Below, one piece after another: positions 1 to 64,000 of a stretch of 64,000 nt of DNA. Each line of letters starts with the position of its first letter. Position 1 is the first letter of the stretch. The notes below the pieces were generated by a model. It was not told the origin of the DNA, ran no database searches, and saw only the letters and a list, made by a program, of their open reading frames with translations. The stretch comes from an uncultured Candidatus Rokubacteria bacterium. Lineage in GTDB: Bacteria > Methylomirabilota > Methylomirabilia > Rokubacteriales > DASRDR01. The stretch lies in NCBI GenBank assembly GCA_963708025.1, contig CAVPSB010000049.1:64001-128000 (forward strand), read 5' to 3'. Made by a program: the position numbers and the translations under genes.

Positions 1-1408
1 GCCGGCCGTCCTGGATCTCGCCCCGGATCTCCCCGACCGTCCCGCCCCGCTCGGCGAAGACGTCGTGCTTGTGGATGGTCTCCATGTTGACCTGGCGCGC
101 GTGGACGTACGCGTTGGCCGACAGGTCCGGGTACATCGCGACGACGTTGCCCAACATCTCCCGGACCGCGTCCTCGACGAAGCGGGGGTGCCGGTGGGCC
201 TTCTCGACGACGAACAGCTCGTCGGGTCGCTTGAGCAGATCGTAAGTCTCCGAGCTCATCGAAGCCTCCACGATCTCCACCAGGTCCTCGGCCCGCACCG
301 TCGCGTCGGTCCCCACCAGGAGCCGCCCGCGCCCCCGCTGGTTGTGCGTGGCCAGCGGAACCAGCTCCAGCACCCGGTCGGCCAGGCTCTTCTCGATGCC
401 GCTCTCGATAAGGCGCTCGCGCGCGTGGGCCCGGACCATGTCCTGCGCGCACGGACACGCCATCATCCCCTCCGCCTCCACCCCCACCAGCCGGACGCAG
501 CGGTCGGGGACGGCCGCGGCGATGCCGATCAGGGTGTACAGCTCCTGGGAGGGCTTCCCGGACAGGGGCGCCCGTCGCGTCAGGGGGAAGTGCGCCCGGA
601 TCTCCACGTCCACCCGGCGCGCCCGGTGTCCGAGCACGAGCTGGCGCGCGATGCGCTCGGCCAGCGACTCGACGACCGGGGACTCGAGCCCGCCGATCTC
701 CTCGAGAACCTCCTCCACGGTGTCACTGAATCGCGACATGTGGGCGCCTTTCTGGGCGGCGGGCAGCTCCACCGACAGGTCCAGGGTCGCGTGGAAGAGG
801 GTGCCGCCGTCGGTCAGGCGGATCACCCGGTGAAGACCGGTGACGCCGACGCGGTCGAGGCGGAGCGACGCCAGGGGCTGCTCCTGCTGCACGTCCCGCT
901 CCAGGCGGGCGGTGAGCCCGCGCTCCACCCGCACGACGCCGTTGTTCCCCCGGAGGTCGGCCAGCAGCTCGGCCACCGTCCGGCCCAGCCCCGGGTGGAC
1001 GAGGTCGGGCGCGATGTCGTTCAGCGGGACCAGGACGAACCCGCGCTCGGCGATCAGCGGGTGCGGGATCCGGAGCGACTCGGACTTGATGACCTGGCTG
1101 TCGTAGAACAGGATGTCGAGGTCGATCAGCCGGGGGCCGTAGCGCTCGGTCTGGTGTCGGCCCATGCGCTGCTCGATGCGCTTGAGGACGGTCAGCAGCT
1201 CGTCGGGCGCCAGGGCCGTGACGCCCTTCAGCGCCATGTTCAGGAACCGGGGCTGGTCGGTCACGTAGGCCGGCTCGGTCTCGTAGACCGGCGACAGGCG
1301 CTCCACGTGCACGTGCGCGCGCAGGCTCTGGATCGCCTCGACCAGGTTGGCCTGGCGATCCCCCAGGTTCGAGCCGAGCCCGAAGTAGACGATGTGCTGG
1401 CTGGCCAT
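1..1408 (-). CDS. folK-mptA: FolK (HPPK) - GTP cyclohydrolase MptA/FolE2 fusion, 3' end truncated by window edge
   Basis: Not in ORF track; translated by hand from ATG at 1408. FolK part: MASQHIVYFGLGSNLGDR...YETEP...RYGPRLIDLDIL...PHPLIAERGFVLVPL. It continues in frame to DVQ...LDRVGV...KGAHMSRF...EGMMACPCAQ...ATHNQRG...YDLLKRPDE...PRFVED...ETIHKHD (GTP cyclohydrolase IB/IV family). Confidence 0.9.
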   Translation of the reverse strand, partial: MASQHIVYFGLGSNLGDRQANLVEAIQSLRAHVHVERLSPVYETEPAYVTDQPRFLNMALKGVTALAPDELLTVLKRIEQRMGRHQTERYGPRLIDLDILFYDSQVIKSESLRIPHPLIAERGFVLVPLNDIAPDLVHPGLGRTVAELLADLRGNNGVVRVERGLTARLERDVQQEQPLASLRLDRVGVTGLHRVIRLTDGGTLFHATLDLSVELPAAQKGAHMSRFSDTVEEVLEEIGGLESPVVESLAERIARQLVLGHRARRVDVEIRAHFPLTRRAPLSGKPSQELYTLIGIAAAVPDRCVRLVGVEAEGMMACPCAQDMVRAHARERLIESGIEKSLADRVLELVPLATHNQRGRGRLLVGTDATVRAEDLVEIVEASMSSETYDLLKRPDELFVVEKAHRHPRFVEDAVREMLGNVVAMYPDLSANAYVHARQVNMETIHKHDVFAERGGTVGEIRGEIQDGR

Positions 1409-1422
1409 CGTGCGCTCCCCGA

Positions 1423-1908
1423 TCAACCAGCGTCCCGGTAGAAGGCTCGCTGCCCGAACGACTCCTCCACCTCCACCTCCAGCGCCGTCATGCCGGCGGG
1501 CAGCCTCTCCCCGAGGTGTTCGCGCAGCTCCCGGGCGATCCACCGCGCCAGCATCTCGGCGGTGGTGTTGGGGACCGGGAGCAGGACGACGTCGCTGGCC
1601 GGGAACACGTACCGCCGATCCTTGTACGTCGCCTGCACGTGGTCGCCCTGCCGCTCGATCCGGATCAGCCGGCTCTCCGCGGGCAGCAGCATCTTGTGGT
1701 CGAGTCGGTCCACCACCGCCCGAAGCGCCCGCTTGAGCCGGGTGAAGTCGAAGACGTACGCGTTCTCGTCGAGCGTGCCCTCGACCCCGGCGGCGGCGCG
1801 GTAATTGTGGCCGTGGAGCGACTCGCACTCGTGGCCGTCGTAGGTGATGAAGTGCCCGGCGCAGAAGACCGTGTAGTCCTTCTCGACCCGGACGCGATAG
1901 CCGCTCAC
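1423..1908 (-). CDS. 6-pyruvoyl-tetrahydropterin synthase family protein (CExxHGH, PTPS-I/III type)
   Basis: FCAGHFI...CESLHGHNY...FDF...LDHKML...NTTAEMLA...VEES motifs; GTG start overlaps upstream TGA (GTGA). Confidence 0.85.
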   Translation of the reverse strand: MSGYRVRVEKDYTVFCAGHFITYDGHECESLHGHNYRAAAGVEGTLDENAYVFDFTRLKRALRAVVDRLDHKMLLPAESRLIRIERQGDHVQATYKDRRYVFPASDVVLLPVPNTTAEMLARWIARELREHLGERLPAGMTALEVEVEESFGQRAFYRDAG

Positions 1909-2816
1909 GCCCGCACCCCCGCCAGGCCGGAGAGCAGCCAGACGAACAGCGCCGCCGTCACCAGGTCGGCCGAGGCGCCGGGGTTGAGGCGGTTGCCGTC
2001 CCGTCGGAGGTCCCGATCGAGCCGGCGGGCGGCGGCCTGTCCCCGCGCCGTGTGGAGGCCCCCGGCCCGCAGCACGGCCCGCGCCCGGGTCGCGACGGCG
2101 GCCGCCGCCTCCGACCCGGCCTTGCGCGCGATCAGGCTGTCGGGGGCGCGAGCGAGCACCTCCAGGTGGGCCTGGCCGATCGCGTCGAGCACCGAGAGCC
2201 GGCGTCGCACCGCCCGCCGCAGCGCCGGCAGGGCCACGCCGAAGGTGACCGCGAAGTCGCGCGTATACTCCGCGGCGATCACGTCCCGGTGAGCCGCGAG
2301 CCCCATCGCCTCGCGCAGCGTGACGGCCGGGGGATGCCGGACGTCGGCCACGCGGCTCCGTCCCAGCCCTCCGGGCCCGGCCCGCCGGATCGCCGCGTAG
2401 GCCCACCGCGCGTCGGCGACGCTCAGGCCCCGCAAGAGCCGCCCCAGGCGGCGACGCAGGCCGCCCGGCCCGGGGGACCGCCACGCCGCGGCGATCGGCG
2501 CCAGGAGGAGCGCGACGCCGAGGTTGGTGTTGGTGCCGGTCACCCGCCGGGTGGCCGCCACCGCCCGGTACACGGCCCGCCCGACCCGGCCCGGGCCGGC
2601 GGCGGCGACGGCCGGCCCGATGGCCAGGGCGCTCAGCGCGAAGTCCTCGAACGCCGCGTCGGCGAACCGCCGGGTGGGCGTCACGTTGCCGACCTTCTCG
2701 GCGCTGACCTCCAGGAGGCAGGCCAGGGTCGCGGCCAGCCCGATCGCGGCGTCCGGGCCCCGCCCGGGCCTTCGACGCCTCCGCGGACCGCCCGCCTCAC
2801 GGCCGGAGCGCCTCAT
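1905..2816 (-). CDS. CitG-like triphosphoribosyl-dephospho-CoA synthase family protein (orf7-like of H4MPT/methanofuran clusters)
   Basis: LEVSAEKVGNV, TNTNLG, PDSLIARKAG, NPGASADL motifs; operon context. Confidence 0.85.
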   Translation of the reverse strand: MRRSGREAGGPRRRRRPGRGPDAAIGLAATLACLLEVSAEKVGNVTPTRRFADAAFEDFALSALAIGPAVAAAGPGRVGRAVYRAVAATRRVTGTNTNLGVALLLAPIAAAWRSPGPGGLRRRLGRLLRGLSVADARWAYAAIRRAGPGGLGRSRVADVRHPPAVTLREAMGLAAHRDVIAAEYTRDFAVTFGVALPALRRAVRRRLSVLDAIGQAHLEVLARAPDSLIARKAGSEAAAAVATRARAVLRAGGLHTARGQAAARRLDRDLRRDGNRLNPGASADLVTAALFVWLLSGLAGVRA

Positions 2817-3696
2817 CGCTCGCCCGCCTGGTGGCGGCCACCGCGTGGTCGGCGATGACCCCGGCGACGTCGATCGGGGTCGTGCGCTGGAGCCCGTGCC
2901 ATCCCGGGATCCCGTTGACCTCGATCACGAACGGGCGGCCATCCTCGGTCCGCAGGAGGTCGACGCCCGCGTAGTCGGCCTCGAGAAGCCTCGCCGCCCG
3001 GCGGCTCAACGCGGCCAGCGCGGCGGGCAGCTCCAGCGGCTCGACACGGGCGCCCTGGGCCACGTTCGTCTTCCACCCCGGGCCCCGCCGGACCATCGCC
3101 GCGACCACCCGCCCCCCCACCAGGAAGGCGCGGATGTCCTCGCCCCCGTGGGGGACGAACTCCTGGAGGTAGAAGACCGAGCGGGTCAGCTCCAGGGCGC
3201 GGAAGGTCCGGTAGGCGAGATCGACGTCCGAGACCCGGACCATCCCCCGGCCCTCGGAGCCGAAGAGCGGCTTCACCACCACGTCCCGTCCCAGGTCGTC
3301 GAAGGCCGCCAGGGCGTCGTCGAAGCGCTCGCACACCCGCGTCCGCGGCGTCGGGACGCCAGCGTCCTCGAGGAGCGTCGAGGTGAAGTACTTGTCGACG
3401 CTCCGCTCGATGCAGCGCGCCGAGTTGATCACGGGGACGCCGAGGCGCGCCAGCCGGTGCAGCGCGTCCACTCGGAAGATCACCTGCTCGAGCGAGCCGC
3501 CGGGGATGGCCCGGACGATCACCGCGGCGCACTCGTCGAGGGCGAGCCCGCCGGCCGACAGCCGGGGCCGCTCGCCCAGCCGGGCGGCCAGGGCTGTCAC
3601 CGGCACGACCACCGGCTCGACGCCCCGCGCGAGGAGGGCGGCCTCCAGCCGGCCTTCGTGCCAGCCGGGCCGGGACCCGAGAATGGCGATCTTCAT
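2797..3696 (-). CDS. RimK-family ATP-grasp alpha-L-glutamate ligase (orf5-like, cofactor glutamylation)
   Basis: MKIAILG...GSLEQVIFRVDALH...DKY...VVKPLFGSEGRG...YLQEF...DIRAF...WKTNVAQGA...GVDLL...EVNGIPGW; directly downstream of mch. Confidence 0.88.
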   Translation of the reverse strand: MKIAILGSRPGWHEGRLEAALLARGVEPVVVPVTALAARLGERPRLSAGGLALDECAAVIVRAIPGGSLEQVIFRVDALHRLARLGVPVINSARCIERSVDKYFTSTLLEDAGVPTPRTRVCERFDDALAAFDDLGRDVVVKPLFGSEGRGMVRVSDVDLAYRTFRALELTRSVFYLQEFVPHGGEDIRAFLVGGRVVAAMVRRGPGWKTNVAQGARVEPLELPAALAALSRRAARLLEADYAGVDLLRTEDGRPFVIEVNGIPGWHGLQRTTPIDVAGVIADHAVAATRRASDEALRP

Positions 3697-4649
3697 CCCA
3701 CACCCAGGGACGCTCGCAGCACGTCGGCGTTGAGACGACCGGCCCGGGCGACCCGGCCGGTCGTGAGGTTGTTGAGCGTGACCTCGGCGGGGCTGAAGAG
3801 CCCGCGGTCGATCTTGTAGAACTGGTTGTCGTAGCGCTTGAAGATCTCGTAGAAGGGCGTCCCGTAGTCGGCCGACGAGGACGCGGGCAGCTGCTCGACG
3901 AGGGCGGCCAGCGCCGCGTCGTCGGCCCGGAGGGTGAAGTAGGCCCGGGTGCCGTAAAGGATGCAGTCGTTGGTCCACCCGATCGCGCGCAGGTCGTTCT
4001 TGGCGACCGGGGCCAGCGGACAGATGCCGAGCCCGCTCCGAACCTGGTGGACGTCGAACGCCAGCTCGACCATCTTGTGGAGCCCGGTCTCGACCGAGCG
4101 CGCCGCGACCTGGACGCAGCCGGCCACGCTCGCGGTCGGGGCGATGAGGAGCGTCAGCCGGGCCGGATCCAGCCGGCACCGCTCGGCGACGTGGGCGGCC
4201 ACGGCCTCGCCGGGCAGGGTCCGACCCTCCAGCACGAGCGCCGCGCTGTCGGAGGCCTCGGCGTAGTCGATCTTGCCGAACAGCTCGCGCTCGACCCGGG
4301 CCAGCGCCCGGGCCGGCCCCGAGCCCATCGCGAAGTACCCCGGGGGATCGATCGCCCAGCCGGCGTACTGGGACGCCAGGCACGCCGCCACCGGGTGGTC
4401 GGTCTCGACCTGAACGGCCGGCAGCCACAGGTCGCCGACCTCGGCCGTGGTGAACGAGACCGCGCCCAGGCCGCCGAGGCAGACCTCGGCCAGCCGCCGT
4501 CCCGCCTCCAGCCCGCCCTCCGCCTCGACACCGCAGTCGATGACGCGCGCCCCGTTGCCGAGGCGCGTGACCCGGATCCGGAGGCGCTCCGCCTCGGCCG
4601 CCATCGCGTCGGCCAGGCCCAGGGCGCGGCGGTTCAAGGCGAGGTCCAT
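3693..4649 (-). CDS. mch: Methenyltetrahydromethanopterin cyclohydrolase
   Basis: IDCGV...GGLEAG...CLGGLG...ACLASQYAGW...AMGSGPARA...APTASVAG.VQVAARSVE...TNDCILYG...FYKIDRGLFSPA. Confidence 0.95.
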   Translation of the reverse strand: MDLALNRRALGLADAMAAEAERLRIRVTRLGNGARVIDCGVEAEGGLEAGRRLAEVCLGGLGAVSFTTAEVGDLWLPAVQVETDHPVAACLASQYAGWAIDPPGYFAMGSGPARALARVERELFGKIDYAEASDSAALVLEGRTLPGEAVAAHVAERCRLDPARLTLLIAPTASVAGCVQVAARSVETGLHKMVELAFDVHQVRSGLGICPLAPVAKNDLRAIGWTNDCILYGTRAYFTLRADDAALAALVEQLPASSSADYGTPFYEIFKRYDNQFYKIDRGLFSPAEVTLNNLTTGRVARAGRLNADVLRASLGVG

Positions 4650-4704
4650 ACCAGGATCTCCGGGGCCGCCCTGGTCCCGCTGCTCGGGGGCCACACGAAG
4701 CACC

Positions 4705-5523
4705 TCAACCCGACGTCCATACAAGGATCTCCCCCTTCCCCAGCTCCGTGAAGTCGCCCGAGTAGCGGCGATACCGCCCGGCGCCGCCGTCGGGCACGTC
4801 GAGACCCCGTCCGCGGAGCTCTCGGACGTACAGCGGCAGCCACGGCGGCCGGTACTCGCAGTCGAACTTGAACGTCGGCAGGAGGGCGATCGGACCCTCC
4901 CCCCGCTGGTAGGCCACGATCGTACCCCGCTTCATCCCGGCACCCGCCCGGATGCCGAGCCGGCCGAGCACGAAAAGGCTGCCGGCCAGCATCGACACGC
5001 CCGCGAAGTCGCCGGCGTCCCCGCCGACGGCGATGAGGCCGCGCCGCATCGCGCACCCGGCCTCGTTGCCGGCGGAGCCCCGGACCAGGATCGTCCCCCC
5101 GCGCATTCCCTTCGGACTGCCTCGGTACGCCGCGCCCAGCAGGTGGCCGGCCCATCCGCCCACCACGATCGTGCCGCCGCGCATCTCGGCGCCGGTCCAG
5201 TCCCCGGCATTTCCGTGGACCTCGATCTCCCCGCCCCGCATCTCGGCGCCCAGGTGCATGCCGGCATCGCCCCGCACCTCGAGCCGGCCCCGGGTCATGC
5301 CCTTGCCGAGGTACTTGACTCGCGAGCAGTCTCCCTCGAGCCGGATCGTCTCGTCGACGTCCCCCCGAACCGTGAAGAAGTCCCCGAGCGTCGCAGCCAC
5401 GTTGCCGTGGAAGACGGGCAGCCGCTCGACCTCGGCCCGGGTGCGGCCGGCGAAGGTGTCGGGAGTGATCGACTCCGCCTCCAGGGGCACGGTCAGCGTC
5501 GCGGTCGGGGTCAGCGTGATCAC
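4705..5523 (-). CDS. fwdC: Formylmethanofuran dehydrogenase subunit C (beta-helix)
   Basis: VPLEAESITPD, repeated G-x-x-M-x-G-G motifs, C-terminal RYSGDFTELGKGEIL. Confidence 0.93.
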   Translation of the reverse strand: MITLTPTATLTVPLEAESITPDTFAGRTRAEVERLPVFHGNVAATLGDFFTVRGDVDETIRLEGDCSRVKYLGKGMTRGRLEVRGDAGMHLGAEMRGGEIEVHGNAGDWTGAEMRGGTIVVGGWAGHLLGAAYRGSPKGMRGGTILVRGSAGNEAGCAMRRGLIAVGGDAGDFAGVSMLAGSLFVLGRLGIRAGAGMKRGTIVAYQRGEGPIALLPTFKFDCEYRPPWLPLYVRELRGRGLDVPDGGAGRYRRYSGDFTELGKGEILVWTSG

Positions 5524-6500
5524 GCCCAGACCTGGCAGTCAGCGCCGCGATTGCGGGCCGGCGTGCAAGAAACGACGGCGTCGTCCCCGAGGAGCGCTCC
5601 CAGCTCCTCGGCGAGACCCGCGGCCGCCGACTCTCCCCGCACCAGCGCGAACACCGTCGGCCCCCACGAGCTCTGCCCCACGCCCGCCGCCCCCCGCTTC
5701 AGCGCCAGCTCGGCGGCGCGCTTCCCGGTGGGGCTCGCGTAGACGCCGCCCTGGTACGGGGCGAAGTGCTCCCCGACCAGGAGCTGGATCTCGGTGATCG
5801 CCTCCCCGAACCCCAACACGTCGTCGGTCATCACGGCCGGCGCCACCCTCATCAGGGTCAGCCGGCAGATCCGGCCCACCGCATCCCCACTCATCGGGGG
5901 GAGCGTCCGGAACACCCGCTCCTCCGGCGATCCACTCAGCCCCTGAGCCTCGAGCGGCGTCGCGAGAACGAAGCGCCAGTCGTCGGGAATCGGATGCCGG
6001 AAGATCACCGGCGGCAGCGCCTCGTCCGGCGGCGGCTCGGTCCCGGGTGTCCCGCGCGGGCCGCTCGGCTGGCCGGCGTCCACGGCAAACCCGCCGTGCT
6101 CGAACAGCGCGATCCCGACTCCCGACCGCCGCCCCCGCCCGGCGAGCAAGGCCAGCTCCCGGACGGACAGGGGCCGGCCGAGGACCCGGGACGCCGCCAG
6201 GCCCACGGCCAGGCGGAGCTGGGTTCCCGAGCCCAGACCCGCGTGGCGCGGTATCGTCTCGAGGACCCGGACGGTGACAGCCCCCGCCGCCGGGAGGTCG
6301 CGGCCCAGCTCCGCGAGCAGGGCGCGGGCCTCGTCCGGCGGCGCGCCCGGCGCCTCCGCGGCGGCCGCCGGTCGCGCCTCGACCACGGTCCGCGGTCGCT
6401 CGATGGCCACGCCGAGGGAGCCGAACAGCCTCCCGCAATCGCCGTTGAGGTCGATGAACCCCAGGTGCAGCCGTGCCCCCGTCCCGACGACGACCCTCAT
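5520..6500 (-). CDS. mptG: Beta-ribofuranosylaminobenzene 5'-phosphate synthase (GHMP family)
   Basis: ARLHLGFIDL, HAGLGSGTQL, GRGRRSGVG...GGFAVDAG, GVGQSSWGPT. Confidence 0.9.
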   Translation of the reverse strand: MRVVVGTGARLHLGFIDLNGDCGRLFGSLGVAIERPRTVVEARPAAAAEAPGAPPDEARALLAELGRDLPAAGAVTVRVLETIPRHAGLGSGTQLRLAVGLAASRVLGRPLSVRELALLAGRGRRSGVGIALFEHGGFAVDAGQPSGPRGTPGTEPPPDEALPPVIFRHPIPDDWRFVLATPLEAQGLSGSPEERVFRTLPPMSGDAVGRICRLTLMRVAPAVMTDDVLGFGEAITEIQLLVGEHFAPYQGGVYASPTGKRAAELALKRGAAGVGQSSWGPTVFALVRGESAAAGLAEELGALLGDDAVVSCTPARNRGADCQVWA

Positions 6501-7081
6501 CCGGCAGACTCCCGCGGCGTCTTCCCGGCGATGTAGGCCCGGATGAACGCCATGGCGTCCCGCTCGTCCGGTCCCCCGGTCTTCTCCACCAGGACGTCGA
6601 GCCGGTCCAGATCGCCCAGCACCTCCTCGCGGGGCAGGCGGTGGATCCGGGAGGCCAGGATGCTGGCCTCCACCACCGCGTGCTTGGCCCGGCACAGCCC
6701 GGCGAACGGCCGGGCCTCCCCCGTCCCGACGACCCGGGTCACCACGTCCGCCCGCCCGCCGCCCTGGCCCGTCGCCGCCGGAAGCCCGACCGCCTCGACG
6801 GCCACCTCCCGCCAGTGGCAGACGTCCCGGAGCACCGCCCCGCGGACGTGCCGCGCCGGCACCCACGGGAGCGGCTCGTGGGAGAGCGCGCTCTTGACGA
6901 AGTGCAGGACGTTGTCCGTCACGTTGACCACCGCCGCCCGCGACGCCACGAGGTTCCGGTACGTCCGCGTGTTCAGGAACGGTCGGATCGTGATGGTCGC
7001 CTCGTCCCAGACGACGCCCATGGCCGCGAAGTTCGGCTGGCCCGCCGGGTCCAGGGTCGTCACGACGGTCTCGATGATCAC
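6497..7081 (-). CDS. DUF447 family protein (orf9-like, methanopterin-linked)
   Basis: IIETVVTT...NFAAMG...RPF..TRTYRN...RAKHAVVEASILASR...KTGG; GTGA coupling to ftr stop. Confidence 0.82.
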   Translation of the reverse strand: MIIETVVTTLDPAGQPNFAAMGVVWDEATITIRPFLNTRTYRNLVASRAAVVNVTDNVLHFVKSALSHEPLPWVPARHVRGAVLRDVCHWREVAVEAVGLPAATGQGGGRADVVTRVVGTGEARPFAGLCRAKHAVVEASILASRIHRLPREEVLGDLDRLDVLVEKTGGPDERDAMAFIRAYIAGKTPRESAG

Positions 7082-7980
7082 CGGGGTGGATCGGACCCGA
7101 GCACGTGGTGGAGGCGCACCTGGTACTGCCCGAGCTTGCCGCCGTAGTTGCCGGCCGAGATCCGCACGATGCCCGGCCGGCACGCCGCCCGGACACCGGC
7201 CCGGGTCGCCGCCTCCACCGAGGCGAGGTCGAGTCCGTCGATCACGATCTCGTACACCGCGTTCACGCCCTCCGGCAGCTCGGTCCGGCTGTGCGCCCGC
7301 AAGGTCGGGCAGTAGGCGTCGTTGGTCGATGCCCGCAGCGCCTTGTACCGGGAGCCGACCTTGCTGCCGCTCCGGACGACGCCGCCCGGGAAGGGCACGA
7401 TCACGCCCGGGACCCGCCGGATGGCCTCGACGGCCGCCTCGGCCGCCGCCAGGGCCGCCGCCTGGTCCACGCCGAGCAGCAGGAAATTCCCCCCCGCCAC
7501 CGCCCGCTGCACGGCGAAGGTCTCCTCGCAGAGGAACTCGCCGTCCATCACCGGCACCCGCCAGTAGCGGCGGCCGCCGAGCTTCTTGCTCGCCTGGAAC
7601 CCGTCGCCGAAGAACCGGAGCGAGCCCCCGACCTTGACGGTCTCCTCGCCGGCGGGGAGCCCGTCGAAGCACGCCGTGGTCGGGCACGTCATCACGCACT
7701 GGCCGACCCGGTTCAGCAGCGCCTTCCCGAGCGCCGCCGTGGTGAAGCCGAAGAAGAGGAGGCTGGCCCCCGGCCGGCCGTCGGGGGTCCGTTCGGGCTC
7801 GAGCTCCGCTTCGATCCCGGCCTCGGCGTCACAGCCGATGACCGAGGTGGCGTAGCCGGTGGCCACCGATGCCGCCGTGCGGGCCCAGGCGCGGGTCTCG
7901 GCGGTGACGATCACGCGCGCCGCCCGCATCTTGAACGCCTCGGCGAAGGTGTCCTCGATCTCGACGCCGTTCAGCGTCAC
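7078..7980 (-). CDS. ftr: Formylmethanofuran--tetrahydromethanopterin formyltransferase
   Basis: IEDTFAEAF...TSVIGCDAEAG...TPDGRPG...RVGQCVMTCPT...FFGDG...GGNF...RSGSK...YEIVIDG...SAGNYGGKLG. Confidence 0.95.
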   Translation of the reverse strand: MTLNGVEIEDTFAEAFKMRAARVIVTAETRAWARTAASVATGYATSVIGCDAEAGIEAELEPERTPDGRPGASLLFFGFTTAALGKALLNRVGQCVMTCPTTACFDGLPAGEETVKVGGSLRFFGDGFQASKKLGGRRYWRVPVMDGEFLCEETFAVQRAVAGGNFLLLGVDQAAALAAAEAAVEAIRRVPGVIVPFPGGVVRSGSKVGSRYKALRASTNDAYCPTLRAHSRTELPEGVNAVYEIVIDGLDLASVEAATRAGVRAACRPGIVRISAGNYGGKLGQYQVRLHHVLGSDPPR

Positions 7981-9652
7981 GCCGCGCCGCCTCCCGCCGG
8001 CCGGCGGCTCGGCGCGTGAGGGGTCGTCACGCGCTCCGGGTGCGGCAGGTAGTCGAGCTCGACCGGGTAGTTCTCGAACTCGATCGTGTAGAAGTCGGCG
8101 AACCACTTCCGGACCTCGGGGACGAGGGCCGGGTCGTAAGCCGGCTCGACGTAGAACGTCCGTCCGTCCACGGTCCGGCGGATCTCGCCGTCCTCGATGA
8201 CCACGTCGCCCGCCTTGACGAGGTAGCGGGGCGCCGCGAACGTCTGCTCCCAGTCGGCCTTGACGTCGAGGATCGCGATGTCGGCGTCGGCGCCGGGCCC
8301 CAGATGGCCCTTGCTGGACAGCCCGAGCAGCCGCGCGGGCGCGGCCCGCGTGATGGTGACGATCTCGGCGAGCGTGTACTCGCGATCCAGCTCGGGCAGG
8401 CGCGTCCCGGCGAGGGCCTTCTGGTTGACGCCCCGCATGGCTTCTTTCCGGAACTCGCCGGTCCATGAGGAGCCGGATGATCCGCGGGTACGCGAGGAAC
8501 GAGCCGCCGTTGGGGTGGTCGGTGGAAAGGACGATCCGCCACGGATCGCGCATCATGAGGAACCACTCGAGCCCGATGGCCCACTGGGTGGTGTGGACGT
8601 GACTCCCCGGCTTGTAGCGGATGGGCACGATGCCGCATCCCTCTTCCAGCTCCACGTCGCCGTTGAACCACTTCCGGCCGGTGAGCCCGTGGAGATAGTA
8701 GCCGAGCGGGCCGTCGCCGGTCATCGAGGTCGTCTCCCCGAACACCACCTGGCCGACGTCGACGGTCAGGTTGTCGTGGGCGTTCACGTACTCGACCAGG
8801 TCGGGGACCCGGGAGGTGAGCAAGCCGCCCGGCTCGCCGCCGTAACAGTGGAACTGGATGTGGGCGAGGTGGGCGCGCCGGCCCTCCAGCGCCCGCATGG
8901 TCTCCAGCGTGGTCGCCCAGTTGCCACCGACCCCGAGGTTGTTGGCGTGGAGGTGGACCGGATGGGGCAGGCCGAGGTCGGTCACCGCCTGGGCCAGCGC
9001 GACGATGATCTGACGCGGCGTCACCCCGAAGGCGGGGACGACGTCGTCGAGCCCCGTGACGTTGCCCCCGGAATCCTTCCAGACCTCGACCCCGCCCGGA
9101 TTGACCACCTTGACCCCGTACCCCTTGGCCGCCCCGAGCAGCCAGGCCACGAAGTGCCGCACCTTCTCCGTCTCCCCGGCCCGGAGGCAGCGCAGGAGGA
9201 ACTCGTTGTTGCCCATCAGCACCAAGAACCCCTTGTCGATGAGGGGCGTGTCGTGGAGCTCCTCGTGGGCGTGCCGCGCTCCCAGCGGCGGGATCGCCGC
9301 GTCGAAGGCGGTCGTGTAGCCGAGGCGCGCGTAGCTTGTAGCCGGTGGCGAAGGTGGAGGGATTGCTCCCCATGACGCCCGAGCGCGTGACCGCGGTGCG
9401 CCGGACCGGCTCGGCCCGGCGGTGGTCCTCGGGGCGCATCTTGCGCGCCGCGTTCACCTTGGGGCCGGCGATGTGGGAGTGGATGTCCACGCCGCCGGGC
9501 ATCACCAGCATGCCGCGGGCGTCGATCGTGCGCGCCGTCCCGTCGAGGGCGGACTCCTCGACGATCCGGCCGTCGCGGACGGCGATCGTGCGAGTGGCGC
9601 CGTCGAGCCCGTTGGCCGGATCGTAGACCTTGCCGTTGACGATCCGGAGCAT
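7977..9652 (-). CDS. fwdA: Formylmethanofuran dehydrogenase subunit A (amidohydrolase); two single-base frameshifts (~9335, ~8457), probably sequencing indels
   Basis: MLRIVNGKVYDPANG...GGVDIHSHIAG; after shift GYTTAFDAA...GVKVVNPGG...HPVHLHANNLG...HIQFH...STDHPNGG; after second shift ELDREYTLAEIVTITRAAPA...GADADI. Confidence 0.9.
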
Positions 9653-9684
9653 CAGGCAGGGGTTCCCCTCGCGGCCCGGCGAGG

Positions 9685-11006
9685 TCAGGCGGGGACGGCC
9701 GCCCCCGAGAGCTCCCGCACCCGCCGGACGATCCGCTTGAGGACCTCCTCGTCCGAGGGATACCGGGACGGGAGCGCCGGGCGGAGGCGAATCGGCACGT
9801 CGTCCATCCGGTACACTGTGCCGGGGACGTTGATCCCGTACACGGCCGTGGTGAAGGCCACCCGGGCGATCTTGGCGGTCTCGCTCAGGAACGGGTCGAG
9901 CACGACCGTCGGGATCCGCTTGAGGTGCTCGATCGCGACCTGCGGGAAGTTGGCGACCGGATCGGCCGAGATGATCAGCGCGGCGTCGGCCTCGCCCCGG
10001 GCCAGCAGGTCGACCGTGGTGAACTCGCCGGGATTGAAGCGCGGATAGCCGCGGGCGAAGTTCACGCCGAACGGGTAGCCCGTCGACCAGGACACCACGT
10101 TGTCGGCCCCGGTGACGTTGCCGTGGCCGCGCATCGGCTTGGCCAGGAACCGCGTGAACCCGTTCATGTCGCGGGCCAGGGCCAGGAGGGCCTCGGTGTT
10201 GTAGTGCTTGCCCCGGGTCATCGTCAGGCCCATGCCGAAGAGGAGCACGCCGAACCGGGCGCGCTTCATCCGCTCGATCAGGTCCTGCAGCGTCGCCAGG
10301 GACACGCCGGTCTCGGCCTCGATGCTCGCCTCGACCGCCACGCCCTTGACCAGCGCCCGCAGCGCCCACAGGACCTCGAAGTCCTTGCGCGGCTTGATCT
10401 GGAGGAAGATGTCGGCGGCGCGCGCGCTCTGGGTCCTGCGCACGTCCACCAGCACGATGTACCGGTCCTTGCGGCCGTTGGGGACGAACATCCCCTTGGG
10501 CGTGAGCGAGTACTTGGTGAAGTGGCGCGGGTGGGACTCGGCCGGGTTGCCGCCCCAGAAGATCACCAGGTCGGCCCGGTTCTTGATCTCGCCCAGCGTG
10601 CAGGTCACCTCGCCGACCGCCTGAAAGGCCATGCCCGAGGGGCCGTGGCACACCGAGGTCGTCGTGTCGAGGCAGCCGCCGATCAAGTCGGCGATCTCGA
10701 CGGCGACCCGCTGGGCCTCGGAGGTCGTGTCGGACAGCCCGTACACGATCGGGTACCGGGCTCCGGCGAGGATGCGGGCGGCCGCTCGATCGCGTCACCC
10801 GTCGTGGCCGGCGCCCCGTCGACGAGCGCTTCGGGCCGCGAGCCGTCCGGCTGGTGGTTCAGGAACCAGGCCTTGCCGAGGACGCAGGCGTTCTTCGCCT
10901 TGGTGATCCGGCCGCCCTCGACCGTCAGGTCGATGTCGTCGCACACGCACCCGCAGAAGGTGCAGGTCGCGTTCTCGATCACCCGAAGCTCGCCCGTCGT
11001 CGCCAT
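9685..11006 (-). CDS. fwdB: Formylmethanofuran dehydrogenase subunit B (molybdo/tungstopterin, 4Fe-4S); one frameshift near 10782
   Basis: N-terminal CTFCGCVCDD...C; DTTTSVCHGPS; TLGEIKNRAD; WGGNPAESHPRH; PMRGHGNVTG; GTVYRMD. Confidence 0.9.
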
Positions 11007-11009
11007 GTG

Positions 11010-11103
11010 TCAGATCGGGACCTCCCGCCCCCCCAGCCCCCCCTCCCCCGCCCACCGGGGGAAGGGGGGGGCCGGAGGCAACCGACTCCTTCACGCGCTC
11101 TCA
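11010..11103. repeat. Interspersed ~90-bp hairpin repeat, family 1, copy 1
   Basis: GACCTCCCGCCC..CCAGCCCCCCTCCCC..CCCACCGGGGG.AGGGGG..GCCGGAGG core, also at 54471-54565 and 58706-58801. Confidence 0.85.
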
Positions 11104-11117
11104 ACTCCGGGTCGGGA

Positions 11118-11456
11118 TCAGCCCGGAGTCACCTCGACCTCCAGGCCCTTGGAGTCTGGCATCCCCGTCCCCTGGGTGTCTCCCGTCAGGAGCTTCGAGG
11201 ACTCGGGACCGTACGCGATGAACAGCATCCCGGTCGGCAACTCGTCTTTGCCCGACACACATGTTACCTCGATTTCCGCGTCCCGGTGCCGAACGCGCAC
11301 GCGGGACCCGTCGGCGAGCCCGAGACGCTTCATGTCCTCCGGGTTCATCCGGAGGGTGCGGGTCACCTCGCGGTACTGCGCCGACGACTTGTCCCCCACG
11401 CTCGTGCCCTGGTCCGTCGAGCGGCCGGGGATCAGGATGAACCGCTCGGCGGTCAT
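11118..11456 (-). CDS. fwdD: Formylmethanofuran dehydrogenase subunit D (molybdopterin dinucleotide-binding domain)
   Basis: FILIPGRSTDQG...K.S..Y...MNPEDM..LG...G.LFIAYGP...TQGTGMPDSKG. Confidence 0.88.
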   Translation of the reverse strand: MTAERFILIPGRSTDQGTSVGDKSSAQYREVTRTLRMNPEDMKRLGLADGSRVRVRHRDAEIEVTCVSGKDELPTGMLFIAYGPESSKLLTGDTQGTGMPDSKGLEVEVTPG

Positions 11457-11577
11457 GACGCGGCCGCGCCACCCGGTGCCCGGGCAGCCCGAAGGAAGGG
11501 CCCGCCTTCGGCGGGACCCGACCGAGCCAGCGGCTTCGCCACTGTCCGGCGCCGACGGGAGTCTACGCGGTGCGGGC

Positions 11578-12078
11578 CTAGGCGAACGGGTGCTTGGCGG
11601 TGTCCTTCTGGCCGATCACCGTGTCCACGGTCGGCAGGCCCTTCATCGCCCGCTGGATCGACTCCTTGGTCGCCCGGTAGTTGTAGTCGTAGATCTTCTT
11701 GTTGTCCTTGGCCTCCCAGTGGATGAACACGCCGACCGCCACGCAGAGGTCGTTGGCGTCCGCCTTCGGGATCGTCCCGTCGGCGACGCTGTCCACGACG
11801 GCCTTGGCCACCGCCGCCTGGGCCGGGCCGAACATCTGGACCGCCTGGGTGGCACCCTTGATCGTGACCTTGTTGAACATGACCGTGTCCGGCTTCGCCG
11901 GCACGTTCGGAGCCAGCACGGCGAGCAACGCGTTGTGGCCGGCCGTCTGCGAGGCCAGCCGCTGGGCGAACGCGATGCCGGCGGGGCCGCTCTTGTGTCC
12001 GATCATCAGGTCGATGTGGGCGACCTCGTTGCCGTCACCGACCAGCGATTCGCCGAGCACGAAGGTGTTCTTGTCCAT
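11578..12078 (-). CDS. fae: Formaldehyde-activating enzyme
   Basis: [16 protein letters not shown]...GHNALLA...[13 protein letters not shown]...[17 protein letters not shown]...FIHWEA...YNYRATK. Confidence 0.96.
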
Positions 12079-12191
12079 TCCGTCTTCTCCCGTGTGGTGA
12101 GTGGTGGCGACGTAGCAAACCGAACGGAGTCTGCTGTCCGGGGCTCGGGCCCCGCTTCACCTCCTCTCCGTCACGTACGAAACCAGGGGCC

Positions 12192-12605
12192 CTACCAGTT
12201 GATCCTGCTCGGGTCACCCTGGTAGATCGACCGGATGTAGGCGATCAGCTTCCACACGTCATCGTCCGACAGGTGCCCGTAGATCTTGGGCATCGTCTGC
12301 TCCGGGATCTGCCCCTTGATCAGCTTGACCAGCGTCTCGTCGTCGCTGCCGAACTTCCAGACGTCGTCGAGCAGGGGCATGCCCATCCCCCCGCCCCCCA
12401 TCACGCCGTGACAGGCCGAGCAGCCGTTCTGGAGGTACAGCCCGCGGCCTTGCTGGATCGCCTCGGCTTTCCCGGTGTAGGGGTTGAGCTTCTTCACGGA
12501 ATTGAGCTGGCCGAAGCCTACCGCCAGCGGGGCGAGCAGCAGGCCGGCGAGGACGAGCCCTCCGGCGGCAGCCCGGGACCTCACCGAGCGGCCCTCCGCC
12601 GTCAT
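12192..12605 (-). CDS. xoxG: Periplasmic monoheme cytochrome c (XoxG-like electron acceptor)
   Basis: Signal peptide, NPYTG, CSACHG heme motif, distal MP; ATGA-coupled to xoxJ. Confidence 0.8.
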   Translation of the reverse strand: MTAEGRSVRSRAAAGGLVLAGLLLAPLAVGFGQLNSVKKLNPYTGKAEAIQQGRGLYLQNGCSACHGVMGGGGMGMPLLDDVWKFGSDDETLVKLIKGQIPEQTMPKIYGHLSDDDVWKLIAYIRSIYQGDPSRINW

Positions 12606-13465
12606 TGCTGAAACTTGGGAGGGTTCGGGAGCGCGGGACTGCTGCCTGGGGCCGGACCTTGCGGCGCCGGGCCCCCACTCGTCACTGCCAGGTGAGGCAC
12701 GCCGTAGTCGTCGAGGATCTTGTCGATCTCCGCCTGGCGGCGGGCCAGCGCCCCCTCGAGGTCGGTCTTGAGCTCTCGCTCGCCCTTCTTGACCCCCATG
12801 GAGATGTCGAAGCCCAGCGGGATGGGGCCGTTGCTCTCGAGCGGGACGACCTCCAGCGTGGTCGCGTGCTGCGTCTTGACGAAGTAGCCGGCCCACGGGC
12901 CCCACATGATCGCGGCATCCAGGGTGCCCGCGACGACGTCCTCCATCGGCCGGGTCGGGCGGCTCTCCGGATCGTGGTTCTGCGGGTCGTGGAAGAGCGA
13001 GTACGACACGACGTTGGCGAGGATGCCCCGCTCGGCCAGGAGGTCGTGCGGCGGAGTCCCCCGCTGGACCCCGATCCGCAGCTGCCTGAGGGCCGGGTCG
13101 TCCAGTGACTTGACGGAGAGCCCGCGGTCCTTCCGGTAGACCAGGGCGTACGTCGACCGATAGTACGGCTTCGTCCACAGGACCGGATCGTAGCCCCTGG
13201 GGATCCCGATCAGGACGTCACACTTGTCGGCCTGGAGGGTGTTCCGGACCAGTCCGCGCTGGTGCGGCCACCAGTAATACTGGAGCGGCACGCCGAGATC
13301 CCGCGCAATGACCTCGGCGATCCTGTTCTCGAACCCTTCCTGCCTCTCGTTGGAGAACGGGAGATTGTCGGGATCGCCGCAGACGCGGAGCTCCTTGATG
13401 GGGCCCGCCGTGGCACTCCCGCCGAGGAGCAGCAGCGCGAGAATCACACCGAACGATCGGCTCAC
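12602..13465 (-). CDS. xoxJ: XoxJ/MxaJ-like periplasmic binding protein
   Basis: LRVCGDPDNLPFSN..EGFENRIAE...RNTL...CD...TKPYYRSTY...WGP.AGYF...ISMGV. Confidence 0.9.
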   Translation of the reverse strand: MSRSFGVILALLLLGGSATAGPIKELRVCGDPDNLPFSNERQEGFENRIAEVIARDLGVPLQYYWWPHQRGLVRNTLQADKCDVLIGIPRGYDPVLWTKPYYRSTYALVYRKDRGLSVKSLDDPALRQLRIGVQRGTPPHDLLAERGILANVVSYSLFHDPQNHDPESRPTRPMEDVVAGTLDAAIMWGPWAGYFVKTQHATTLEVVPLESNGPIPLGFDISMGVKKGERELKTDLEGALARRQAEIDKILDDYGVPHLAVTSGGPAPQGPAPGSSPALPNPPKFQQ

Positions 13466-13525
13466 AGTAATCCCCCGTGCCGACGGCCCGCGACAGGCAG
13501 GATGCGACTGGGAAGGCCATGGGCG

Positions 13526-13558
13526 CCCGGCGCCGGAGGGGTGCCCTCCGGCGCCGGG
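13526..13558 (-). terminator. Perfect 15-bp GC stem-loop just downstream of xoxF (terminator or mRNA stabiliser)
   Basis: CCCGGCGCCGGAGGG-gtg-CCCTCCGGCGCCGGG; no clear U-tract. Confidence 0.55.
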
Positions 13559-13574
13559 GTCTGAGGTTGAAGGT

Positions 13575-15359
13575 CTATTCGAGCGCGAAGACGTGGAGGG
13601 TGCCTCCCAGCGTCGTTGCCTTGTCGAGGCCGGCCTGGTAGGCGACGCCCACCGCGCCGAGCGCTCCGAACGGATCGCCGGGCGGCAGCCCCGCCGCCAC
13701 CGGGAGGCCGAACCACCCACCGACCCCCGAGTAGATGGCGACGTACTGCTTCCCGTCCGGGCCCTGGTAGGTCATCGGGTTGCCGATCGTCCCGGAGGAC
13801 AGCTTGTGCTTCCACAGCAGCTCGCCGCTCCGAGCGTGGATCGCCTTGAACCAGCCGTCCATGGTCCCGTAGAAGACCACGTCACCGGCGGTGGCCAGGG
13901 CGCCGCTCCAGGCCGGGAAGGGCTCCTTGATGCCCCACACCTTCTTGCCGGTGGTGGCGTCCCAGGCGATGAACTCACCCAGGTGCCCGCCGCGGCCGGG
14001 GAACATCAGGACGTTGGCGCCCACGTACGGCGCGCCCGCCGTGTACTTGGCCTCGACGCCCTCGTAGTTCATGCACATGTTGTTGGTCGGCACGTAGAAG
14101 AGCCCGGTCTTCGGCGAGAAGGCGGCCGGCTGCTGATCCTTGCCGCCCATCGCGCAGGGGCAGATGTCCTTGACGTCGACCCCCTGCTTGGTCCGCTTGG
14201 TCGGGTCCTCGATGGGCCGGCCCGTCGCCTTGTCGATCCCCTTCGCCCAGTTCACGTACACGAAGGGCTCGGCGACCAGCAGGGTGCCGTTCGTGCGGTC
14301 CAGCGTGTAGCCGAACCCGTTCCGATCGAAGTGCACGAGCGCCTTGACCATCCGGCCGCCGATGTTGAGATCGGCCAGGATGTGCTCGTTGATGCCATCG
14401 TAGTCCCACGCGTCCCACGGCGTCATCTGATAGCCCCACTTCGCCTCCCCGGTGTCGGGGTTGCGGGCGAAGATGGTCATCGACCACTTGTTGTCACCCT
14501 GGCGGGGCGTGGGGTTCCAGGTCCCGGGATTCCCGGTCGAGTAGTAGAAGAGGTTCAGGTCCGGATCGTACGAGTACCAGCCCCAGGTGGAGCCGCCGCC
14601 CACCTTCCACTGGTCGCCCGGCCAGGTCTGGGTACCCTGGTTGAACTGGCCGTAGTGGGGGTTGGCGGAGTTGAAGTCCGCAGCCAGCTTGATGTCCGAG
14701 TCGGGACCCATGCTGCGCGCTTCCCAGACCTTGTTGCCGGTGTTGATGTTGTACGCGGCAACCCAGCCCCGGACGCCAAACTCACCGCCGGAGACCCCGA
14801 CGATGTAGTTGTCCTTGATCACGAGGCCGGCCATCGTCATGGTCTCGCCCTTGGTGGGGTCGGCGTTCCGGACCTTCCAGACTTCCTTCCCCGAGGTGGC
14901 GTCAAGGGCGATGACCTGGCCGTCGAGCGTACTGAACAGGATCTTGCCGGCGACGTAGTTGACGCCGCGATGGACCAGGTCGCAGCAGGCGACGGGCACG
15001 GCCCGCTCGTCCTGGCGAGGGGTGTACCTCCACTTGATCGGCGCCCCGTCCTTGCTGAGATCCAGGGCATAGATGTGGTTGGGGAACGCCGAGTGCACGT
15101 ACATCGTGGTGCCGACCACCAGCGGCTGGCCCTCGTGGCCCCGGAGCGCGCCGGTGGAGAAGGTCCAGGAAGCCTTGAGCCGCCGAACGTTGTCGGCGGT
15201 GATCTGACCCAGCGTGCTGTAGCGGGTGCCCGCATAGTTCTTGCTGGGCAGCCCCCACTGACCGTCGTCGTTCTGGAGCGCCATCAACTCTGGGTTGGCC
15301 GCCGCCCCCAAGGGACAGAGCAGCACCAACATACACGCGAGCAGGAAGCCACGCCTCAT
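13575..15359 (-). CDS. xoxF: Lanthanide-dependent PQQ methanol dehydrogenase
   Basis: Signal peptide; GHEGQPL; vicinal ACCD; GGEFGVRG; WDYDG with the extra Ln-binding Asp (MxaF has D-x-A); CPCAMGGKDQ; no mxaI nearby. Confidence 0.95.
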   Translation of the reverse strand: MRRGFLLACMLVLLCPLGAAANPELMALQNDDGQWGLPSKNYAGTRYSTLGQITADNVRRLKASWTFSTGALRGHEGQPLVVGTTMYVHSAFPNHIYALDLSKDGAPIKWRYTPRQDERAVPVACCDLVHRGVNYVAGKILFSTLDGQVIALDATSGKEVWKVRNADPTKGETMTMAGLVIKDNYIVGVSGGEFGVRGWVAAYNINTGNKVWEARSMGPDSDIKLAADFNSANPHYGQFNQGTQTWPGDQWKVGGGSTWGWYSYDPDLNLFYYSTGNPGTWNPTPRQGDNKWSMTIFARNPDTGEAKWGYQMTPWDAWDYDGINEHILADLNIGGRMVKALVHFDRNGFGYTLDRTNGTLLVAEPFVYVNWAKGIDKATGRPIEDPTKRTKQGVDVKDICPCAMGGKDQQPAAFSPKTGLFYVPTNNMCMNYEGVEAKYTAGAPYVGANVLMFPGRGGHLGEFIAWDATTGKKVWGIKEPFPAWSGALATAGDVVFYGTMDGWFKAIHARSGELLWKHKLSSGTIGNPMTYQGPDGKQYVAIYSGVGGWFGLPVAAGLPPGDPFGALGAVGVAYQAGLDKATTLGGTLHVFALE

Positions 15360-15444
15360 TGCGCCCTCCTTAATCTGTCGGAGTGAAACGTCCCGACCTC
15401 GGATCTCTGCTCTCGGCACAGGGCGCCGACGCCCGCCTCCTCCT

Positions 15445-15525
15445 TCAGCCGGCCAAATCTTCCTGGTACGAGCTCAGCTCCGCGTCCATCTTGATCTCGA
15501 CGCACTCAGGGGTCTCCCACACCAT
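15445..15525 (-). CDS. pqqA: PQQ precursor peptide PqqA-like, 26 aa MVWETPECVEIKMDAELSSYQEDLAG
   Basis: Below ORF-track cutoff; W-x-x-P start and E-x3-Y core (ELSSY); strong SD GGAGGTGA 7 nt upstream; lies between sigma-54 promoter and xoxF. Confidence 0.85.
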   Translation of the reverse strand: MVWETPECVEIKMDAELSSYQEDLAG

Positions 15526-15617
15526 GGCCTAGTCACCTCCTCTCGACCTTGAAGGGGTCTCAGGGCAAGATTGCGTCCCTCTCGGGCAGAACACGACGAC
15601 CGAGGCACCCCAGAAGC

Positions 15618-15633
15618 AGCAACAGGCGTGCCA
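15618..15633 (-). promoter_or_regulatory. Sigma-54 (-24/-12) promoter for pqqA-xoxF operon
   Basis: Minus strand TGGCAC-GCCTG-TTGCT, exact consensus, ~90 nt upstream of pqqA and next to a sigma-54 activator gene. Confidence 0.88.
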
Positions 15634-15785
15634 CACGTCGGTCTCCCGTCACCGTGCGCCGATCCGAAGCCCGCCGCCCCGCTGGATCTCAGTTCTACTC
15701 GGTACGTCGCGCACTTGGCGACACCGTCGTCCCACTCGGCCGGCTCGGCCTATCCTCGGCGCCGCCGCCGGGAGACGGATGTCCA

Positions 15786-15820
15786 GGTGCATTCGGAAAC
15801 CGGTGGTGCAGCATGCAACC
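15786..15820. promoter_or_regulatory. Candidate tandem enhancer (UAS) sites for the sigma-54 activator
   Basis: Two 16-mers GGTGCATTCGGAAACC (15786-15801) and GGTGCAGCATGCAACC (15805-15820), ~150-190 bp upstream of the -24 box. Confidence 0.45.
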
Positions 15821-17851
<2,031 letters not shown>

Positions 17852-17985
17852 CAGGGTCACCTTGGTGTCACCTCGCAGGCAGCGGTGCGGGAACCCGGTC
17901 ACCGGACACACAGGAGGCAGGGAATTCCGTCTCGGCGAGCCAGCGACCACCGGCATACTGCCGGCTCTACTACCGGGTGCCCCTG

Positions 17986-18014
17986 ATCCTAGGGAAGCCC
18001 TCAGCAGGTGTCAA
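17986..18014 (-). promoter_or_regulatory. Sigma-70-type promoter for the activator gene
   Basis: Minus strand TTGACA-17 nt-TAGGAT. Confidence 0.55.
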
Positions 18015-18094
18015 GGGTGGGAAACCCGCAGGGACGCCAGCCACCCGCCGGGCCTCGGCGGGGCGGCGGCCGCTAGAAGACCCCTCCGAGGAAA

Positions 18095-19090
18095 CTACGG
18101 GCCGGCCGTGAACCGTTGCCGCTCGAGGAGTCGCGCCGCCTCCTTGGCGAGGTAGGTGATGATGAGGTCGGCGCCGGCCCGCCGGATGGCGGTGAGCGTC
18201 TCCATCACCACGCGCTCCTCGTCGAGCCAGCCGAGCCGAGCGGCGGCCTTGATCATGGCGAACTCCCCCGAGACCGAGTAGGCGGCCAGCGGCAGCCCGA
18301 ACTCCTGCTTCACGCGCGCGATCACGTCGAGGTACGGGAGCGCCGGCTTCACCATCACGATGTCGGCGCCCTCGTCGACGTCGAGACCGACCTCCCGCAG
18401 CGCCTCGACCGAGTTGGCGGGGTCCATCTGGTAGGAGCGGCGGTCGCCGAACTGGGGCGCCGATTCCGCCGCCTCGCGGAAGGGACCGTAGAACGCCGAG
18501 GCGTACTTGGCAGAGTACGCCATGATCGGCGTTTCGAGGTAGGAGGCCTCGTCGAGGGCCTCGCGGATGGCGGCCACGCGGCCGTCCATCATGTCGGACG
18601 GCGCCACGATGTCGGCGCCGGCCTCGACGTGCGAGACGGCCACCCGGGTCAGGAGGTCGACGCTCGCATCGTTCTTGATCCGGCCCCCCTCCACGACGCC
18701 GCAGTGGCCGTGGCTCGTGTACTGGCAGAGGCAGACGTCGGTGATCACGAGGAGGTCGGGGATCGTCTCCTTGACCATCCGCGCGGCCTGCTGGACGATG
18801 CCGTCCTCGGCGTAGGCCTCCGACCCCCGCGGGTCCTTCGCCGCCGGGACGCCGAACAGCAGGATGGCCGGGATGCCCATCCCGGCGGCGTCCTTGGCCT
18901 CCTTGGCCAGCTCGTCCAGCGACAGGCGCGCGACCCCCGGCATGGACCCGATGGGCTCGCGGACGCCGCGGCCGTGCACGGCGAACAGCGGCAGGATCAG
19001 GCTGTCGACGCCGAGCCGTGTCTCGCGGACCATGCGGCGGATCAGCGGGGACTCGCGGAGCCGGCGCGGACGGTACAGGGGATGTGCCAT
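18095..19090 (-). CDS. hemB: Porphobilinogen synthase (ALA dehydratase)
   Basis: [52 protein letters not shown]. Confidence 0.97.
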
Positions 19091-19103
19091 GAGCTGGTTC
19101 TCC

Positions 19104-21584
19104 CTACGTGGGGGTTCCGGACGCCGCGAAGTGGCCGGCGATGGCGGCGGCCAGCGCCGGGATCGTGTACTCGCGGGGCGCGATGCGGGCTTCGAGCCCG
19201 TACTCGGCGAGGGTGGCGGCCGTGATCGGTCCGATCGCCGCCAGCACGACACCGCCCAGCAGGCGCCGCACCTCCTCGGGGGCGAGGAGCGCCATGAAGC
19301 CGCGGACCGTCGACGAGCTGGTGAAGGTCACGACGTCCACCCGCCGCGCGTCGAGGAGGCCGACCACGTGATCGGCGCCCTCCTTCACCGGCACCGTCCG
19401 GTAGGCGGGCGCCACCGTGACCCGGACGCCGAGCGCGGCGAGCTCGCGCGGCACGACGTCCCGCGCCTCGGCCGCCCGCACCAGCAAGACCTCGCTGGCG
19501 GCCTCCACGTGGCCGCGGAGCGCGTCGACCAGGCCCTCCGCCCGGTATTCCGACGGCACCAGGTCGGCCCGCAGGCCGGCGCGCGCGAGCGATTCGGCGG
19601 TCTCCGGCCCGATGGCGGCCAGCCGGACGGCGGCCAGGGCCCGAGCGTCGCGCCCGGCCTCCAGCAATCGCTGCCGGAAGGCGGCCACGCCGTTCGCGCT
19701 CGTGAAGATGACCCACTGGTAGCGGGCGAGATCCGCGATCGCGGCGTCGAGCGGGGCGTAGTCGTCGGGGGGCTCGAGCCGGATGGTGGGGACGGCCACG
19801 ACCTCGGCCCCGTAGGCCTCCAGCAAGGCCGCGAACCGCGCCGCCTGCGGCCGGGGGCGGGTGATCACGACCCGGCGACCGAACAGCGGGCGGCGCTCCA
19901 GCCAGGCGAGCTTCGGCCGGAGCCGGGCGACCTCGCCGACCACGAGCACGGCGCGCTCGCCCGGTCCGACATCGCGCACCCGAGCCGACAGCTCGCCCAG
20001 GCCGGCGGTCGTGGTGCGCTGCCGGAAGCTCGCCGGGTCCGTGATGAGAGCGGCCGGCGTCCCGGGGTCGCGGCCACCGCGGATCAGGCCCTTGACGACA
20101 ACCGGCAAGGAGGCGCCGCTCACCTGCAGGAGGAGCGTGTCGGCCACGCCCGCGAGCCGGCGCCATCCAGCCGCGGGGAGGGAGGCCGGGTCGGGGAAGT
20201 CCAGGACGACGGTCCGCCCGAGCCGCGGATGACGCGGCGGGATCCCGGCACACACCGCGGCCGCCAGGGCCGGCGTCACCCCGGGCACCGCCTCGAAGGC
20301 GAGTCCGGCCGCGGCCAGCGCCTGCGCCTCGGCGCCGAAGTCGCCGGCGTCGCCGGCCAGCAGCCGGACGACGCGGAGCCCGGCGGTGGCCCGGGCGACC
20401 AGGAGCGCCGGCACGGCAGCCCGGGGCACGCCACTCCCGCCGTCATCGGGGCTCCCGGCGACGCGGATCCGCTCAGTCCCATCCGTGGCGAGATCGAGCA
20501 AGGATGCCGAAAGCTCGGCGTCGAAGACGACGACCTGAGCCTCGGCCAGCGCCCGCTGCCCCCGCAGCGTCAGGAGCCCGGCCTCCCCCGGCCCCGCGCC
20601 GACGAACACCACCGGCAGCCGCTCCGCGGTCGAATGGCTCCGTACCCTCCACGTCGAGCGCGCTCGCCTCGGCCGGCACACGATCTCCGCCGCCCCCCGC
20701 GCCAGCATCCAGTTCGCCACCCGCTGCCCCAGCTCGGCGGGGCTCTCCTCGCCACCGGTCTCGCCGTGCCGCAGCACGCGCGTCCCGTCCGGGGTCGCCA
20801 GGAAAGCATCGAGCCCGAGCCGGCCGGACCGCAGCCGGGCGTACGCGGCCAGCGGCGTCGTGCACGAGCCGCCGATCGCCTCCAGGAACGCCCGCTCGGC
20901 CAGGCTGGCCCGCCGGGTCTCGGGATGGTCCAGCGCGCCGACCCGGCGGCACGTCGCCTGGTCGTCCTCGCGCGTCTCCACGGCCAGGGTCCCCTGCCCG
21001 ACCGCCGGGAGCATGGTCTCGGCCTCGAGCAGCTCCGCGCCGGGCGGGGCGAGACGGAGGCGGGCCAGCCCGGCCGCGGCCAGGATGACGGCGTCGCAGG
21101 CCCCCTCGTCGAGCTTCCGCAGCCGGGTCTCCACGTTGCCGCGAATCGCCTCCACGACCAGGTCGGACCGGGCCGACAGCAGCTGGATCCGGCGCCGGAG
21201 GCTCGAGGTGCCCACCCGGGCGCCGGCCGGGAGGTCGGCGAGAGGCTTCCCCGTCCGGCTCACTAGCACGTCGCGCGGGTCCTCGCGCTCGGGGAACGCC
21301 GCCAGGACGAGCCGGGGCGGCCGGTCGGCCGGCACGTCCTTGAGGCTGTGCACGGCGACCTCGACGCGGCCATCGAGGAGCGCCTCCTCGATCTCCTTCA
21401 CGAACAGGCCCTTGCCGCCCACGGTGGCGAGGTCCGCGTGCGACAGCCGATCGCCCGACGTCCGGATCGCGACCAGCTCGACCGTGAGGCCGGGCCACGC
21501 GCGGCGGAGGCCCTCCGCCACCAGCTCCGCCTGGCGGAGCGCCAGCGGGCTTCCGCGAGTGCCGATGCGAACGCGCTCAATCAC
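19104..21584 (-). CDS. hemC: Hydroxymethylbilane synthase - degenerate uroporphyrinogen-III methyltransferase - uroporphyrinogen-III synthase fusion
   Basis: IGTRGSPLA...GKGLFVKE...VHSLKD...GTSSLRR...GGSCTTP (HemC); [16 protein letters not shown]...VPGVT (CobA-like); [12 protein letters not shown]...FTSANGV...FTSSSTV...AIGPIT (HemD). Confidence 0.88.
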
Positions 21585-22433
21585 TCTCCGGGGGCTCTCC
21601 CACGCCCGCGAGCGCGGCGGCGCCCCGCCCCACCAACTCGAACAGCGGCAGGCGGTCGCCGGGGCGGAGGCTCCGGCGCTCCGGGATCGGGAGCGTGGCG
21701 AGGTCGACGCGCGAGAGCGCCCCCAGCAGGCTCCGCTTGAGTCCGGGATGCCCGCGCTCCAGCTCCCGCAGGAGCCGCTTCACCCGGTGGCGCTGGAGGG
21801 TCGGATCCTTGCAGCCCGGGCAGGCGCAGCAGACGACCGGGAAGCCGCGGGCCGGGACGTAGTCCAGGATCTCCGCCTCCCACGCGTAGACCAGCGGCCG
21901 GATCACGGTGTGCCGGCCGTTGCCGGCACGGAGCCGGGGATGCATCGCCTTGATCCGACCGTTGAAGAACAGGTTGAGGAGGAGCGTCTCGATGAAGTCG
22001 TCGGCGTGGTGCCCGAGGGCGATCTTGTTGCACCCGAGCTCGTCGGCGTACTTGTAGAGGGCACCCCGGCGGAGCCGCGCGCACAGCGAGCAGAAGGTGT
22101 CGCCGAGCTGGATCTTCTCCTTCACCGTCAGGTTAATGCGGGCGTTCCGCATCTCGTACGGGTAGCCTTCCCGGGCGAGGTAATCCTCGACGATGTCGGC
22201 CCGGTAACCGGGGAATCCCTGGTCCACGTTGAGCGCCACCAGGTCGAACCGCACCGGGGCCTTCCGCTGGAGGAGCCGGAGGAGGTGCAGGAGCGCCCAC
22301 GAATCCTTGCCGCCGGAGACACCGACCAGGATGCGGTCCCCGGGGCGATCAGGTCGAAGTCCCCGATCGCCTGCCCCAGGCGCCGCTCCAGCCGGTGCTC
22401 GAGCCGCTCGACCTCGCTCGCTGCTTGGTTCAT
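21577..22433 (-). CDS. ttcA: tRNA 2-thiocytidine(32) synthetase TtcA; frameshift near 22340
   Basis: SGGKDS PP-loop, CSLCARLRRG, IALGHH.DD..ET, IRPL, C-terminal CxC. Confidence 0.88.
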
Positions 22434-22515
22434 GGACACGCCATCCGACGAGGGCACTCGATTGTAGCAATCCGCCCGACCCCGGTTCAACTTGCTTCGG
22501 CGGCTGGCAGTTTGC

Positions 22516-23301
22516 CTAGACCGACCCGGGCGATCCTCCGGACGCCGTCTCGTCCAGCGCGAGCGCGTCGCCACCGGCGTAGAGGTTGAAGCTGTCGTGC
22601 TGGAGGTAGCCGACGACGGTGACGCCGAGCTGCTCGGCCAGGCCGACGGCCATCTCGGTCGGCGAGGTCCGCGAGACGACCAGCGGCACGCCCATCCGGG
22701 CGCCCTTGAGCAGCATCTCGGAGGAGATGCGTCCGGTGTTCAGGAGGATGCGGTCCTTCGTCGAGACCCCCTTGAGCAAGGCCTCGCCGACCACCTTGTC
22801 CACCGCGTTGTGACGGCCCACGTCCTCGGCCATGAACAGGAGCCGATCCGGATCGGCCAGGCCCGCCCCGTGGATGCCGCGCGATGACCGGTAGCCAACC
22901 GCCTGGAGGTAGAGGTCCTTCATGCGCTCGAAGAGCCGGGTGGGCGGGACGCGCAGCGGCGACTCGACCCGGGCGAAGATGCGCGGGTCGATGCGGAAGG
23001 TGATCCCGCCGCCGCAGCCGGAGGTCAGGACGCGCTCCTTCGGAAGGTCCACCGGACCGGTCAGCTCGACCTCGGCCAACCCGTCCACCTCGGACACCGT
23101 GAGGCGCCGGACGTCGTCCACCGAGGCGATCACCTTCTCGAGCCAGAGGTAGCCGACCACCAGGCAGTCGAGCTTGGCCGGCGAGCAGAGCAGCGTGATG
23201 AACTTCTCGCCGTTCACGAAGACGGTGAGCGGCTGCTCCCGGACGACCTCGCCCCGGACCTCCCGCAGGCGACCCGTCTTCCAGTTGTAGTAGGCGCGCA
23301 T
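22516..23301 (-). CDS. fdhD: Formate dehydrogenase sulfurtransferase FdhD
   Basis: TSGCG, HGAGL, EDVGRHNAVDK, TGRISSEM. Confidence 0.93.
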   Translation of the reverse strand: MRAYYNWKTGRLREVRGEVVREQPLTVFVNGEKFITLLCSPAKLDCLVVGYLWLEKVIASVDDVRRLTVSEVDGLAEVELTGPVDLPKERVLTSGCGGGITFRIDPRIFARVESPLRVPPTRLFERMKDLYLQAVGYRSSRGIHGAGLADPDRLLFMAEDVGRHNAVDKVVGEALLKGVSTKDRILLNTGRISSEMLLKGARMGVPLVVSRTSPTEMAVGLAEQLGVTVVGYLQHDSFNLYAGGDALALDETASGGSPGSV

Positions 23302-23369
23302 GGTGCTGACACCAGCCTAGGCCGCGAGCGCACGGAAAGGCAAGGGATTCGCGGCCGGTCGGCCGCCGG

Positions 23370-24240
23370 TCAGGCCGGGGTCGAGGGCTGGAGCTGGACG
23401 AGGGTCGGGATACCCCGCCAGTACCCCTTCCGCCGGGCGACCAGGTCCAGGTGGGGCGAGCCCCAGTCCTCGACCAGCGCCGAGCCGGCGTTCCAGCGCA
23501 CCCGGCGGTCCAGCTCCTTGAGGTAGCCGTGGCAGGCCTGGCAGGCGCTGATCAGGTACCCCTCCTCCCGCTCCTCGCCCTGGAGGCGCACGAGGTCCTG
23601 GGGGCGCCGGGTGCCGCAGTGCGGGCATTGGAGCCGCGCGAACCCCCAGCCGGCGGCGCAGACGTGACACGCCAGGACCCGCTGGCCGTCCTCCCGCAGA
23701 TCGCCGAACCCGGGGGGCGCCCCGCAGAACGGGCACACCCCGAGATCCCAGATGCCGGGAGCTCAGGTGGGCCCGGCTCTCCGCGAAGTACGCGGCCAGG
23801 ATCGGCCGGAGACTCGCGCTGGCGACGAAGCCGAGCGCTTCCGCCGAGAGCCCGGTCGCGTCCCGGAGCGCGGCTGACCCGAGGCGCCCCCGCTCCGGGA
23901 ACAGGCCCTCGGGCCGGACGGCGCCCCGATCCCACGCCTCGGCGAGGCGCTGGAGGGCCTCGCCCTCCTCACCCACCGCGGCGAGGAACTCCAGGGCGGC
24001 GGCGACGAGCTCTTCCATCGCGGCCGGCGGGATCGCGGGTCGGGAGTCGACGAGCAGGGGCACGCCCCGCTGCCAGCGTGCCCGACACTCCTCGGAGCTC
24101 CACCCGAGAGGCGGGAGCGGCCGCTCGGGAACGGCCGCCCAGGCTTCGAAGATCAGCGCGTAGGGCGCCAGCGGCTCGCGAAAGGTCGGGCGGCGCTCGA
24201 GCAGCGCCGCCCACTCCGCGCGGAGCGTGGGGTTCGTCAC
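23370..24240 (-). CDS. fdhE: Formate dehydrogenase accessory protein FdhE; frameshift near 23755
   Basis: C-terminal CPFCG...CHVC...W...R..CPHCG...CQAC.GYLK motifs; in FDH operon. Confidence 0.85.
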
Positions 24241-24262
24241 CGGCCCCAGACGTCGAGCCGGA

Positions 24263-25204
24263 TCAGGTCCCTCCCACCTGCCCGGCGGCGATGATCACGT
24301 ACTTGGTGATGAAGCCGCCGATCAGGACGAGGAGCGAGGCCAGCATGGCCATGGCCGGGCCGGGCCGCTTGGTGGCCCCGCTGAGCTGGATCGCCAGCGG
24401 CGCGATCACGCCCACGACCACGGCACCCAGCCAGAACGTGAGGCTGTACGGGCCGCCGATCAGCGCGCCGAGCGCCTGGCCGATCCCGGCCGAGCCGGCC
24501 CCCTTCACCGACACGACGAAGAGGACGAGAGCCACCAGCTGGACCACCAGGGCGAAGGCCGTGACGCGCATCAGCCGGCCCAGCGCGTCGGCCGCCGCCC
24601 CGCCGACCAGGCTCAGGGCCAGCGCGATGGCGGCGCCGCCGGTCGAGGCGCCGATCGCCAGGAAGAGCGCGCCGAGCCAGTGGGCGTTGATGAAGAGCGG
24701 CCGCGCCGTCGAGCCGAGGAGGACGCCCGGGTACGCGGCCAGGAAGAAGCCGAAGATGGAGCCGATCAGGCCGACCACGAGCCGGAGCCCGGGGATGCTC
24801 TTGCCGCCGCGCTGCTCGAGGAACGTGTCCAGCGCGGCCAGCGTGGCGCAGCCCCCGAAGACCAGCAGCGCCCAGGCGCCGACGCTCATGGCGGAGAACG
24901 GCTTGAGATGGAAGGGGCCGACCGTGACGGCATCCATGCCGATCGCCGTGCTCGGCTTCGACACCATCATCATGTGGAGGAACCGCGTCGGGAGGCCGAG
25001 ATCCGCGATCAGGAGGATCGGGCACGGGAGCATCGCCAGGAAGGCGATGTAGTACCCGGCCCGGACCACGTCCCGGTACCGGCGCGCGTCGAGCAGGTAG
25101 GCGGCCGTGGCGATGACGAATGCGCCACCCGCGAGCCCGCCGAGGAAGAAGTAGACGTCGATCAGGAGCGGCCAGTCCGCGCTCTTGAGGAGACCCGGTT
25201 CCAT
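24263..25204 (-). CDS. NrfD/PsrC-type membrane anchor of formate dehydrogenase
   Basis: W..LI..YFFLGGLAGG...LLIADLG.P.RF.HM...S.MS.GAW.L...Y.GVLL..TA.P; multiple TM helices. Confidence 0.88.
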   Translation of the reverse strand: MEPGLLKSADWPLLIDVYFFLGGLAGGAFVIATAAYLLDARRYRDVVRAGYYIAFLAMLPCPILLIADLGLPTRFLHMMMVSKPSTAIGMDAVTVGPFHLKPFSAMSVGAWALLVFGGCATLAALDTFLEQRGGKSIPGLRLVVGLIGSIFGFFLAAYPGVLLGSTARPLFINAHWLGALFLAIGASTGGAAIALALSLVGGAAADALGRLMRVTAFALVVQLVALVLFVVSVKGAGSAGIGQALGALIGGPYSLTFWLGAVVVGVIAPLAIQLSGATKRPGPAMAMLASLLVLIGGFITKYVIIAAGQVGGT

Positions 25205-25980
25205 CACGCGTCCCCCTTGCCACTCCGGTCCCGGAACGCCATGACGGCGCCGAGGCCGATCAGGATCGCCGAGCCGATGGACAGCACGGAGTCGATGAAG
25301 ACGTTCCGCTGGGGGAGCTTCGGCTGGGCGGGGAGCCCGTAGGTCGCCGGCTTCCCCAGCAGCAGGAAGAACGCGTTCAGCCCGCCGAGCGGTCCGTTCT
25401 GGTCCTCGCCGTAGAGCTGGGCGCTGGCGTAGCCCTGCTTCTTGAGCTCCTCGACGCGCTTCCGGGCCACCACCGCCAGCTCGTCGCGGAACCCGAACTT
25501 GATGGACTGGGTGGGACAGGCCTTGGCGCAGGCGGGCCCGAGCCCGTTGTGGATCCGGTCGTTGCAGAACGTGCACTTGGTGGCGGTCCCGGTGTCGTGG
25601 TTGAACGCGACGACGCCGAACGGGCAGGCCGAGACGCAGTACCGGCAGCCGTTACAGATGTCCTGGTTGATGTTGACGGTGCCGTGCTCGGTCCGGTAGA
25701 TGGCGCCGGTGGGGCAGGCTTCCAGGCACCCGGCCTGGGCGCAGTGCTTGCACACGTCCGACATCATGTGCCACTGCTTGATCTGCCCCTTGTCGTCGGT
25801 CTCCTCGAAGAACCGGACGAGCCGGTAGCTCTTGTCGGTGAAATGGGCGTGGTTCTGATAGGTGCCGGTCCACTCCGGCTCCTCATGCGCGAGCTGGTTC
25901 CACTGCTTGCAGGCGACCTGGCAGGCGCGGCACCCGATGCACAGCGAGACGTCCGTGAACATCGCGAGCGTGCGGGCCAT
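25204..25980 (-). CDS. fdnH: Formate dehydrogenase iron-sulfur (beta) subunit, 4x[4Fe-4S] with C-terminal TM helix
   Basis: CIGCRACQVAC, CKHC...CLEACP, CNGCRYCVSACP, KCTFC...CAKACP. Confidence 0.9.
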   Translation of the reverse strand: MARTLAMFTDVSLCIGCRACQVACKQWNQLAHEEPEWTGTYQNHAHFTDKSYRLVRFFEETDDKGQIKQWHMMSDVCKHCAQAGCLEACPTGAIYRTEHGTVNINQDICNGCRYCVSACPFGVVAFNHDTGTATKCTFCNDRIHNGLGPACAKACPTQSIKFGFRDELAVVARKRVEELKKQGYASAQLYGEDQNGPLGGLNAFFLLLGKPATYGLPAQPKLPQRNVFIDSVLSIGSAILIGLGAVMAFRDRSGKGDA

Positions 25981-25982
25981 GG

Positions 25983-28900
25983 CTACGCCTCCTTCTTCAC
26001 GTTGCAGAGGAGGGCCTTGGACTCCTGGATGAACGTCGTCGGGTCACCGAGGCTCGCGACGAGGTCGTTGGTGATGTCCCCCCGGGCCGACTTCATGACG
26101 CCCTGGTACCCCCAGTGCCACGGGATACCGACCTGGTACACCTTCTTCCCGTTGATGATGAACGGCTTGATGCGCTCGGTGACCATCGCCTGGACCTTGA
26201 TCTTGGCCCGCGGCGTCTCCACCGTGACCATGTCGCCGTTCTTGATCCCCAGCTCCTTGGCCATCTCGGGGCCGATCTCGGCGAAGTGACCGTAGAACAG
26301 CTCGGAGAGCCACGGGATGTGGCGGGACATCCCCGCCGCGTGGTGCTCGGTCAGCCGGTAGGTCGTGAGGACGTACGGGTACTTGTCGGGCGTCCCGAGC
26401 TTGTTGAGGTCGCCGATGTCGTAGACCTTGGCCACCGGGTTGTTCTGGACCTTGGAGAGCAGGTTCTGGGTCGGCGACTCGAACGGCTCGTAGTGCTCGG
26501 GGAACGGGCCGTCGAGGACCGAGGCGAAGAACTGCCCGAGGCCGTGGGGGTTCATGATGAACGCGTCCGTGCCGCTGATGCCCTTGAAGGGCCCGTCCTT
26601 GGCCCGCGGGGCATCAGGCGCCATGGTCCCGGCGAAATCCGCCACGTCGTTGCCCACCCACTTCTTCTGGGCGGCGTCCCACCAGATGAGCTTCTTCTTC
26701 TCGCTCCAGGGCTTGCCGGAGGGATCCGCCGAGGCACGGTTGTAGAGGATCCGGCGGTTGGCCGGCCAGGCGAAGCCCCAGCCGTGCCCGAGGTAGTCGC
26801 CTTCCTTCGGCTTCTCCCGGCGGAGGGCCAGGTTCTTCCCCTCCTCGGGATAGATCCCGGTGTAGATCCAGTTGCCGCAGGCCGTCGAGCCGTCGTCCCG
26901 AAGGTGGGCGAAGGTCTTCATCGGCTGACCATTCTTGTAGACGAACTCGCCCGGCTTGTCCTTGTCCGGGATGTCCTCGGTGGCGTACCCGTTGCACTCC
27001 TTCAGCACCAGCTCCATCTTGGGCTCCTTCTTCGGGCCCTGGGGCTGGTAGTCCCACACGAGGTCCAGGATCGGCCGGTCCTTCTTCGCCGTGGAGTCCT
27101 TGTAGAGCGCCTTCACGCGGCTGCCGACGTCCACGATGAACGCGGCGTCGGAGCGGGCGTCCCCGGGCGGATCCACCGCTTTGAGGTGCCACTGGGCCAG
27201 CCGCATGGTGTTGGTGATCGAGCCGTCCTTCTCGGCGGCCGGGGCGCCCGGAATGAAGAACACCTCCACCTGCGACGACTTGGGATCGACCCCCGGCTCC
27301 TTCCACACCGTGGCGGTCTCGGTCTCGAAGAGATCGACCACCACCAGCCACTCGAGGCTGCGGAGGGCCTGGCGGGCCATCTTGGCGTTGGGGCTGTCCA
27401 CCGCCGGGTTCTGCCCCATGACGAGGAAGCCCTTGACCTGCTTCTTCAGCATCCCGACCAGGAAGTGCTGGTGGGAATAGGCGTCGCCCTTCTCCCGCTT
27501 GGGGAGGTAGTCGTAGGCGTAGTCGTTCTCTTTCTTCGCCGCCGGGCCCCACCAGGCCTTGAGCAGGCTGACCACGAACTTCGGGTTGTTGACCCAGTAC
27601 CCGCCCTTGGGGGTTGTCTTCTCGAGGTACTCGGTCAGCGTCTGATGCGGCGCCTGGAGCGGCTCGGCCGGATAGCCGGGCAGCATGTGATAGAGGGTGC
27701 CGAAGTCGGTCGCCCCCTGAACGTTCGAGTGACCACGCAGGGCGACCACCCCGCCGCCGGGGCGCCCGATGTTGCCCAGGATGAGCTGCAGCATGCAGAG
27801 CGCCCGGATCTGCTGGACGCCGTTGGTGGACTGGTTGAGCTGGAGCGCGTAGGAGGCGGTGGCGGTCTTGTCCGGTCCCGACGCCGAGCAGTAGACGTCC
27901 GCCACCTTCAGGAACAGCTCCTTCGGGATCCCGCACACCTTTTCCACCATCTCGGGGGTGTACCGCGCGTAGTGATGGCGGAGCTGCTGAAAGACGCAGT
28001 TCGGGTCCTTCAAGGTCTTGTCCTGCTTGGGGTAGCCCTCGCCGTCGAGCTGGAACTTCCAGGTGGACTGGTCGTACGCTCGCTTGCCGGCGTCATAGCC
28101 GCTGAAGAGCCCGTCGAGGTCGGCGGGACCCTTGAAGGCCGGGTCGACCAGGAGCGAGGCGTTGGTGTAGGCCACCACGTAGTCGTGGAAGTACTTCTTG
28201 CTCTCGATCGCGTACCGGATCAGGCCGCCGAAGAACACGATGTTCGTCCCCGACCGGATGGGGACCCAGATGTCGGCGGTGGCCGAGGTCCGGGTGAAGC
28301 GCGGGTCCACGTGGATGATCTTGGCCCCGCGCTCCTTGGCCTTCATGACCCACTTGTAGCTGACCGGGTGACACTCCGCCCAGTTGGACGTGGGCATGAT
28401 GACGTCGGCATTCACGACGTCGATCAGGTTGGTCGTCATCGCGCCGCGGCCGAAGGTCGCGCCAAGCGCGGGCACCGTCGCCGAGTGGCACAGGCGGGCG
28501 GAGTTCTCGAGATTCACCAGCCCGAGGCCGCGGGAGAGCTTGGCGATCAGGTAGTTCTCCTCGTTGTCCAGCACCGAGGAGCCGAGCCAGGCGATCCCCT
28601 CGCAGCGGTTGACGGTGACCTCCTTGTCGGCGACCTTCGCGGTCTCGACGAACGACGCGTCCCGGGCCTTCTTCATCCGCTGGGCGATCTGGTCCATCAT
28701 CCAGTCGAGGGGCTTCTCCTCCCACCGATCGCTCCCTGCCGCCCGGTACAGGCACTTGCTGATCCGGCGCTCGTTCAGCGAGAGCTGGTAAGTCGAGGAG
28801 CCCTTGGGACAGAGCGCCCCCTCGGTGTGCGGGGTGTCAGGATCGCCTTCGATGTCGACGATCTTGTTGTCCTTGACGTAGATGAGCTGGGCGCAGCCCA

Positions 28901-29063
28901 CCGCGCAATAGGGACAGACGCCAGGAAACGCCTTCGCTTCCTTCAGCCGGATCGAGGTGGCGGCCGCCTCGACGGGGGCCAGATCGATCCCCCGGGCGCC
29001 GACGGCGACACCGGCCGCACTCGCGCCGGACCACTTGAAGAAGTCGCGTCGAGACAGGCTCAT
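25983..29063 (-). CDS. fdnG: Periplasmic formate dehydrogenase alpha subunit (Tat signal, Cys ligand)
   Basis: SRRDFFK Tat motif; CPYCAVGC; ARLCHS; RGHSNVQG; TTYRLTEH. Confidence 0.95.
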   Translation of the reverse strand: MSLSRRDFFKWSGASAAGVAVGARGIDLAPVEAAATSIRLKEAKAFPGVCPYCAVGCAQLIYVKDNKIVDIEGDPDTPHTEGALCPKGSSTYQLSLNERRISKCLYRAAGSDRWEEKPLDWMMDQIAQRMKKARDASFVETAKVADKEVTVNRCEGIAWLGSSVLDNEENYLIAKLSRGLGLVNLENSARLCHSATVPALGATFGRGAMTTNLIDVVNADVIMPTSNWAECHPVSYKWVMKAKERGAKIIHVDPRFTRTSATADIWVPIRSGTNIVFFGGLIRYAIESKKYFHDYVVAYTNASLLVDPAFKGPADLDGLFSGYDAGKRAYDQSTWKFQLDGEGYPKQDKTLKDPNCVFQQLRHHYARYTPEMVEKVCGIPKELFLKVADVYCSASGPDKTATASYALQLNQSTNGVQQIRALCMLQLILGNIGRPGGGVVALRGHSNVQGATDFGTLYHMLPGYPAEPLQAPHQTLTEYLEKTTPKGGYWVNNPKFVVSLLKAWWGPAAKKENDYAYDYLPKREKGDAYSHQHFLVGMLKKQVKGFLVMGQNPAVDSPNAKMARQALRSLEWLVVVDLFETETATVWKEPGVDPKSSQVEVFFIPGAPAAEKDGSITNTMRLAQWHLKAVDPPGDARSDAAFIVDVGSRVKALYKDSTAKKDRPILDLVWDYQPQGPKKEPKMELVLKECNGYATEDIPDKDKPGEFVYKNGQPMKTFAHLRDDGSTACGNWIYTGIYPEEGKNLALRREKPKEGDYLGHGWGFAWPANRRILYNRASADPSGKPWSEKKKLIWWDAAQKKWVGNDVADFAGTMAPDAPRAKDGPFKGISGTDAFIMNPHGLGQFFASVLDGPFPEHYEPFESPTQNLLSKVQNNPVAKVYDIGDLNKLGTPDKYPYVLTTYRLTEHHAAGMSRHIPWLSELFYGHFAEIGPEMAKELGIKNGDMVTVETPRAKIKVQAMVTERIKPFIINGKKVYQVGIPWHWGYQGVMKSARGDITNDLVASLGDPTTFIQESKALLCNVKKEA

Positions 29064-29181
29064 GGCGACACTCCTCCGGGCTCACCGGGTTCAGAAACCA
29101 GGATGGGTCGGCCAGGGACGGGTGTCCGGCCGTCGTGCCCGCGGGCCTTCGAGCGGGAGGCGGCGTGTGCCAGCACGGGGC

Positions 29182-29460
29182 TCAGAGCTCGGGGCTGGCC
29201 CACTCTTCCCACGCGCGGCGCACCACGATCAGCCTCTCGGGGCGCCCCGCGGGGGATTCCACCTTGATGATGTCACCGGGGTTGAGCGCGTCGAGGTCGG
29301 TCGTCGTCCCCTCTTCGGTCACGACGAGCGTGCGCTCCTGACAGGACAGCTCCGAGCACCGGTCCTCGGCGCCCCGGACGCGCACGCGGCCCTGCGCCTT
29401 GTCGACCTCGACCACCAAGAAGCGAGTCTGCTGCAGCCAATCGGTGAGACTCTGCGCCAT
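29182..29460 (-). CDS. Small hypothetical protein leading the FDH transcript
   Basis: GGAGGTG SD before ATG; beta-rich sequence (VVEVDK...LNPGDIIKVE). Confidence 0.65.
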   Translation of the reverse strand: MAQSLTDWLQQTRFLVVEVDKAQGRVRVRGAEDRCSELSCQERTLVVTEEGTTTDLDALNPGDIIKVESPAGRPERLIVVRRAWEEWASPEL

Positions 29461-29506
29461 GGCCGACACCTCCGTGATGGCGGGGGCGTGGATCGACGGT
29501 TGCCGC

Positions 29507-29535
29507 ATGGTAGTGTGGTCTGACCGCCGTGTCAA
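29507..29535 (-). promoter_or_regulatory. Sigma-70 promoter with FadR-type operator in the spacer
   Basis: Minus strand TTGACA-17-TACCAT; TGGTCTGACC at 29516-29525. Confidence 0.65.
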
Positions 29536-29594
29536 GTAACTGCCATAACGCCTAAATTCCAGGCGCTGGAGCCTCCAGGAGGGGCTGGATCGGG

Positions 29595-29933
29595 TCAGGG
29601 ACTCGGGGTTTCCCCGACAGAGGGGCGATCGGGGGCGGGCGGGCGGGCGTAGGCCCGCAGTGACTCCTCGAGGAGCTGGCGCGCCTCTTCCGGCCGGCCG
29701 GCCTCCAGCCGCTCGACCACGCGCCGACCGGTGGCGGGGCTCAGGATCGCTCCGTTGCTGACGGGGTCGTAGAGCCGGCCCAGCTCGACGACGACGCCCT
29801 TGACGCGTCCGACGTCCTCGAGGTGGTCGAGGGCCTCGCGGAACAGGTCGATGGCGGGGTCGTCGCGCTTCCGCAGCTTCCCGCGCCGGAAGACCAGGTC
29901 CTGGCCAGGGTCGGGACGATGCTCGTCAGCCAT
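29595..29933 (-). CDS. Hypothetical protein
   Basis: MADEHRPDPGQDLVFRRGKLRKRDD...; TGGTATAAT extended -10 immediately upstream. Confidence 0.6.
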   Translation of the reverse strand: MADEHRPDPGQDLVFRRGKLRKRDDPAIDLFREALDHLEDVGRVKGVVVELGRLYDPVSNGAILSPATGRRVVERLEAGRPEEARQLLEESLRAYARPPAPDRPSVGETPSP

Positions 29934-30053
29934 CGGCGGGCCCCGATTATACCAGGGCTCGCCGACACCCCGGCAGTCCGCCGACCCGCTGTCGAAATCG
30001 CTTGACCGCCTCGCAGCCTGGGCACTAGGCTGGGCAGCCATGGGAGCCCGGCC

Positions 30054-31031
30054 GTGACCATGGTGGTCAACTGCGCGGCTTATGCCGGCGGGCGCCGGGT
30101 CGCCGACCTCGAGATCGAGAAGATCGGACACGTCCTCCAGGAGGAGGACCGCTTCGTCTGGATCGGCCTCCACGAGCCGACCGAGGACCTCCTGAAGCAG
30201 GTCCAGCAGGCGTTCGGGCTCCACGACCTCGCGATCGAGGATGCCCACCGGGCCCACCAGCGGCCGAAGCTCGAGCGGTACGACGAGTCCCTCTTCGTCG
30301 TCCTCCGCACCGCCCAGATGAACCGCGAGCAGCGGCGCATCGAGTTCGGCGAGACGCATCTCTTCGTCGGCCCCCGGTACGTGGTGTCGGTGCGCCACGG
30401 GGCCTCGCTGTCCTACGCCGACGTGCGGGCCCGCTGCGAGGCGACACCCCGGCTCCTGAGCAAGGGGCCGGGCTTCGTCCTTTACGCGCTCCTGGACTTC
30501 GTCGTCGATCACTACTTCCCCATCGTCGACACGTTCGAGGACGAGCTGGAGTCGCTCGAAGACCAGATCTTCGGGGAGGAGTTCAGCCGCGAGACCACCC
30601 GGCGGATCTACGAGCTGAAGCGCGACCTCCTGGAGGTCAAGCGCGCGGTATCGCCGCTGGTGGACGTCTGCAACCGCCTGATGCGCTTCGATCTCGACCT
30701 CATCCCAGACGACACCCGGCCGTACTTCCGGGACGTGTACGACCACGTGATCCGCATCAACGAGATCGTGGACAATCTGCGGGAGCTCCTGACCAGCGCG
30801 CTGGAGGCCAACCTCTCCCTCATCTCGGTCTCCCAGAACGACGCCATGAAGAAGCTGGCCGGCTGGGCCGCGATCTTCGCGGTGCCGACGATGATCGCCG
30901 GGGTCTACGGCATGAACTTCAAGTGGATGCCCGAGCTGGAGACGCCGTTCGGCTACCCGGTGGTGATGGGAGTGATGCTGGGGGCGTGCGGCTTCCTGTA
31001 CTACCAGTTCAAGCGCTCGGGCTGGCTCTGA
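30054..31031 (+). CDS. corA: Magnesium/cobalt transporter CorA
   Basis: WIGL, LHDLAIED...QRPKLE.Y, YGMNF signature, two C-terminal TMs. Confidence 0.95.
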   Translation: MTMVVNCAAYAGGRRVADLEIEKIGHVLQEEDRFVWIGLHEPTEDLLKQVQQAFGLHDLAIEDAHRAHQRPKLERYDESLFVVLRTAQMNREQRRIEFGETHLFVGPRYVVSVRHGASLSYADVRARCEATPRLLSKGPGFVLYALLDFVVDHYFPIVDTFEDELESLEDQIFGEEFSRETTRRIYELKRDLLEVKRAVSPLVDVCNRLMRFDLDLIPDDTRPYFRDVYDHVIRINEIVDNLRELLTSALEANLSLISVSQNDAMKKLAGWAAIFAVPTMIAGVYGMNFKWMPELETPFGYPVVMGVMLGACGFLYYQFKRSGWL

Positions 31032-31036
31032 TCCTT

Positions 31037-31086
31037 CGGGGGGGTCTCGGAAGACCCCCCCGAGCCCCCCCTCGGAGGCCGCGACT
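31037..31086. repeat. Interspersed palindromic repeat, family 2 (GGGGGTCTCGGAAGACCCCC core)
   Basis: Copies at 31037-31086, 34381-34416, inverted at 49575-49623, partial near 18077-18094; each right after a stop codon. Confidence 0.8.
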
Positions 31087-31233
31087 GTTGGACGGCCGTC
31101 GGCCTGTGGGCCGCGGCTCGAAGTGGAACGCCGCGGCCGCGCGGCCGAGAACCAGCGGGTTGCGAGAATCCAATGGGCAGAGGAAATCGGACTGGCCGGC
31201 CTTCCTGCATCCTCACTCGCTGAGGGGGATCGG

Positions 31234-32722
31234 GTGAATCTGGCCACGCTCGGCGAGGAGAGTCTCCGGCGGTACGGCGAGTACCCGGCGCTCGTCTTCG
31301 AGGGCCGGGAGCTGACGAACGTCGACCAGCAGCGGGCGGCCAATCGGCTCGCCCACGCCCTCGGCCGGCTCGGCGTCGCTCCGGGCGACCGCGTCGTGGT
31401 GATGCTGCCGAACTGTCCCGAGGTGCTGGAGGCCTACCGCGCCATCCTCGAGATCGGGGCCGTGGTGGTGCCGGTGATCTTCCTCCTGAGCCCGGAGGAG
31501 GTCCGCCACATCCTCGCCCACGCCGAGGCCCGCCTCCTGATCACCTCGCCCGACCTCGCCGGGAAGGCCGAGGGGTGGCCCGGCGCCCGGATCCTGGTGG
31601 GCGGCGAGGCGGCCGGCGCGCCGGCGTACGAGGAGCTGGTGGCCCGGGAGTCCGACGCGTTCACCGCGATCGACCGCGACGACCACGACCTGGCCGTGAT
31701 CCTGTACACCGCGGGAACCACCGGGCAGCCCAAGGGCGTGGCGCTCTCCCACGCGAACCTCGCCTCGAACGCGCGCGCCGCCGCCAGCGTGTACGAGCTG
31801 GACCGCCGCCAGTGGGCCCTGGCCGCCCTCCCGCTGTCCCACTCGTACGGGCTCACCCTGATGAACGCGGGGAACGTCCTCGGCACCCGGGCCGTCCTGC
31901 TCCGCTGGTTCACCCCGGAGGCCGTCCTCACCGCCATCCAGCAGTACCGCGTGCAGGCCATGTCCGGCGTGCCGACCATGTTCGTGTACCTGCTGAACTA
32001 CCCGGACGCCGAGCCGCTTCGACACCTCGTCGATGCGCGTGTGGGGCTCGGGGGCGGCGCCCTTGCCGGTCGAGCTGGTGGAGCCGTTCGAGACGAGGTT
32101 CGGCGGCCGGCTCCTCGAAGGGTACGGGCTGACCGAGGCCTCCCCCGTCGTCGCCACCCATCGCTACTCGGGCGTCCGGAAGCTCGGGTCGGTCGGCCAG
32201 CCGCTGCCCGGGGTCGAGGTGCGGATCCTCGACGACGCGGACCGCGCCCTGCCGATCGGCGAAGCCGGTGAGATCGGCGTCCGGGGCCCCAACGTGATGC
32301 TCGGCTACTACCGGATGGCGGAGGAGACTGCCGGCACCCTCCGGAACGGCTGGCTCCACACCGGCGACGTGGGACGCCTCGACGACGACGGCTTCCTCTA
32401 CATCCTGGAAAGGAAGAAGGACCTCATCATCCGCGGCGGGCTGAACGTGTACCCCCGCGAAGTCGAGGACGTGCTCTACGCCCACCCCGGGGTGGCCGAG
32501 GCCGCCGTGGTCGGCATGCCCGATCCTCTCATGGGCGAGGAGGGATGCGCGTTCGTCGTCTTGCGCGCCGGCGCCACCGCGACCCCCGAGGCGTTGATCG
32601 CCTTCTGCCAGGAACGCCTGGCCAAGTTCAAGTGCCCGAAGCAGGTGCGCTTCGTCGAGGCGCTCCCGAAGAGTCCGATCGGCAAGATCCTGCGCAAGCA
32701 GCTCCGGACTCTCGTCACCTGA
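31234..32722 (+). CDS. Long-chain acyl-CoA synthetase (AMP-binding); frameshift near 32013
   Basis: YTAGTTGQPKG, EGYGLTE, GWLHTGD, R.KDLIIRGG.NVYP.EVE, PKSPIGKI. Confidence 0.9.
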
Positions 32723-32744
32723 CCGGACGCGAGGAGGTGAACCC

Positions 32745-34374
32745 ATGAGGCTCAGCCGTCGCGACCTGCTCAAGCTCGGCGCCGCCGCGGTCGGTGGCTT
32801 CGTTCCGTCAGTGACGGACGCCCAGACCCCCAAGCGTGGCGGGACGCTCTCGGTCCGGATGTGGGACCCGCCCCACTTCGACCTGCACGCTGCCGGCGGG
32901 CTCTCCTACAAGCTCCACACGCTGATGACCTACACCCACAGCCGGCTCCTGCGGCATCGAACGGGACCCTCCGTTCAGCCCGGGACGTTCGCCGTCGAGC
33001 CCGACCTCGCGGAGTCCTGGAGCCAGCCGAACGAGACGACGTACGTCTTCAAGCTCCGGCGCGGCGTGCGCTGGCACCCCAAGCCGCCGGTGAACGGTCG
33101 CGAGCTGGTCGCCGACGACGTCGTCTACACCATCGATCGATTCCTCAGCACCAAGGGTCACGGCAACGCGCACATGCTGAGCGCCGTGGACCGGGTCGAG
33201 GCGATCGACCAGTACACGGTGAAGTTCACGCTGAAGCAGCCGTACGCCTGGTTCCTCGACACGCTGGCCAGCCCCATGGTCGTGGCCATCGTCGCCAAGG
33301 ACAGCGCGGACCGGTTCGGCGACCTCAAGAAGCCGGAGTCTTTCGTCGGCACCGGCCCCTGGATGCTCGACAGCTACCGGCCGAACCAGGGCCTCACCCT
33401 CGTGCGCCACCCCCAGTACTTCCTGGCCGGCCTGCCCCACATCGACCGCATCGAGATCACGGTCGACGAGGACAACGCCTCGCGCATCGCCTCCTTCCTC
33501 GCCGGCAAGTACGACCTCGGCTGGGCGGACGCCGCCGGCACCATCAACCGGACCGACTGGGTCCAGATCCGGGATCCGCTCAAGCAGAAGCGGCCGGGGC
33601 TCCAGACGGCGGAGTTCCCTTCCAACGTCATGTCGCACATCTCCATGCGGACGGACCAGAAGCCCTTCAGCGACGTCCGCGTCCGCCAGGCGATCTCCCA
33701 CGCCATCGACCGTCAAGGCATCATCGACGCCACCTTCGAGGGCGTCGGGGTCTTCAACGCCGCGGTGCCGGCCGCGCTCAAGGACTGGGCCTTGCCCGTC
33801 GGCCAGCTCGGCGAGGGCGTGAAGTACTTCAAGTACGATCCCGCCGAGGCCAAGCGGCTGCTGGCGGCCGCCGGCTATCCGAACGGCTTCCCGGCCAGCG
33901 CCTGCTTCACGACGTACGGCTCCACGATCCTGATCGACGGCATGCAGCTGGTCCTGAAGTACCTGAAGGACGTCGGCATCGATGCCAAGCTCGACCAGAA
34001 GGAATACGGCGCCTACATCACGACCTGCTTCTACGGGAAGTTCGACTCGATGACCTACGGGCCCCAGACGCCGTTCCTGGAGCCGGACAGCTTCCTGTAC
34101 GGCCAGTACTACCCCGGGGAGCCCCGCAACCAGAGCCACATCAGCGACCCGGTCCTGTCCGATCTGCTCGTCCGGCAGCGACGAACGATCGACCTCCCCA
34201 AGCGCCGGGAGGTCGTCCACGAGATCCAGCGCCACCTGGCCAAGCAGCAGTACTACGTGACGACGCCCTCCGGGATCTACATCGCGGTGTGGGACGGCGC
34301 CCTGAAGAACTACGGGCCGAACGTCGGCTACGACTACGGCGGGCGACTCGTGGCGAGCCTGGCTGGACCGCTAG
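32745..34374 (+). CDS. ABC transporter substrate-binding protein, peptide/nickel family 5 (Tat signal); likely indel near 34356 (true end ...AWLDR*)
   Basis: SRRDLLK; PKRGG; PDLAESW; GTGPW; PF.DVRVRQA. Confidence 0.9.
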
Positions 34375-34380
34375 CTTCCT

Positions 34381-34416
34381 CGGGGGGTCTCGGAAGACCC
34401 CCGATCCCTCCCTCGG
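34381..34416. repeat. Family 2 palindromic repeat copy
   Basis: CGGGGGGTCTCGGAAGACCCCCG after the SBP stop. Confidence 0.75.
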
Positions 34417-34468
34417 TTGCGGCGGCCAAGCCGCCGCTCGGAGCGCTTCGACGATCACGCGAGTCGAC

Positions 34469-35452
34469 ATGAGTAGTCGGCGACGTCATGGAGCATGCGA
34501 GGCCGACCTGCTGAGGCGGTATCTCGCCCGACGGCTCATGGTCGCGATCCCGTCGCTGCTGATCGCGTCGCTCGTCGTCTTCGCGCTGCCGCGGCTGATC
34601 CCGGGCGACGTCGTCGCCCTCATGCTCGAGGAGAAGGCGTACGCCCGCGACCTCGCCGAGCTGCGGGCCAGGCTCGGCCTCGACCGGCCGCTCCCCGTCC
34701 AGTACGTCGAGTGGCTCGGGCGCGTGCTGCGCGGCGACCTGGGAGAGTCGCTCTGGACCAAGCGCCCCGTCGTCGAGGAGCTGGCCCGGAGGCTGCCCCT
34801 GACTCTCGAGCTCTCGCTCCTGGCCACCGTGTTCGCGGTCCTGATCGCGGTCCCGGTCGGCGTCGTCTCCGCGACCCGCCAGGACACCCTCCAGGACTAC
34901 GCCGCCCGCAGCACCGCGGTCCTGGGGCTCTCGATTCCCAGCTTCTGGCTGGCGACGCTGGTGATCGTGCTGCCGGCGATCTGGTGGGGCTGGCGGCCCG
35001 TCAGCGGCTTCGTCGAGTTCTCGCAAGCCCCCCTCACCAATCTCGGCCAGCTCCTGCTGCCCGCCCTCATCCTGGGCCTGGCGTCCGCGGCGGCCCTGAT
35101 GCGCCTGATCCGGGGCATGCTGCTCGAGGTCCTCCGCCAGGACTACGTCCGGACCGCGTGGGCGAAAGGCCTGCGTGAGCGCGTGGTCGTCCTCAAGCAC
35201 AGTCTCCGGAATGCGGTCATCCCGGTCATCACCGTGCTGGGCATCCAGATCGCGCAGGTTCTCGGCGGCACGGTCATCATCGAGACGATCTTCGGCCTCC
35301 CCGGCGTGAGCCGCTTCCTCTTCGACGCCATCAACCAGCGCGACTACCCGGTCATCCAGGGCGTCAACCTGGTCGTCGTCTCGCTGATCGTCCTGATCAA
35401 CCTCGTCGTCGACGCCGTCTATGCCGTCCTCGACCCCCGCATCCGCTACTAG
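34469..35452 (+). CDS. Peptide-type ABC transporter permease (DppB-like); exact start uncertain (34469-34538)
   Basis: PGD, LGLDRPL.VQY..W, GDLG.S, R..MLEVL.QDYVRTA.AKGL, RDYPVIQG, LDPRIRY. Confidence 0.92.
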   Translation: MSSRRRHGACEADLLRRYLARRLMVAIPSLLIASLVVFALPRLIPGDVVALMLEEKAYARDLAELRARLGLDRPLPVQYVEWLGRVLRGDLGESLWTKRPVVEELARRLPLTLELSLLATVFAVLIAVPVGVVSATRQDTLQDYAARSTAVLGLSIPSFWLATLVIVLPAIWWGWRPVSGFVEFSQAPLTNLGQLLLPALILGLASAAALMRLIRGMLLEVLRQDYVRTAWAKGLRERVVVLKHSLRNAVIPVITVLGIQIAQVLGGTVIIETIFGLPGVSRFLFDAINQRDYPVIQGVNLVVVSLIVLINLVVDAVYAVLDPRIRY

Positions 35453-35557
35453 TGCCGTTCCAACTACATGAGCCAAGATAGGCATGCGATTCTTGAAGCG
35501 CACGGATCTGCCGCATCCCTCGAAGGCATCGGCCGAAACAAGTTGGAACGGCACTAG
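35449..35557. mobile_element. 109-bp MITE with perfect 17-bp terminal inverted repeats
   Basis: CTAGTGCCGTTCCAACT (35449-35465) ... AGTTGGAACGGCACTAG (35541-35557); lower-GC interior; no transposase. Confidence 0.8.
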
Positions 35558-36440
35558 GCTCGCCGACCCGGCACCGACGCTGCCGGGCCTGGTCGGCCGC
35601 ACGCTCCGCCTCGTCGGCTGGTTCGTCCGAAAGAAGCCCCTGGGGGCCCTCGGCGGGGCGATCGTCGTGGCGATGCTCGTCATGGCGGCCGGCGCCGAGT
35701 GGATCGCCCCCTACGGCTACGACGAGATGATCCGGGGCGCGCGGATGAAGCCGCCCGGCCTCTCCCACTGGCTGGGAACCGACAACCTGAGCCGCGACCT
35801 CTGGAGCCGCATCGTCTACGGCGCGCGCGTCTCGGTGACGGTGGGCTTCGCCACCATCGCGCTCGGGACCGTGTGCGCCACCGCGATCGGCGTCTCCAGC
35901 GGGTACTTCGGCGGGGTCTACGATCTCCTCGTCCAGCGCGTGGTGGACGCGTGGATGTCGTTCCCCTACCTGGTGATCGTGCTGTCGGTGATGGCGGTCC
36001 TGGGACCCGGGCTGACCAACGTGATCCTGTCGCTGTCCATCATCGTCACGGCGACCAGCTCGCGGGTCATCCGCGGCGCGACCATCGCCGTCGCCCAGCA
36101 CTCCTACGTCGAGGCCGGCCGGGCCATCGGCTGCGGGCACGGTCGGATCGTCCTCCGCTACATCCTGCCGGGCGTCGTCCCGACCGTCATCATCCTGGCC
36201 ACCATCGGGCTGGGCGGCGTGATCCTCGCCGAGTCGGCGCTCTCGTTCCTCGGCTTCGGCGTTCCCCCGCCCTACCCGTCGTGGGGAGCCATGCTGGCGG
36301 GCTCCGGTCGGACCTACATGCTGCGGGCGCCGTGGATGGCGATCTGGCCCGGCGCCGCCATCTCGCTGGCGGTCTTCGGCTTCAACATGCTGGGCGATGC
36401 GCTGCGGGACGTCCTCGACCCGAGACTGCGCGGCGGCTGA
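35484..36440 (+). CDS. Peptide-type ABC transporter permease (DppC-like); start uncertain
   Basis: HWLGTD.L.RD..SR..YGAR.S, YVEA..A.G, AESALSFLG.G, SWG.ML, GDALRD.LDPR. Confidence 0.92.
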   Translation: MRFLKRTDLPHPSKASAETSWNGTRLADPAPTLPGLVGRTLRLVGWFVRKKPLGALGGAIVVAMLVMAAGAEWIAPYGYDEMIRGARMKPPGLSHWLGTDNLSRDLWSRIVYGARVSVTVGFATIALGTVCATAIGVSSGYFGGVYDLLVQRVVDAWMSFPYLVIVLSVMAVLGPGLTNVILSLSIIVTATSSRVIRGATIAVAQHSYVEAGRAIGCGHGRIVLRYILPGVVPTVIILATIGLGGVILAESALSFLGFGVPPPYPSWGAMLAGSGRTYMLRAPWMAIWPGAAISLAVFGFNMLGDALRDVLDPRLRGG

Positions 36441-36483
36441 CCCGCGGAAGTCACTTCGGGCGGCCCCATCGCTCCCCTCGCGC

Positions 36484-37273
36484 TCATCTCCGCGGCCGGC
36501 CGCCGCCGGGGAAGAGCGGGACGGGGTAGCGCACGCTGAGGAGATGCAGCCCGTGGGCCGGCGCCGTCGGCCCGGCCCGCCGCCGATCGCGCCCGGCCAG
36601 GACGTCGGCGACCCAGTTCGACCGGCCGGCGGCCCTCCCCGACCTCGAGCAGCGTGCCGACGAGGTTCCGCACCATGTGGTGGAGGAACGCGTCCGCCGA
36701 GACGAAGACGCCCACCAGGTCGCCTCGCGCCACCAGGCGCAGCGCGTACACGCGGCAGACGGGCGATCGATCCCGACCGGCCGCGGCCTGGAAGGCCGAG
36801 AAGTCGTGCTTGCCCCGAAATGTCTGCAGGGCGGCCGCCATCGCGGCGAGGTCCAGGGGCCGGGAACGGTGGCACGTGTAGCCGCGCAGGAACGGCGAGG
36901 CGACCGGCCCCCGGCCGATCAGGTAGCCGTAGCGCTTGAGGCGCGCCGAGCGCCGGGCGTCGAAGCCTCGGGGGGCGGCCCGGGCGGCCAGGACGCGGAT
37001 GTCGCGAGGCAGCGTCGCGTTGAGCGCGGCCTGAACGACCGCCGGCGCCAGCGCCTTCTCGGCGTGGACGCTCGCGACCTGGCCGAGCGCGTGCACCCCG
37101 GCGTCGGTGCGGCTGGCCCCCGTCAGCCGCACGGGCCCACCGGCCAGCGGTGTCAGGGCGTCGCCGACGACCCCCTGAACCGTCCGGGTGTCGGCCTGCA
37201 CCTGCCAGCCGTGGTAGGCGGCGCCGTCGTAGGCCAGCAGGAGCGCGAGGGGCGTCGGGCCAGGGTCCGGCAC
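36484..37273 (-). CDS. truA: tRNA pseudouridine(38-40) synthase; frameshift near 36617
   Basis: [38 protein letters not shown], then shifted [13 protein letters not shown]. Confidence 0.92.
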
Positions 37274-37324
37274 CGGGCCTTCAGCCAGGGCTCCTCCCCC
37301 GGACGGGAGAGCGCGTGAAGGAGG

Positions 37325-37504
37325 TCACACGCGTGGCGAGCCGATCAGCAGCTCGGCGATCTGGACGGCGTTCGTCGCCGCCCCTTTGTGGAGCTGGTCG
37401 CCCACGACCCAGATGTTGAGGGCCCGGTCGAGGGAGAGGTCCTGGCGAATCCGTCCCACCACGCAGTCGTCCTACCCCTCGACGATCACCGGCATCGGGA
37501 GTAC
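37325..37504 (-). pseudogene. asd: C-terminal remnant of aspartate-semialdehyde dehydrogenase with in-frame TAG
   Basis: Manual translation [50 protein letters not shown]; sits in the leuB-asd-truA position. Confidence 0.85.
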
Positions 37505-37637
37505 GCCGAGGGTCGGCGACGACCGAGGACGACCATTGGTCGGGACGGACGCCCCCAGGCCGAAGGCCGTCCGATCGACGCAGGCCGAGCGCGTTCCCCC
37601 CGAGATGAAGGTTGCGACGCTCATCGCCCCCGCCCCG

Positions 37638-38724
37638 TTAGGAGTAGAGGGCTTCCAGCTCGCGGATCACCCGGTCGCCCATCTGCGTGGTGCCCACGAG
37701 GGTGGTCCCCGGCGCGTGGATGTCCCGGGTCCGGTAGCCCGCGGCCAGCGTCCGCTCCACGGCCTGCTCGACCCGCTCGGCCTCCTGGGGTAGGCCGAGC
37801 GAATGGCGGAGGAGCATCCCCACCGAGAGGATCGCCGCCAGCGGGTTGGCGATTCCCTTCCCGGCGATGTCGGGCGCCGTGCCGTGGATGGGCTCGTAGA
37901 GCCCGATGCGTCCCACCGAGGCTCGCCGACGGCAGCATCCCCATCGACCCCGCGATGATCGCCGCCTCGTCCGACAGGATGTCGCCGAAGGTGTTCTCGG
38001 TCACGATCGTGTCGAAGCGTCGCGGCTCGGCCACCAGGGCCATCGCGCAGTTGTCCACCAGGAGGTGATCGAGGGCCACGTCCGGATAGGCCTTGCCGAC
38101 CTCGCCGACCACCTCGCGCCAGAGCTGGGACACGACCAGCACGTTCGACTTGTCCACCGAGGTCAGTCGCCGCCGCCGGCCCCGCGCCACCTGGAAGGCG
38201 AGGTGGGCGATCCGCTCGATCTCGGCCACGGTGTAGACCATCGTGTTCACGCCGCGCCGGCCGGGGCCGCTCCCCTCGATCCCCCGCGGCTCGCCGAAGT
38301 AGAGGCCCCCGGTCAGCTCGCGGATGACCATCAGGTCGGCCCCCTCGACGACCTCCCGCTTGAGGGGCGAGCTGTCCACCAGCATCGGGTACAGGCGCGC
38401 CGGCCGCAGGTTGGCGTAGAGGTCGAGGGCCTTCCGGATCCGGAGGATGCCGGCCTCGGGGCGCTCGCCCGGACGCAGGTGATCCCACTTCGGCCCGCCG
38501 ACCGCGCCGAACAGGATCGCCTGGCTCTCCCGGCAGAGGCGGAGGGTGGCGTCGGGGAGCGGGGTGCCGAGGGCGTCGATGGCCGCCCCCCCGATGATGC
38601 CCTCCTCCAGCTCGAACCCGACCCCGGCGCCCTTGCCGACCGCCTGGAGCACGCGCACCGCTTCCCGGATGACCTCGACCCCGATCCCGTCGCCGGGGAG
38701 GACCGCGATCCGGTGGCTGGCCAT
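37638..38724 (-). CDS. leuB: 3-isopropylmalate dehydrogenase; frameshift near 37910
   Basis: [42 protein letters not shown], then [19 protein letters not shown]. Confidence 0.93.
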
Positions 38725-38725
38725 G

Positions 38726-40297
38726 CTAGGGACCGACCTCCTTCACCTGGGTCGCCGCCGCCGGTCGCACCAGCCGGTTGATCGCGTGGAGGTACGCGCG
38801 GGCGCTGGCCTCGATGACGTCGGTGGAGGAGCCCTTCCCGGACACGATGGTGCCGTCGAAGTCCACCTTGACCGAGACCTCGCCCATCGCGTCCCGGCCC
38901 TGGGTGACGGCCCGCAGGTTGTAGTCGAGAAGGCGGCCCTTGGTCCCGGTGATGGCCTCGATCGCGTTGTACGTGGCCTCCACCGGCCCGTCTCCCGTGC
39001 CGGAGTCCTGGAAGGTCTGGCCCTCCCGTTGCAGCCGGACGGTAGCCGAGGGGATCAGGCCGGTGCCGGAGACGAAGTGGAGGTAGTCCAGCGTGAACGT
39101 CTCGGCGACCTGGGTCAGCTCGTCGCTCACGATCGCCAGCAGGTCCTCGTCGTAGACCTCCTTCTTCTTGTCGGCGAGGTCCTTGAAGCGCCGGAACGCT
39201 TTGTCCAGCTCGGCCCCTTCGAGGTCCACCCCGAGGTCCTTGAGGCGGATCTTGAACGCGTGGCGGCCGGAGTGCTTGCCGAGAACCAGCTTGTTCGAGC
39301 TCCGGCCGATGTCCTCCGGCCGCATGATCTCGTAGGTAAGCTTCTCCTTCAGCACGCCGTCCTGGTGGATGCCCGCCTCGTGGGCGAAGGCGTTCTCGCC
39401 CACCACGGCCTTGTTCGGCTGGACGTGGACGCCGGTGATGTGCGACAGGAGCTTGGAGCTGCGGTAGATCTCCTCGGTCCGGACCAGGGTGTCGATGCCG
39501 AAGAAGTCCTGGCGGGTGCGGAGCGCCATCACGATCTCCTCGAGGGAGGCGTTTCCGGCGCGCTCGCCGATGCCGTTGACGGTGCACTCCACCTGCCGCG
39601 CCCCGTTCTGGATGGCGACCAGGGAGTTGGCCACCGCCTGCCCGAGGTCGTTGTGGCAGTGCACCGAGATGACGGCCCGGTGGCTGTTCTTCACCCGCTC
39701 CCGGATCCGGGCGATCCGCTCCCCCCACTCGCGGGGCATCGCGTAACCGACGGTGTCCGGGATGTTGATCGTGCGGGCGCCGGCGTCGATCACCGCCTCC
39801 AGCACCTCACACATGTAGTCGAAATCCGACCGGGAGGCGTCCTCGGGAGAGAACTCGACGTCGTCGCAGTACCCCCGGGCGTGCTTGACGGCCTCGACGG
39901 CCGCCTTGAGGACCTCGGCCCGTGACTTCCGGAGCTTGTACTTCAGGTGGATGTCCGAGGTGGCGACGAAGGTGTGGATGCGCGGCCTCGTCGCGTGCTT
40001 CACCGCTTCCCAGCACCGGTCGATGTCGCCGAGCCCGACCCGGCTGAGGCCGCAGATCGACGGCGCGTGCTCGAGCTGGCCGACGGTCTTCGCCACCTCG
40101 CTGACCGCCTCGAAGTCCTCCTCGGATGAGATGGGGAACCCGGCCTCGATGACGTCGACCCCGAGCCGCGCCAGCTGGCGGGCCATCTCCAGCTTCTCGA
40201 CGACGTTCATCGAGAACCCCGGGGCCTGCTCGCCGTCTCGGAGGGTGGTGTCGAAGATGATCACCCGGTCGCCAGCGATGGAGCGTGCGTCGGACAT
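38726..40297 (-). CDS. leuA: 2-isopropylmalate synthase
   Basis: [41 protein letters not shown], regulatory domain GDGPV. Confidence 0.96.
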
Positions 40298-40323
40298 GGT
40301 CGGCTCTCCTTGGTATTCGGGCA

Positions 40324-41139
40324 CTATGACGCCTCACCACCGGGGCTCGCGCCCGGGGTGGCCTCGCGGAGGACGCGCGGTGGCGCCGGCTCTCGCCTTC
40401 TCAGGAGGAGCCGCCGGACAGGCCCCGACAGCGCGTAGGCCGTGAAGGCGAGGAAGAGGAACAGCTGGGGGTGGGCGGCCACGATGAGCACGGCCAGGAC
40501 GACCACCAGCAGGACTCCGAATGCGTGGCGCCGGGCGAGGGCCGGCCCCTTGAAGGAGTAGTAACGGATGTTCGAGACCATCAGGAACGCCAGGAGATAG
40601 GTGGCGCAGGCGAGCGCGAACAGCTCGGCCCGCCCAAACTCCACGACGCCCAAGAACAGCACCATGGAGGCCACCGTCCCGGCCGCGCCGGGAATCGGGA
40701 GGCCGATGAAGTAGCGCCGGTCGGTGACGCCGGTGAGCACGTTGAAGCGCGCCAGCCGGAGGGCCCCGCAGATCACGTAGAGGAAAGCCGCCCCGGCCCC
40801 CACCCGCCCGAGAGGCGCCAGGGCCCACGAGTACAGCAGGAAGCCCGGCGCGACGCCGAACGAGACCACGTCGGCGAGCGAGTCGAACTCCACGCCGAAC
40901 TGCGTGGTCGTGCGCGTGAGGCGGGCGACCTTGCCGTCGAGGACGTCCATCACCATCGCCACGAACAGGGCGAGCGCCGCCCACTCGTGCCGGCCCTCGT
41001 GCGTGAGCACGATCGCGTAGAAGCCGCACAGCAGGTTGCCGGTCGTCAGGAGGCCAGGCAGCAGGAAGATGGTCTGCCGCCGGCGCTCCCGCAGCTCCGA
41101 CCAGCGCCGCCGCCGCAGTCCGACCGGACGCCGCCTCAT
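40324..41139 (-). CDS. pssA: CDP-diacylglycerol--serine O-phosphatidyltransferase
   Basis: D.LDG.VAR...FG.EFDSLAD..SFG.AP, LRLARFN, F.GLP.P. Confidence 0.93.
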   Translation of the reverse strand: MRRRPVGLRRRRWSELRERRRQTIFLLPGLLTTGNLLCGFYAIVLTHEGRHEWAALALFVAMVMDVLDGKVARLTRTTTQFGVEFDSLADVVSFGVAPGFLLYSWALAPLGRVGAGAAFLYVICGALRLARFNVLTGVTDRRYFIGLPIPGAAGTVASMVLFLGVVEFGRAELFALACATYLLAFLMVSNIRYYSFKGPALARRHAFGVLLVVVLAVLIVAAHPQLFLFLAFTAYALSGPVRRLLLRRREPAPPRVLREATPGASPGGEAS

Positions 41140-41194
41140 TCGGGTACTTCCGGCAGGGGGGGAGTCCCAACCACTCCCCCCCTGGACCCCCCCA

Positions 41195-41253
41195 CCTGGG
41201 GGCCGGTCGCGATCGCCTGGGGGTCGGTCGCGATCGCCTGGGGGTCGGTCGCG
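41195..41253. repeat. Tandem 21-bp repeat (~2.8 copies) next to a G/C hairpin
   Basis: CCTGGGGG(C/T)CGGTCGCGATCG repeated between psd and pssA; hairpin CAGGGGGGGAGT...ACTCCCCCCCTG at ~41154-41184. Confidence 0.75.
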
Positions 41254-41269
41254 CGTCGGACTCGGAATC

Positions 41270-41950
41270 TCACTCGAGGACCGCCAGGACGGTCTCGCCG
41301 GCCCGGACCCGGTCACCGACCCGCACGGTGACCCGGGCCCGCTCGGGCATCACGACATCCATCCGGGACCCGAACCTGATCAGGCCGAACCGCTCCCCGG
41401 CCTCGACGACGTCGCCCGGCTCGACCCGGCAGACGATCCGCCGCGCCAGGACGCCCACGACCTGGCGCATGACCACCCGGCCCGTCTCGCCCTCCAGGGC
41501 GACCCGCACGCTGTGGTTTCCCTCGGCCTCCGGCCGGTAGGCCGCCGCGAACCCGCCCGGGCAGCGCTCGACGCTGGCCACCCGCCCGCTGATCGCCACC
41601 CGGTTCACGTGGACGTCGAGCGGCGAGAGGAAGATCACGACCCGCCGGGCCGGCCCCACGAACGCATCCTCGACCCCCGCGCGCACCTCGGTCACCCGCC
41701 CGTCGGCCGGGGCCAGGACCGCCCCCGCCGTCGCCGGCGGCGTGCGATCCGGGTCACGGAAGAAGAACGCCATGAAAGCGGCCAGCCCGGCGGGAAGGAC
41801 CGCCGTCTTGCGCCAGCCGAGCCCCGCCATCCCCAGCGCCAGCGCGAGGGGTACCAGGATGAATGGCCAGCCGTCGGCGGCGATCGGCAGCTTCGGGGCC
41901 GGGGACCCGGGACGCGGGGAGCGGGCGGCGGCGCGCGCGGCTTCCGGCAT
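41270..41950 (-). CDS. psd: Phosphatidylserine decarboxylase proenzyme
   Basis: FFRDPDR, APADG, IFLSP.DVHVNR, ARRI, FGSR cleavage motif. Confidence 0.93.
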   Translation of the reverse strand: MPEAARAAARSPRPGSPAPKLPIAADGWPFILVPLALALGMAGLGWRKTAVLPAGLAAFMAFFFRDPDRTPPATAGAVLAPADGRVTEVRAGVEDAFVGPARRVVIFLSPLDVHVNRVAISGRVASVERCPGGFAAAYRPEAEGNHSVRVALEGETGRVVMRQVVGVLARRIVCRVEPGDVVEAGERFGLIRFGSRMDVVMPERARVTVRVGDRVRAGETVLAVLE

Positions 41951-41968
41951 CGGCCCTTCCGGTACCTC

Positions 41969-42973
41969 CTACATCCGGGGCGGCTTGATCCAGCTCATCA
42001 TCGAGCGGAGCCGCTGGCCCACCTCTTCGATCTGGTGGTCCGCCTCCACCCGGCGCATGGCCAGGAAGCCGGCCCGGTTGGCCTGGTTCTCCAGGACCCA
42101 CTCGCGGGCGAACTGCCCGGACTGGATCTCCCGGAGGATCTTCCGCATCTCGGCCCGGGTCTCGTCGGTGACGATGCGGGGACCCCGGGTGTAGTCGCCG
42201 TACTCGGCGGTGTCCGAGACCGAGTAGCGCATGTAGGCCAGGCCGCCCTGGTAGAAGAGGTCCACGATCAGCTTCATCTCGTGCATGCACTCGAAGTACG
42301 CCACCTCGGGCTGATACCCGGCGGCGACGAGGGTCTCGAAGCCGGCCTTGATCAGCGCGGACACGCCGCCACAGAGCACCGTCTGCTCGCCGAACAGGTC
42401 GGTCTCCGTCTCTTCCTTGAAGGTGGTTTCGATGACGCCGGCCCGGGTGCACCCCACGCCCCTGCCGTAGGCGAGCGCGAGCTCGCGGGCCTTGCCGGAG
42501 ACGTCCTGGTGCACGGCGATGAGGGCCGGCACCCCCGGGCCCTGGGTGAAGAGGTCCCGCATGATGTGGCCGGGCGCCTTGGGGGCGATCATCGAGACGT
42601 CGACGTCCGGCGGCGGGACGATCTGGTTGAAGTGGATCGAGAAGCCGTGCGCCACCATCAGCATCTTGCCCTTGGTGAGGGCGCCCCGGATCGACTCCTC
42701 GAAGACGGCCCGATGGGTCTGGTCGGGCAGCAGGATCATCACGACATCCGCCATCTGGGCGGCGTCGGCGACGCTGGCGACCCGGAGCCCATCCTTCTCG
42801 GCCTTGGCCCAGCTCTTGGAGCCCTTGTAGAGCGCGACCACCACGTCCAGGCCCGAGTCCTTGAGGTTCAGCGCGTGGGCGTGGCCCTGGCTGCCGTACC
42901 CGACGATGGCGATCTTCCTGCCCTTGAGCAGCGAGAGATCCGCGTCCTGATCGTAGTAGATCCGGGCGGGCAT
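41969..42973 (-). CDS. ilvC: Ketol-acid reductoisomerase
   Basis: [42 protein letters not shown]. Confidence 0.97.
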
Positions 42974-42987
42974 CCGTGCGCCTCCTT

Positions 42988-43611
42988 CTAGTCCGCGAAG
43001 CCGACGACCCGGGGATCGCGGCTCTGCTCGTCGAGCTGGTTCATCGCTTCCCGGCGGCGCCGGCCGCCCTCGGGGCCCTTGCCGAGCTTCTCCTCCGGGT
43101 GTCTCTTCGCAGTCTTCGAGGCGCGGGCGATCGCTACCTTGCCGGTCCGCACCAGCTCCTGGATTCCCATGGGCCGCAGCAGCTCGATGATCGCGTCCAG
43201 CTTCGTCTCGTCCCCGGTCACCTCGAGCGTGAACGTCGTCGGCGTCACGTCGACGACCTTGGCGCGGAAGATGTCGGCGGTCCGCAGGATCTCGGCCCGG
43301 TGCTGCGGCTCGGCGTTGACCCGCATGAGCACCAGCTCCCGCTCGACGTGGCTGTCCTGGGTCAGGTCGCTGACCTTGATGACGTCGATCAGCTTGTGGA
43401 GCTGCTTGACGACCTGCTCGATCACGAACTGGTCGCCCCGCACCACCAGCGTCATGCGCGACACCGTGGGGTCCAGGGTCTCGCCGACCGAGAGCGACTC
43501 GATGTTGTACCCGCGGGCGCTGAAGAGGCCGGCGACCCGCGACAGCACCCCGAACTTGTTTTCGACCAGCACCGCGATCGTATGCTTGCTGACTTCGTTC
43601 CCGTTCTGCAC
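42988..43611 (-). CDS. ilvN: Acetolactate synthase small (regulatory) subunit
   Basis: [44 protein letters not shown]. Confidence 0.95.
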
Positions 43612-43714
43612 TCTACATCCCTTCCTGTCTTCGTGGATCGCCTGCGCCCGCGCCGGGCCGAGACCCGAGCAGCCCTAGGACGCAGGGAGTCGCCCACCGC
43701 AGGCGTATGCCGCA

Positions 43715-43746
43715 TACGCCGAGGATGGGCGACGACCGAGGACGAC
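43715..43746. repeat. 32-bp intergenic repeat also found at the asd deletion junction (37502-37533)
   Basis: TACGCCGAGG(ATG/GTC)GGCGACGACCGAGGACGAC; two mismatches between copies. Confidence 0.7.
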
Positions 43747-43787
43747 GCGGATGCGACAGGCGTATCGGTGCGACGGCGGCACGGCGC

Positions 43788-45545
43788 TCAAAAGCCGGTC
43801 TGGGACTTGGCGGCCTTGGCCTTCGCTTCCTTGTTCGGCTTCTCCAGCAACATGTCTTTGTTGGCGCCGCCCGCCGGCACCATCGGGAAGCAGTACTCGT
43901 CCTTGTCCACCATGACGTCGACCACCACCGGCCCCGGCGTGGCAAAGGCCTTCTCCAGCGCCGGCACCACCTCGTTCGGCTTGGAGGCCCGGATGCCGAC
44001 CGCCCCGTACGCCTCGGCCAGCTTGACGAAGTCCGGGCTGGCCGACAGGTCGATCGAGCAGAACCGGCCGCCGTAGATGATGTCCTGCCACTGGCGGACC
44101 ATCCCGTGGCCGCCGTTGTTGATGATCACGGTCTTGATCGGGAGCTGGTTCTCGACCACCGTGGCCAGCTCCTGGGAGTTCATGACGAAGCTGCCGTCGC
44201 CGTCGATCAGGACGACCAGCCGGTCGGGCCGGCCGACCTGGGCCCCCATCGCCGCCGGCAGCCCGTAGCCCATGGTGCCCAGGCCACCCGAGGTCAGCCA
44301 GTGGCGTGGGTGGCGGAAGCGATAGTGCTGGGCGGCCCACATCTGGTGCTGACCCACCCCGGTCACGATGATCGCCTCGCCGCGCGTGAGGTTCGACACC
44401 TCCTCGACGACGTACTGGGGCTTGATCAGCTCGTCGTCCCAGTCGTAGCGGAACGGATGCTTCGTCTGCCAGGCCAGGATCTGCTTGAGCCACGAATCCC
44501 GCGCTTCCCGCACCGCGGCGCTCGGCTCGGCGGCCCCCTCCTCGAGGAGGTGCTCCTTCAGCTTGGCCAGTACGCGCCGGCAGTCTCCCACGATCGGGAT
44601 GTGGACCTTGATGTTCTTCGAGATCGAGGACGGGTCGATGTCGATGTGGACGATCTCCGCCTGGGGGGCGAAGAACTCGACCTTGCCGGTCACGCGATCG
44701 TCGAAGCGGGCGCCCACCGCGATGAGCACGTCGGAGTTGTAGACCGCCATGTTGGGGGCGTAGCCCCCGTGCATGCCGAGCATCCCCATCGAGAGCGGGT
44801 GGTCGGAGGGGAAGGCGCCCATCGCCATGACGGTCGTGGTGACCGGGACCCGCGTGAGCTGGGCGACCTCGGCCAGCTCGGGGGCGGCGTCCGAGGCGAT
44901 GACGCCCCCGCCGACGTAGAGGACGGGGCGCTTCGCCCGCATGATCGCCCGGGCGGCTTTGCGGATCTGACCCGCGTGCCCCTCGTACGTCGGGTTGTAC
45001 GAGCGGAGGTGGACGGACTCGGGGTACTCGAATTCGGCCTGCTTGATCAGGATGTCCTTCGGCAGGTCGACGTGGACCGGCCCCGGTCGGCCGGTGGCGG
45101 CGACGTAGAAGGCCTCCTTGATGACCGGGGCGATGTCCTTGGTGTCCTTCACCAGGAAGTTGTGCTTGGTGCACGGCCGCGTGATGCCGACGTTGTCCGC
45201 CTCCTGGAAGGCGTCGTTCCCGATCAGGTGGGTGGGGACCTGGCCGGTGAAGGCGACGATCGGCATCGAGTCCATGTAGGCGTCCTGGAGGGCGGTCACC
45301 AGGTTCGTGGCCGCCGGGCCCGACGTCACCATGCACACGCCGACCTTGCCCGAGACGCGGGCGTAGCCCTCGGCGGCGTGGCCGGCGGCGGCCTCCTGGC
45401 GGCACAGGACGTGGCGCAGGGGCCCCGGGAAGTCGTAGAGCGCGTCGTAGATGGGCAGGACGGCTCCGCCGGGGAGGCCGAACACCACGTCCACGCCTTC
45501 ACGCTTGAGCGACTCGAGAACGATCCGGGCGCCGCTGAATTTCAT
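43788..45545 (-). CDS. ilvB: Acetolactate synthase large subunit
   Basis: FG.PGGA.LP.YD, TSGPAATN, AFQEAD, GMLGMHG, RFDDRVTG, SGGLGTMG, IDGDGSF.MN, GMVRQWQ. Confidence 0.97.
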   Translation of the reverse strand: MKFSGARIVLESLKREGVDVVFGLPGGAVLPIYDALYDFPGPLRHVLCRQEAAAGHAAEGYARVSGKVGVCMVTSGPAATNLVTALQDAYMDSMPIVAFTGQVPTHLIGNDAFQEADNVGITRPCTKHNFLVKDTKDIAPVIKEAFYVAATGRPGPVHVDLPKDILIKQAEFEYPESVHLRSYNPTYEGHAGQIRKAARAIMRAKRPVLYVGGGVIASDAAPELAEVAQLTRVPVTTTVMAMGAFPSDHPLSMGMLGMHGGYAPNMAVYNSDVLIAVGARFDDRVTGKVEFFAPQAEIVHIDIDPSSISKNIKVHIPIVGDCRRVLAKLKEHLLEEGAAEPSAAVREARDSWLKQILAWQTKHPFRYDWDDELIKPQYVVEEVSNLTRGEAIIVTGVGQHQMWAAQHYRFRHPRHWLTSGGLGTMGYGLPAAMGAQVGRPDRLVVLIDGDGSFVMNSQELATVVENQLPIKTVIINNGGHGMVRQWQDIIYGGRFCSIDLSASPDFVKLAEAYGAVGIRASKPNEVVPALEKAFATPGPVVVDVMVDKDEYCFPMVPAGGANKDMLLEKPNKEAKAKAAKSQTGF

Positions 45546-45593
45546 GTCTCGCTCCTACCTCTGCTCCGAATGAAGGCGGATGACGTCCGCCAC

Positions 45594-46491
45594 CTACAGG
45601 AGCCCCGCCGTGGCCAGGATCTCCGTGATCTCCTCGATCGCGTCCCCGTCGGGAACGGGCAGCGGCATGCGGGGCAGACCGCCGTAGTACCCCAGGAGAT
45701 CCTGGGCGGCCTTCAGGCCCCCGATCCCGTACCGCCCGCTGATGCCGGTCGCCAGCGGGCTCAGCCGGTAGACGATCTCGCGCGCCTCGCCCCACTGGCC
45801 GGCCCGGGCCAGGCGCCAGATCTCGCAGCACTCGCGGGGCGCCACGTTGGCCACCGCCAGGATCCCGCCGGCCGCGCCCAGCAGGAGCGCCGGCAGGAAG
45901 GCGATCGGCGAGCCGACCAGGACCTGGAACGTCTTCGGGGTCAGCCGCATCATCTCGGCCGCCTGGGGAACGTTGCCCGAGCTGTCCTTGATCCCGCGGA
46001 TGTTCGGGTGCTCGGCCAGCCTGGCGACGAGGTCGGGCTCCAGGTTGATCCCGGTGTTGGCCGGGAAGTTGTAGAGGAGCACCGGGACCGGCGAGGCGTC
46101 CGCGACCGCCCGGTAGTGCCGGATGAGGGCCGGCGGCTTCATCATCCCCTTGTAGTAGCTCGGGGTGATGATGATCACCGCGTCCGCCCCCAGCTCGGCC
46201 GCGCGGCGGGACAGCCGGATCGCGGCGCCGGTCGAACTCTCCCCCGGTGCCCGCGACCAGCTGCCGGGACCGCGGGATCTCGGCCCGGGCCGTCGCGATG
46301 ACCCGCTCCTTTTCGGCCTCGGAGAGGAGCGGGAACTCGCCGGTCGAGCCCAGCACCACGTAGCCGGCCAGCGGGTACTCGTCGAGACGGCGAAGGTTCG
46401 CGGCCAGCTTGTCGTGGGCCACGTGGTCGTCGCGGAAGGGGGTCAGGACCGGGGGATAGACACCCTCGAAGCTCGGCGCTCGGCTATCCAT
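45594..46491 (-). CDS. DapA-family aldolase, 4-hydroxy-2-oxoglutarate aldolase-like; frameshift near 46237
   Basis: PPVLTPF, GSTGE, TPSYY, LYN.P.NTG, GIKDSSG Schiff-base Lys, YGIGGLKAA. Confidence 0.85.
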
Positions 46492-49312
46492 GGGCGCCCC
46501 GCTCCTTGATGCGGGCCTGGGCCGCTGCCAGCCGGGCGGTCGGGATCTGATACGGGGAGCACGAAACGTACGTCATACCCGCCCGGTGACAGAACTCCAC
46601 GGAAGACGGCTCGCCTCCGTGCTCACCGCAGATCCCGACCTTCAGATCGGGCCGTGTGCGCCGCCCGCGCTCGATGCCGATCCGGACCAGCTCGCCGACG
46701 CCCTCCTGGTCGAGGACCCGGAACGGATCGCGTGGCAACAGCTCCTTCTCCAGATAGAGCGGGAGGAACTTGCCCACGTCGTCGCGACTGTAGCCGTAGG
46801 TCAGCTGGGTGAGATCGTTGGTCCCGAACGAGAAGAAGGCCGCCTCGTGGGCGATCTGGTCGGCGACCAGGACCGCCCGCGGCACCTCGATCATCGTCCC
46901 GGTGGTATACGGGACCCGCACCCCCGTCTCGGCGAGGACCGCCTCGGCCGTCCGCTCGGTCAACTCCCGCGTCAATCGCATCTCGCCCACCGTGCCCGTC
47001 AGCGGGATCATGACCTCGGGCTCCACCGGAACGCCCTGCGTCACGAGCGCGGCGGCCGCCTCGAAGATGGCCCGGACCTGCATCTCGTAGATCTCGGGGT
47101 AGGTGATGCCCATCCGGCAGCCCCGGTTCCCGAGCATCGGATTGGCCTCCTGGAGGCTCCGCACGCTGACCAGATCCTCCTTCAGCTCATCGATCCGCGT
47201 CTGCACACGCGCCAGCTCGGTCTCGAGTGGAGCCCTGGCCATGACGCGCTGGAAGCCGGGGTCCAGCGCGAGCTGCGTCCGGACGCTCTGGTCAACGTGC
47301 TCCAGCCCGGGGCGCCGCTCCCGCAGGTCGCCCAGCTCTTCCAGCAGCTTGGCCTCCTTGGGCAGGAACTCGTGGAGGGGCGGATCCAGCAGGCGGATCG
47401 TCACCGGACGCCCGGCCATCGTCCGGAAGATGCCGACGAAGTCCTCGCGCTGCATCGGGAGGAGCTGGTCGAGCGCCCGCTGCCGGGTCTCCCGGTCCCG
47501 GGCCTGGATCATGTTGCGGACGATGGGAATCCGCTCCTCCGGCTTGAAGAACATGTGCTCGGTGCGACAGAGGCCGATCCCCTGGGCGCCGAAAGCCAGC
47601 GCGGTGGCCGAGTCGCCCGGCGTGTCCGCGTTGGCCCGCACCCCGAGGGTCCGCACCTCGTCCGCCCAACCGAGGATCGTGCTCCAGTAGCCGAAGAGCG
47701 GCGATTCCTCGGGCCGGAGCGACTTGGTGAGCTGGACCTGCACGATCTCCGACGGCTTGGTCGGCAGCTCGCCCAGGATCACCTCGCCGGTTTCGCCGTC
47801 GAGGGCGATCACGTCCCCCTGGCGGACCCGGAGGTCCCCGCGACGAAACTCGTGCGCCTCCTCGTCCACCGTGATGTCACCACAGCCGACCACGCAGCAT
47901 TTCCCCATGCCGCGACCAACGACCGCCGCGTGGGAGGTGAGGCCGCCTCGTGACGTCAGGATGCCGCCGGCCGCATACATCCCGGCCACGTCCTCCGGCG
48001 AGGTCTCGGCCCGGACCAGGATCACCTTCACGCCGCGGTCCGCCCACTCCTCGGCGTCGTCGGCCGTGAAGACGACCTTGCCGACGCAGGCCCCGGGGGC
48101 GGCCGGGAGACCCTTCGCGATCAGCCGCCCGCCCTCGATGGCACGAGCCTTGGCCTTGAGGTCGAAGCCGGGGTGCAGGAGCTGGTCGAGTTGCCCAGGG
48201 TCGACCCTCAGCAGGGCCAGGTCCCGATCGATCAGCCCTTCTTTCACCATCTCCACGGCGATCCGCACCGCGGCCGCCGCCGTCCGCTTCCCGCGCCGGG
48301 TCTGCAGGATGTACAGCGTCCCTTCCTGGATCGTGAACTCGATGTCGAGCATGTCCCGGTAGTGGCGCTCGAGCGTCTGGTACGTCGCCTCCAGCTCCTG
48401 GTACACGCCCGGCATCCGGTCACGCAGGTTGGCGATCGGCTGGGGGGTCCGGATGCCGGCCACCACGTCCTCGCCCTGCGCGTTGACCAGGAACTCGCCG
48501 AAGAACCGCCGCTCCCCGGTCGAGGGATCCCGGGTGAACGCGACGCCGGTCCCCGAACTGTCCCCGAGATTGCCGAAGACCATCGTCTGGACGGTGACCG
48601 CGGTCCCCCAGTCGTTCGGGATTCCGTGGATCCGGCGGTAGTCCTCGGCCTTCTTCGAGAACCAGGAGCCAAAGACCGCGCGAATCGCCAGGTTGAGCTG
48701 CAGCTGCGGCTCTTGCGGGAAGGGCTCGCCGGCCTCCTCGTAGAGGCCCTTGTAGGCGGAGACGAGCCCGCGCAGCGCAGGCGCTGGCAGCTCGGCGTCG
48801 GACGCGGCTCCCATTCGCACCTTCGCCGCGTCGAGCAGGTCGTCGAAGAGACGGCGGTTGATCCCGAGGACGACGTCGCCGAACATCGTGAGGAAGCGGC
48901 GATAGCAGTCCCAGGCGAAGCGCTCGTTTCCGGTCCGCTGGGCGAGCCCCTCGACGGTCTTGTCGTTCAGGCCGAGGTTCAGGACCGTTTCCATCATGCC
49001 CGGCATCGAGACCCGCGCGCCGGAACGGACGGAAACGAGGAGCGGGCGGTCGGGATCGCCGAGCCGGAGGCCGACCAGACTCTCGAGGCGTCCGAGATGC
49101 TCCTGCACCTCGTCCCACAGGCCGTCGGGGTCGCGACGTCCGAGGCGCTCGTACTCCGTCCACGCCTCGGTCGTGATGGTGAGCCCGGGCGGGACCCGGA
49201 TTCCCAGGTTCGTCATCTCGGCCAGCTCGCACCCCTTGCCGCCGAGGAGGTTCCTGAGCTGGCTCGAACCTTCGGCCCGCCCGCCTCCGAAAAAGTAGAC
49301 AAGCTTCCTCAT
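46484..49312 (-). CDS. ppdK: Pyruvate, phosphate dikinase
   Basis: LLGGKG, LLVSVRSGA..SMPGMM, NAQGEDVVAG, GGLTSHAAVV, GIGLCRTEHMF, GTMIE.PRA, SFGTNDLTQ, GICGEHGG. Confidence 0.97.
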   Translation of the reverse strand: MRKLVYFFGGGRAEGSSQLRNLLGGKGCELAEMTNLGIRVPPGLTITTEAWTEYERLGRRDPDGLWDEVQEHLGRLESLVGLRLGDPDRPLLVSVRSGARVSMPGMMETVLNLGLNDKTVEGLAQRTGNERFAWDCYRRFLTMFGDVVLGINRRLFDDLLDAAKVRMGAASDAELPAPALRGLVSAYKGLYEEAGEPFPQEPQLQLNLAIRAVFGSWFSKKAEDYRRIHGIPNDWGTAVTVQTMVFGNLGDSSGTGVAFTRDPSTGERRFFGEFLVNAQGEDVVAGIRTPQPIANLRDRMPGVYQELEATYQTLERHYRDMLDIEFTIQEGTLYILQTRRGKRTAAAAVRIAVEMVKEGLIDRDLALLRVDPGQLDQLLHPGFDLKAKARAIEGGRLIAKGLPAAPGACVGKVVFTADDAEEWADRGVKVILVRAETSPEDVAGMYAAGGILTSRGGLTSHAAVVGRGMGKCCVVGCGDITVDEEAHEFRRGDLRVRQGDVIALDGETGEVILGELPTKPSEIVQVQLTKSLRPEESPLFGYWSTILGWADEVRTLGVRANADTPGDSATALAFGAQGIGLCRTEHMFFKPEERIPIVRNMIQARDRETRQRALDQLLPMQREDFVGIFRTMAGRPVTIRLLDPPLHEFLPKEAKLLEELGDLRERRPGLEHVDQSVRTQLALDPGFQRVMARAPLETELARVQTRIDELKEDLVSVRSLQEANPMLGNRGCRMGITYPEIYEMQVRAIFEAAAALVTQGVPVEPEVMIPLTGTVGEMRLTRELTERTAEAVLAETGVRVPYTTGTMIEVPRAVLVADQIAHEAAFFSFGTNDLTQLTYGYSRDDVGKFLPLYLEKELLPRDPFRVLDQEGVGELVRIGIERGRRTRPDLKVGICGEHGGEPSSVEFCHRAGMTYVSCSPYQIPTARLAAAQARIKERGAHG

Positions 49313-49352
49313 GGTCTCGGCTCTCCACCCAGATTGGCAGAAAAGTCTTTCC

Positions 49353-49382
49353 AACGTATCAGTTAAGGCGCTGTTCTGTCAA
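49353..49382 (-). promoter_or_regulatory. Probable sigma-70 promoter of ppdK
   Basis: Minus strand TTGACA-18-TACGTT with upstream TG, in an AT-richer patch. Confidence 0.45.
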
Positions 49383-49574
49383 GGCAAAGCCGGTTCTACG
49401 GTGCCCGCTGAACCAGTCCGACGAGTAGGGAGACCGAGGCGAGGCGCGACGGCTCGAGGGCGAGCCGATCCGGCGGCTCCCATTCCCACCGCCCGTCGGC
49501 TTCTCGCAACCCTCGGGCTCTGGCCACGCGGCCGTGGCGTTCCGCTCCGCGCCCCGGCCCAAAGGCCGAAAAAT

Positions 49575-49623
49575 AGTCGCGGCCTCCGAGGGGGGACTCG
49601 TGGGCGTCTTCCAAGACCCCCCG
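49575..49623. repeat. Family 2 palindromic repeat copy (inverted)
   Basis: Reverse complement matches 31037-31086. Confidence 0.75.
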
Positions 49624-49629
49624 ATGTTC

Positions 49630-50424
49630 TCAGCGCGGGGGCCGGGGACGGCGGGAGCGGCGCGCTCGCGACGAGACCGGGGCCTCGTCGCCCCGGGCTT
49701 CGCCCTCCACGCCCTCGACCGGCGTCTCGCGTCCGACGACGAGCTGCTCGACGGCGATCAGATGCGCGAGCATGGCCCGCCGCGCGGCTTCCTCGTCACG
49801 GGCCTGAATGGCGGCGAGGACTTGCCGGTGATCCTGGTGGGAGCGCTCCGGCCGGCCGGGGATGTGGAGCGATTCCTCTCGCGTCTGGGTGAGCAGGTCC
49901 ATGAGGGCCGTCACGATGCGGGTGATCGCCCGGTTGTGGGCGGAGTGGGCGATGGCGGTGTGGAACGCGGCGTCCTGTGCCAGCCCCGTCCGGCCCGCCG
50001 CGATCTCCCGGGCCTGCTCGTCCAGGATGCGTCCCAGCTCGAGCGCCTCCTCGTGGGTCGCCCGGCGCGCCGCCAGCCCGGCGATGGGCGGCTCCAGGAG
50101 GCGCCGCGCCTCGTAGAGGTCGGCGATCCCCTCACGCTGGTTCAGGATGACCAGGGCCAGCGGCTCGACGAGCGATTCGACCGAGATGCTGCGGACGAAG
50201 GCTCCCTCGCCGGCCCGGATCTCGACCAGCCCGGTGCTCTCCAGCGCCCGCAAGGCTTCCCGGACCGACGTCCGGCTCACCCGGAAGCGCTCGGCGAGGT
50301 CGCGCTCGGGCGGGAGGCGATCGCCCGACTTGAGCTGACCGTCGGCGATCAGGCCGCGGATCTGCCGGACGATCTCCGCGTAGATGCGGGTGGACTTGAC
50401 GGGCTCGACGCTCGGCCAGCTCAT
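49630..50424 (-). CDS. GntR/FadR-family transcriptional regulator (FCD domain; GlcC/LldR/PdhR-like)
   Basis: GDRLPPERDLAE.F.VSR.SVREAL..L...GL...G.G.F; D.AFH..IA..A.N; H..I..AI..RD...A...M..HL. Confidence 0.93.
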   Translation of the reverse strand: MSWPSVEPVKSTRIYAEIVRQIRGLIADGQLKSGDRLPPERDLAERFRVSRTSVREALRALESTGLVEIRAGEGAFVRSISVESLVEPLALVILNQREGIADLYEARRLLEPPIAGLAARRATHEEALELGRILDEQAREIAAGRTGLAQDAAFHTAIAHSAHNRAITRIVTALMDLLTQTREESLHIPGRPERSHQDHRQVLAAIQARDEEAARRAMLAHLIAVEQLVVGRETPVEGVEGEARGDEAPVSSRARRSRRPRPPR

Positions 50425-50475
50425 GACGTGAGGGAGTATACCGGCGCCGGCCGGCGCGGCGCAAACGCGGCCGGG

Positions 50476-51189
50476 CTACTTCCGCGACGCGGCCGGACGA
50501 TGGCGAGCCGCCGTTCGCCGGGCGACCCACAGGCGCCCGGCGAGGACCACCGCGACCCCGAGGGTGGCCGGGAGCACCCAGTGCAGGGCGTCGGCCGCCC
50601 CCTCGCCCATCCAGCGCCGGAGGACGTGGTCCTTGAGGATCATCTCGCCGGCCACCCAGCCGAGGATCCCGGCGCCCAGGTCCACGATCCAGGTGAACCG
50701 GCCCATCAGCCGGGCGAGGATACCGCTGCCCCAGATCACGATCGGGATCGAGAGCCCGACTCCGAAGACGACGAGCAGCATGTCGCCGTGGGCGGCGGCG
50801 GCGACGGCCAGGACGTTGTCCAGGCTCATGATCACGTCGGCCACGATGATGATCCAGATGGCCTCGAACAGTGAGGTCCCGTGGCGCACGGTGTGGTCAC
50901 CGGCCTCCTGGGTGACCAGCTTCACCGCGATCCAGAGCAGCAGCCCGCCCCCCACCGCCTGGAGGAGCGGAATCCGCAGCAGGAACGTGATGATGCCGAT
51001 GAACAGGATCCGGAGGGCCACGGCGCCGAAGGTGCCCCAGAGGCGGCCCTGCCATTGCTGGCGCTTCGGCAGGTTCCGGACGGCGAGCGCGATGACCAGC
51101 GCGTTGTCGCCGGCCAGCGTGAGGTCGAGGATGACGATGGCGATCCAGCGGGCCCAGAACTCGGGGTCGGCCAGCTCGGCGAAGTTCAT
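50476..51189 (-). CDS. TerC/YjbE-family membrane protein
   Basis: DL.LAGDNA.VIALA, ADVIMSLDNVLAVAAAA, G...SIP. Confidence 0.9.
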   Translation of the reverse strand: MNFAELADPEFWARWIAIVILDLTLAGDNALVIALAVRNLPKRQQWQGRLWGTFGAVALRILFIGIITFLLRIPLLQAVGGGLLLWIAVKLVTQEAGDHTVRHGTSLFEAIWIIIVADVIMSLDNVLAVAAAAHGDMLLVVFGVGLSIPIVIWGSGILARLMGRFTWIVDLGAGILGWVAGEMILKDHVLRRWMGEGAADALHWVLPATLGVAVVLAGRLWVARRTAARHRPAASRK

Positions 51190-51301
51190 CGGGCTACGCC
51201 GGGCCAACGCGTGACACGTTCACGGCGACGGGGCCGGCTCGGCGGACGGGGTGGCGGCACGCCCCGATGATCGGCATGCCGCGCCACCGGAGGGCTCCGC
51301 C

Positions 51302-52828
51302 TCAATGTCGTTCGGAGGAGACGACGGACCCCGGCAGGGCCCGGAGCCGGCGCACCACCGGCCCCAGCACGGGCAGCGCGAACAGCACGAGCGCCACCAG
51401 GGTGATGGCGGCCGAGATCGGGCTCTGAAAGAAGATGAGCAGCGAGCCCTGCGACATGATCAGGCTCTGACGGAGCGCGCTCTCGGCCAGGTCGCCGAGG
51501 ACGAGGGCCAGGACCAGCGGCGCCAGCGGGTAGTCGAGCTTCTTGAACACGTAGCCCAGCAGGCCGAAGCCGAGCATGTACCAGACGTCGAGCATGCTGT
51601 TGCTCACCGCGTAGGCCCCGATCGCGCACACGAAGACGATGAGCGGCGTCAGGATCGCGAACGGCAGCCTCAGGATGGCGGCGAAGGCGGGGACGAAGGC
51701 CAGGACCATCACCACGCCGATGACGTTGCCCGTGTACATGCTGGCGATGAGGCCCCAGACGAAGTCCGGCTTCTCGATGAAGAGCATGGGCCCCGGCTGG
51801 AGACCCCAGATCAGGAGCCCCCCGAGCATGACGGCCGCCGTCGGCGAGCCCGGGATGCCGAGCGTGATCATCGGGAGCATGGCCGCCACGCCGGCCGCGT
51901 GGGCGGCCGTCTCGGGGGCGACCACCCCTTCCAGCACGCCGGTCCCGAACTTCTCGGGGTGCCGGGAGAACCTCCGGGCGAAGCCGTAGCTCATGAACGA
52001 GGCCGGGGTGGCGCCGCCCGGCTTGAAGCCCATCCAGAACCCGATCAGCGCGCTCCGGAGGAACGTCTTCCAGTAGCCCGCCAGCTCGCGCCACGTCTTC
52101 AGCATCTCGCGGAACCGGACCCGCGGCGTGATGCCCCGGAACTCGAGCCCCTCCTCGACGGTCAGGAGGATCTCACCCAGCCCGAAGAGGCCGATGACCG
52201 CGACGATGAACGAGAAGCCCCGCATCAGCTCGATGGAGCCGAAGGTCATCCGCAGCTTGCCGGTCACGACGTCGAGCCCGACCGCCGCCAGGATGAAGCC
52301 GATGAGGATCGAGACGAGGGACTTCACGGGGTTCCCGCCACCCAGCCCGATGAAGCTGGAGAAGGTCAGGAGCTGGATGGCGAAGAACTCGGGCGGGCCG
52401 AACTTGAGGGCCAGCTCGGCCAGCGGCAGGGCGAAGAACGAGACCAGGACGATGGCGAACGCCGCGCCCACGAACGAGGACGTGAAGGCCGCGGTGAGGG
52501 CCTCGCCCCCCCGGCCCTGCTTGGCCAGCGGGTAGCCGTCGAGCGTGGTGGCCACCGACCACGGCTCGCCCGGGATGTTGAACAGGATCGAGGTGATCGC
52601 CCCGCCGAAGAGGGCGCCCCAGTAGATGCAGGTCAGCAGGATGATCGCCGAGGTAGGGGGCATCGTGAAGGTCAGGGGCAGCAGGATGGCCACGCCGTTG
52701 GCGCCGCCCAGCCCCGGGAGCACGCCGATGATCGTGCCGAGAGTGATCCCGATCACCGCCATCAGGAGGTTGAACGGGGTGATCGCGATCTGAAAGCCGA
52801 GGAGGAGGTGCTCGATGCCCCCCATCAC
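51302..52828 (-). CDS. tctA: Tripartite tricarboxylate transporter large membrane subunit
   Basis: G.LPGLG, FGGAITSIL.NIPG, FGPPE.F, APETA..A, TLGIPGS, G.QPGP. Confidence 0.95.
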   Translation of the reverse strand: MMGGIEHLLLGFQIAITPFNLLMAVIGITLGTIIGVLPGLGGANGVAILLPLTFTMPPTSAIILLTCIYWGALFGGAITSILFNIPGEPWSVATTLDGYPLAKQGRGGEALTAAFTSSFVGAAFAIVLVSFFALPLAELALKFGPPEFFAIQLLTFSSFIGLGGGNPVKSLVSILIGFILAAVGLDVVTGKLRMTFGSIELMRGFSFIVAVIGLFGLGEILLTVEEGLEFRGITPRVRFREMLKTWRELAGYWKTFLRSALIGFWMGFKPGGATPASFMSYGFARRFSRHPEKFGTGVLEGVVAPETAAHAAGVAAMLPMITLGIPGSPTAAVMLGGLLIWGLQPGPMLFIEKPDFVWGLIASMYTGNVIGVVMVLAFVPAFAAILRLPFAILTPLIVFVCAIGAYAVSNSMLDVWYMLGFGLLGYVFKKLDYPLAPLVLALVLGDLAESALRQSLIMSQGSLLIFFQSPISAAITLVALVLFALPVLGPVVRRLRALPGSVVSSERH

Positions 52829-52881
52829 GCCCCAGTTCCCGCGCCCTTCCGGGAAGCGGGGACAGAACCAGGATCAGCCAC

Positions 52882-53355
52882 TCAGTATCCGAAATAGGCT
52901 TCGAGGGGGCCCTTGGGCATCGGCACCAGGAACCACACCTCGAAGATCAGAAAGGTGACAACGGGGATCCCAACGCTCAGGAGGATAATCAGGCCCCAGG
53001 AGTGCCGCCCGAGCCAGCGCATGTAGGCGGCCAGGTAGAGCCCTCCGGCGACGTAGAGCCCGAGGGGATACACCAGCAGCACCATGCCCGCCGCCGGCAG
53101 CGCAACCTTGGCCACCGGCGCCAGCTGACCCGGCGCCAGGAACGGCTTCCGGTAGAGGGGGAGGTCGGGCTGGAGCGCCGCCTGCCCCAGGACGACGGCG
53201 GAGGAAAGCCCGAGGCCCAGGCCGAGGTAGAACACGAAGAAGCCCGACTGGGGGCCGTCCGTGCTCCAGCCGATCCCCAGACGCAGCCCTTCGGCGATGA
53301 CCACGATCGCCCCGGCGAGCAGGACGATCGCGCAGACGACGTCAGCCCGGCGCAT
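52882..53355 (-). CDS. tctB: Tripartite tricarboxylate transporter small membrane subunit
   Basis: GP.SGFF, four TMs, FEVWF.VPMPKG; between tctC and tctA. Confidence 0.88.
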   Translation of the reverse strand: MRRADVVCAIVLLAGAIVVIAEGLRLGIGWSTDGPQSGFFVFYLGLGLGLSSAVVLGQAALQPDLPLYRKPFLAPGQLAPVAKVALPAAGMVLLVYPLGLYVAGGLYLAAYMRWLGRHSWGLIILLSVGIPVVTFLIFEVWFLVPMPKGPLEAYFGY

Positions 53356-53394
53356 GATGACTCGGACCGCTTCGCTCTCGCCGCCGGCGGGCGG

Positions 53395-54375
53395 CTACTT
53401 GAGGAGCCCGCCCTTCGTCATCAACTCCCGGTGGAGCCCCTCGGCCCCTTCCAGCCACTGCACGAACTCCGGCCCCGTCTGCCAGGACGGCTTCAGCGCG
53501 CCCTGCTCGAGGTAGTCCTTGAACTCGGGAGTCTCGTAGACCTTCTTCAGCAGGCCCTGATAGAACGCCACCGCGTCGGGCGGCATCTTCGGGGCCCCGA
53601 AGATCCCGCGCAGCATCAGGTACTCGATGTTGGCCCCGAGCGCCTCCTTGACCGTCGGGACGTCACCCCATCCCTTGGCCGACAGCCGGTCGCCGTCGAA
53701 CACTGCCAGCGGCCGGACGCGATTCGCCTTCCAGTGTCCGGCGCACTCGATGGGGTTGTTCACCGTCGAATCGATGTGCTTCCCCACCAGGTTCGCGCAG
53801 ACCTCCCCGCCACCCTTGAAGGGGACGTAGATGAACTTGAGCCCGAGGGCCTGCTCGAGCTGGATCGTGATGATCTGGTCTTCCTGGGCGGTGCCGGTCC
53901 CCCCCATCTTGAACGTGCTGGCCTTGGCCTTCACCGCGTCAACGTACTCCTTGGCCGTCTTGTAGGGCGTCTCGGCGTTCACCCACAGGATGAACTCGTC
54001 CAGCGCGAGCCGGGCCACCGGGGTCAGGTCCTTCCAGTTGAACGGCACCCCGGTGTGGAGGGGCGTCGTGAAGAGGTTGGAGAGCGTGATGATGATGGTG
54101 TGGGCATCGCCCTCCTTGGCCTTGACGTGGATGAACCCTTCGGCTCCGGCGCCGCCCGGCTTGTTGACGACGATGAGCGGCCGCGGCGAGAGCTTGTACT
54201 TGTCGACGAGCGGCGCGATGATCCGCGCCATCTGGTCGGCGCCGCCGCCGGTGCCCGCCGGCACGATGAACTCGACCGGCTTCGTGGGCTCCCAAGCCAG
54301 GGCCGAGCCTCCGGCGACCGTGAGCCCGACACAGACGAGGAGCGCGATCCCGAGACAGAGCGCCACGTTGCGCAT
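53395..54375 (-). CDS. tctC: Tripartite tricarboxylate transporter periplasmic binding protein (Bug/TctC)
   Basis: Signal peptide; P.KPVEFIVPAGTGGGAD..AR, VVNKPGGAG, YVPFKGGG, VPT.KE. Confidence 0.93.
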   Translation of the reverse strand: MRNVALCLGIALLVCVGLTVAGGSALAWEPTKPVEFIVPAGTGGGADQMARIIAPLVDKYKLSPRPLIVVNKPGGAGAEGFIHVKAKEGDAHTIIITLSNLFTTPLHTGVPFNWKDLTPVARLALDEFILWVNAETPYKTAKEYVDAVKAKASTFKMGGTGTAQEDQIITIQLEQALGLKFIYVPFKGGGEVCANLVGKHIDSTVNNPIECAGHWKANRVRPLAVFDGDRLSAKGWGDVPTVKEALGANIEYLMLRGIFGAPKMPPDAVAFYQGLLKKVYETPEFKDYLEQGALKPSWQTGPEFVQWLEGAEGLHRELMTKGGLLK

Positions 54376-54470
54376 CGCGACACCTCCCGCGGTTGGCGCG
54401 GTTGGAGAGTGGAGGAAGGGGGAGAGTGTCCCCCTCCCTCGGGTAACCTCGGTCCCGCCGGAAAGTTCCC

Positions 54471-54565
54471 TCAGTTTGGGACCTCCCGCCCACCCCCCCA
54501 GCCCCCCTCCCCCACCCACCGGGGGGAGGGGGGAGCCGGAGGTCCCATTCCTTCACACACTCTCA
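54471..54565. repeat. Family 1 ~90-bp hairpin repeat, copy 2 (bounded by TCA/TGA)
   Basis: Matches 11010-11103; internal IR GGGACCTCC...GGAGGTCCC; right boundary is the stop codon of the beta subunit. Confidence 0.85.
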
Positions 54566-55579
54566 GTGCTTGCCCTCGACGTCCTTCCTGAAGGCGACGA
54601 CACCGGGCAGCTCCCACTTGTCCCACATCTCGTCGACCTTCCGCTGGAAGTAGACGAGGTCCTCCTCGATGAAGTGGGCGAAGCGGCCCTGCTTCAGGAG
54701 GTACTCCCGGGCCGGCTTGCGCGGGCGGCCCTCCACGATGGCCTTGGTCTTCCCGTAGTAGCGGACGACGCCGTCCTCCACCTCGTACAGGGGGAAGATG
54801 CCCGTCTCGATGGCCAGCTCGCCCAGCTCGTGGGAGAGCATCGGGTCGTAGTCCCAGCCCTTGGGGCACGGGTCGAGGGAGTGGATGAAGGTCGGGCCGC
54901 CGATGGTCAGCGCCTTGCGGACCTTGTTCATCATCTCGACCGCGTAGGACGCGCACACGGTGGCGACGTAGCGGCACTCCGGATGGCCGGCGGCCAGCAT
55001 GCCGGCCACGTTCTTCTTCCAGCGGGTGTGGATGAGCCGCTTGACCACGCCCGGGGGGCTGAAGGTCGTGTGAGCCCCGTACGGGGTGAGGCCGGACAGC
55101 TGGATGTCGGTGTTGGCGTACGACTCGTTGTCGTAGAGGAGGATCAGCGAGTTGTACTCCTTGTGGGTCAGGGTCGCGGAGATGGCGGCCAGGCCCATGT
55201 CGGCGCCGCCGCCGTCGCCGCAGAAGGCGATGACGTTGATGGGCTCGGTCTTCATCTTACCCTTGGACATGAGGGACTTGAGGCCGGCGGCGGTGCCGAG
55301 GGCCGCCGAGCCGGAGGAGCCGAGCTGCGTGTGCATCCAGGGCACCACCCAGGGGGTGGAGTAGTACGTCGTGTTGGCGACGTACATGCAGCCGGTCGAT
55401 CCCAGCACGATCGTCCGGGGGCCGGCCGCCTTGATCATCAGCTTCATGACCAGGGCCGACTCGCAGCCCTGGCAGGTCCGGTGACCCGAGCTGAAGTACT
55501 CCTCGAGCGTGACCTTCTTGACGCCCTTGAAGGGCTGGAGCACCTGGGTGGCGTTCGTGAACGTGGTTGTCTCGGCCAT
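54563..55579 (-). CDS. Oxalate oxidoreductase-like 2-oxoacid:ferredoxin oxidoreductase beta subunit (TPP-binding)
   Basis: GHRTCQGC, TGCMYVANT, GDGG...YDNESYANT.IQ, TPYGA.TTF.PPG, CPKGW. Confidence 0.9.
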   Translation of the reverse strand: MAETTTFTNATQVLQPFKGVKKVTLEEYFSSGHRTCQGCESALVMKLMIKAAGPRTIVLGSTGCMYVANTTYYSTPWVVPWMHTQLGSSGSAALGTAAGLKSLMSKGKMKTEPINVIAFCGDGGGADMGLAAISATLTHKEYNSLILLYDNESYANTDIQLSGLTPYGAHTTFSPPGVVKRLIHTRWKKNVAGMLAAGHPECRYVATVCASYAVEMMNKVRKALTIGGPTFIHSLDPCPKGWDYDPMLSHELGELAIETGIFPLYEVEDGVVRYYGKTKAIVEGRPRKPAREYLLKQGRFAHFIEEDLVYFQRKVDEMWDKWELPGVVAFRKDVEGKH

Positions 55580-55597
55580 CGCTGGTCTCCTTGTCCC

Positions 55598-56833
55598 CTA
55601 CTCGCGCACCCCGAGCCAGTGGGTCGGCTGGGCCGCCCGGCCGGCGTCGGCCGCCTTGAAACAGATGTCGGTCGCCTTGTACACGTCGTTCAGGGTGACT
55701 TCGCGGCCGCCCAGCCCGCAGATGAAGCCGATGAGCGGGGGTCGATGCTCGGCGTTGTAGAGCGTGGCCCGGACTTCGGTCGCGACGACCCCGGAGCCGA
55801 ACGGGGACCCGAACGAGTAGTCGCGGTCGATGACCCCGATCGCCTTCGCCTTGGCGAGCGCATGCGCGAGCTGACGATACGGGAACGGCCGGAACCAGCG
55901 GAGTCGGATCAGCCCGACCTTCTTGCCGTCGGCCCGCATCTTCCGGATCGCGACCTTGACGGGGAGGGACAGCGTCCCCATGCCGATGAGGATCACCTCG
56001 GCATCCTCCGTCATGTACTCCTCGAACCACGGATTCTCGGGCCCGCGGCCGAAGACGCGGCGGAAGTCGGCGTAGGCCTCCTCGATCACCGTGTAGGCGC
56101 GCTCGGTGGCCGCGTTGTTCTGCCGGCGGATCTCGATGACCCAGTCCTCGTTGACCTGGGGCGCCACCGTGATCGGGTTGTCGGGGTGGAGCTGGAGGTC
56201 GCCGCGGTTGTAGGCGGGCAGGAACTGGTCCACCCATTCCCGGGGTGGCACACGGGTCAGCGCCTGGGAGTGGGTGAGGAAGGCGCCGTCGGCCGAGATG
56301 GCGATGGGCAGGAAGACCCGCCGGTCCTCGGCCACCCGGTAGGCGATCAGGGTCGTGTCGAAGGCCTCCTGCGAGGTGTCGATCCAGCAGAGCAGCCACC
56401 CGAGGTCCCGGACGAACAGGGCGTCGTTGTGCTCCACGCCGAAGGCCCCGGGGTCGTCGAGGGCGCGGTTGCCGACAAGGGCCACCATCGGGATCCGCAG
56501 CGCCGGCGTCACCACCAGGCACTCCATCGCGTAGGCCCAGCCGACCCCGGAAGACCCGCAGAACACGCGAGCCCCGACGGCGGAGGCATGCTTGACGATC
56601 TCGAACTGGCTGTGCTCGCCCTCGGCGACGATGTACTCGGCCGTGAGCTTGCCGTTGGCGATCTTCTTGGCGATCGCCTGCATGACGGTGTCGTAAGGCC
56701 GGATCGGGTAGGCGGTGACGACGTCGATGTCGGCGAGCGTCAAGGCCTCGGCTACGGCCTCGCTGCCGGAGATCAGCATCTCCTTCTCTTCCAGGACCGC
56801 GGCGCCGGGCGCCGGGGTGGTCACGACTGCCAT
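55598..56833 (-). CDS. Oxalate oxidoreductase-like 2-oxoacid:ferredoxin oxidoreductase alpha subunit
   Basis: ISG..AVA, YPIRPY (not YPITP), EGEH.Q, GSSGVG, R.LD.PG.FG.EH.D, GLGG. Confidence 0.9.
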   Translation of the reverse strand: MAVVTTPAPGAAVLEEKEMLISGSEAVAEALTLADIDVVTAYPIRPYDTVMQAIAKKIANGKLTAEYIVAEGEHSQFEIVKHASAVGARVFCGSSGVGWAYAMECLVVTPALRIPMVALVGNRALDDPGAFGVEHNDALFVRDLGWLLCWIDTSQEAFDTTLIAYRVAEDRRVFLPIAISADGAFLTHSQALTRVPPREWVDQFLPAYNRGDLQLHPDNPITVAPQVNEDWVIEIRRQNNAATERAYTVIEEAYADFRRVFGRGPENPWFEEYMTEDAEVILIGMGTLSLPVKVAIRKMRADGKKVGLIRLRWFRPFPYRQLAHALAKAKAIGVIDRDYSFGSPFGSGVVATEVRATLYNAEHRPPLIGFICGLGGREVTLNDVYKATDICFKAADAGRAAQPTHWLGVRE

Positions 56834-56858
56834 CTGGATTCCTCCTCGGTCTGGCGAG

Positions 56859-58139
56859 CTATGCGCCCGGGGCTTCCGCGACGCCCGTGATGATCGACGT
56901 GGACGACTGGTGCATGTGGACCCCGGGCGGCAGCCCCTTCTCCGCCGCGTTCTCGCCCGGAATGCCCTCGGTGACCGGGAGGCCGCCCAGCTCCAGCGGG
57001 CCGCCCGCCAGCTCCTCCTCGTACTGTCCGCGGTACCGGAAGCCGTGAGAGCGGATGGTGTGGACCTTGTCCCGGCTCTTCTCCTGGAGCCAGACCCGGT
57101 AGGCATCCTTGTCCTTCCGCCACATCTCCCACTGGCTCGCGTTGTCCTCGAAGACCGCCTCGTTCACCATCGTGATGCAGTTGTGCACCGGGCAGACCGC
57201 CTCGCAGACGCCGCACCCGCAGCAGGACTCCATGTTGGCGTCGTAGAGCCCGTCGGGCATCACGTCGAAGCAGCTGTCCGGGCACTGGAGCCAGCAGAGC
57301 GTGCATTTCACGCAGGTCTCGAAGTCGATGACCGGCCGCATCGTGCGGCTGGAGAACTTCTTGAAAACCTGGCTCCGCTCCGGCCGGTACCCCTTGCCGC
57401 CCTCGATCGGCTTCCCGATCGGCAGCGACGGGATGGACACGCCCTCGCGCATCTCCCACCAGCGCGGCAGCTCGAAGGAGTAGGGGGTCTCTGGATTGCC
57501 CTCGGTGACCGGAACCGGCCGGCCCTCGATCCGCTCGTAGGCCTTGCTGGCGGATTCCACCTTCAGCTCGGACCCCCACTCGGCCTCCCGGATCGCCTGG
57601 CCCACCGCCTCGACGCTGAGGAACTGCGGGGCGATCTTCGCCAGGGCCCCCAGGAGCCGGACCTCCGTGTGGTCCTCCTTGTAGACCCACAGACCCGAGA
57701 ATGACGCCTTGCCCTGCAGGATCCACAGGTTGTAGACGGAGTCCTTCTTGTGGATGTCCCGGAGGAGGTCGGCCGGCCGCTGGGTCGAGATCACCAGCAG
57801 GTGGCCATTCGGGTGGAGCAGGCGGTTGATCGGCTGGAGGCCATACCAGGCCCAGGATTCCACCCCCTTGGCCAGGGTGTCGTCCACGCAGATGGTGACG
57901 TGGAGCTCCTTGGGCTCGTAGCGGGCCATGTGCTGCTCGAGCTCTTCCTTGGTATCGGCGACGATGGCGAAGTCCTTGGCCGGGACGCCGTTGCGCTGCG
58001 GGCTGTCCCCGTAGCGGCCGAAGGCGATGCCCCACCGCCCCGCCTTCCGGGCCGAGAGGACGATCCCCCGGGTGATGCGGGCCGCCAGGTTCTTCTGGAA
58101 GATCCCGCGGTAGACCACCTCACAGATCAAGTGCGCCAT
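56859..58139 (-). CDS. 2-oxoacid:ferredoxin oxidoreductase gamma-domain/2x[4Fe-4S] ferredoxin fusion (OOR delta-like)
   Basis: YGDSPQRNGVP.K.F gamma-domain motif; RTMRP..D...CVKCTLCWLQCPD and CCGCGVCEAVCP. Confidence 0.9.
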   Translation of the reverse strand: MAHLICEVVYRGIFQKNLAARITRGIVLSARKAGRWGIAFGRYGDSPQRNGVPAKDFAIVADTKEELEQHMARYEPKELHVTICVDDTLAKGVESWAWYGLQPINRLLHPNGHLLVISTQRPADLLRDIHKKDSVYNLWILQGKASFSGLWVYKEDHTEVRLLGALAKIAPQFLSVEAVGQAIREAEWGSELKVESASKAYERIEGRPVPVTEGNPETPYSFELPRWWEMREGVSIPSLPIGKPIEGGKGYRPERSQVFKKFSSRTMRPVIDFETCVKCTLCWLQCPDSCFDVMPDGLYDANMESCCGCGVCEAVCPVHNCITMVNEAVFEDNASQWEMWRKDKDAYRVWLQEKSRDKVHTIRSHGFRYRGQYEEELAGGPLELGGLPVTEGIPGENAAEKGLPPGVHMHQSSTSIITGVAEAPGA

Positions 58140-58202
58140 TCCGGGCCTCCTACCTCACCTCACCGGGACAGATTGCGAGCGCAGACCTCCGTCGAGGTAT
58201 GC

Positions 58203-58239
58203 TGGTCAGACCATAGGACAGCCCCGCCGATCCTGTCAA
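58203..58239 (-). promoter_or_regulatory. Sigma-70 promoter of the oxidoreductase operon with overlapping FadR-type operator
   Basis: Minus strand TTGACA-18-TATGGT; palindrome TGGTC-A-GACCA at 58203-58213 overlapping the -10. Confidence 0.7.
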
Positions 58240-58273
58240 GACCGACTTTGTCGGGCTCAATCCGGCCGCGGGG

Positions 58274-58672
58274 TTACCCCATCACGGCGACACGCTCCGG
58301 CTGGATCTTGTAGATCACCCGCACCTCGCCGGGGCGCCGGTACGGATACCGGTCCTGTCCGAGGTACTTCTTGGCCAGCGCGTCGATGTGGTCGTCGGCC
58401 CCCTGCTCGGTCATCTCCACCACGCGCCCTCGCACCGCGAGGTGCCGGTAGGGGTTGTCGGGGTCGAGGATCGCCAGCGCGACCTTCGGTGTCCGCCGCA
58501 TGTTGCGGTCCTTCACGCGGCCCTTCGCCGAGTTGATCCGGATGTGACTGCCGTCCCAGTCGAACCAGACCGGGGTCACCTGGGGGCTCCCGTCCGGCAT
58601 GACGGTGGCGAGGTTCGCGAAGGCCTTCTTCTGGAAGAGGTCCTTGAAGTTGTCTGGTACCGAGGCTGCCAT
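58274..58672 (-). CDS. PPOX-class (split-barrel) putative F420-dependent oxidoreductase
   Basis: A.LAT..PDGSPQVTPVW, GR.K.RN..R.P.VAL...DP.NPY..L..RG, ID.LA.KY.G...YP. Confidence 0.88.
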   Translation of the reverse strand: MAASVPDNFKDLFQKKAFANLATVMPDGSPQVTPVWFDWDGSHIRINSAKGRVKDRNMRRTPKVALAILDPDNPYRHLAVRGRVVEMTEQGADDHIDALAKKYLGQDRYPYRRPGEVRVIYKIQPERVAVMG

Positions 58673-58705
58673 CCATCCTCCTCTGGTTGTTCTCTGCTTG
58701 TTCGG

Positions 58706-58801
58706 GACGATCGAGACCTCCCGCCCACCCCCCCAGCCCCCCTCCCCCACCCACCGGGGGGGAGGGGGAGCCGGAGGACTCCATTCCTTGACACACGCTC
58801 A
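58706..58801. repeat. Family 1 ~90-bp hairpin repeat, copy 3
   Basis: Matches 54471-54565; abuts the TGA of the upstream PLP enzyme gene. Confidence 0.85.
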
Positions 58802-59995
58802 GTCTCCGGTGGCGCCGAGTGCGCTCTCGAGGGCTTCGCGCAGATCCTCTACATCTTCGATCCCCACCGACATCCGCACAAGCCCCGGGTCGATCCCGAG
58901 CTTGGCCTGCTCCTCGGCTGAGAGCGGGCGGTGGGAGGTCCGGCTCGGATAGCTCCAGGTCGTCGTCACATCCCCGAAGCTCGGCGCGAACTCGATGAGG
59001 CGAAGCGCTCGGAAGAAGCGCTCCACGGCCGGGGCGCCGCCCCGCAACTCGAAGGCCAGCATCCCGCCGAAGCCGGCCGGGAACAGCTTGGCGGCCAGGG
59101 CGTGCTGGGGATGCGTGGGGAGGCCCGGGTAGTGGACGCGGCGAACCTCGTCACGGCCGGCCAGGAATCGCGCCAGGGCGAGCGCGTTGGCGGAGTGCCG
59201 CTCCATCCGGAGGGCGAGCGTGCGCACGCCGCGGAGCGTGAGCCAGGCATCGAACGGGCCCAGGTTGAGCCCGATTCGAACCGCCTGGGCCCGGGCGCCG
59301 GCGATCAGTGGCGCCGATCCGGCCAGCACCCCGGCGGTGACGTCGCCGTGCCCGCTCAGGTACTTGGTCGCGCTGTGGTGCACCACCGCGGCGCCGTGCT
59401 CGATCGGTCGCAGGAGTGCTGGCGTGGAGAAAGTCGCGTCGACGAGGAGGTGGAGGCCCCGGCGGCGCGCCACCTCGGCCAGCCCCGGGAGATCGGCCAG
59501 TCGGAGCAGCGGGTTCGACACGGCCTCGACGAAGATCGCCCGCGTCGCCGGCGTCAGGGCCGCCTCCACGGCCGCCGCCTCCGAGCCGTCCGTGAACGAG
59601 ACCGCGATGCCCCAGCGGGGCGCCTGCTCGCGAAGGAGGGCCGTCGTCGAGCCGTAGAGGTCCCGCCCGGCCACCAGATGGTCGCCCGGCCCGAGCGTGG
59701 CCAGCAGCATCGCCGTCAGCGCGCCCATGCCGGACGCGGTCACCAGGGCGGCCTCGGCCTCCTCCAGCCCGGCCAGCGTCGCCTCCAGCATGGTGTGGTT
59801 CGGGGTGCCGAATCGCCCGTAGACGTAGCCGGGGCGCTGGCCTTCCCAGACCGCCTCCACCTCCGGGAGATTCTCGAACGTGTAGACGTTGGCGAGGTAG
59901 ATCGGCGGGGACAGCGGCCGCGATACCGACGCGGGGATGGGAACCGCCCGGGCGGCCCGCGTCGCGAAGCGCGCCCCTGACTTTTCCTTGGACAT
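58799..59995 (-). CDS. Cys/Met metabolism PLP-dependent enzyme (cystathionine gamma-synthase/methionine gamma-lyase family)
   Basis: Y.R.G.P, ASGM.A, E..SNP, VDATF, HSATKYLSGHGD, YPGL, SFGD, R.SVG.ED. Confidence 0.92.
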   Translation of the reverse strand: MSKEKSGARFATRAARAVPIPASVSRPLSPPIYLANVYTFENLPEVEAVWEGQRPGYVYGRFGTPNHTMLEATLAGLEEAEAALVTASGMGALTAMLLATLGPGDHLVAGRDLYGSTTALLREQAPRWGIAVSFTDGSEAAAVEAALTPATRAIFVEAVSNPLLRLADLPGLAEVARRRGLHLLVDATFSTPALLRPIEHGAAVVHHSATKYLSGHGDVTAGVLAGSAPLIAGARAQAVRIGLNLGPFDAWLTLRGVRTLALRMERHSANALALARFLAGRDEVRRVHYPGLPTHPQHALAAKLFPAGFGGMLAFELRGGAPAVERFFRALRLIEFAPSFGDVTTTWSYPSRTSHRPLSAEEQAKLGIDPGLVRMSVGIEDVEDLREALESALGATGD

Positions 59996-60184
59996 GAGTC
60001 TCTCCTTCGTGTCGCGATCGGTCACAGCCACTCAGTCGGGCCGGGGGGGAGCTACGCGCTCCTCCACCTCGCCGCGGCGCCTCGGTCCTGCGGCCCTCGG
60101 TGCGCCGCGTCCCTCCGGACGCCCCGGGCCCCCCCTCCGGGTTGCCCAATGCTCGGGCATCCCCGGCGATTCCCCCACAGCCAC

Positions 60185-61720
60185 TCAGACCAGTGGCAGC
60201 GCGGGTCGCGTGGCCGCCGGGGCCCGCCGCCGCCGACGGAGGGCCTCCCGCACGACCTCGCCGAGCCGCCGCACCCCTTCCTCGATCCGTGCCGCCGGCA
60301 GGGCGGCGAAGGACAGCCGCAGGGCGCGGCCGCCCTGGCCGGCGACGTAGAAGTACTGGCCGGGCAGGTACACTACGCCTCGGTCGACGGCGCGCGGCAG
60401 GAGTGCCCGGGCTTCCAGCCCCTCGGGCAAAGTGACCAGGAGCGAGAACGCGCTCTCGTCCGGCGTCGTCCACGCCACCCCGGCCGGCATGTGTCGCTCG
60501 AGCGCGGCCAGGAGCGCGACGCGCCGGCGCGCGTACTCGGCGCGGACGGTCCGCGCGTGACGCTCCAGGCGCCGCCGCTCGCTGAACTCGACGATTGCCG
60601 CCTGGAGGAGCGCGCCCGTCGAGAGATCGGCGAGCTGCTTGGTGGCGGCGAGCGGCTCGACCAGTGCGCGGGGCACCACCATCCAGCCCAGACGCAGCCC
60701 GGGAAACAGGATCTTGGAAAAGGTGCCGAGGTGGATCAGCAGGCCGCGGCGGTCCAGCGCCCGGAGCGGCTGTCGCCCGGCCTCGGCGTCGGCCGGGCCG
60801 CCGAAGCCATCCTCGACGATCGGAAGCCGATGGCGCGCCGCCAGCTCGACGAGCGCGTGGCGCGCCGCCGGATCGAGGGACACCCCGGTCGGGTTCTGGC
60901 CGGTCGGCTGGCAGTAGAGAAGCTTCGGCCGGTGCCGCTCGATGAGCGGCTCGATCAGGTCCACGCGCAGACCCGCGGGGCCGACCGGGACCGGTACGAT
61001 CTCGGCCTGGGCGGCCTCGAACGTCTGGATGGCTCCCGGGTAGGTCGGCTGCTCGAGCAGCACCGGGTCACCAGGATCCAGCAGTACCCGGGCGATGAGG
61101 TCGAGGCCTTGCTGCGATCCGTTCACCACGAGCAGCTCCTCGTCGGACGCCTCGATCCCGTGGCGCAGGAGCCAGGTCGCCAGGTAGCGGCGAAGCGGTG
61201 GGTAGCCGGCGACCGGGTGATATTGCAGCAGCATCCGACCCTCGCGCTGGACGACCCGGTTCAGCGCGCGCCGGAAGGCCTCGGTAGGAAACAGAGTCGG
61301 ATCCGGGCTCGCCCCGACGAATGACACGACGCCCGCGGCGGAGGCCGCCGCCGGGTCGAAGCCGTCGCGCCGCCGCGCCTCGGCGGCGAGCCGCCGCGCG
61401 CCCCGCGAGAGGGCGGCCTCCCAGTCCACGACGGGCCCCGCGGGGGCCCGCGCCGGCTCGGAGGATCGCCCGGCCGCCGCCGGGCGCTCGGCCACGAAGG
61501 TGCCCTGCCCCACGTGGGCTCGGACCCAGCCCTCGGCCACCAGCATGTCGTAGGCCGTGGCCACCGTGGCGCGGTTCAGGTCGAGCGCGCCGGCCAGCTC
61601 GCGGGTTGCCGGGAGCTTGGTTCCCGGATGGAGCACCTGGCCGGCGATGAGCCGCTCGACGTGACGCTTGATCTGGAGGAAGAGCGGAACGTCGCTCGCC
61701 CGGTCGAGCGGAATCTGCAG
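60185..61720 (-). CDS. MocR/GabR-family regulator (GntR HTH + PLP aminotransferase domain); start uncertain
   Basis: G.KLP..RELA..L.LNR.TV..AY..L...G....VG.GTFV; GSQQGL, E.PTY, QNPTG, GTFSK..FPGLRLGW. Confidence 0.92.
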   Translation of the reverse strand: MQIPLDRASDVPLFLQIKRHVERLIAGQVLHPGTKLPATRELAGALDLNRATVATAYDMLVAEGWVRAHVGQGTFVAERPAAAGRSSEPARAPAGPVVDWEAALSRGARRLAAEARRRDGFDPAAASAAGVVSFVGASPDPTLFPTEAFRRALNRVVQREGRMLLQYHPVAGYPPLRRYLATWLLRHGIEASDEELLVVNGSQQGLDLIARVLLDPGDPVLLEQPTYPGAIQTFEAAQAEIVPVPVGPAGLRVDLIEPLIERHRPKLLYCQPTGQNPTGVSLDPAARHALVELAARHRLPIVEDGFGGPADAEAGRQPLRALDRRGLLIHLGTFSKILFPGLRLGWMVVPRALVEPLAATKQLADLSTGALLQAAIVEFSERRRLERHARTVRAEYARRRVALLAALERHMPAGVAWTTPDESAFSLLVTLPEGLEARALLPRAVDRGVVYLPGQYFYVAGQGGRALRLSFAALPAARIEEGVRRLGEVVREALRRRRRAPAATRPALPLV

Positions 61721-61902
61721 GAGAGCCTCCCGATGTCGTCGAACGGTCCCGCCGCCGCCACGCTCGCCGGGCAGGACAGGGCCATTAGAGCCCAGCCCTC
61801 CGCTCAGTCGCAAGGGCCCACGTCTCGGGGCGAAAAAAGGTGGGCTGCGGGGCCCCCCGGTAGTAGAGTGATGGGCGGCCGGAACGCTGCAGGGTTAGCC
61901 TG

Positions 61903-61982
61903 GCTTCAATCAATCTCAGAGTCGTTCGGAGGGCATCGGTGCTATCTCTGCGCGGTTCAAGATGTTCTGACTTGATTGACGC
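61903..61982. mobile_element. Degenerate MITE-like element with imperfect terminal inverted repeats
   Basis: GCTTCAATCAATCTCAGA ... TCTGACTTGATTGACGC, an AT-rich island in GC-rich intergenic DNA. Confidence 0.45.
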
Positions 61983-62015
61983 GGGGCGCCACCGACCTGG
62001 TGGACGACGGGTTCC

Positions 62016-62708
62016 ATGACGGGAATCGCCGCGGTGATCTTCGACATGGACGGGGTCCTCGTGGATTCCGAACCCCTCCACCTCCGGGCCACGCAGGCGG
62101 CCCTGGGGACCCGCGGGGCCTCCTACACCGAGCGCGACAACCAGAGCTTCTTCGGCGCGACCGACGCGGACCTGCTCCGACTCCTGCGCATCCTCTTCAA
62201 TCTGCCGGACACGACGGCGGCGCTCGTCGAGGCGAAGACTGCGCACTTCATCACGATGATCCGGACCGAAGGGCGCCTGCGGCCGGGCGTCCCGGTCGTT
62301 CCGCTCACGCTGCGCCAGGCGGGGCTCCCGCTGGCGCTCGCCACCGCCTCGCGCCGGCCCGTCATCCAGGCCGTCCTCGAGCGGGTCGGCCTGGACCGGG
62401 CGTTCGGGGCGGTGGTCTCCGGTGACGAGGTGGCCCGGGGCAAGCCGGCGCCGGACGGCTTCCTGATGGCGGCGCGCCGGCTCGAGGTCGAGCCCGAGCA
62501 GTGTCTGGTCGTGGAGGACTCCCGGAACGGCGTCCTGGCCGCCAAGGCGGCCGGCATGCTGGTCGCCGCGGTGCCCTGCCCGGCCACGAGTCACGAGGAC
62601 TTCTCAGCCGCCGACTTCGTCCTCCCGAGCCTGGAGGCGCTCCTCACGCTGCTCGGCCAGGGCACCGCGGTGGTCGACCCACGGGGAGTCCGAGATGGGA
62701 CTGGGTGA
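62016..62708 (+). CDS. HAD-superfamily phosphatase (beta-PGM/CbbY-like)
   Basis: IFDMDGVLVDSE, LATAS, GKPAPD, VEDS.NG..AA.AAGM. Confidence 0.93.
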   Translation: MTGIAAVIFDMDGVLVDSEPLHLRATQAALGTRGASYTERDNQSFFGATDADLLRLLRILFNLPDTTAALVEAKTAHFITMIRTEGRLRPGVPVVPLTLRQAGLPLALATASRRPVIQAVLERVGLDRAFGAVVSGDEVARGKPAPDGFLMAARRLEVEPEQCLVVEDSRNGVLAAKAAGMLVAAVPCPATSHEDFSAADFVLPSLEALLTLLGQGTAVVDPRGVRDGTG

Positions 62709-62883
62709 GCCGAGGATCAAGCGCGCGCTCAAGTGGATCCTCGACCGGCAGGTGGACGAGCCCACGGCGAAGCGTTCCGAGCTGATCGAGCGGGCCTCGC
62801 GGGAGTTCGATCTGACGCCCGTCGAGGTGGACTTCCTCTACCGGCAGCTCACCGACGTCGAGAAGAAGGGCGGAGGCGCATGA
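62695..62883 (+). CDS. Small hypothetical protein
   Basis: IKRALKWI...LIERAS.EFDLTP.E.DFL helical pattern; overlaps HAD stop. Confidence 0.7.
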   Translation: MGLGEPRIKRALKWILDRQVDEPTAKRSELIERASREFDLTPVEVDFLYRQLTDVEKKGGGA

Positions 62884-62975
62884 AGCTGATCCGGAGCCGG
62901 ACCATCGTGGAGGGGGCGCCCTGCTGTAACTTCCGCTACCGGATGGAGCCCGACCCCGCGTAGTCGGCTCCCCTC

Positions 62976-63176
62976 TCAGGCCGGCTTCCGGTAGCGCTCC
63001 TTGAATGCCTTCGGGGCGATGGCGATCCGCTTTCCCGACACGTCGTCCAGGATGTAGACCTCGTCGGTCAAGGAGCCGCTGGCAAAGACCTCGAAGACCT
63101 CGAGGGCCTCCTCGAGGGAGACTCCGGACCCCCGGGCCGCCATCAGGGCCTCAACCTCTCCGAGCGGCAGTCGCAT
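62976..63176 (-). CDS. Small hypothetical protein (66 aa)
   Basis: GGAGG SD before ATG; MRLPLGEVE...EVFEVFASGSLTDEVYILDDVSGKRIAIAP. Confidence 0.65.
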   Translation of the reverse strand: MRLPLGEVEALMAARGSGVSLEEALEVFEVFASGSLTDEVYILDDVSGKRIAIAPKAFKERYRKPA

Positions 63177-63178
63177 GG

Positions 63179-64000
63179 TCAGATCCTCCCGGGCGCCGGC
63201 GGTGAAGCTCGCCGCCGCGGCAGGAGCGCCACCGCGAGCGAGGCCAGCGCCACCACGGCGAGCGTGGCCGCGACGTTCGGAGTGTAGAGATACGGCCGCA
63301 GCCGGGCGGCGGCGGCGTTCCGCACGAAGACGCTCGCCGGGGCCAGCTCGATCCGGAGCCCGCCCGGCGCCGCGGCCGGACCGGCCGGCCGCCACACCTC
63401 CCGGCCCTCCTCGACCACGACGACGCCGGGCCGGCTCGCGTAGTGAAAGGCCCCGGACGGCAGCGCCACGCCCTCCAGGCGTCCGGGGGCGGCCGGAAGG
63501 GCGAGGGTCACGCCCGGTCCTGCCGGCTCGTCGAGCGCCACGGTCGCGAGGAGCGTCACCGGTCGATCCCCGGCGGCGCCGACATCCAGTCGATGGAACG
63601 GGATGGGCCGGAGCGCCGGCCGGAGGGCGACCGGGCGGGCCGCCTGCGTCCGGCGGTCGTCGATCACGATCCGCATCGCGCCGCCGTCGCCCATGACGAT
63701 CTCGGACCCACCCCCCGTCCCCTGGGATCCTGCCGCATCCGCCGTGTAGATCAGTGTCTGCGCCACGCCCGCCTCGGTGGCGACCCGCCGGAGGGCCGCG
63801 ACGTCGAGCCGGACCAGACGCAGGGGGCGAGTCGCCTCGATCTCGAAGCGTCGCTCGGCGATCACATGCCCGCGTTCCTCGTCGTAGGTCAGCCGGGCGG
63901 TCCCGCTCACCGCGATCGTGGCGCCGGTGACCGCGCGGACCGCGACGACCAGCGCCGCCTCCGCCCGCCCGAGGTCCTCCCGCACCGCGTGCAGCGATAC
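63179..64000 (-). CDS. Hypothetical membrane-anchored protein, 5' end outside window
   Basis: Long open frame with C-terminal hydrophobic helix followed by basic residues. Confidence 0.55.
   Translation of the reverse strand, partial: VSLHAVREDLGRAEAALVVAVRAVTGATIAVSGTARLTYDEERGHVIAERRFEIEATRPLRLVRLDVAALRRVATEAGVAQTLIYTADAAGSQGTGGGSEIVMGDGGAMRIVIDDRRTQAARPVALRPALRPIPFHRLDVGAAGDRPVTLLATVALDEPAGPGVTLALPAAPGRLEGVALPSGAFHYASRPGVVVVEEGREVWRPAGPAAAPGGLRIELAPASVFVRNAAAARLRPYLYTPNVAATLAVVALASLAVALLPRRRASPPAPGRI

Follow-up and report, generated by a model that had tools for sequence, protein, structure and literature searches.

An intact eight-gene operon of a soil Rokubacterium, located within a 64,000-nucleotide stretch of DNA (the window), encodes an enzyme from the sister group of oxalate oxidoreductase (OOR) together with its own uptake system, and may represent an overlooked path of oxalate oxidation in soil. 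The gene content, the motifs, the placement of the enzyme in its clade, the synteny and the conservation of the promoter and a putative operator are directly established. On balance, we favour the view that the operon is inducible and serves the uptake and oxidation of oxalate or of a closely similar small dianionic C2 acid. By analogy with the Moorella thermoacetica OOR and from gene context, on which the substrate, the CoA independence and the TctC ligand are all based, the enzyme is most likely a variant that oxidises oxalate independently of CoA and is supplied by a TTT importer.

The eight genes are co-directional on the minus strand (49630-58139) and are preceded by one promoter-like site. 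The sequence-only reading of this DNA had described the same genes at the same positions, and each of the eight could be named by Pfam. The features are:

58210-58239, minus strand: sigma-70-like promoter-like site TTGACA-18-TATGGT, upstream of gamma
58203-58213, no strand assigned: palindrome TGGTCAGACCA, which overlaps the -10 hexamer and is a candidate operator for the FCD/GntR regulator
56859-58139, minus strand: OFOR gamma, with domain III joined to a 2x[4Fe-4S] ferredoxin domain (domain V) and followed by a conserved extension at the C-terminus; 426 aa; Pfam Fer4_21 (residues 270-324)
55598-56833, minus strand: OFOR alpha (domains I-II); 411 aa; YPIRP, loop NRALDDPGAFG; Pfam POR_N and PFOR_II (analysed as 55598-56830, without the first Met)
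54563-55579, minus strand: OFOR beta (domain VI; TPP and proximal cluster); 338 aa; Pfam TPP_enzyme_C
54478-54547, minus strand: dispersed repeat, palindromic and rich in G/C, inserted between beta and tctC; forms a hairpin in the computed fold
53395-54375, minus strand: tctC, periplasmic binding protein of the TctC family, signal peptide present; Pfam TctC 106.9 bits (cut-off 27)
52882-53355, minus strand: tctB, small membrane subunit; Pfam TctB 50.6 bits (cut-off 29.1)
51302-52828, minus strand: tctA, large membrane subunit; Pfam TctA 500.8 bits (cut-off 28.9)
50476-51207, minus strand: terC, membrane protein of the TerC family, YjbE subfamily, with a putative role in metal transport; Pfam TerC 161.1 bits
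49630-50424, minus strand: fadR, FadR-subfamily regulator (GntR HTH and FCD); Pfam GntR 78 bits, FCD 94.6 bits

The best sequence and fold match for every OFOR chain is the M. thermoacetica OOR (EC 1.2.7.10; PDB 5C4I, 5EXD, 5EXE), to our knowledge the only known oxalate oxidoreductase. The two enzymes share the three-chain organisation, the split of domains (I-II, VI and III+V), the TPP and three [4Fe-4S] motifs, and the arginines corresponding to Arg31 (in YPIRP) and Arg109 of the OOR anion site, as seen in the alignment to 5c4i_A. In the PDB, alpha matched 5c4i_A best (1.2e-97; next solved OFOR, 3.8e-63) and beta matched 5c4i_C (2.9e-84; next, 1.6e-57), the second-best match being the four-subunit PorABDG pyruvate:ferredoxin oxidoreductase (PFOR) of Methanosarcina acetivorans (PDB 9BT4). 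The latter, a CoA-dependent enzyme type, belongs to the same superfamily and has the same cofactor motifs, but carries Thr (YPITP) in place of the Arg, has a hydrophobic Ile before the loop Trp/Phe in the alignment, and keeps gamma and delta as separate chains. The ferredoxin part of the window gamma matched 5c4i_B at 3.5e-18, and the best fold match of the predicted gamma model (mean pLDDT only 57) was the OOR domain III+V chain 5exe_E (E 3.7e-13, ~335 columns). The motifs quoted in the sequence-only reading (YPIRP and RALDDPGAFG in alpha; GHRTC, TGCMYVANT and YDNESYANT in beta) were all found in the translations, which also preserve the TPP motif and the Cys motifs of all three clusters; the eight Cys of the two CxxCxxCxxxCP motifs are invariant in 10/10 gammas of the Ala-type group defined below.

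The resemblance stops short of family membership. The NCBIfam equivalog models for OOR (NF045790-NF045792), each with a curated cut-off per subunit, were the top NCBIfam match for all three chains, yet the scores fell below the cut-offs for alpha (NF045791, 375.8 versus 500), beta (NF045792, 334.2 versus 590) and the third chain (OOR delta model, 77.5 versus 230). Two loci served as positive controls: in the Thermanaeromonas locus L116 every subunit reaches its cut-off, and in an OOR from genome G184 alpha (564.9 versus 500) and beta (597.6 versus 590) do so. Arg31 is described (PMC5020499) as binding oxalate and as acting with Asp116, on the switch loop, in a bait-and-switch mechanism. The switch loop given in the sequence-only reading was correct, with 5c4i_A reading RTLDPPGDFG in the HMMER alignment, and the same alignment bears out both the replacement of Asp116 by Ala and the new Asp three residues earlier (Asp113, Pro113 in OOR). 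A second new acidic residue lies in beta, where an Asp takes the place of the OOR Gly two residues after the active-site Asn.

These substitutions define a group, which we call Ala-type as opposed to the canonical Asp-type. Asp116 is Ala in the window, in 120/120 closest homologues and in 33/33 Ala-type loci, with the loop reading RALDDPGAFG in all 120 homologues and in 20/20 loci, and R[AS]LDDPGAFG in 13/13 further loci; YPIRPY is likewise present in 120/120. The corresponding beta motif is YANTD in 19/19 and 13/13 Ala-type loci, versus YANTG in 72/72 Asp-type loci. In a quick IQ-TREE search on 37 rows, SH-aLRT support was 100 for the YPIRP clade as a whole and 99 each for its Ala-type part and its Asp-type part, the latter including Thermanaeromonas, placing the window enzyme outside the clade of the characterised OOR and within its Ala-type sister clade. 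The phylogeny, suggested as a check in the sequence-only reading, places the enzyme in the YPIRP clade, as an OOR-like protein and not a PFOR or VOR; together with the PDB and NCBIfam matches, it upholds that reading both in calling the enzyme OOR-like and, given the sub-threshold scores and the lost Asp116, in suspecting a variant. The Ala-type occurs in ~129 of the 201 sampled genomes of the phylum.

The link to oxalate comes from gene context. TctC, TctB and TctA occur together, each above its Pfam cut-off, and thus constitute a TTT system with the three families and the usual C-B-A gene order of the Salmonella citrate system and the Bordetella Bug proteins. It differs from these in its coupling to a TerC gene and an OOR-family enzyme; moreover, solved TctC structures match at E 6.4e-33 or weaker (the nearest being 4x9t_A, named 'Uncharacterized protein UPF0065'), and none is tied to oxalate by its PDB name. 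Among titles and abstract openings on TTT and oxalate, we found no published link between TctC and oxalate. In Rokubacteria-like relatives, tctC follows beta in all 15 loci, and, where the flank is sufficient, tctA is present in 13/14, terC in 9/14 and fadR in 14/14, confirming the synteny that the sequence-only reading had proposed to look for. Its assignment of the TTT genes to the OFOR system is further supported by TctC orthologues beside canonical OOR: in genomes G184, G053 and G048, the only close orthologue (61-68% identity; next paralogue <=39%) adjoins the Asp-type operon. In G184, tctCBA and terC come after the Asp-type OOR, which ties these genes to oxalate; that the TTT genes go with this operon and not with the Ala-type of the same genome weighs against oxalate as the Ala-type substrate. 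In Acidobacteria, an MFS gene closes 10 of 13 Ala-type operons, and all ten products score above the TIGR04259 oxalate/formate antiporter cut-off (380-524 versus 335), although six also exceed that of the L-lactate MFS (SfMCT), again weighing against oxalate. Ala-type and Asp-type operons are also direct neighbours at L063, L075, L099 and L130, a further contextual tie to oxalate. The acidobacterial AMP-ligase and PanE-like genes have only generic NCBIfam names; their reading as an oxalyl-CoA synthetase and a reductase would be only an analogy. An FCD/GntR regulator is also found near canonical OOR loci; a CDC48-type AAA ATPase gene, present at the canonical loci L036, L099 and L116, is lacking in the window operon.

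Compared with the OxlT/Frc/Oxc route, which also accomplishes oxalate uptake and breakdown, and whose transporter model is the one that the acidobacterial MFS proteins exceed, uptake here would depend on a binding protein and breakdown would be oxidative, without CoA esters. Neither Oxc nor Frc was found above cut-off in this genome, consistent with the earlier suggestion of a route without them, and no oxalate/formate-type MFS is encoded within the window.

The most serious alternative, to which we assign a distinctly smaller probability than to the oxalate reading, is that the Ala-type acts on another oxalate-related small acid, such as glyoxylate, oxamate, mesoxalate or another dianionic 2-oxoacid. 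The loss of Asp116 would then signify chemistry without a second decarboxylation, and the substrate of the TTT and OFA-type transporters would be that acid. Indeed, the column of Asp116 is occupied by Ile in PFORs, a residue which we take to contact the methyl group of pyruvate, and the sub-threshold scores point in the same direction. Moreover, 46 alpha and 26 beta positions, several of them in or around the switch loop, are fixed differently between the Ala-type and the Asp-type. The gamma subunits are very divergent: no Pfam POR domain was detected in the N-terminal 250 residues of the window gamma, whereas canonical gammas are recognised by this model, and the Ala-type gammas have their own conserved C-terminal extension of ~50-95 residues (the stretch at ~328-375 is conserved in 10/10). 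Both types also share genomes, in G184, G053 and G048 as well as in 5 of the 11 acidobacterial genomes bearing the Ala-type, and even lie adjacent with separate FCD regulators (L063, L075, L099 and L130), as would be expected of paralogues with different jobs; this coexistence weighs against oxalate. The same holds for the regulator, the nearest NCBIfam models of which (NanR, LldR, PdhR and GlcC, all below cut-off) include sensors of lactate, pyruvate and glycolate. On the other hand, both anion-site arginines are retained, and the partners are those of canonical OOR, namely the TctC orthogroup and an MFS above the oxalate/formate cut-off. Furthermore, most Rokubacteria-like genomes contain the Ala-type alone (in most, one match per genome), and no Asp-type OOR was found in this genome, indicating that the Ala-type is not an accessory to OOR.

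It is unlikely that the tct, terC and fadR genes are merely conserved neighbours of the OFOR genes, transcribed separately and concerned with unrelated substrates. Such an arrangement would fit the spacer of ~90-260 nt that always separates beta from tctC and here includes the strongly hairpin-forming repeat, the Ala-type operon of G184 without tct genes, and the absence of terC from 5 of 14 loci. Against it, members of one TctC orthogroup stand beside OOR-family operons in two arrangements and three families, and fadR accompanies the OFOR genes throughout the lineages, upstream or downstream, adjoining them in every Ala-type locus with enough flank. Nor did the coding strand within 49200-58800 contain, between the operon genes, any further promoter-like or any terminator-like site. 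Contigs from RNA libraries (4 runs, 3 studies) matched gamma, alpha, beta and tctC 1591, 1569, 1864 and 68 times, respectively (203, 124, 149 and 5 at >=99% identity), counts of contigs with possible DNA carry-over, the depth of which cannot rank the genes and from which neither transcription nor operon structure follows. One such contig joins the end of beta to the start of tctC, skipping the repeat, a weak indication with only 25 letters on one side. The repeat itself has a second copy at 58713-58755 and 102 copies (<=3 mismatches) in the genome, versus 0 for the reversed control.

The promoter region is conserved as well. The TTGACA-18-TATGGT site is the sole sigma-70-like site within 49200-58800 (shuffled sequence mean, 0.5), and across 14 aligned upstream regions of relatives the TTG of its -35 hexamer is invariant and the ACA nearly so. 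The end coordinate given in the sequence-only reading, 58239, coincides with this hexamer. The GGTC..ACCA of the palindrome is invariant in the same 14 regions, and TGGTCAGACCA has a single exact match in the whole window. Its form, TGGTCnGACCA, fits the palindromic operators with a GT..AC core of the FadR subfamily, and the palindrome is a putative binding site of the FCD/GntR regulator. Of 17 Ala-type loci checked outside Rokubacteriales, 16 lacked the palindrome ahead of fadR and one, L038, had a near-match, so the operator sequence is lineage-specific.

We regard as highly improbable an ordinary PFOR or pyruvate synthase partnered with a downstream pyruvate phosphate dikinase (PPDK), an assignment in keeping with the name 'pyruvate ferredoxin oxidoreductase alpha subunit' given to homologues in databases, with the PPDK gene that follows fadR in the window and in 8 of 14 related loci (which also weighs against oxalate), and with PorA and PorB as second-best NCBIfam matches, but opposed by the sub-threshold scores of the latter (PorA_Arch, 332 versus 550; PorB, 276 versus 405), by Arg in place of the YPITP Thr in 120/120 homologues and the position within the YPIRP clade, by the separate full-length PFOR of this genome (a 1312-aa frame with 279 bits to POR_N), by the absence of PPDK from Ala-type loci of other families and of Acidobacteria, and by the reported inactivation of Moorella OOR by pyruvate.

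For the preferred oxalate system, homology and gene context suggest the following sequence of events. TctC would bind the acid in the periplasm and TctAB would import it, whereupon the three-chain TPP/[4Fe-4S] enzyme would oxidise it to CO2, probably without CoA, and pass two electrons through its three clusters to a low-potential acceptor. With the two substrate-binding arginines kept and the mobile Asp116 lost, alpha Asp113 and the beta Asp beside the active-site Asn may provide the negative charge by which the second CO2 is driven out. The FCD/GntR protein is probably a repressor that acts at the palindrome overlapping the -10 hexamer as long as neither the acid nor a product of it is present. 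More speculatively, TerC may export a metal cation entering with a metal-oxalate complex. The protein scores well above the YjbE cut-off (TIGR03717, 211.9 versus 134.8); genes of this subfamily often lie behind a yybP-ykoY riboswitch, and none was found before terC; a scan of 49000-59000 against Rfam gave nothing at E up to 1.

Tentatively, and with less confidence than we place in the operon's function, the Ala-type could be a second, mechanistically distinct class of OOR, in which the beta Asp and alpha Asp113 replace Asp116. Present in nearly all Rokubacteria-like genomes and common among Acidobacteria, it might then be a main path of oxalate oxidation in soil, rather than the Moorella type or Oxc/Frc. 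In Rokubacteria its supply would come from a TTT, the first known to carry oxalate, importing metal-oxalate with TerC returning the freed metal outward.

Plants and fungi release oxalate into soil, where it is a major carbon compound and metal chelator. Surveys of its degraders rest on oxc/frc or bicupin decarboxylases and usually omit OOR; one gut survey states that OOR was not considered (PMC8062136). Among titles and abstract openings on OOR in Acidobacteria, no description of the Ala-type clade was found, and OOR goes unmentioned in the closest paper on Rokubacteria and oxalate and in an oxalotrophy survey. If the Ala-type oxidises oxalate, oxalotrophy would have gone unrecognised in a large share of the uncultured Rokubacteria and Acidobacteria of soil, thousands of genes would be mislabelled in databases as 'pyruvate ferredoxin oxidoreductase', and the group would offer a natural variant for testing the bait-and-switch mechanism. 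An oxalate-specific TTT with a TerC partner would, if true, provide ligands and roles for two very large and poorly understood transporter families. Finally, the window also encodes Fae, FTR, MCH and a PQQ dehydrogenase, in line with the earlier guess that the organism is a methylotroph.

Eight co-directional genes, every one assigned by Pfam, occupy positions 49630-58239 on the minus strand, and both the gene order proposed in the sequence-only reading (gamma-ferredoxin, alpha, beta, tctC-tctB-tctA, terC and a FadR-type regulator) and all the motifs quoted there were recovered from the window:

56859-58139, minus strand, gamma subunit, 426 aa, with a two-cluster ferredoxin domain (Pfam)
55598-56833, minus strand, OFOR alpha subunit, POR_N plus PFOR_II (Pfam; analysed as 55598-56830, one residue short)
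54563-55579, minus strand, OFOR beta subunit, TPP domain (Pfam)
53395-54375, minus strand, TctC (Pfam), with TctB and TctA also Pfam-assigned in the same gene run
same gene run, minus strand, TerC protein (Pfam)
same gene run, minus strand, GntR plus FCD regulator (Pfam)

The most economical reading, towards which we lean modestly, is that the operon encodes a regulated system that imports oxalate and oxidises it with a variant oxalate oxidoreductase (OOR). The alpha and beta subunits matched Moorella thermoacetica OOR at 1.2e-97 and 2.9e-84, respectively, followed among the solved OFOR structures by the pyruvate enzyme (PFOR) of M. acetivorans at 3.8e-63 and 1.6e-57. The sequence match of gamma to OOR was restricted to the ferredoxin part, and Pfam detected no POR domain in this subunit. 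The top fold match of a model built from 10 gammas of the window's type (mean pLDDT 57) was the OOR domain III+V chain 5exe_E (E 3.7e-13), with PFOR and PorC chains ranking after it, and the gamma-ferredoxin fusion is therefore genuine. The NCBIfam OOR equivalogs were the top match for every chain, each below the cut-off (375.8 vs 500, 334.2 vs 590 and 77.5 vs 230). In an alignment of 100 alpha sequences of at least 360 residues, drawn from the best 150 50%-identity cluster representatives listed, Arg in the YPIxP motif was confined to a small group, every other full-length alpha shown carrying Thr or Ser. A quick IQ-TREE search on 37 rows recovered a YPIRP clade (SH-aLRT 100), within which the window's enzyme stands with canonical OOR and not with the CoA-dependent PFOR/VOR enzymes, the contrary outcome that the sequence-only reading had named. 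Canonical enzymes retaining the switch-loop Asp116 (Asp-type) from Thermanaeromonas, Actinomycetota, Acidobacteriota and two relatives of the window organism formed one clade (SH-aLRT 99); those with Ala at this position (Ala-type), including the window's, formed another (SH-aLRT 99), joined by a small Asn-type group (SH-aLRT 94). The suspicion of an OOR variant is thus borne out by the Ala replacement, the scores of all chains below the OOR cut-offs and the separation of the two clades.

The HMMER alignment to PDB 5c4i_A places the OOR switch loop RTLDPPGDFG against RALDDPGAFG in the window, so that Asp116 is replaced by Ala and Pro113 by Asp, in agreement with the sequence-only reading, with Arg31 (of YPIRP) and Arg109 retained. 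This loop was found in 120/120 of the closest homologues and at 20/20 Ala-type loci, and R[AS]LDDPGAFG at 13/13 further acidobacterial Ala-type loci. The beta subunit carries YANTD at 19/19 and 13/13 Ala-type loci, versus YANTG at all 72 Asp-type loci; by the offset from the alignment to OOR beta, the new Asp takes the position of Gly145 beta and the conserved Asn corresponds to Asn143 beta. Judged from these alignments, the alpha-loop changes (Asp126 and Ala129 in window numbering) and the YANTD change (beta Asp158) would represent a coupled active-site change, with the beta Asp as a possible relocated carboxylate. Fixed differences between the two types number 46 in alpha and 26 in beta, in a comparison where the Asp-type set is mostly from Acidobacteria.

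Among 15 related loci (L021-L034 and L040), the gene linkage that the sequence-only reading had proposed to check was conserved: tctC follows beta in all 15, and of the 14 with enough flank, 13 have tctA, 9 have terC and all have fadR; in other families (L035, L038), fadR lies upstream of gamma. The strongest link of transporter to enzyme comes from three genomes (G184, G053 and G048). In each, the window's TctC has a single close orthologue (61-68% identity; next paralogue at most 39%), which has a canonical Asp-type OOR at a distance of ~2 kb and is not adjacent to the Ala-type genes of that genome. The G184 Asp-type OOR scores above the NCBIfam cut-offs and is followed by tctC-tctB-tctA-terC; therefore, this TctC orthogroup and TerC accompany OOR-family enzymes of either type. 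Transporters at canonical OOR loci elsewhere are an LctP-family permease (Thermanaeromonas) and MFS proteins over the oxalate/formate antiporter cut-off (Acidobacteria). The acidobacterial Ala-type layout is fadR-gamma-alpha-beta-MFS at 10/13 loci, and all 10 of these MFS proteins exceed the TIGR04259 antiporter cut-off (380-524 vs 335), with 6 also passing the L-lactate MFS model. Because TerC was seen, among the loci compared, solely with the tripartite (TTT) version of the module, and because a published excerpt gives TerC proteins a role in manganese export and metalation (PMC10550928), we speculate that TerC might export metal that entered with oxalate. In one relative (L032, 5629-6904), two TerC matches (65% and 52% identity) stand side by side, through a frameshift or a duplication in tandem.

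A single sigma-70-like site was detected in the region, TTGACA-18-TATGGT at 58239-58210, immediately upstream of gamma. Across the upstream regions of 14 loci the -35 hexamer is shared and the palindrome TGGTCnGACCA, overlapping the -10, is invariant; the window contains a single exact copy of the palindrome (58203-58213), and a search ahead of fadR at the acidobacterial loci recovered none. The palindrome fits a candidate FadR-subfamily operator, at which we infer binding. A G/C-rich palindromic dispersed repeat (hairpin), with 102 genome copies at ≤3 mismatches and none for the reversed control, has two copies in the window:

54478-54547, within the operon, in the beta-tctC spacer
58713-58790, ahead of an F420-type PPOX gene

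The first is a local insertion, outside the system; from the position of the second, the true PPOX start lies downstream of the listed ORF start. This F420-dependent PPOX-class oxidoreductase (TIGR03618, 121 bits vs cut-off 79) and a Cys/Met-metabolism PLP enzyme, both within 58274-60031, keep their position upstream of the operon in the four closest relatives (L021-L024).

The window organism is a Rokubacterium, and close homologues of its enzyme carry the source names Candidatus Rokubacteria, Rokuibacteriota, Methylomirabilia or NC10. In the phylum sample, in which four unpublished genomes (G029, G058, G152 and G047) are counted, 174 of 201 genomes matched at E ≤1e-20, with nearly full coverage of the two main families at this loose threshold (f1, 16/16; f2, 107/125), and ~129/201, by hand count of listed rows, had an orthologue at ≥67% identity. 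Family f6 gave weak matches only, except for one short contig (L040 in G122), which may be mis-binned. The window's genome (8.17 Mb, 49 contigs, completeness 99.67%, contamination 8.18%) yielded no canonical Asp-type OOR, which does occur in family f10. In an acidobacterial order, 12 of the 121 genomes sampled have a YPIRP-family gene (Ala-type in 11, Asp-type in 6, both in 5, two Ala-type copies in 4), and Ala-type and Asp-type operons directly adjoin at L063, L075, L099 and L130. Of the at least 520 relatives that a wider contig search returned, the top 80 are almost entirely Asp-type enzymes of soil Acidobacteriota; Actinomycetota, Bacillota and Eremiobacterota supply some.

This coexistence of two types that differ at the catalytic loop favours the main rival to oxalate oxidation, action on a related but different small acid, which we consider possible though rather doubtful. 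A plain PFOR is highly improbable, since motif, clade and cut-offs oppose this reading and a distinct, large PFOR is encoded in the same genome.

A literature search whose reach stopped short of the primary OOR papers and supplements found no published description of the Ala-type clade. New here are the TTT-TerC coupling common to the Ala-type operon and canonical OOR, the conserved palindrome as a predicted operator, the acidobacterial fadR-OFOR-MFS layout, and the numbers on how often both types occur together.

At canonical Asp-type loci, a CDC48-type double AAA ATPase gene lies upstream (L099, 5265-9986; L036, 12234-15439; L116, 6670-9965). Acidobacterial canonical OOR has a 610-aa GltD-like NAD(P)-binding Fe-S flavoprotein in place of the ferredoxin domain, which hints at an oxalate:NAD(P)+ enzyme. 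Just upstream of fadR, acidobacterial OOR-family loci carry genes for an AMP-forming ligase and a PanE-family reductase, for which NCBIfam offered generic names and no specific ones:

L121, 3314-5819
L123, 11343-13834
L130, 3102-5584
L099, 1774-4265
L075, 1740-4210

By analogy with Methylobacterium PanE2, an oxalyl-CoA reductase according to a published excerpt (PMC8411744), this pair could make glyoxylate from oxalate.

The earlier remark that the organism looks like a methylotroph is consistent with a C1 gene set at window positions 1-29100, comprising cofactor-synthesis genes alongside H4MPT-pathway MCH, FTR and Fae, a PQQ-dependent dehydrogenase (13575-15419), a sigma-54 activator and, at 22516-29063, a molybdopterin oxidoreductase accompanied by NrfD, FdhE-like and FdhD genes. 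An AMP-binding ligase gene at 31123-32704 is seemingly split over two frames near 32000 (tblastn pieces 31303-31995 and 32021-32704, with a stop codon in the joined stretch), explicable by a frameshift or by misassembly. Between ilvB and the pyruvate phosphate dikinase gene downstream of fadR lies a 330-aa ORF (45499-46491), whose sole match is weak, N-terminal and DHDPS/DapA-like.
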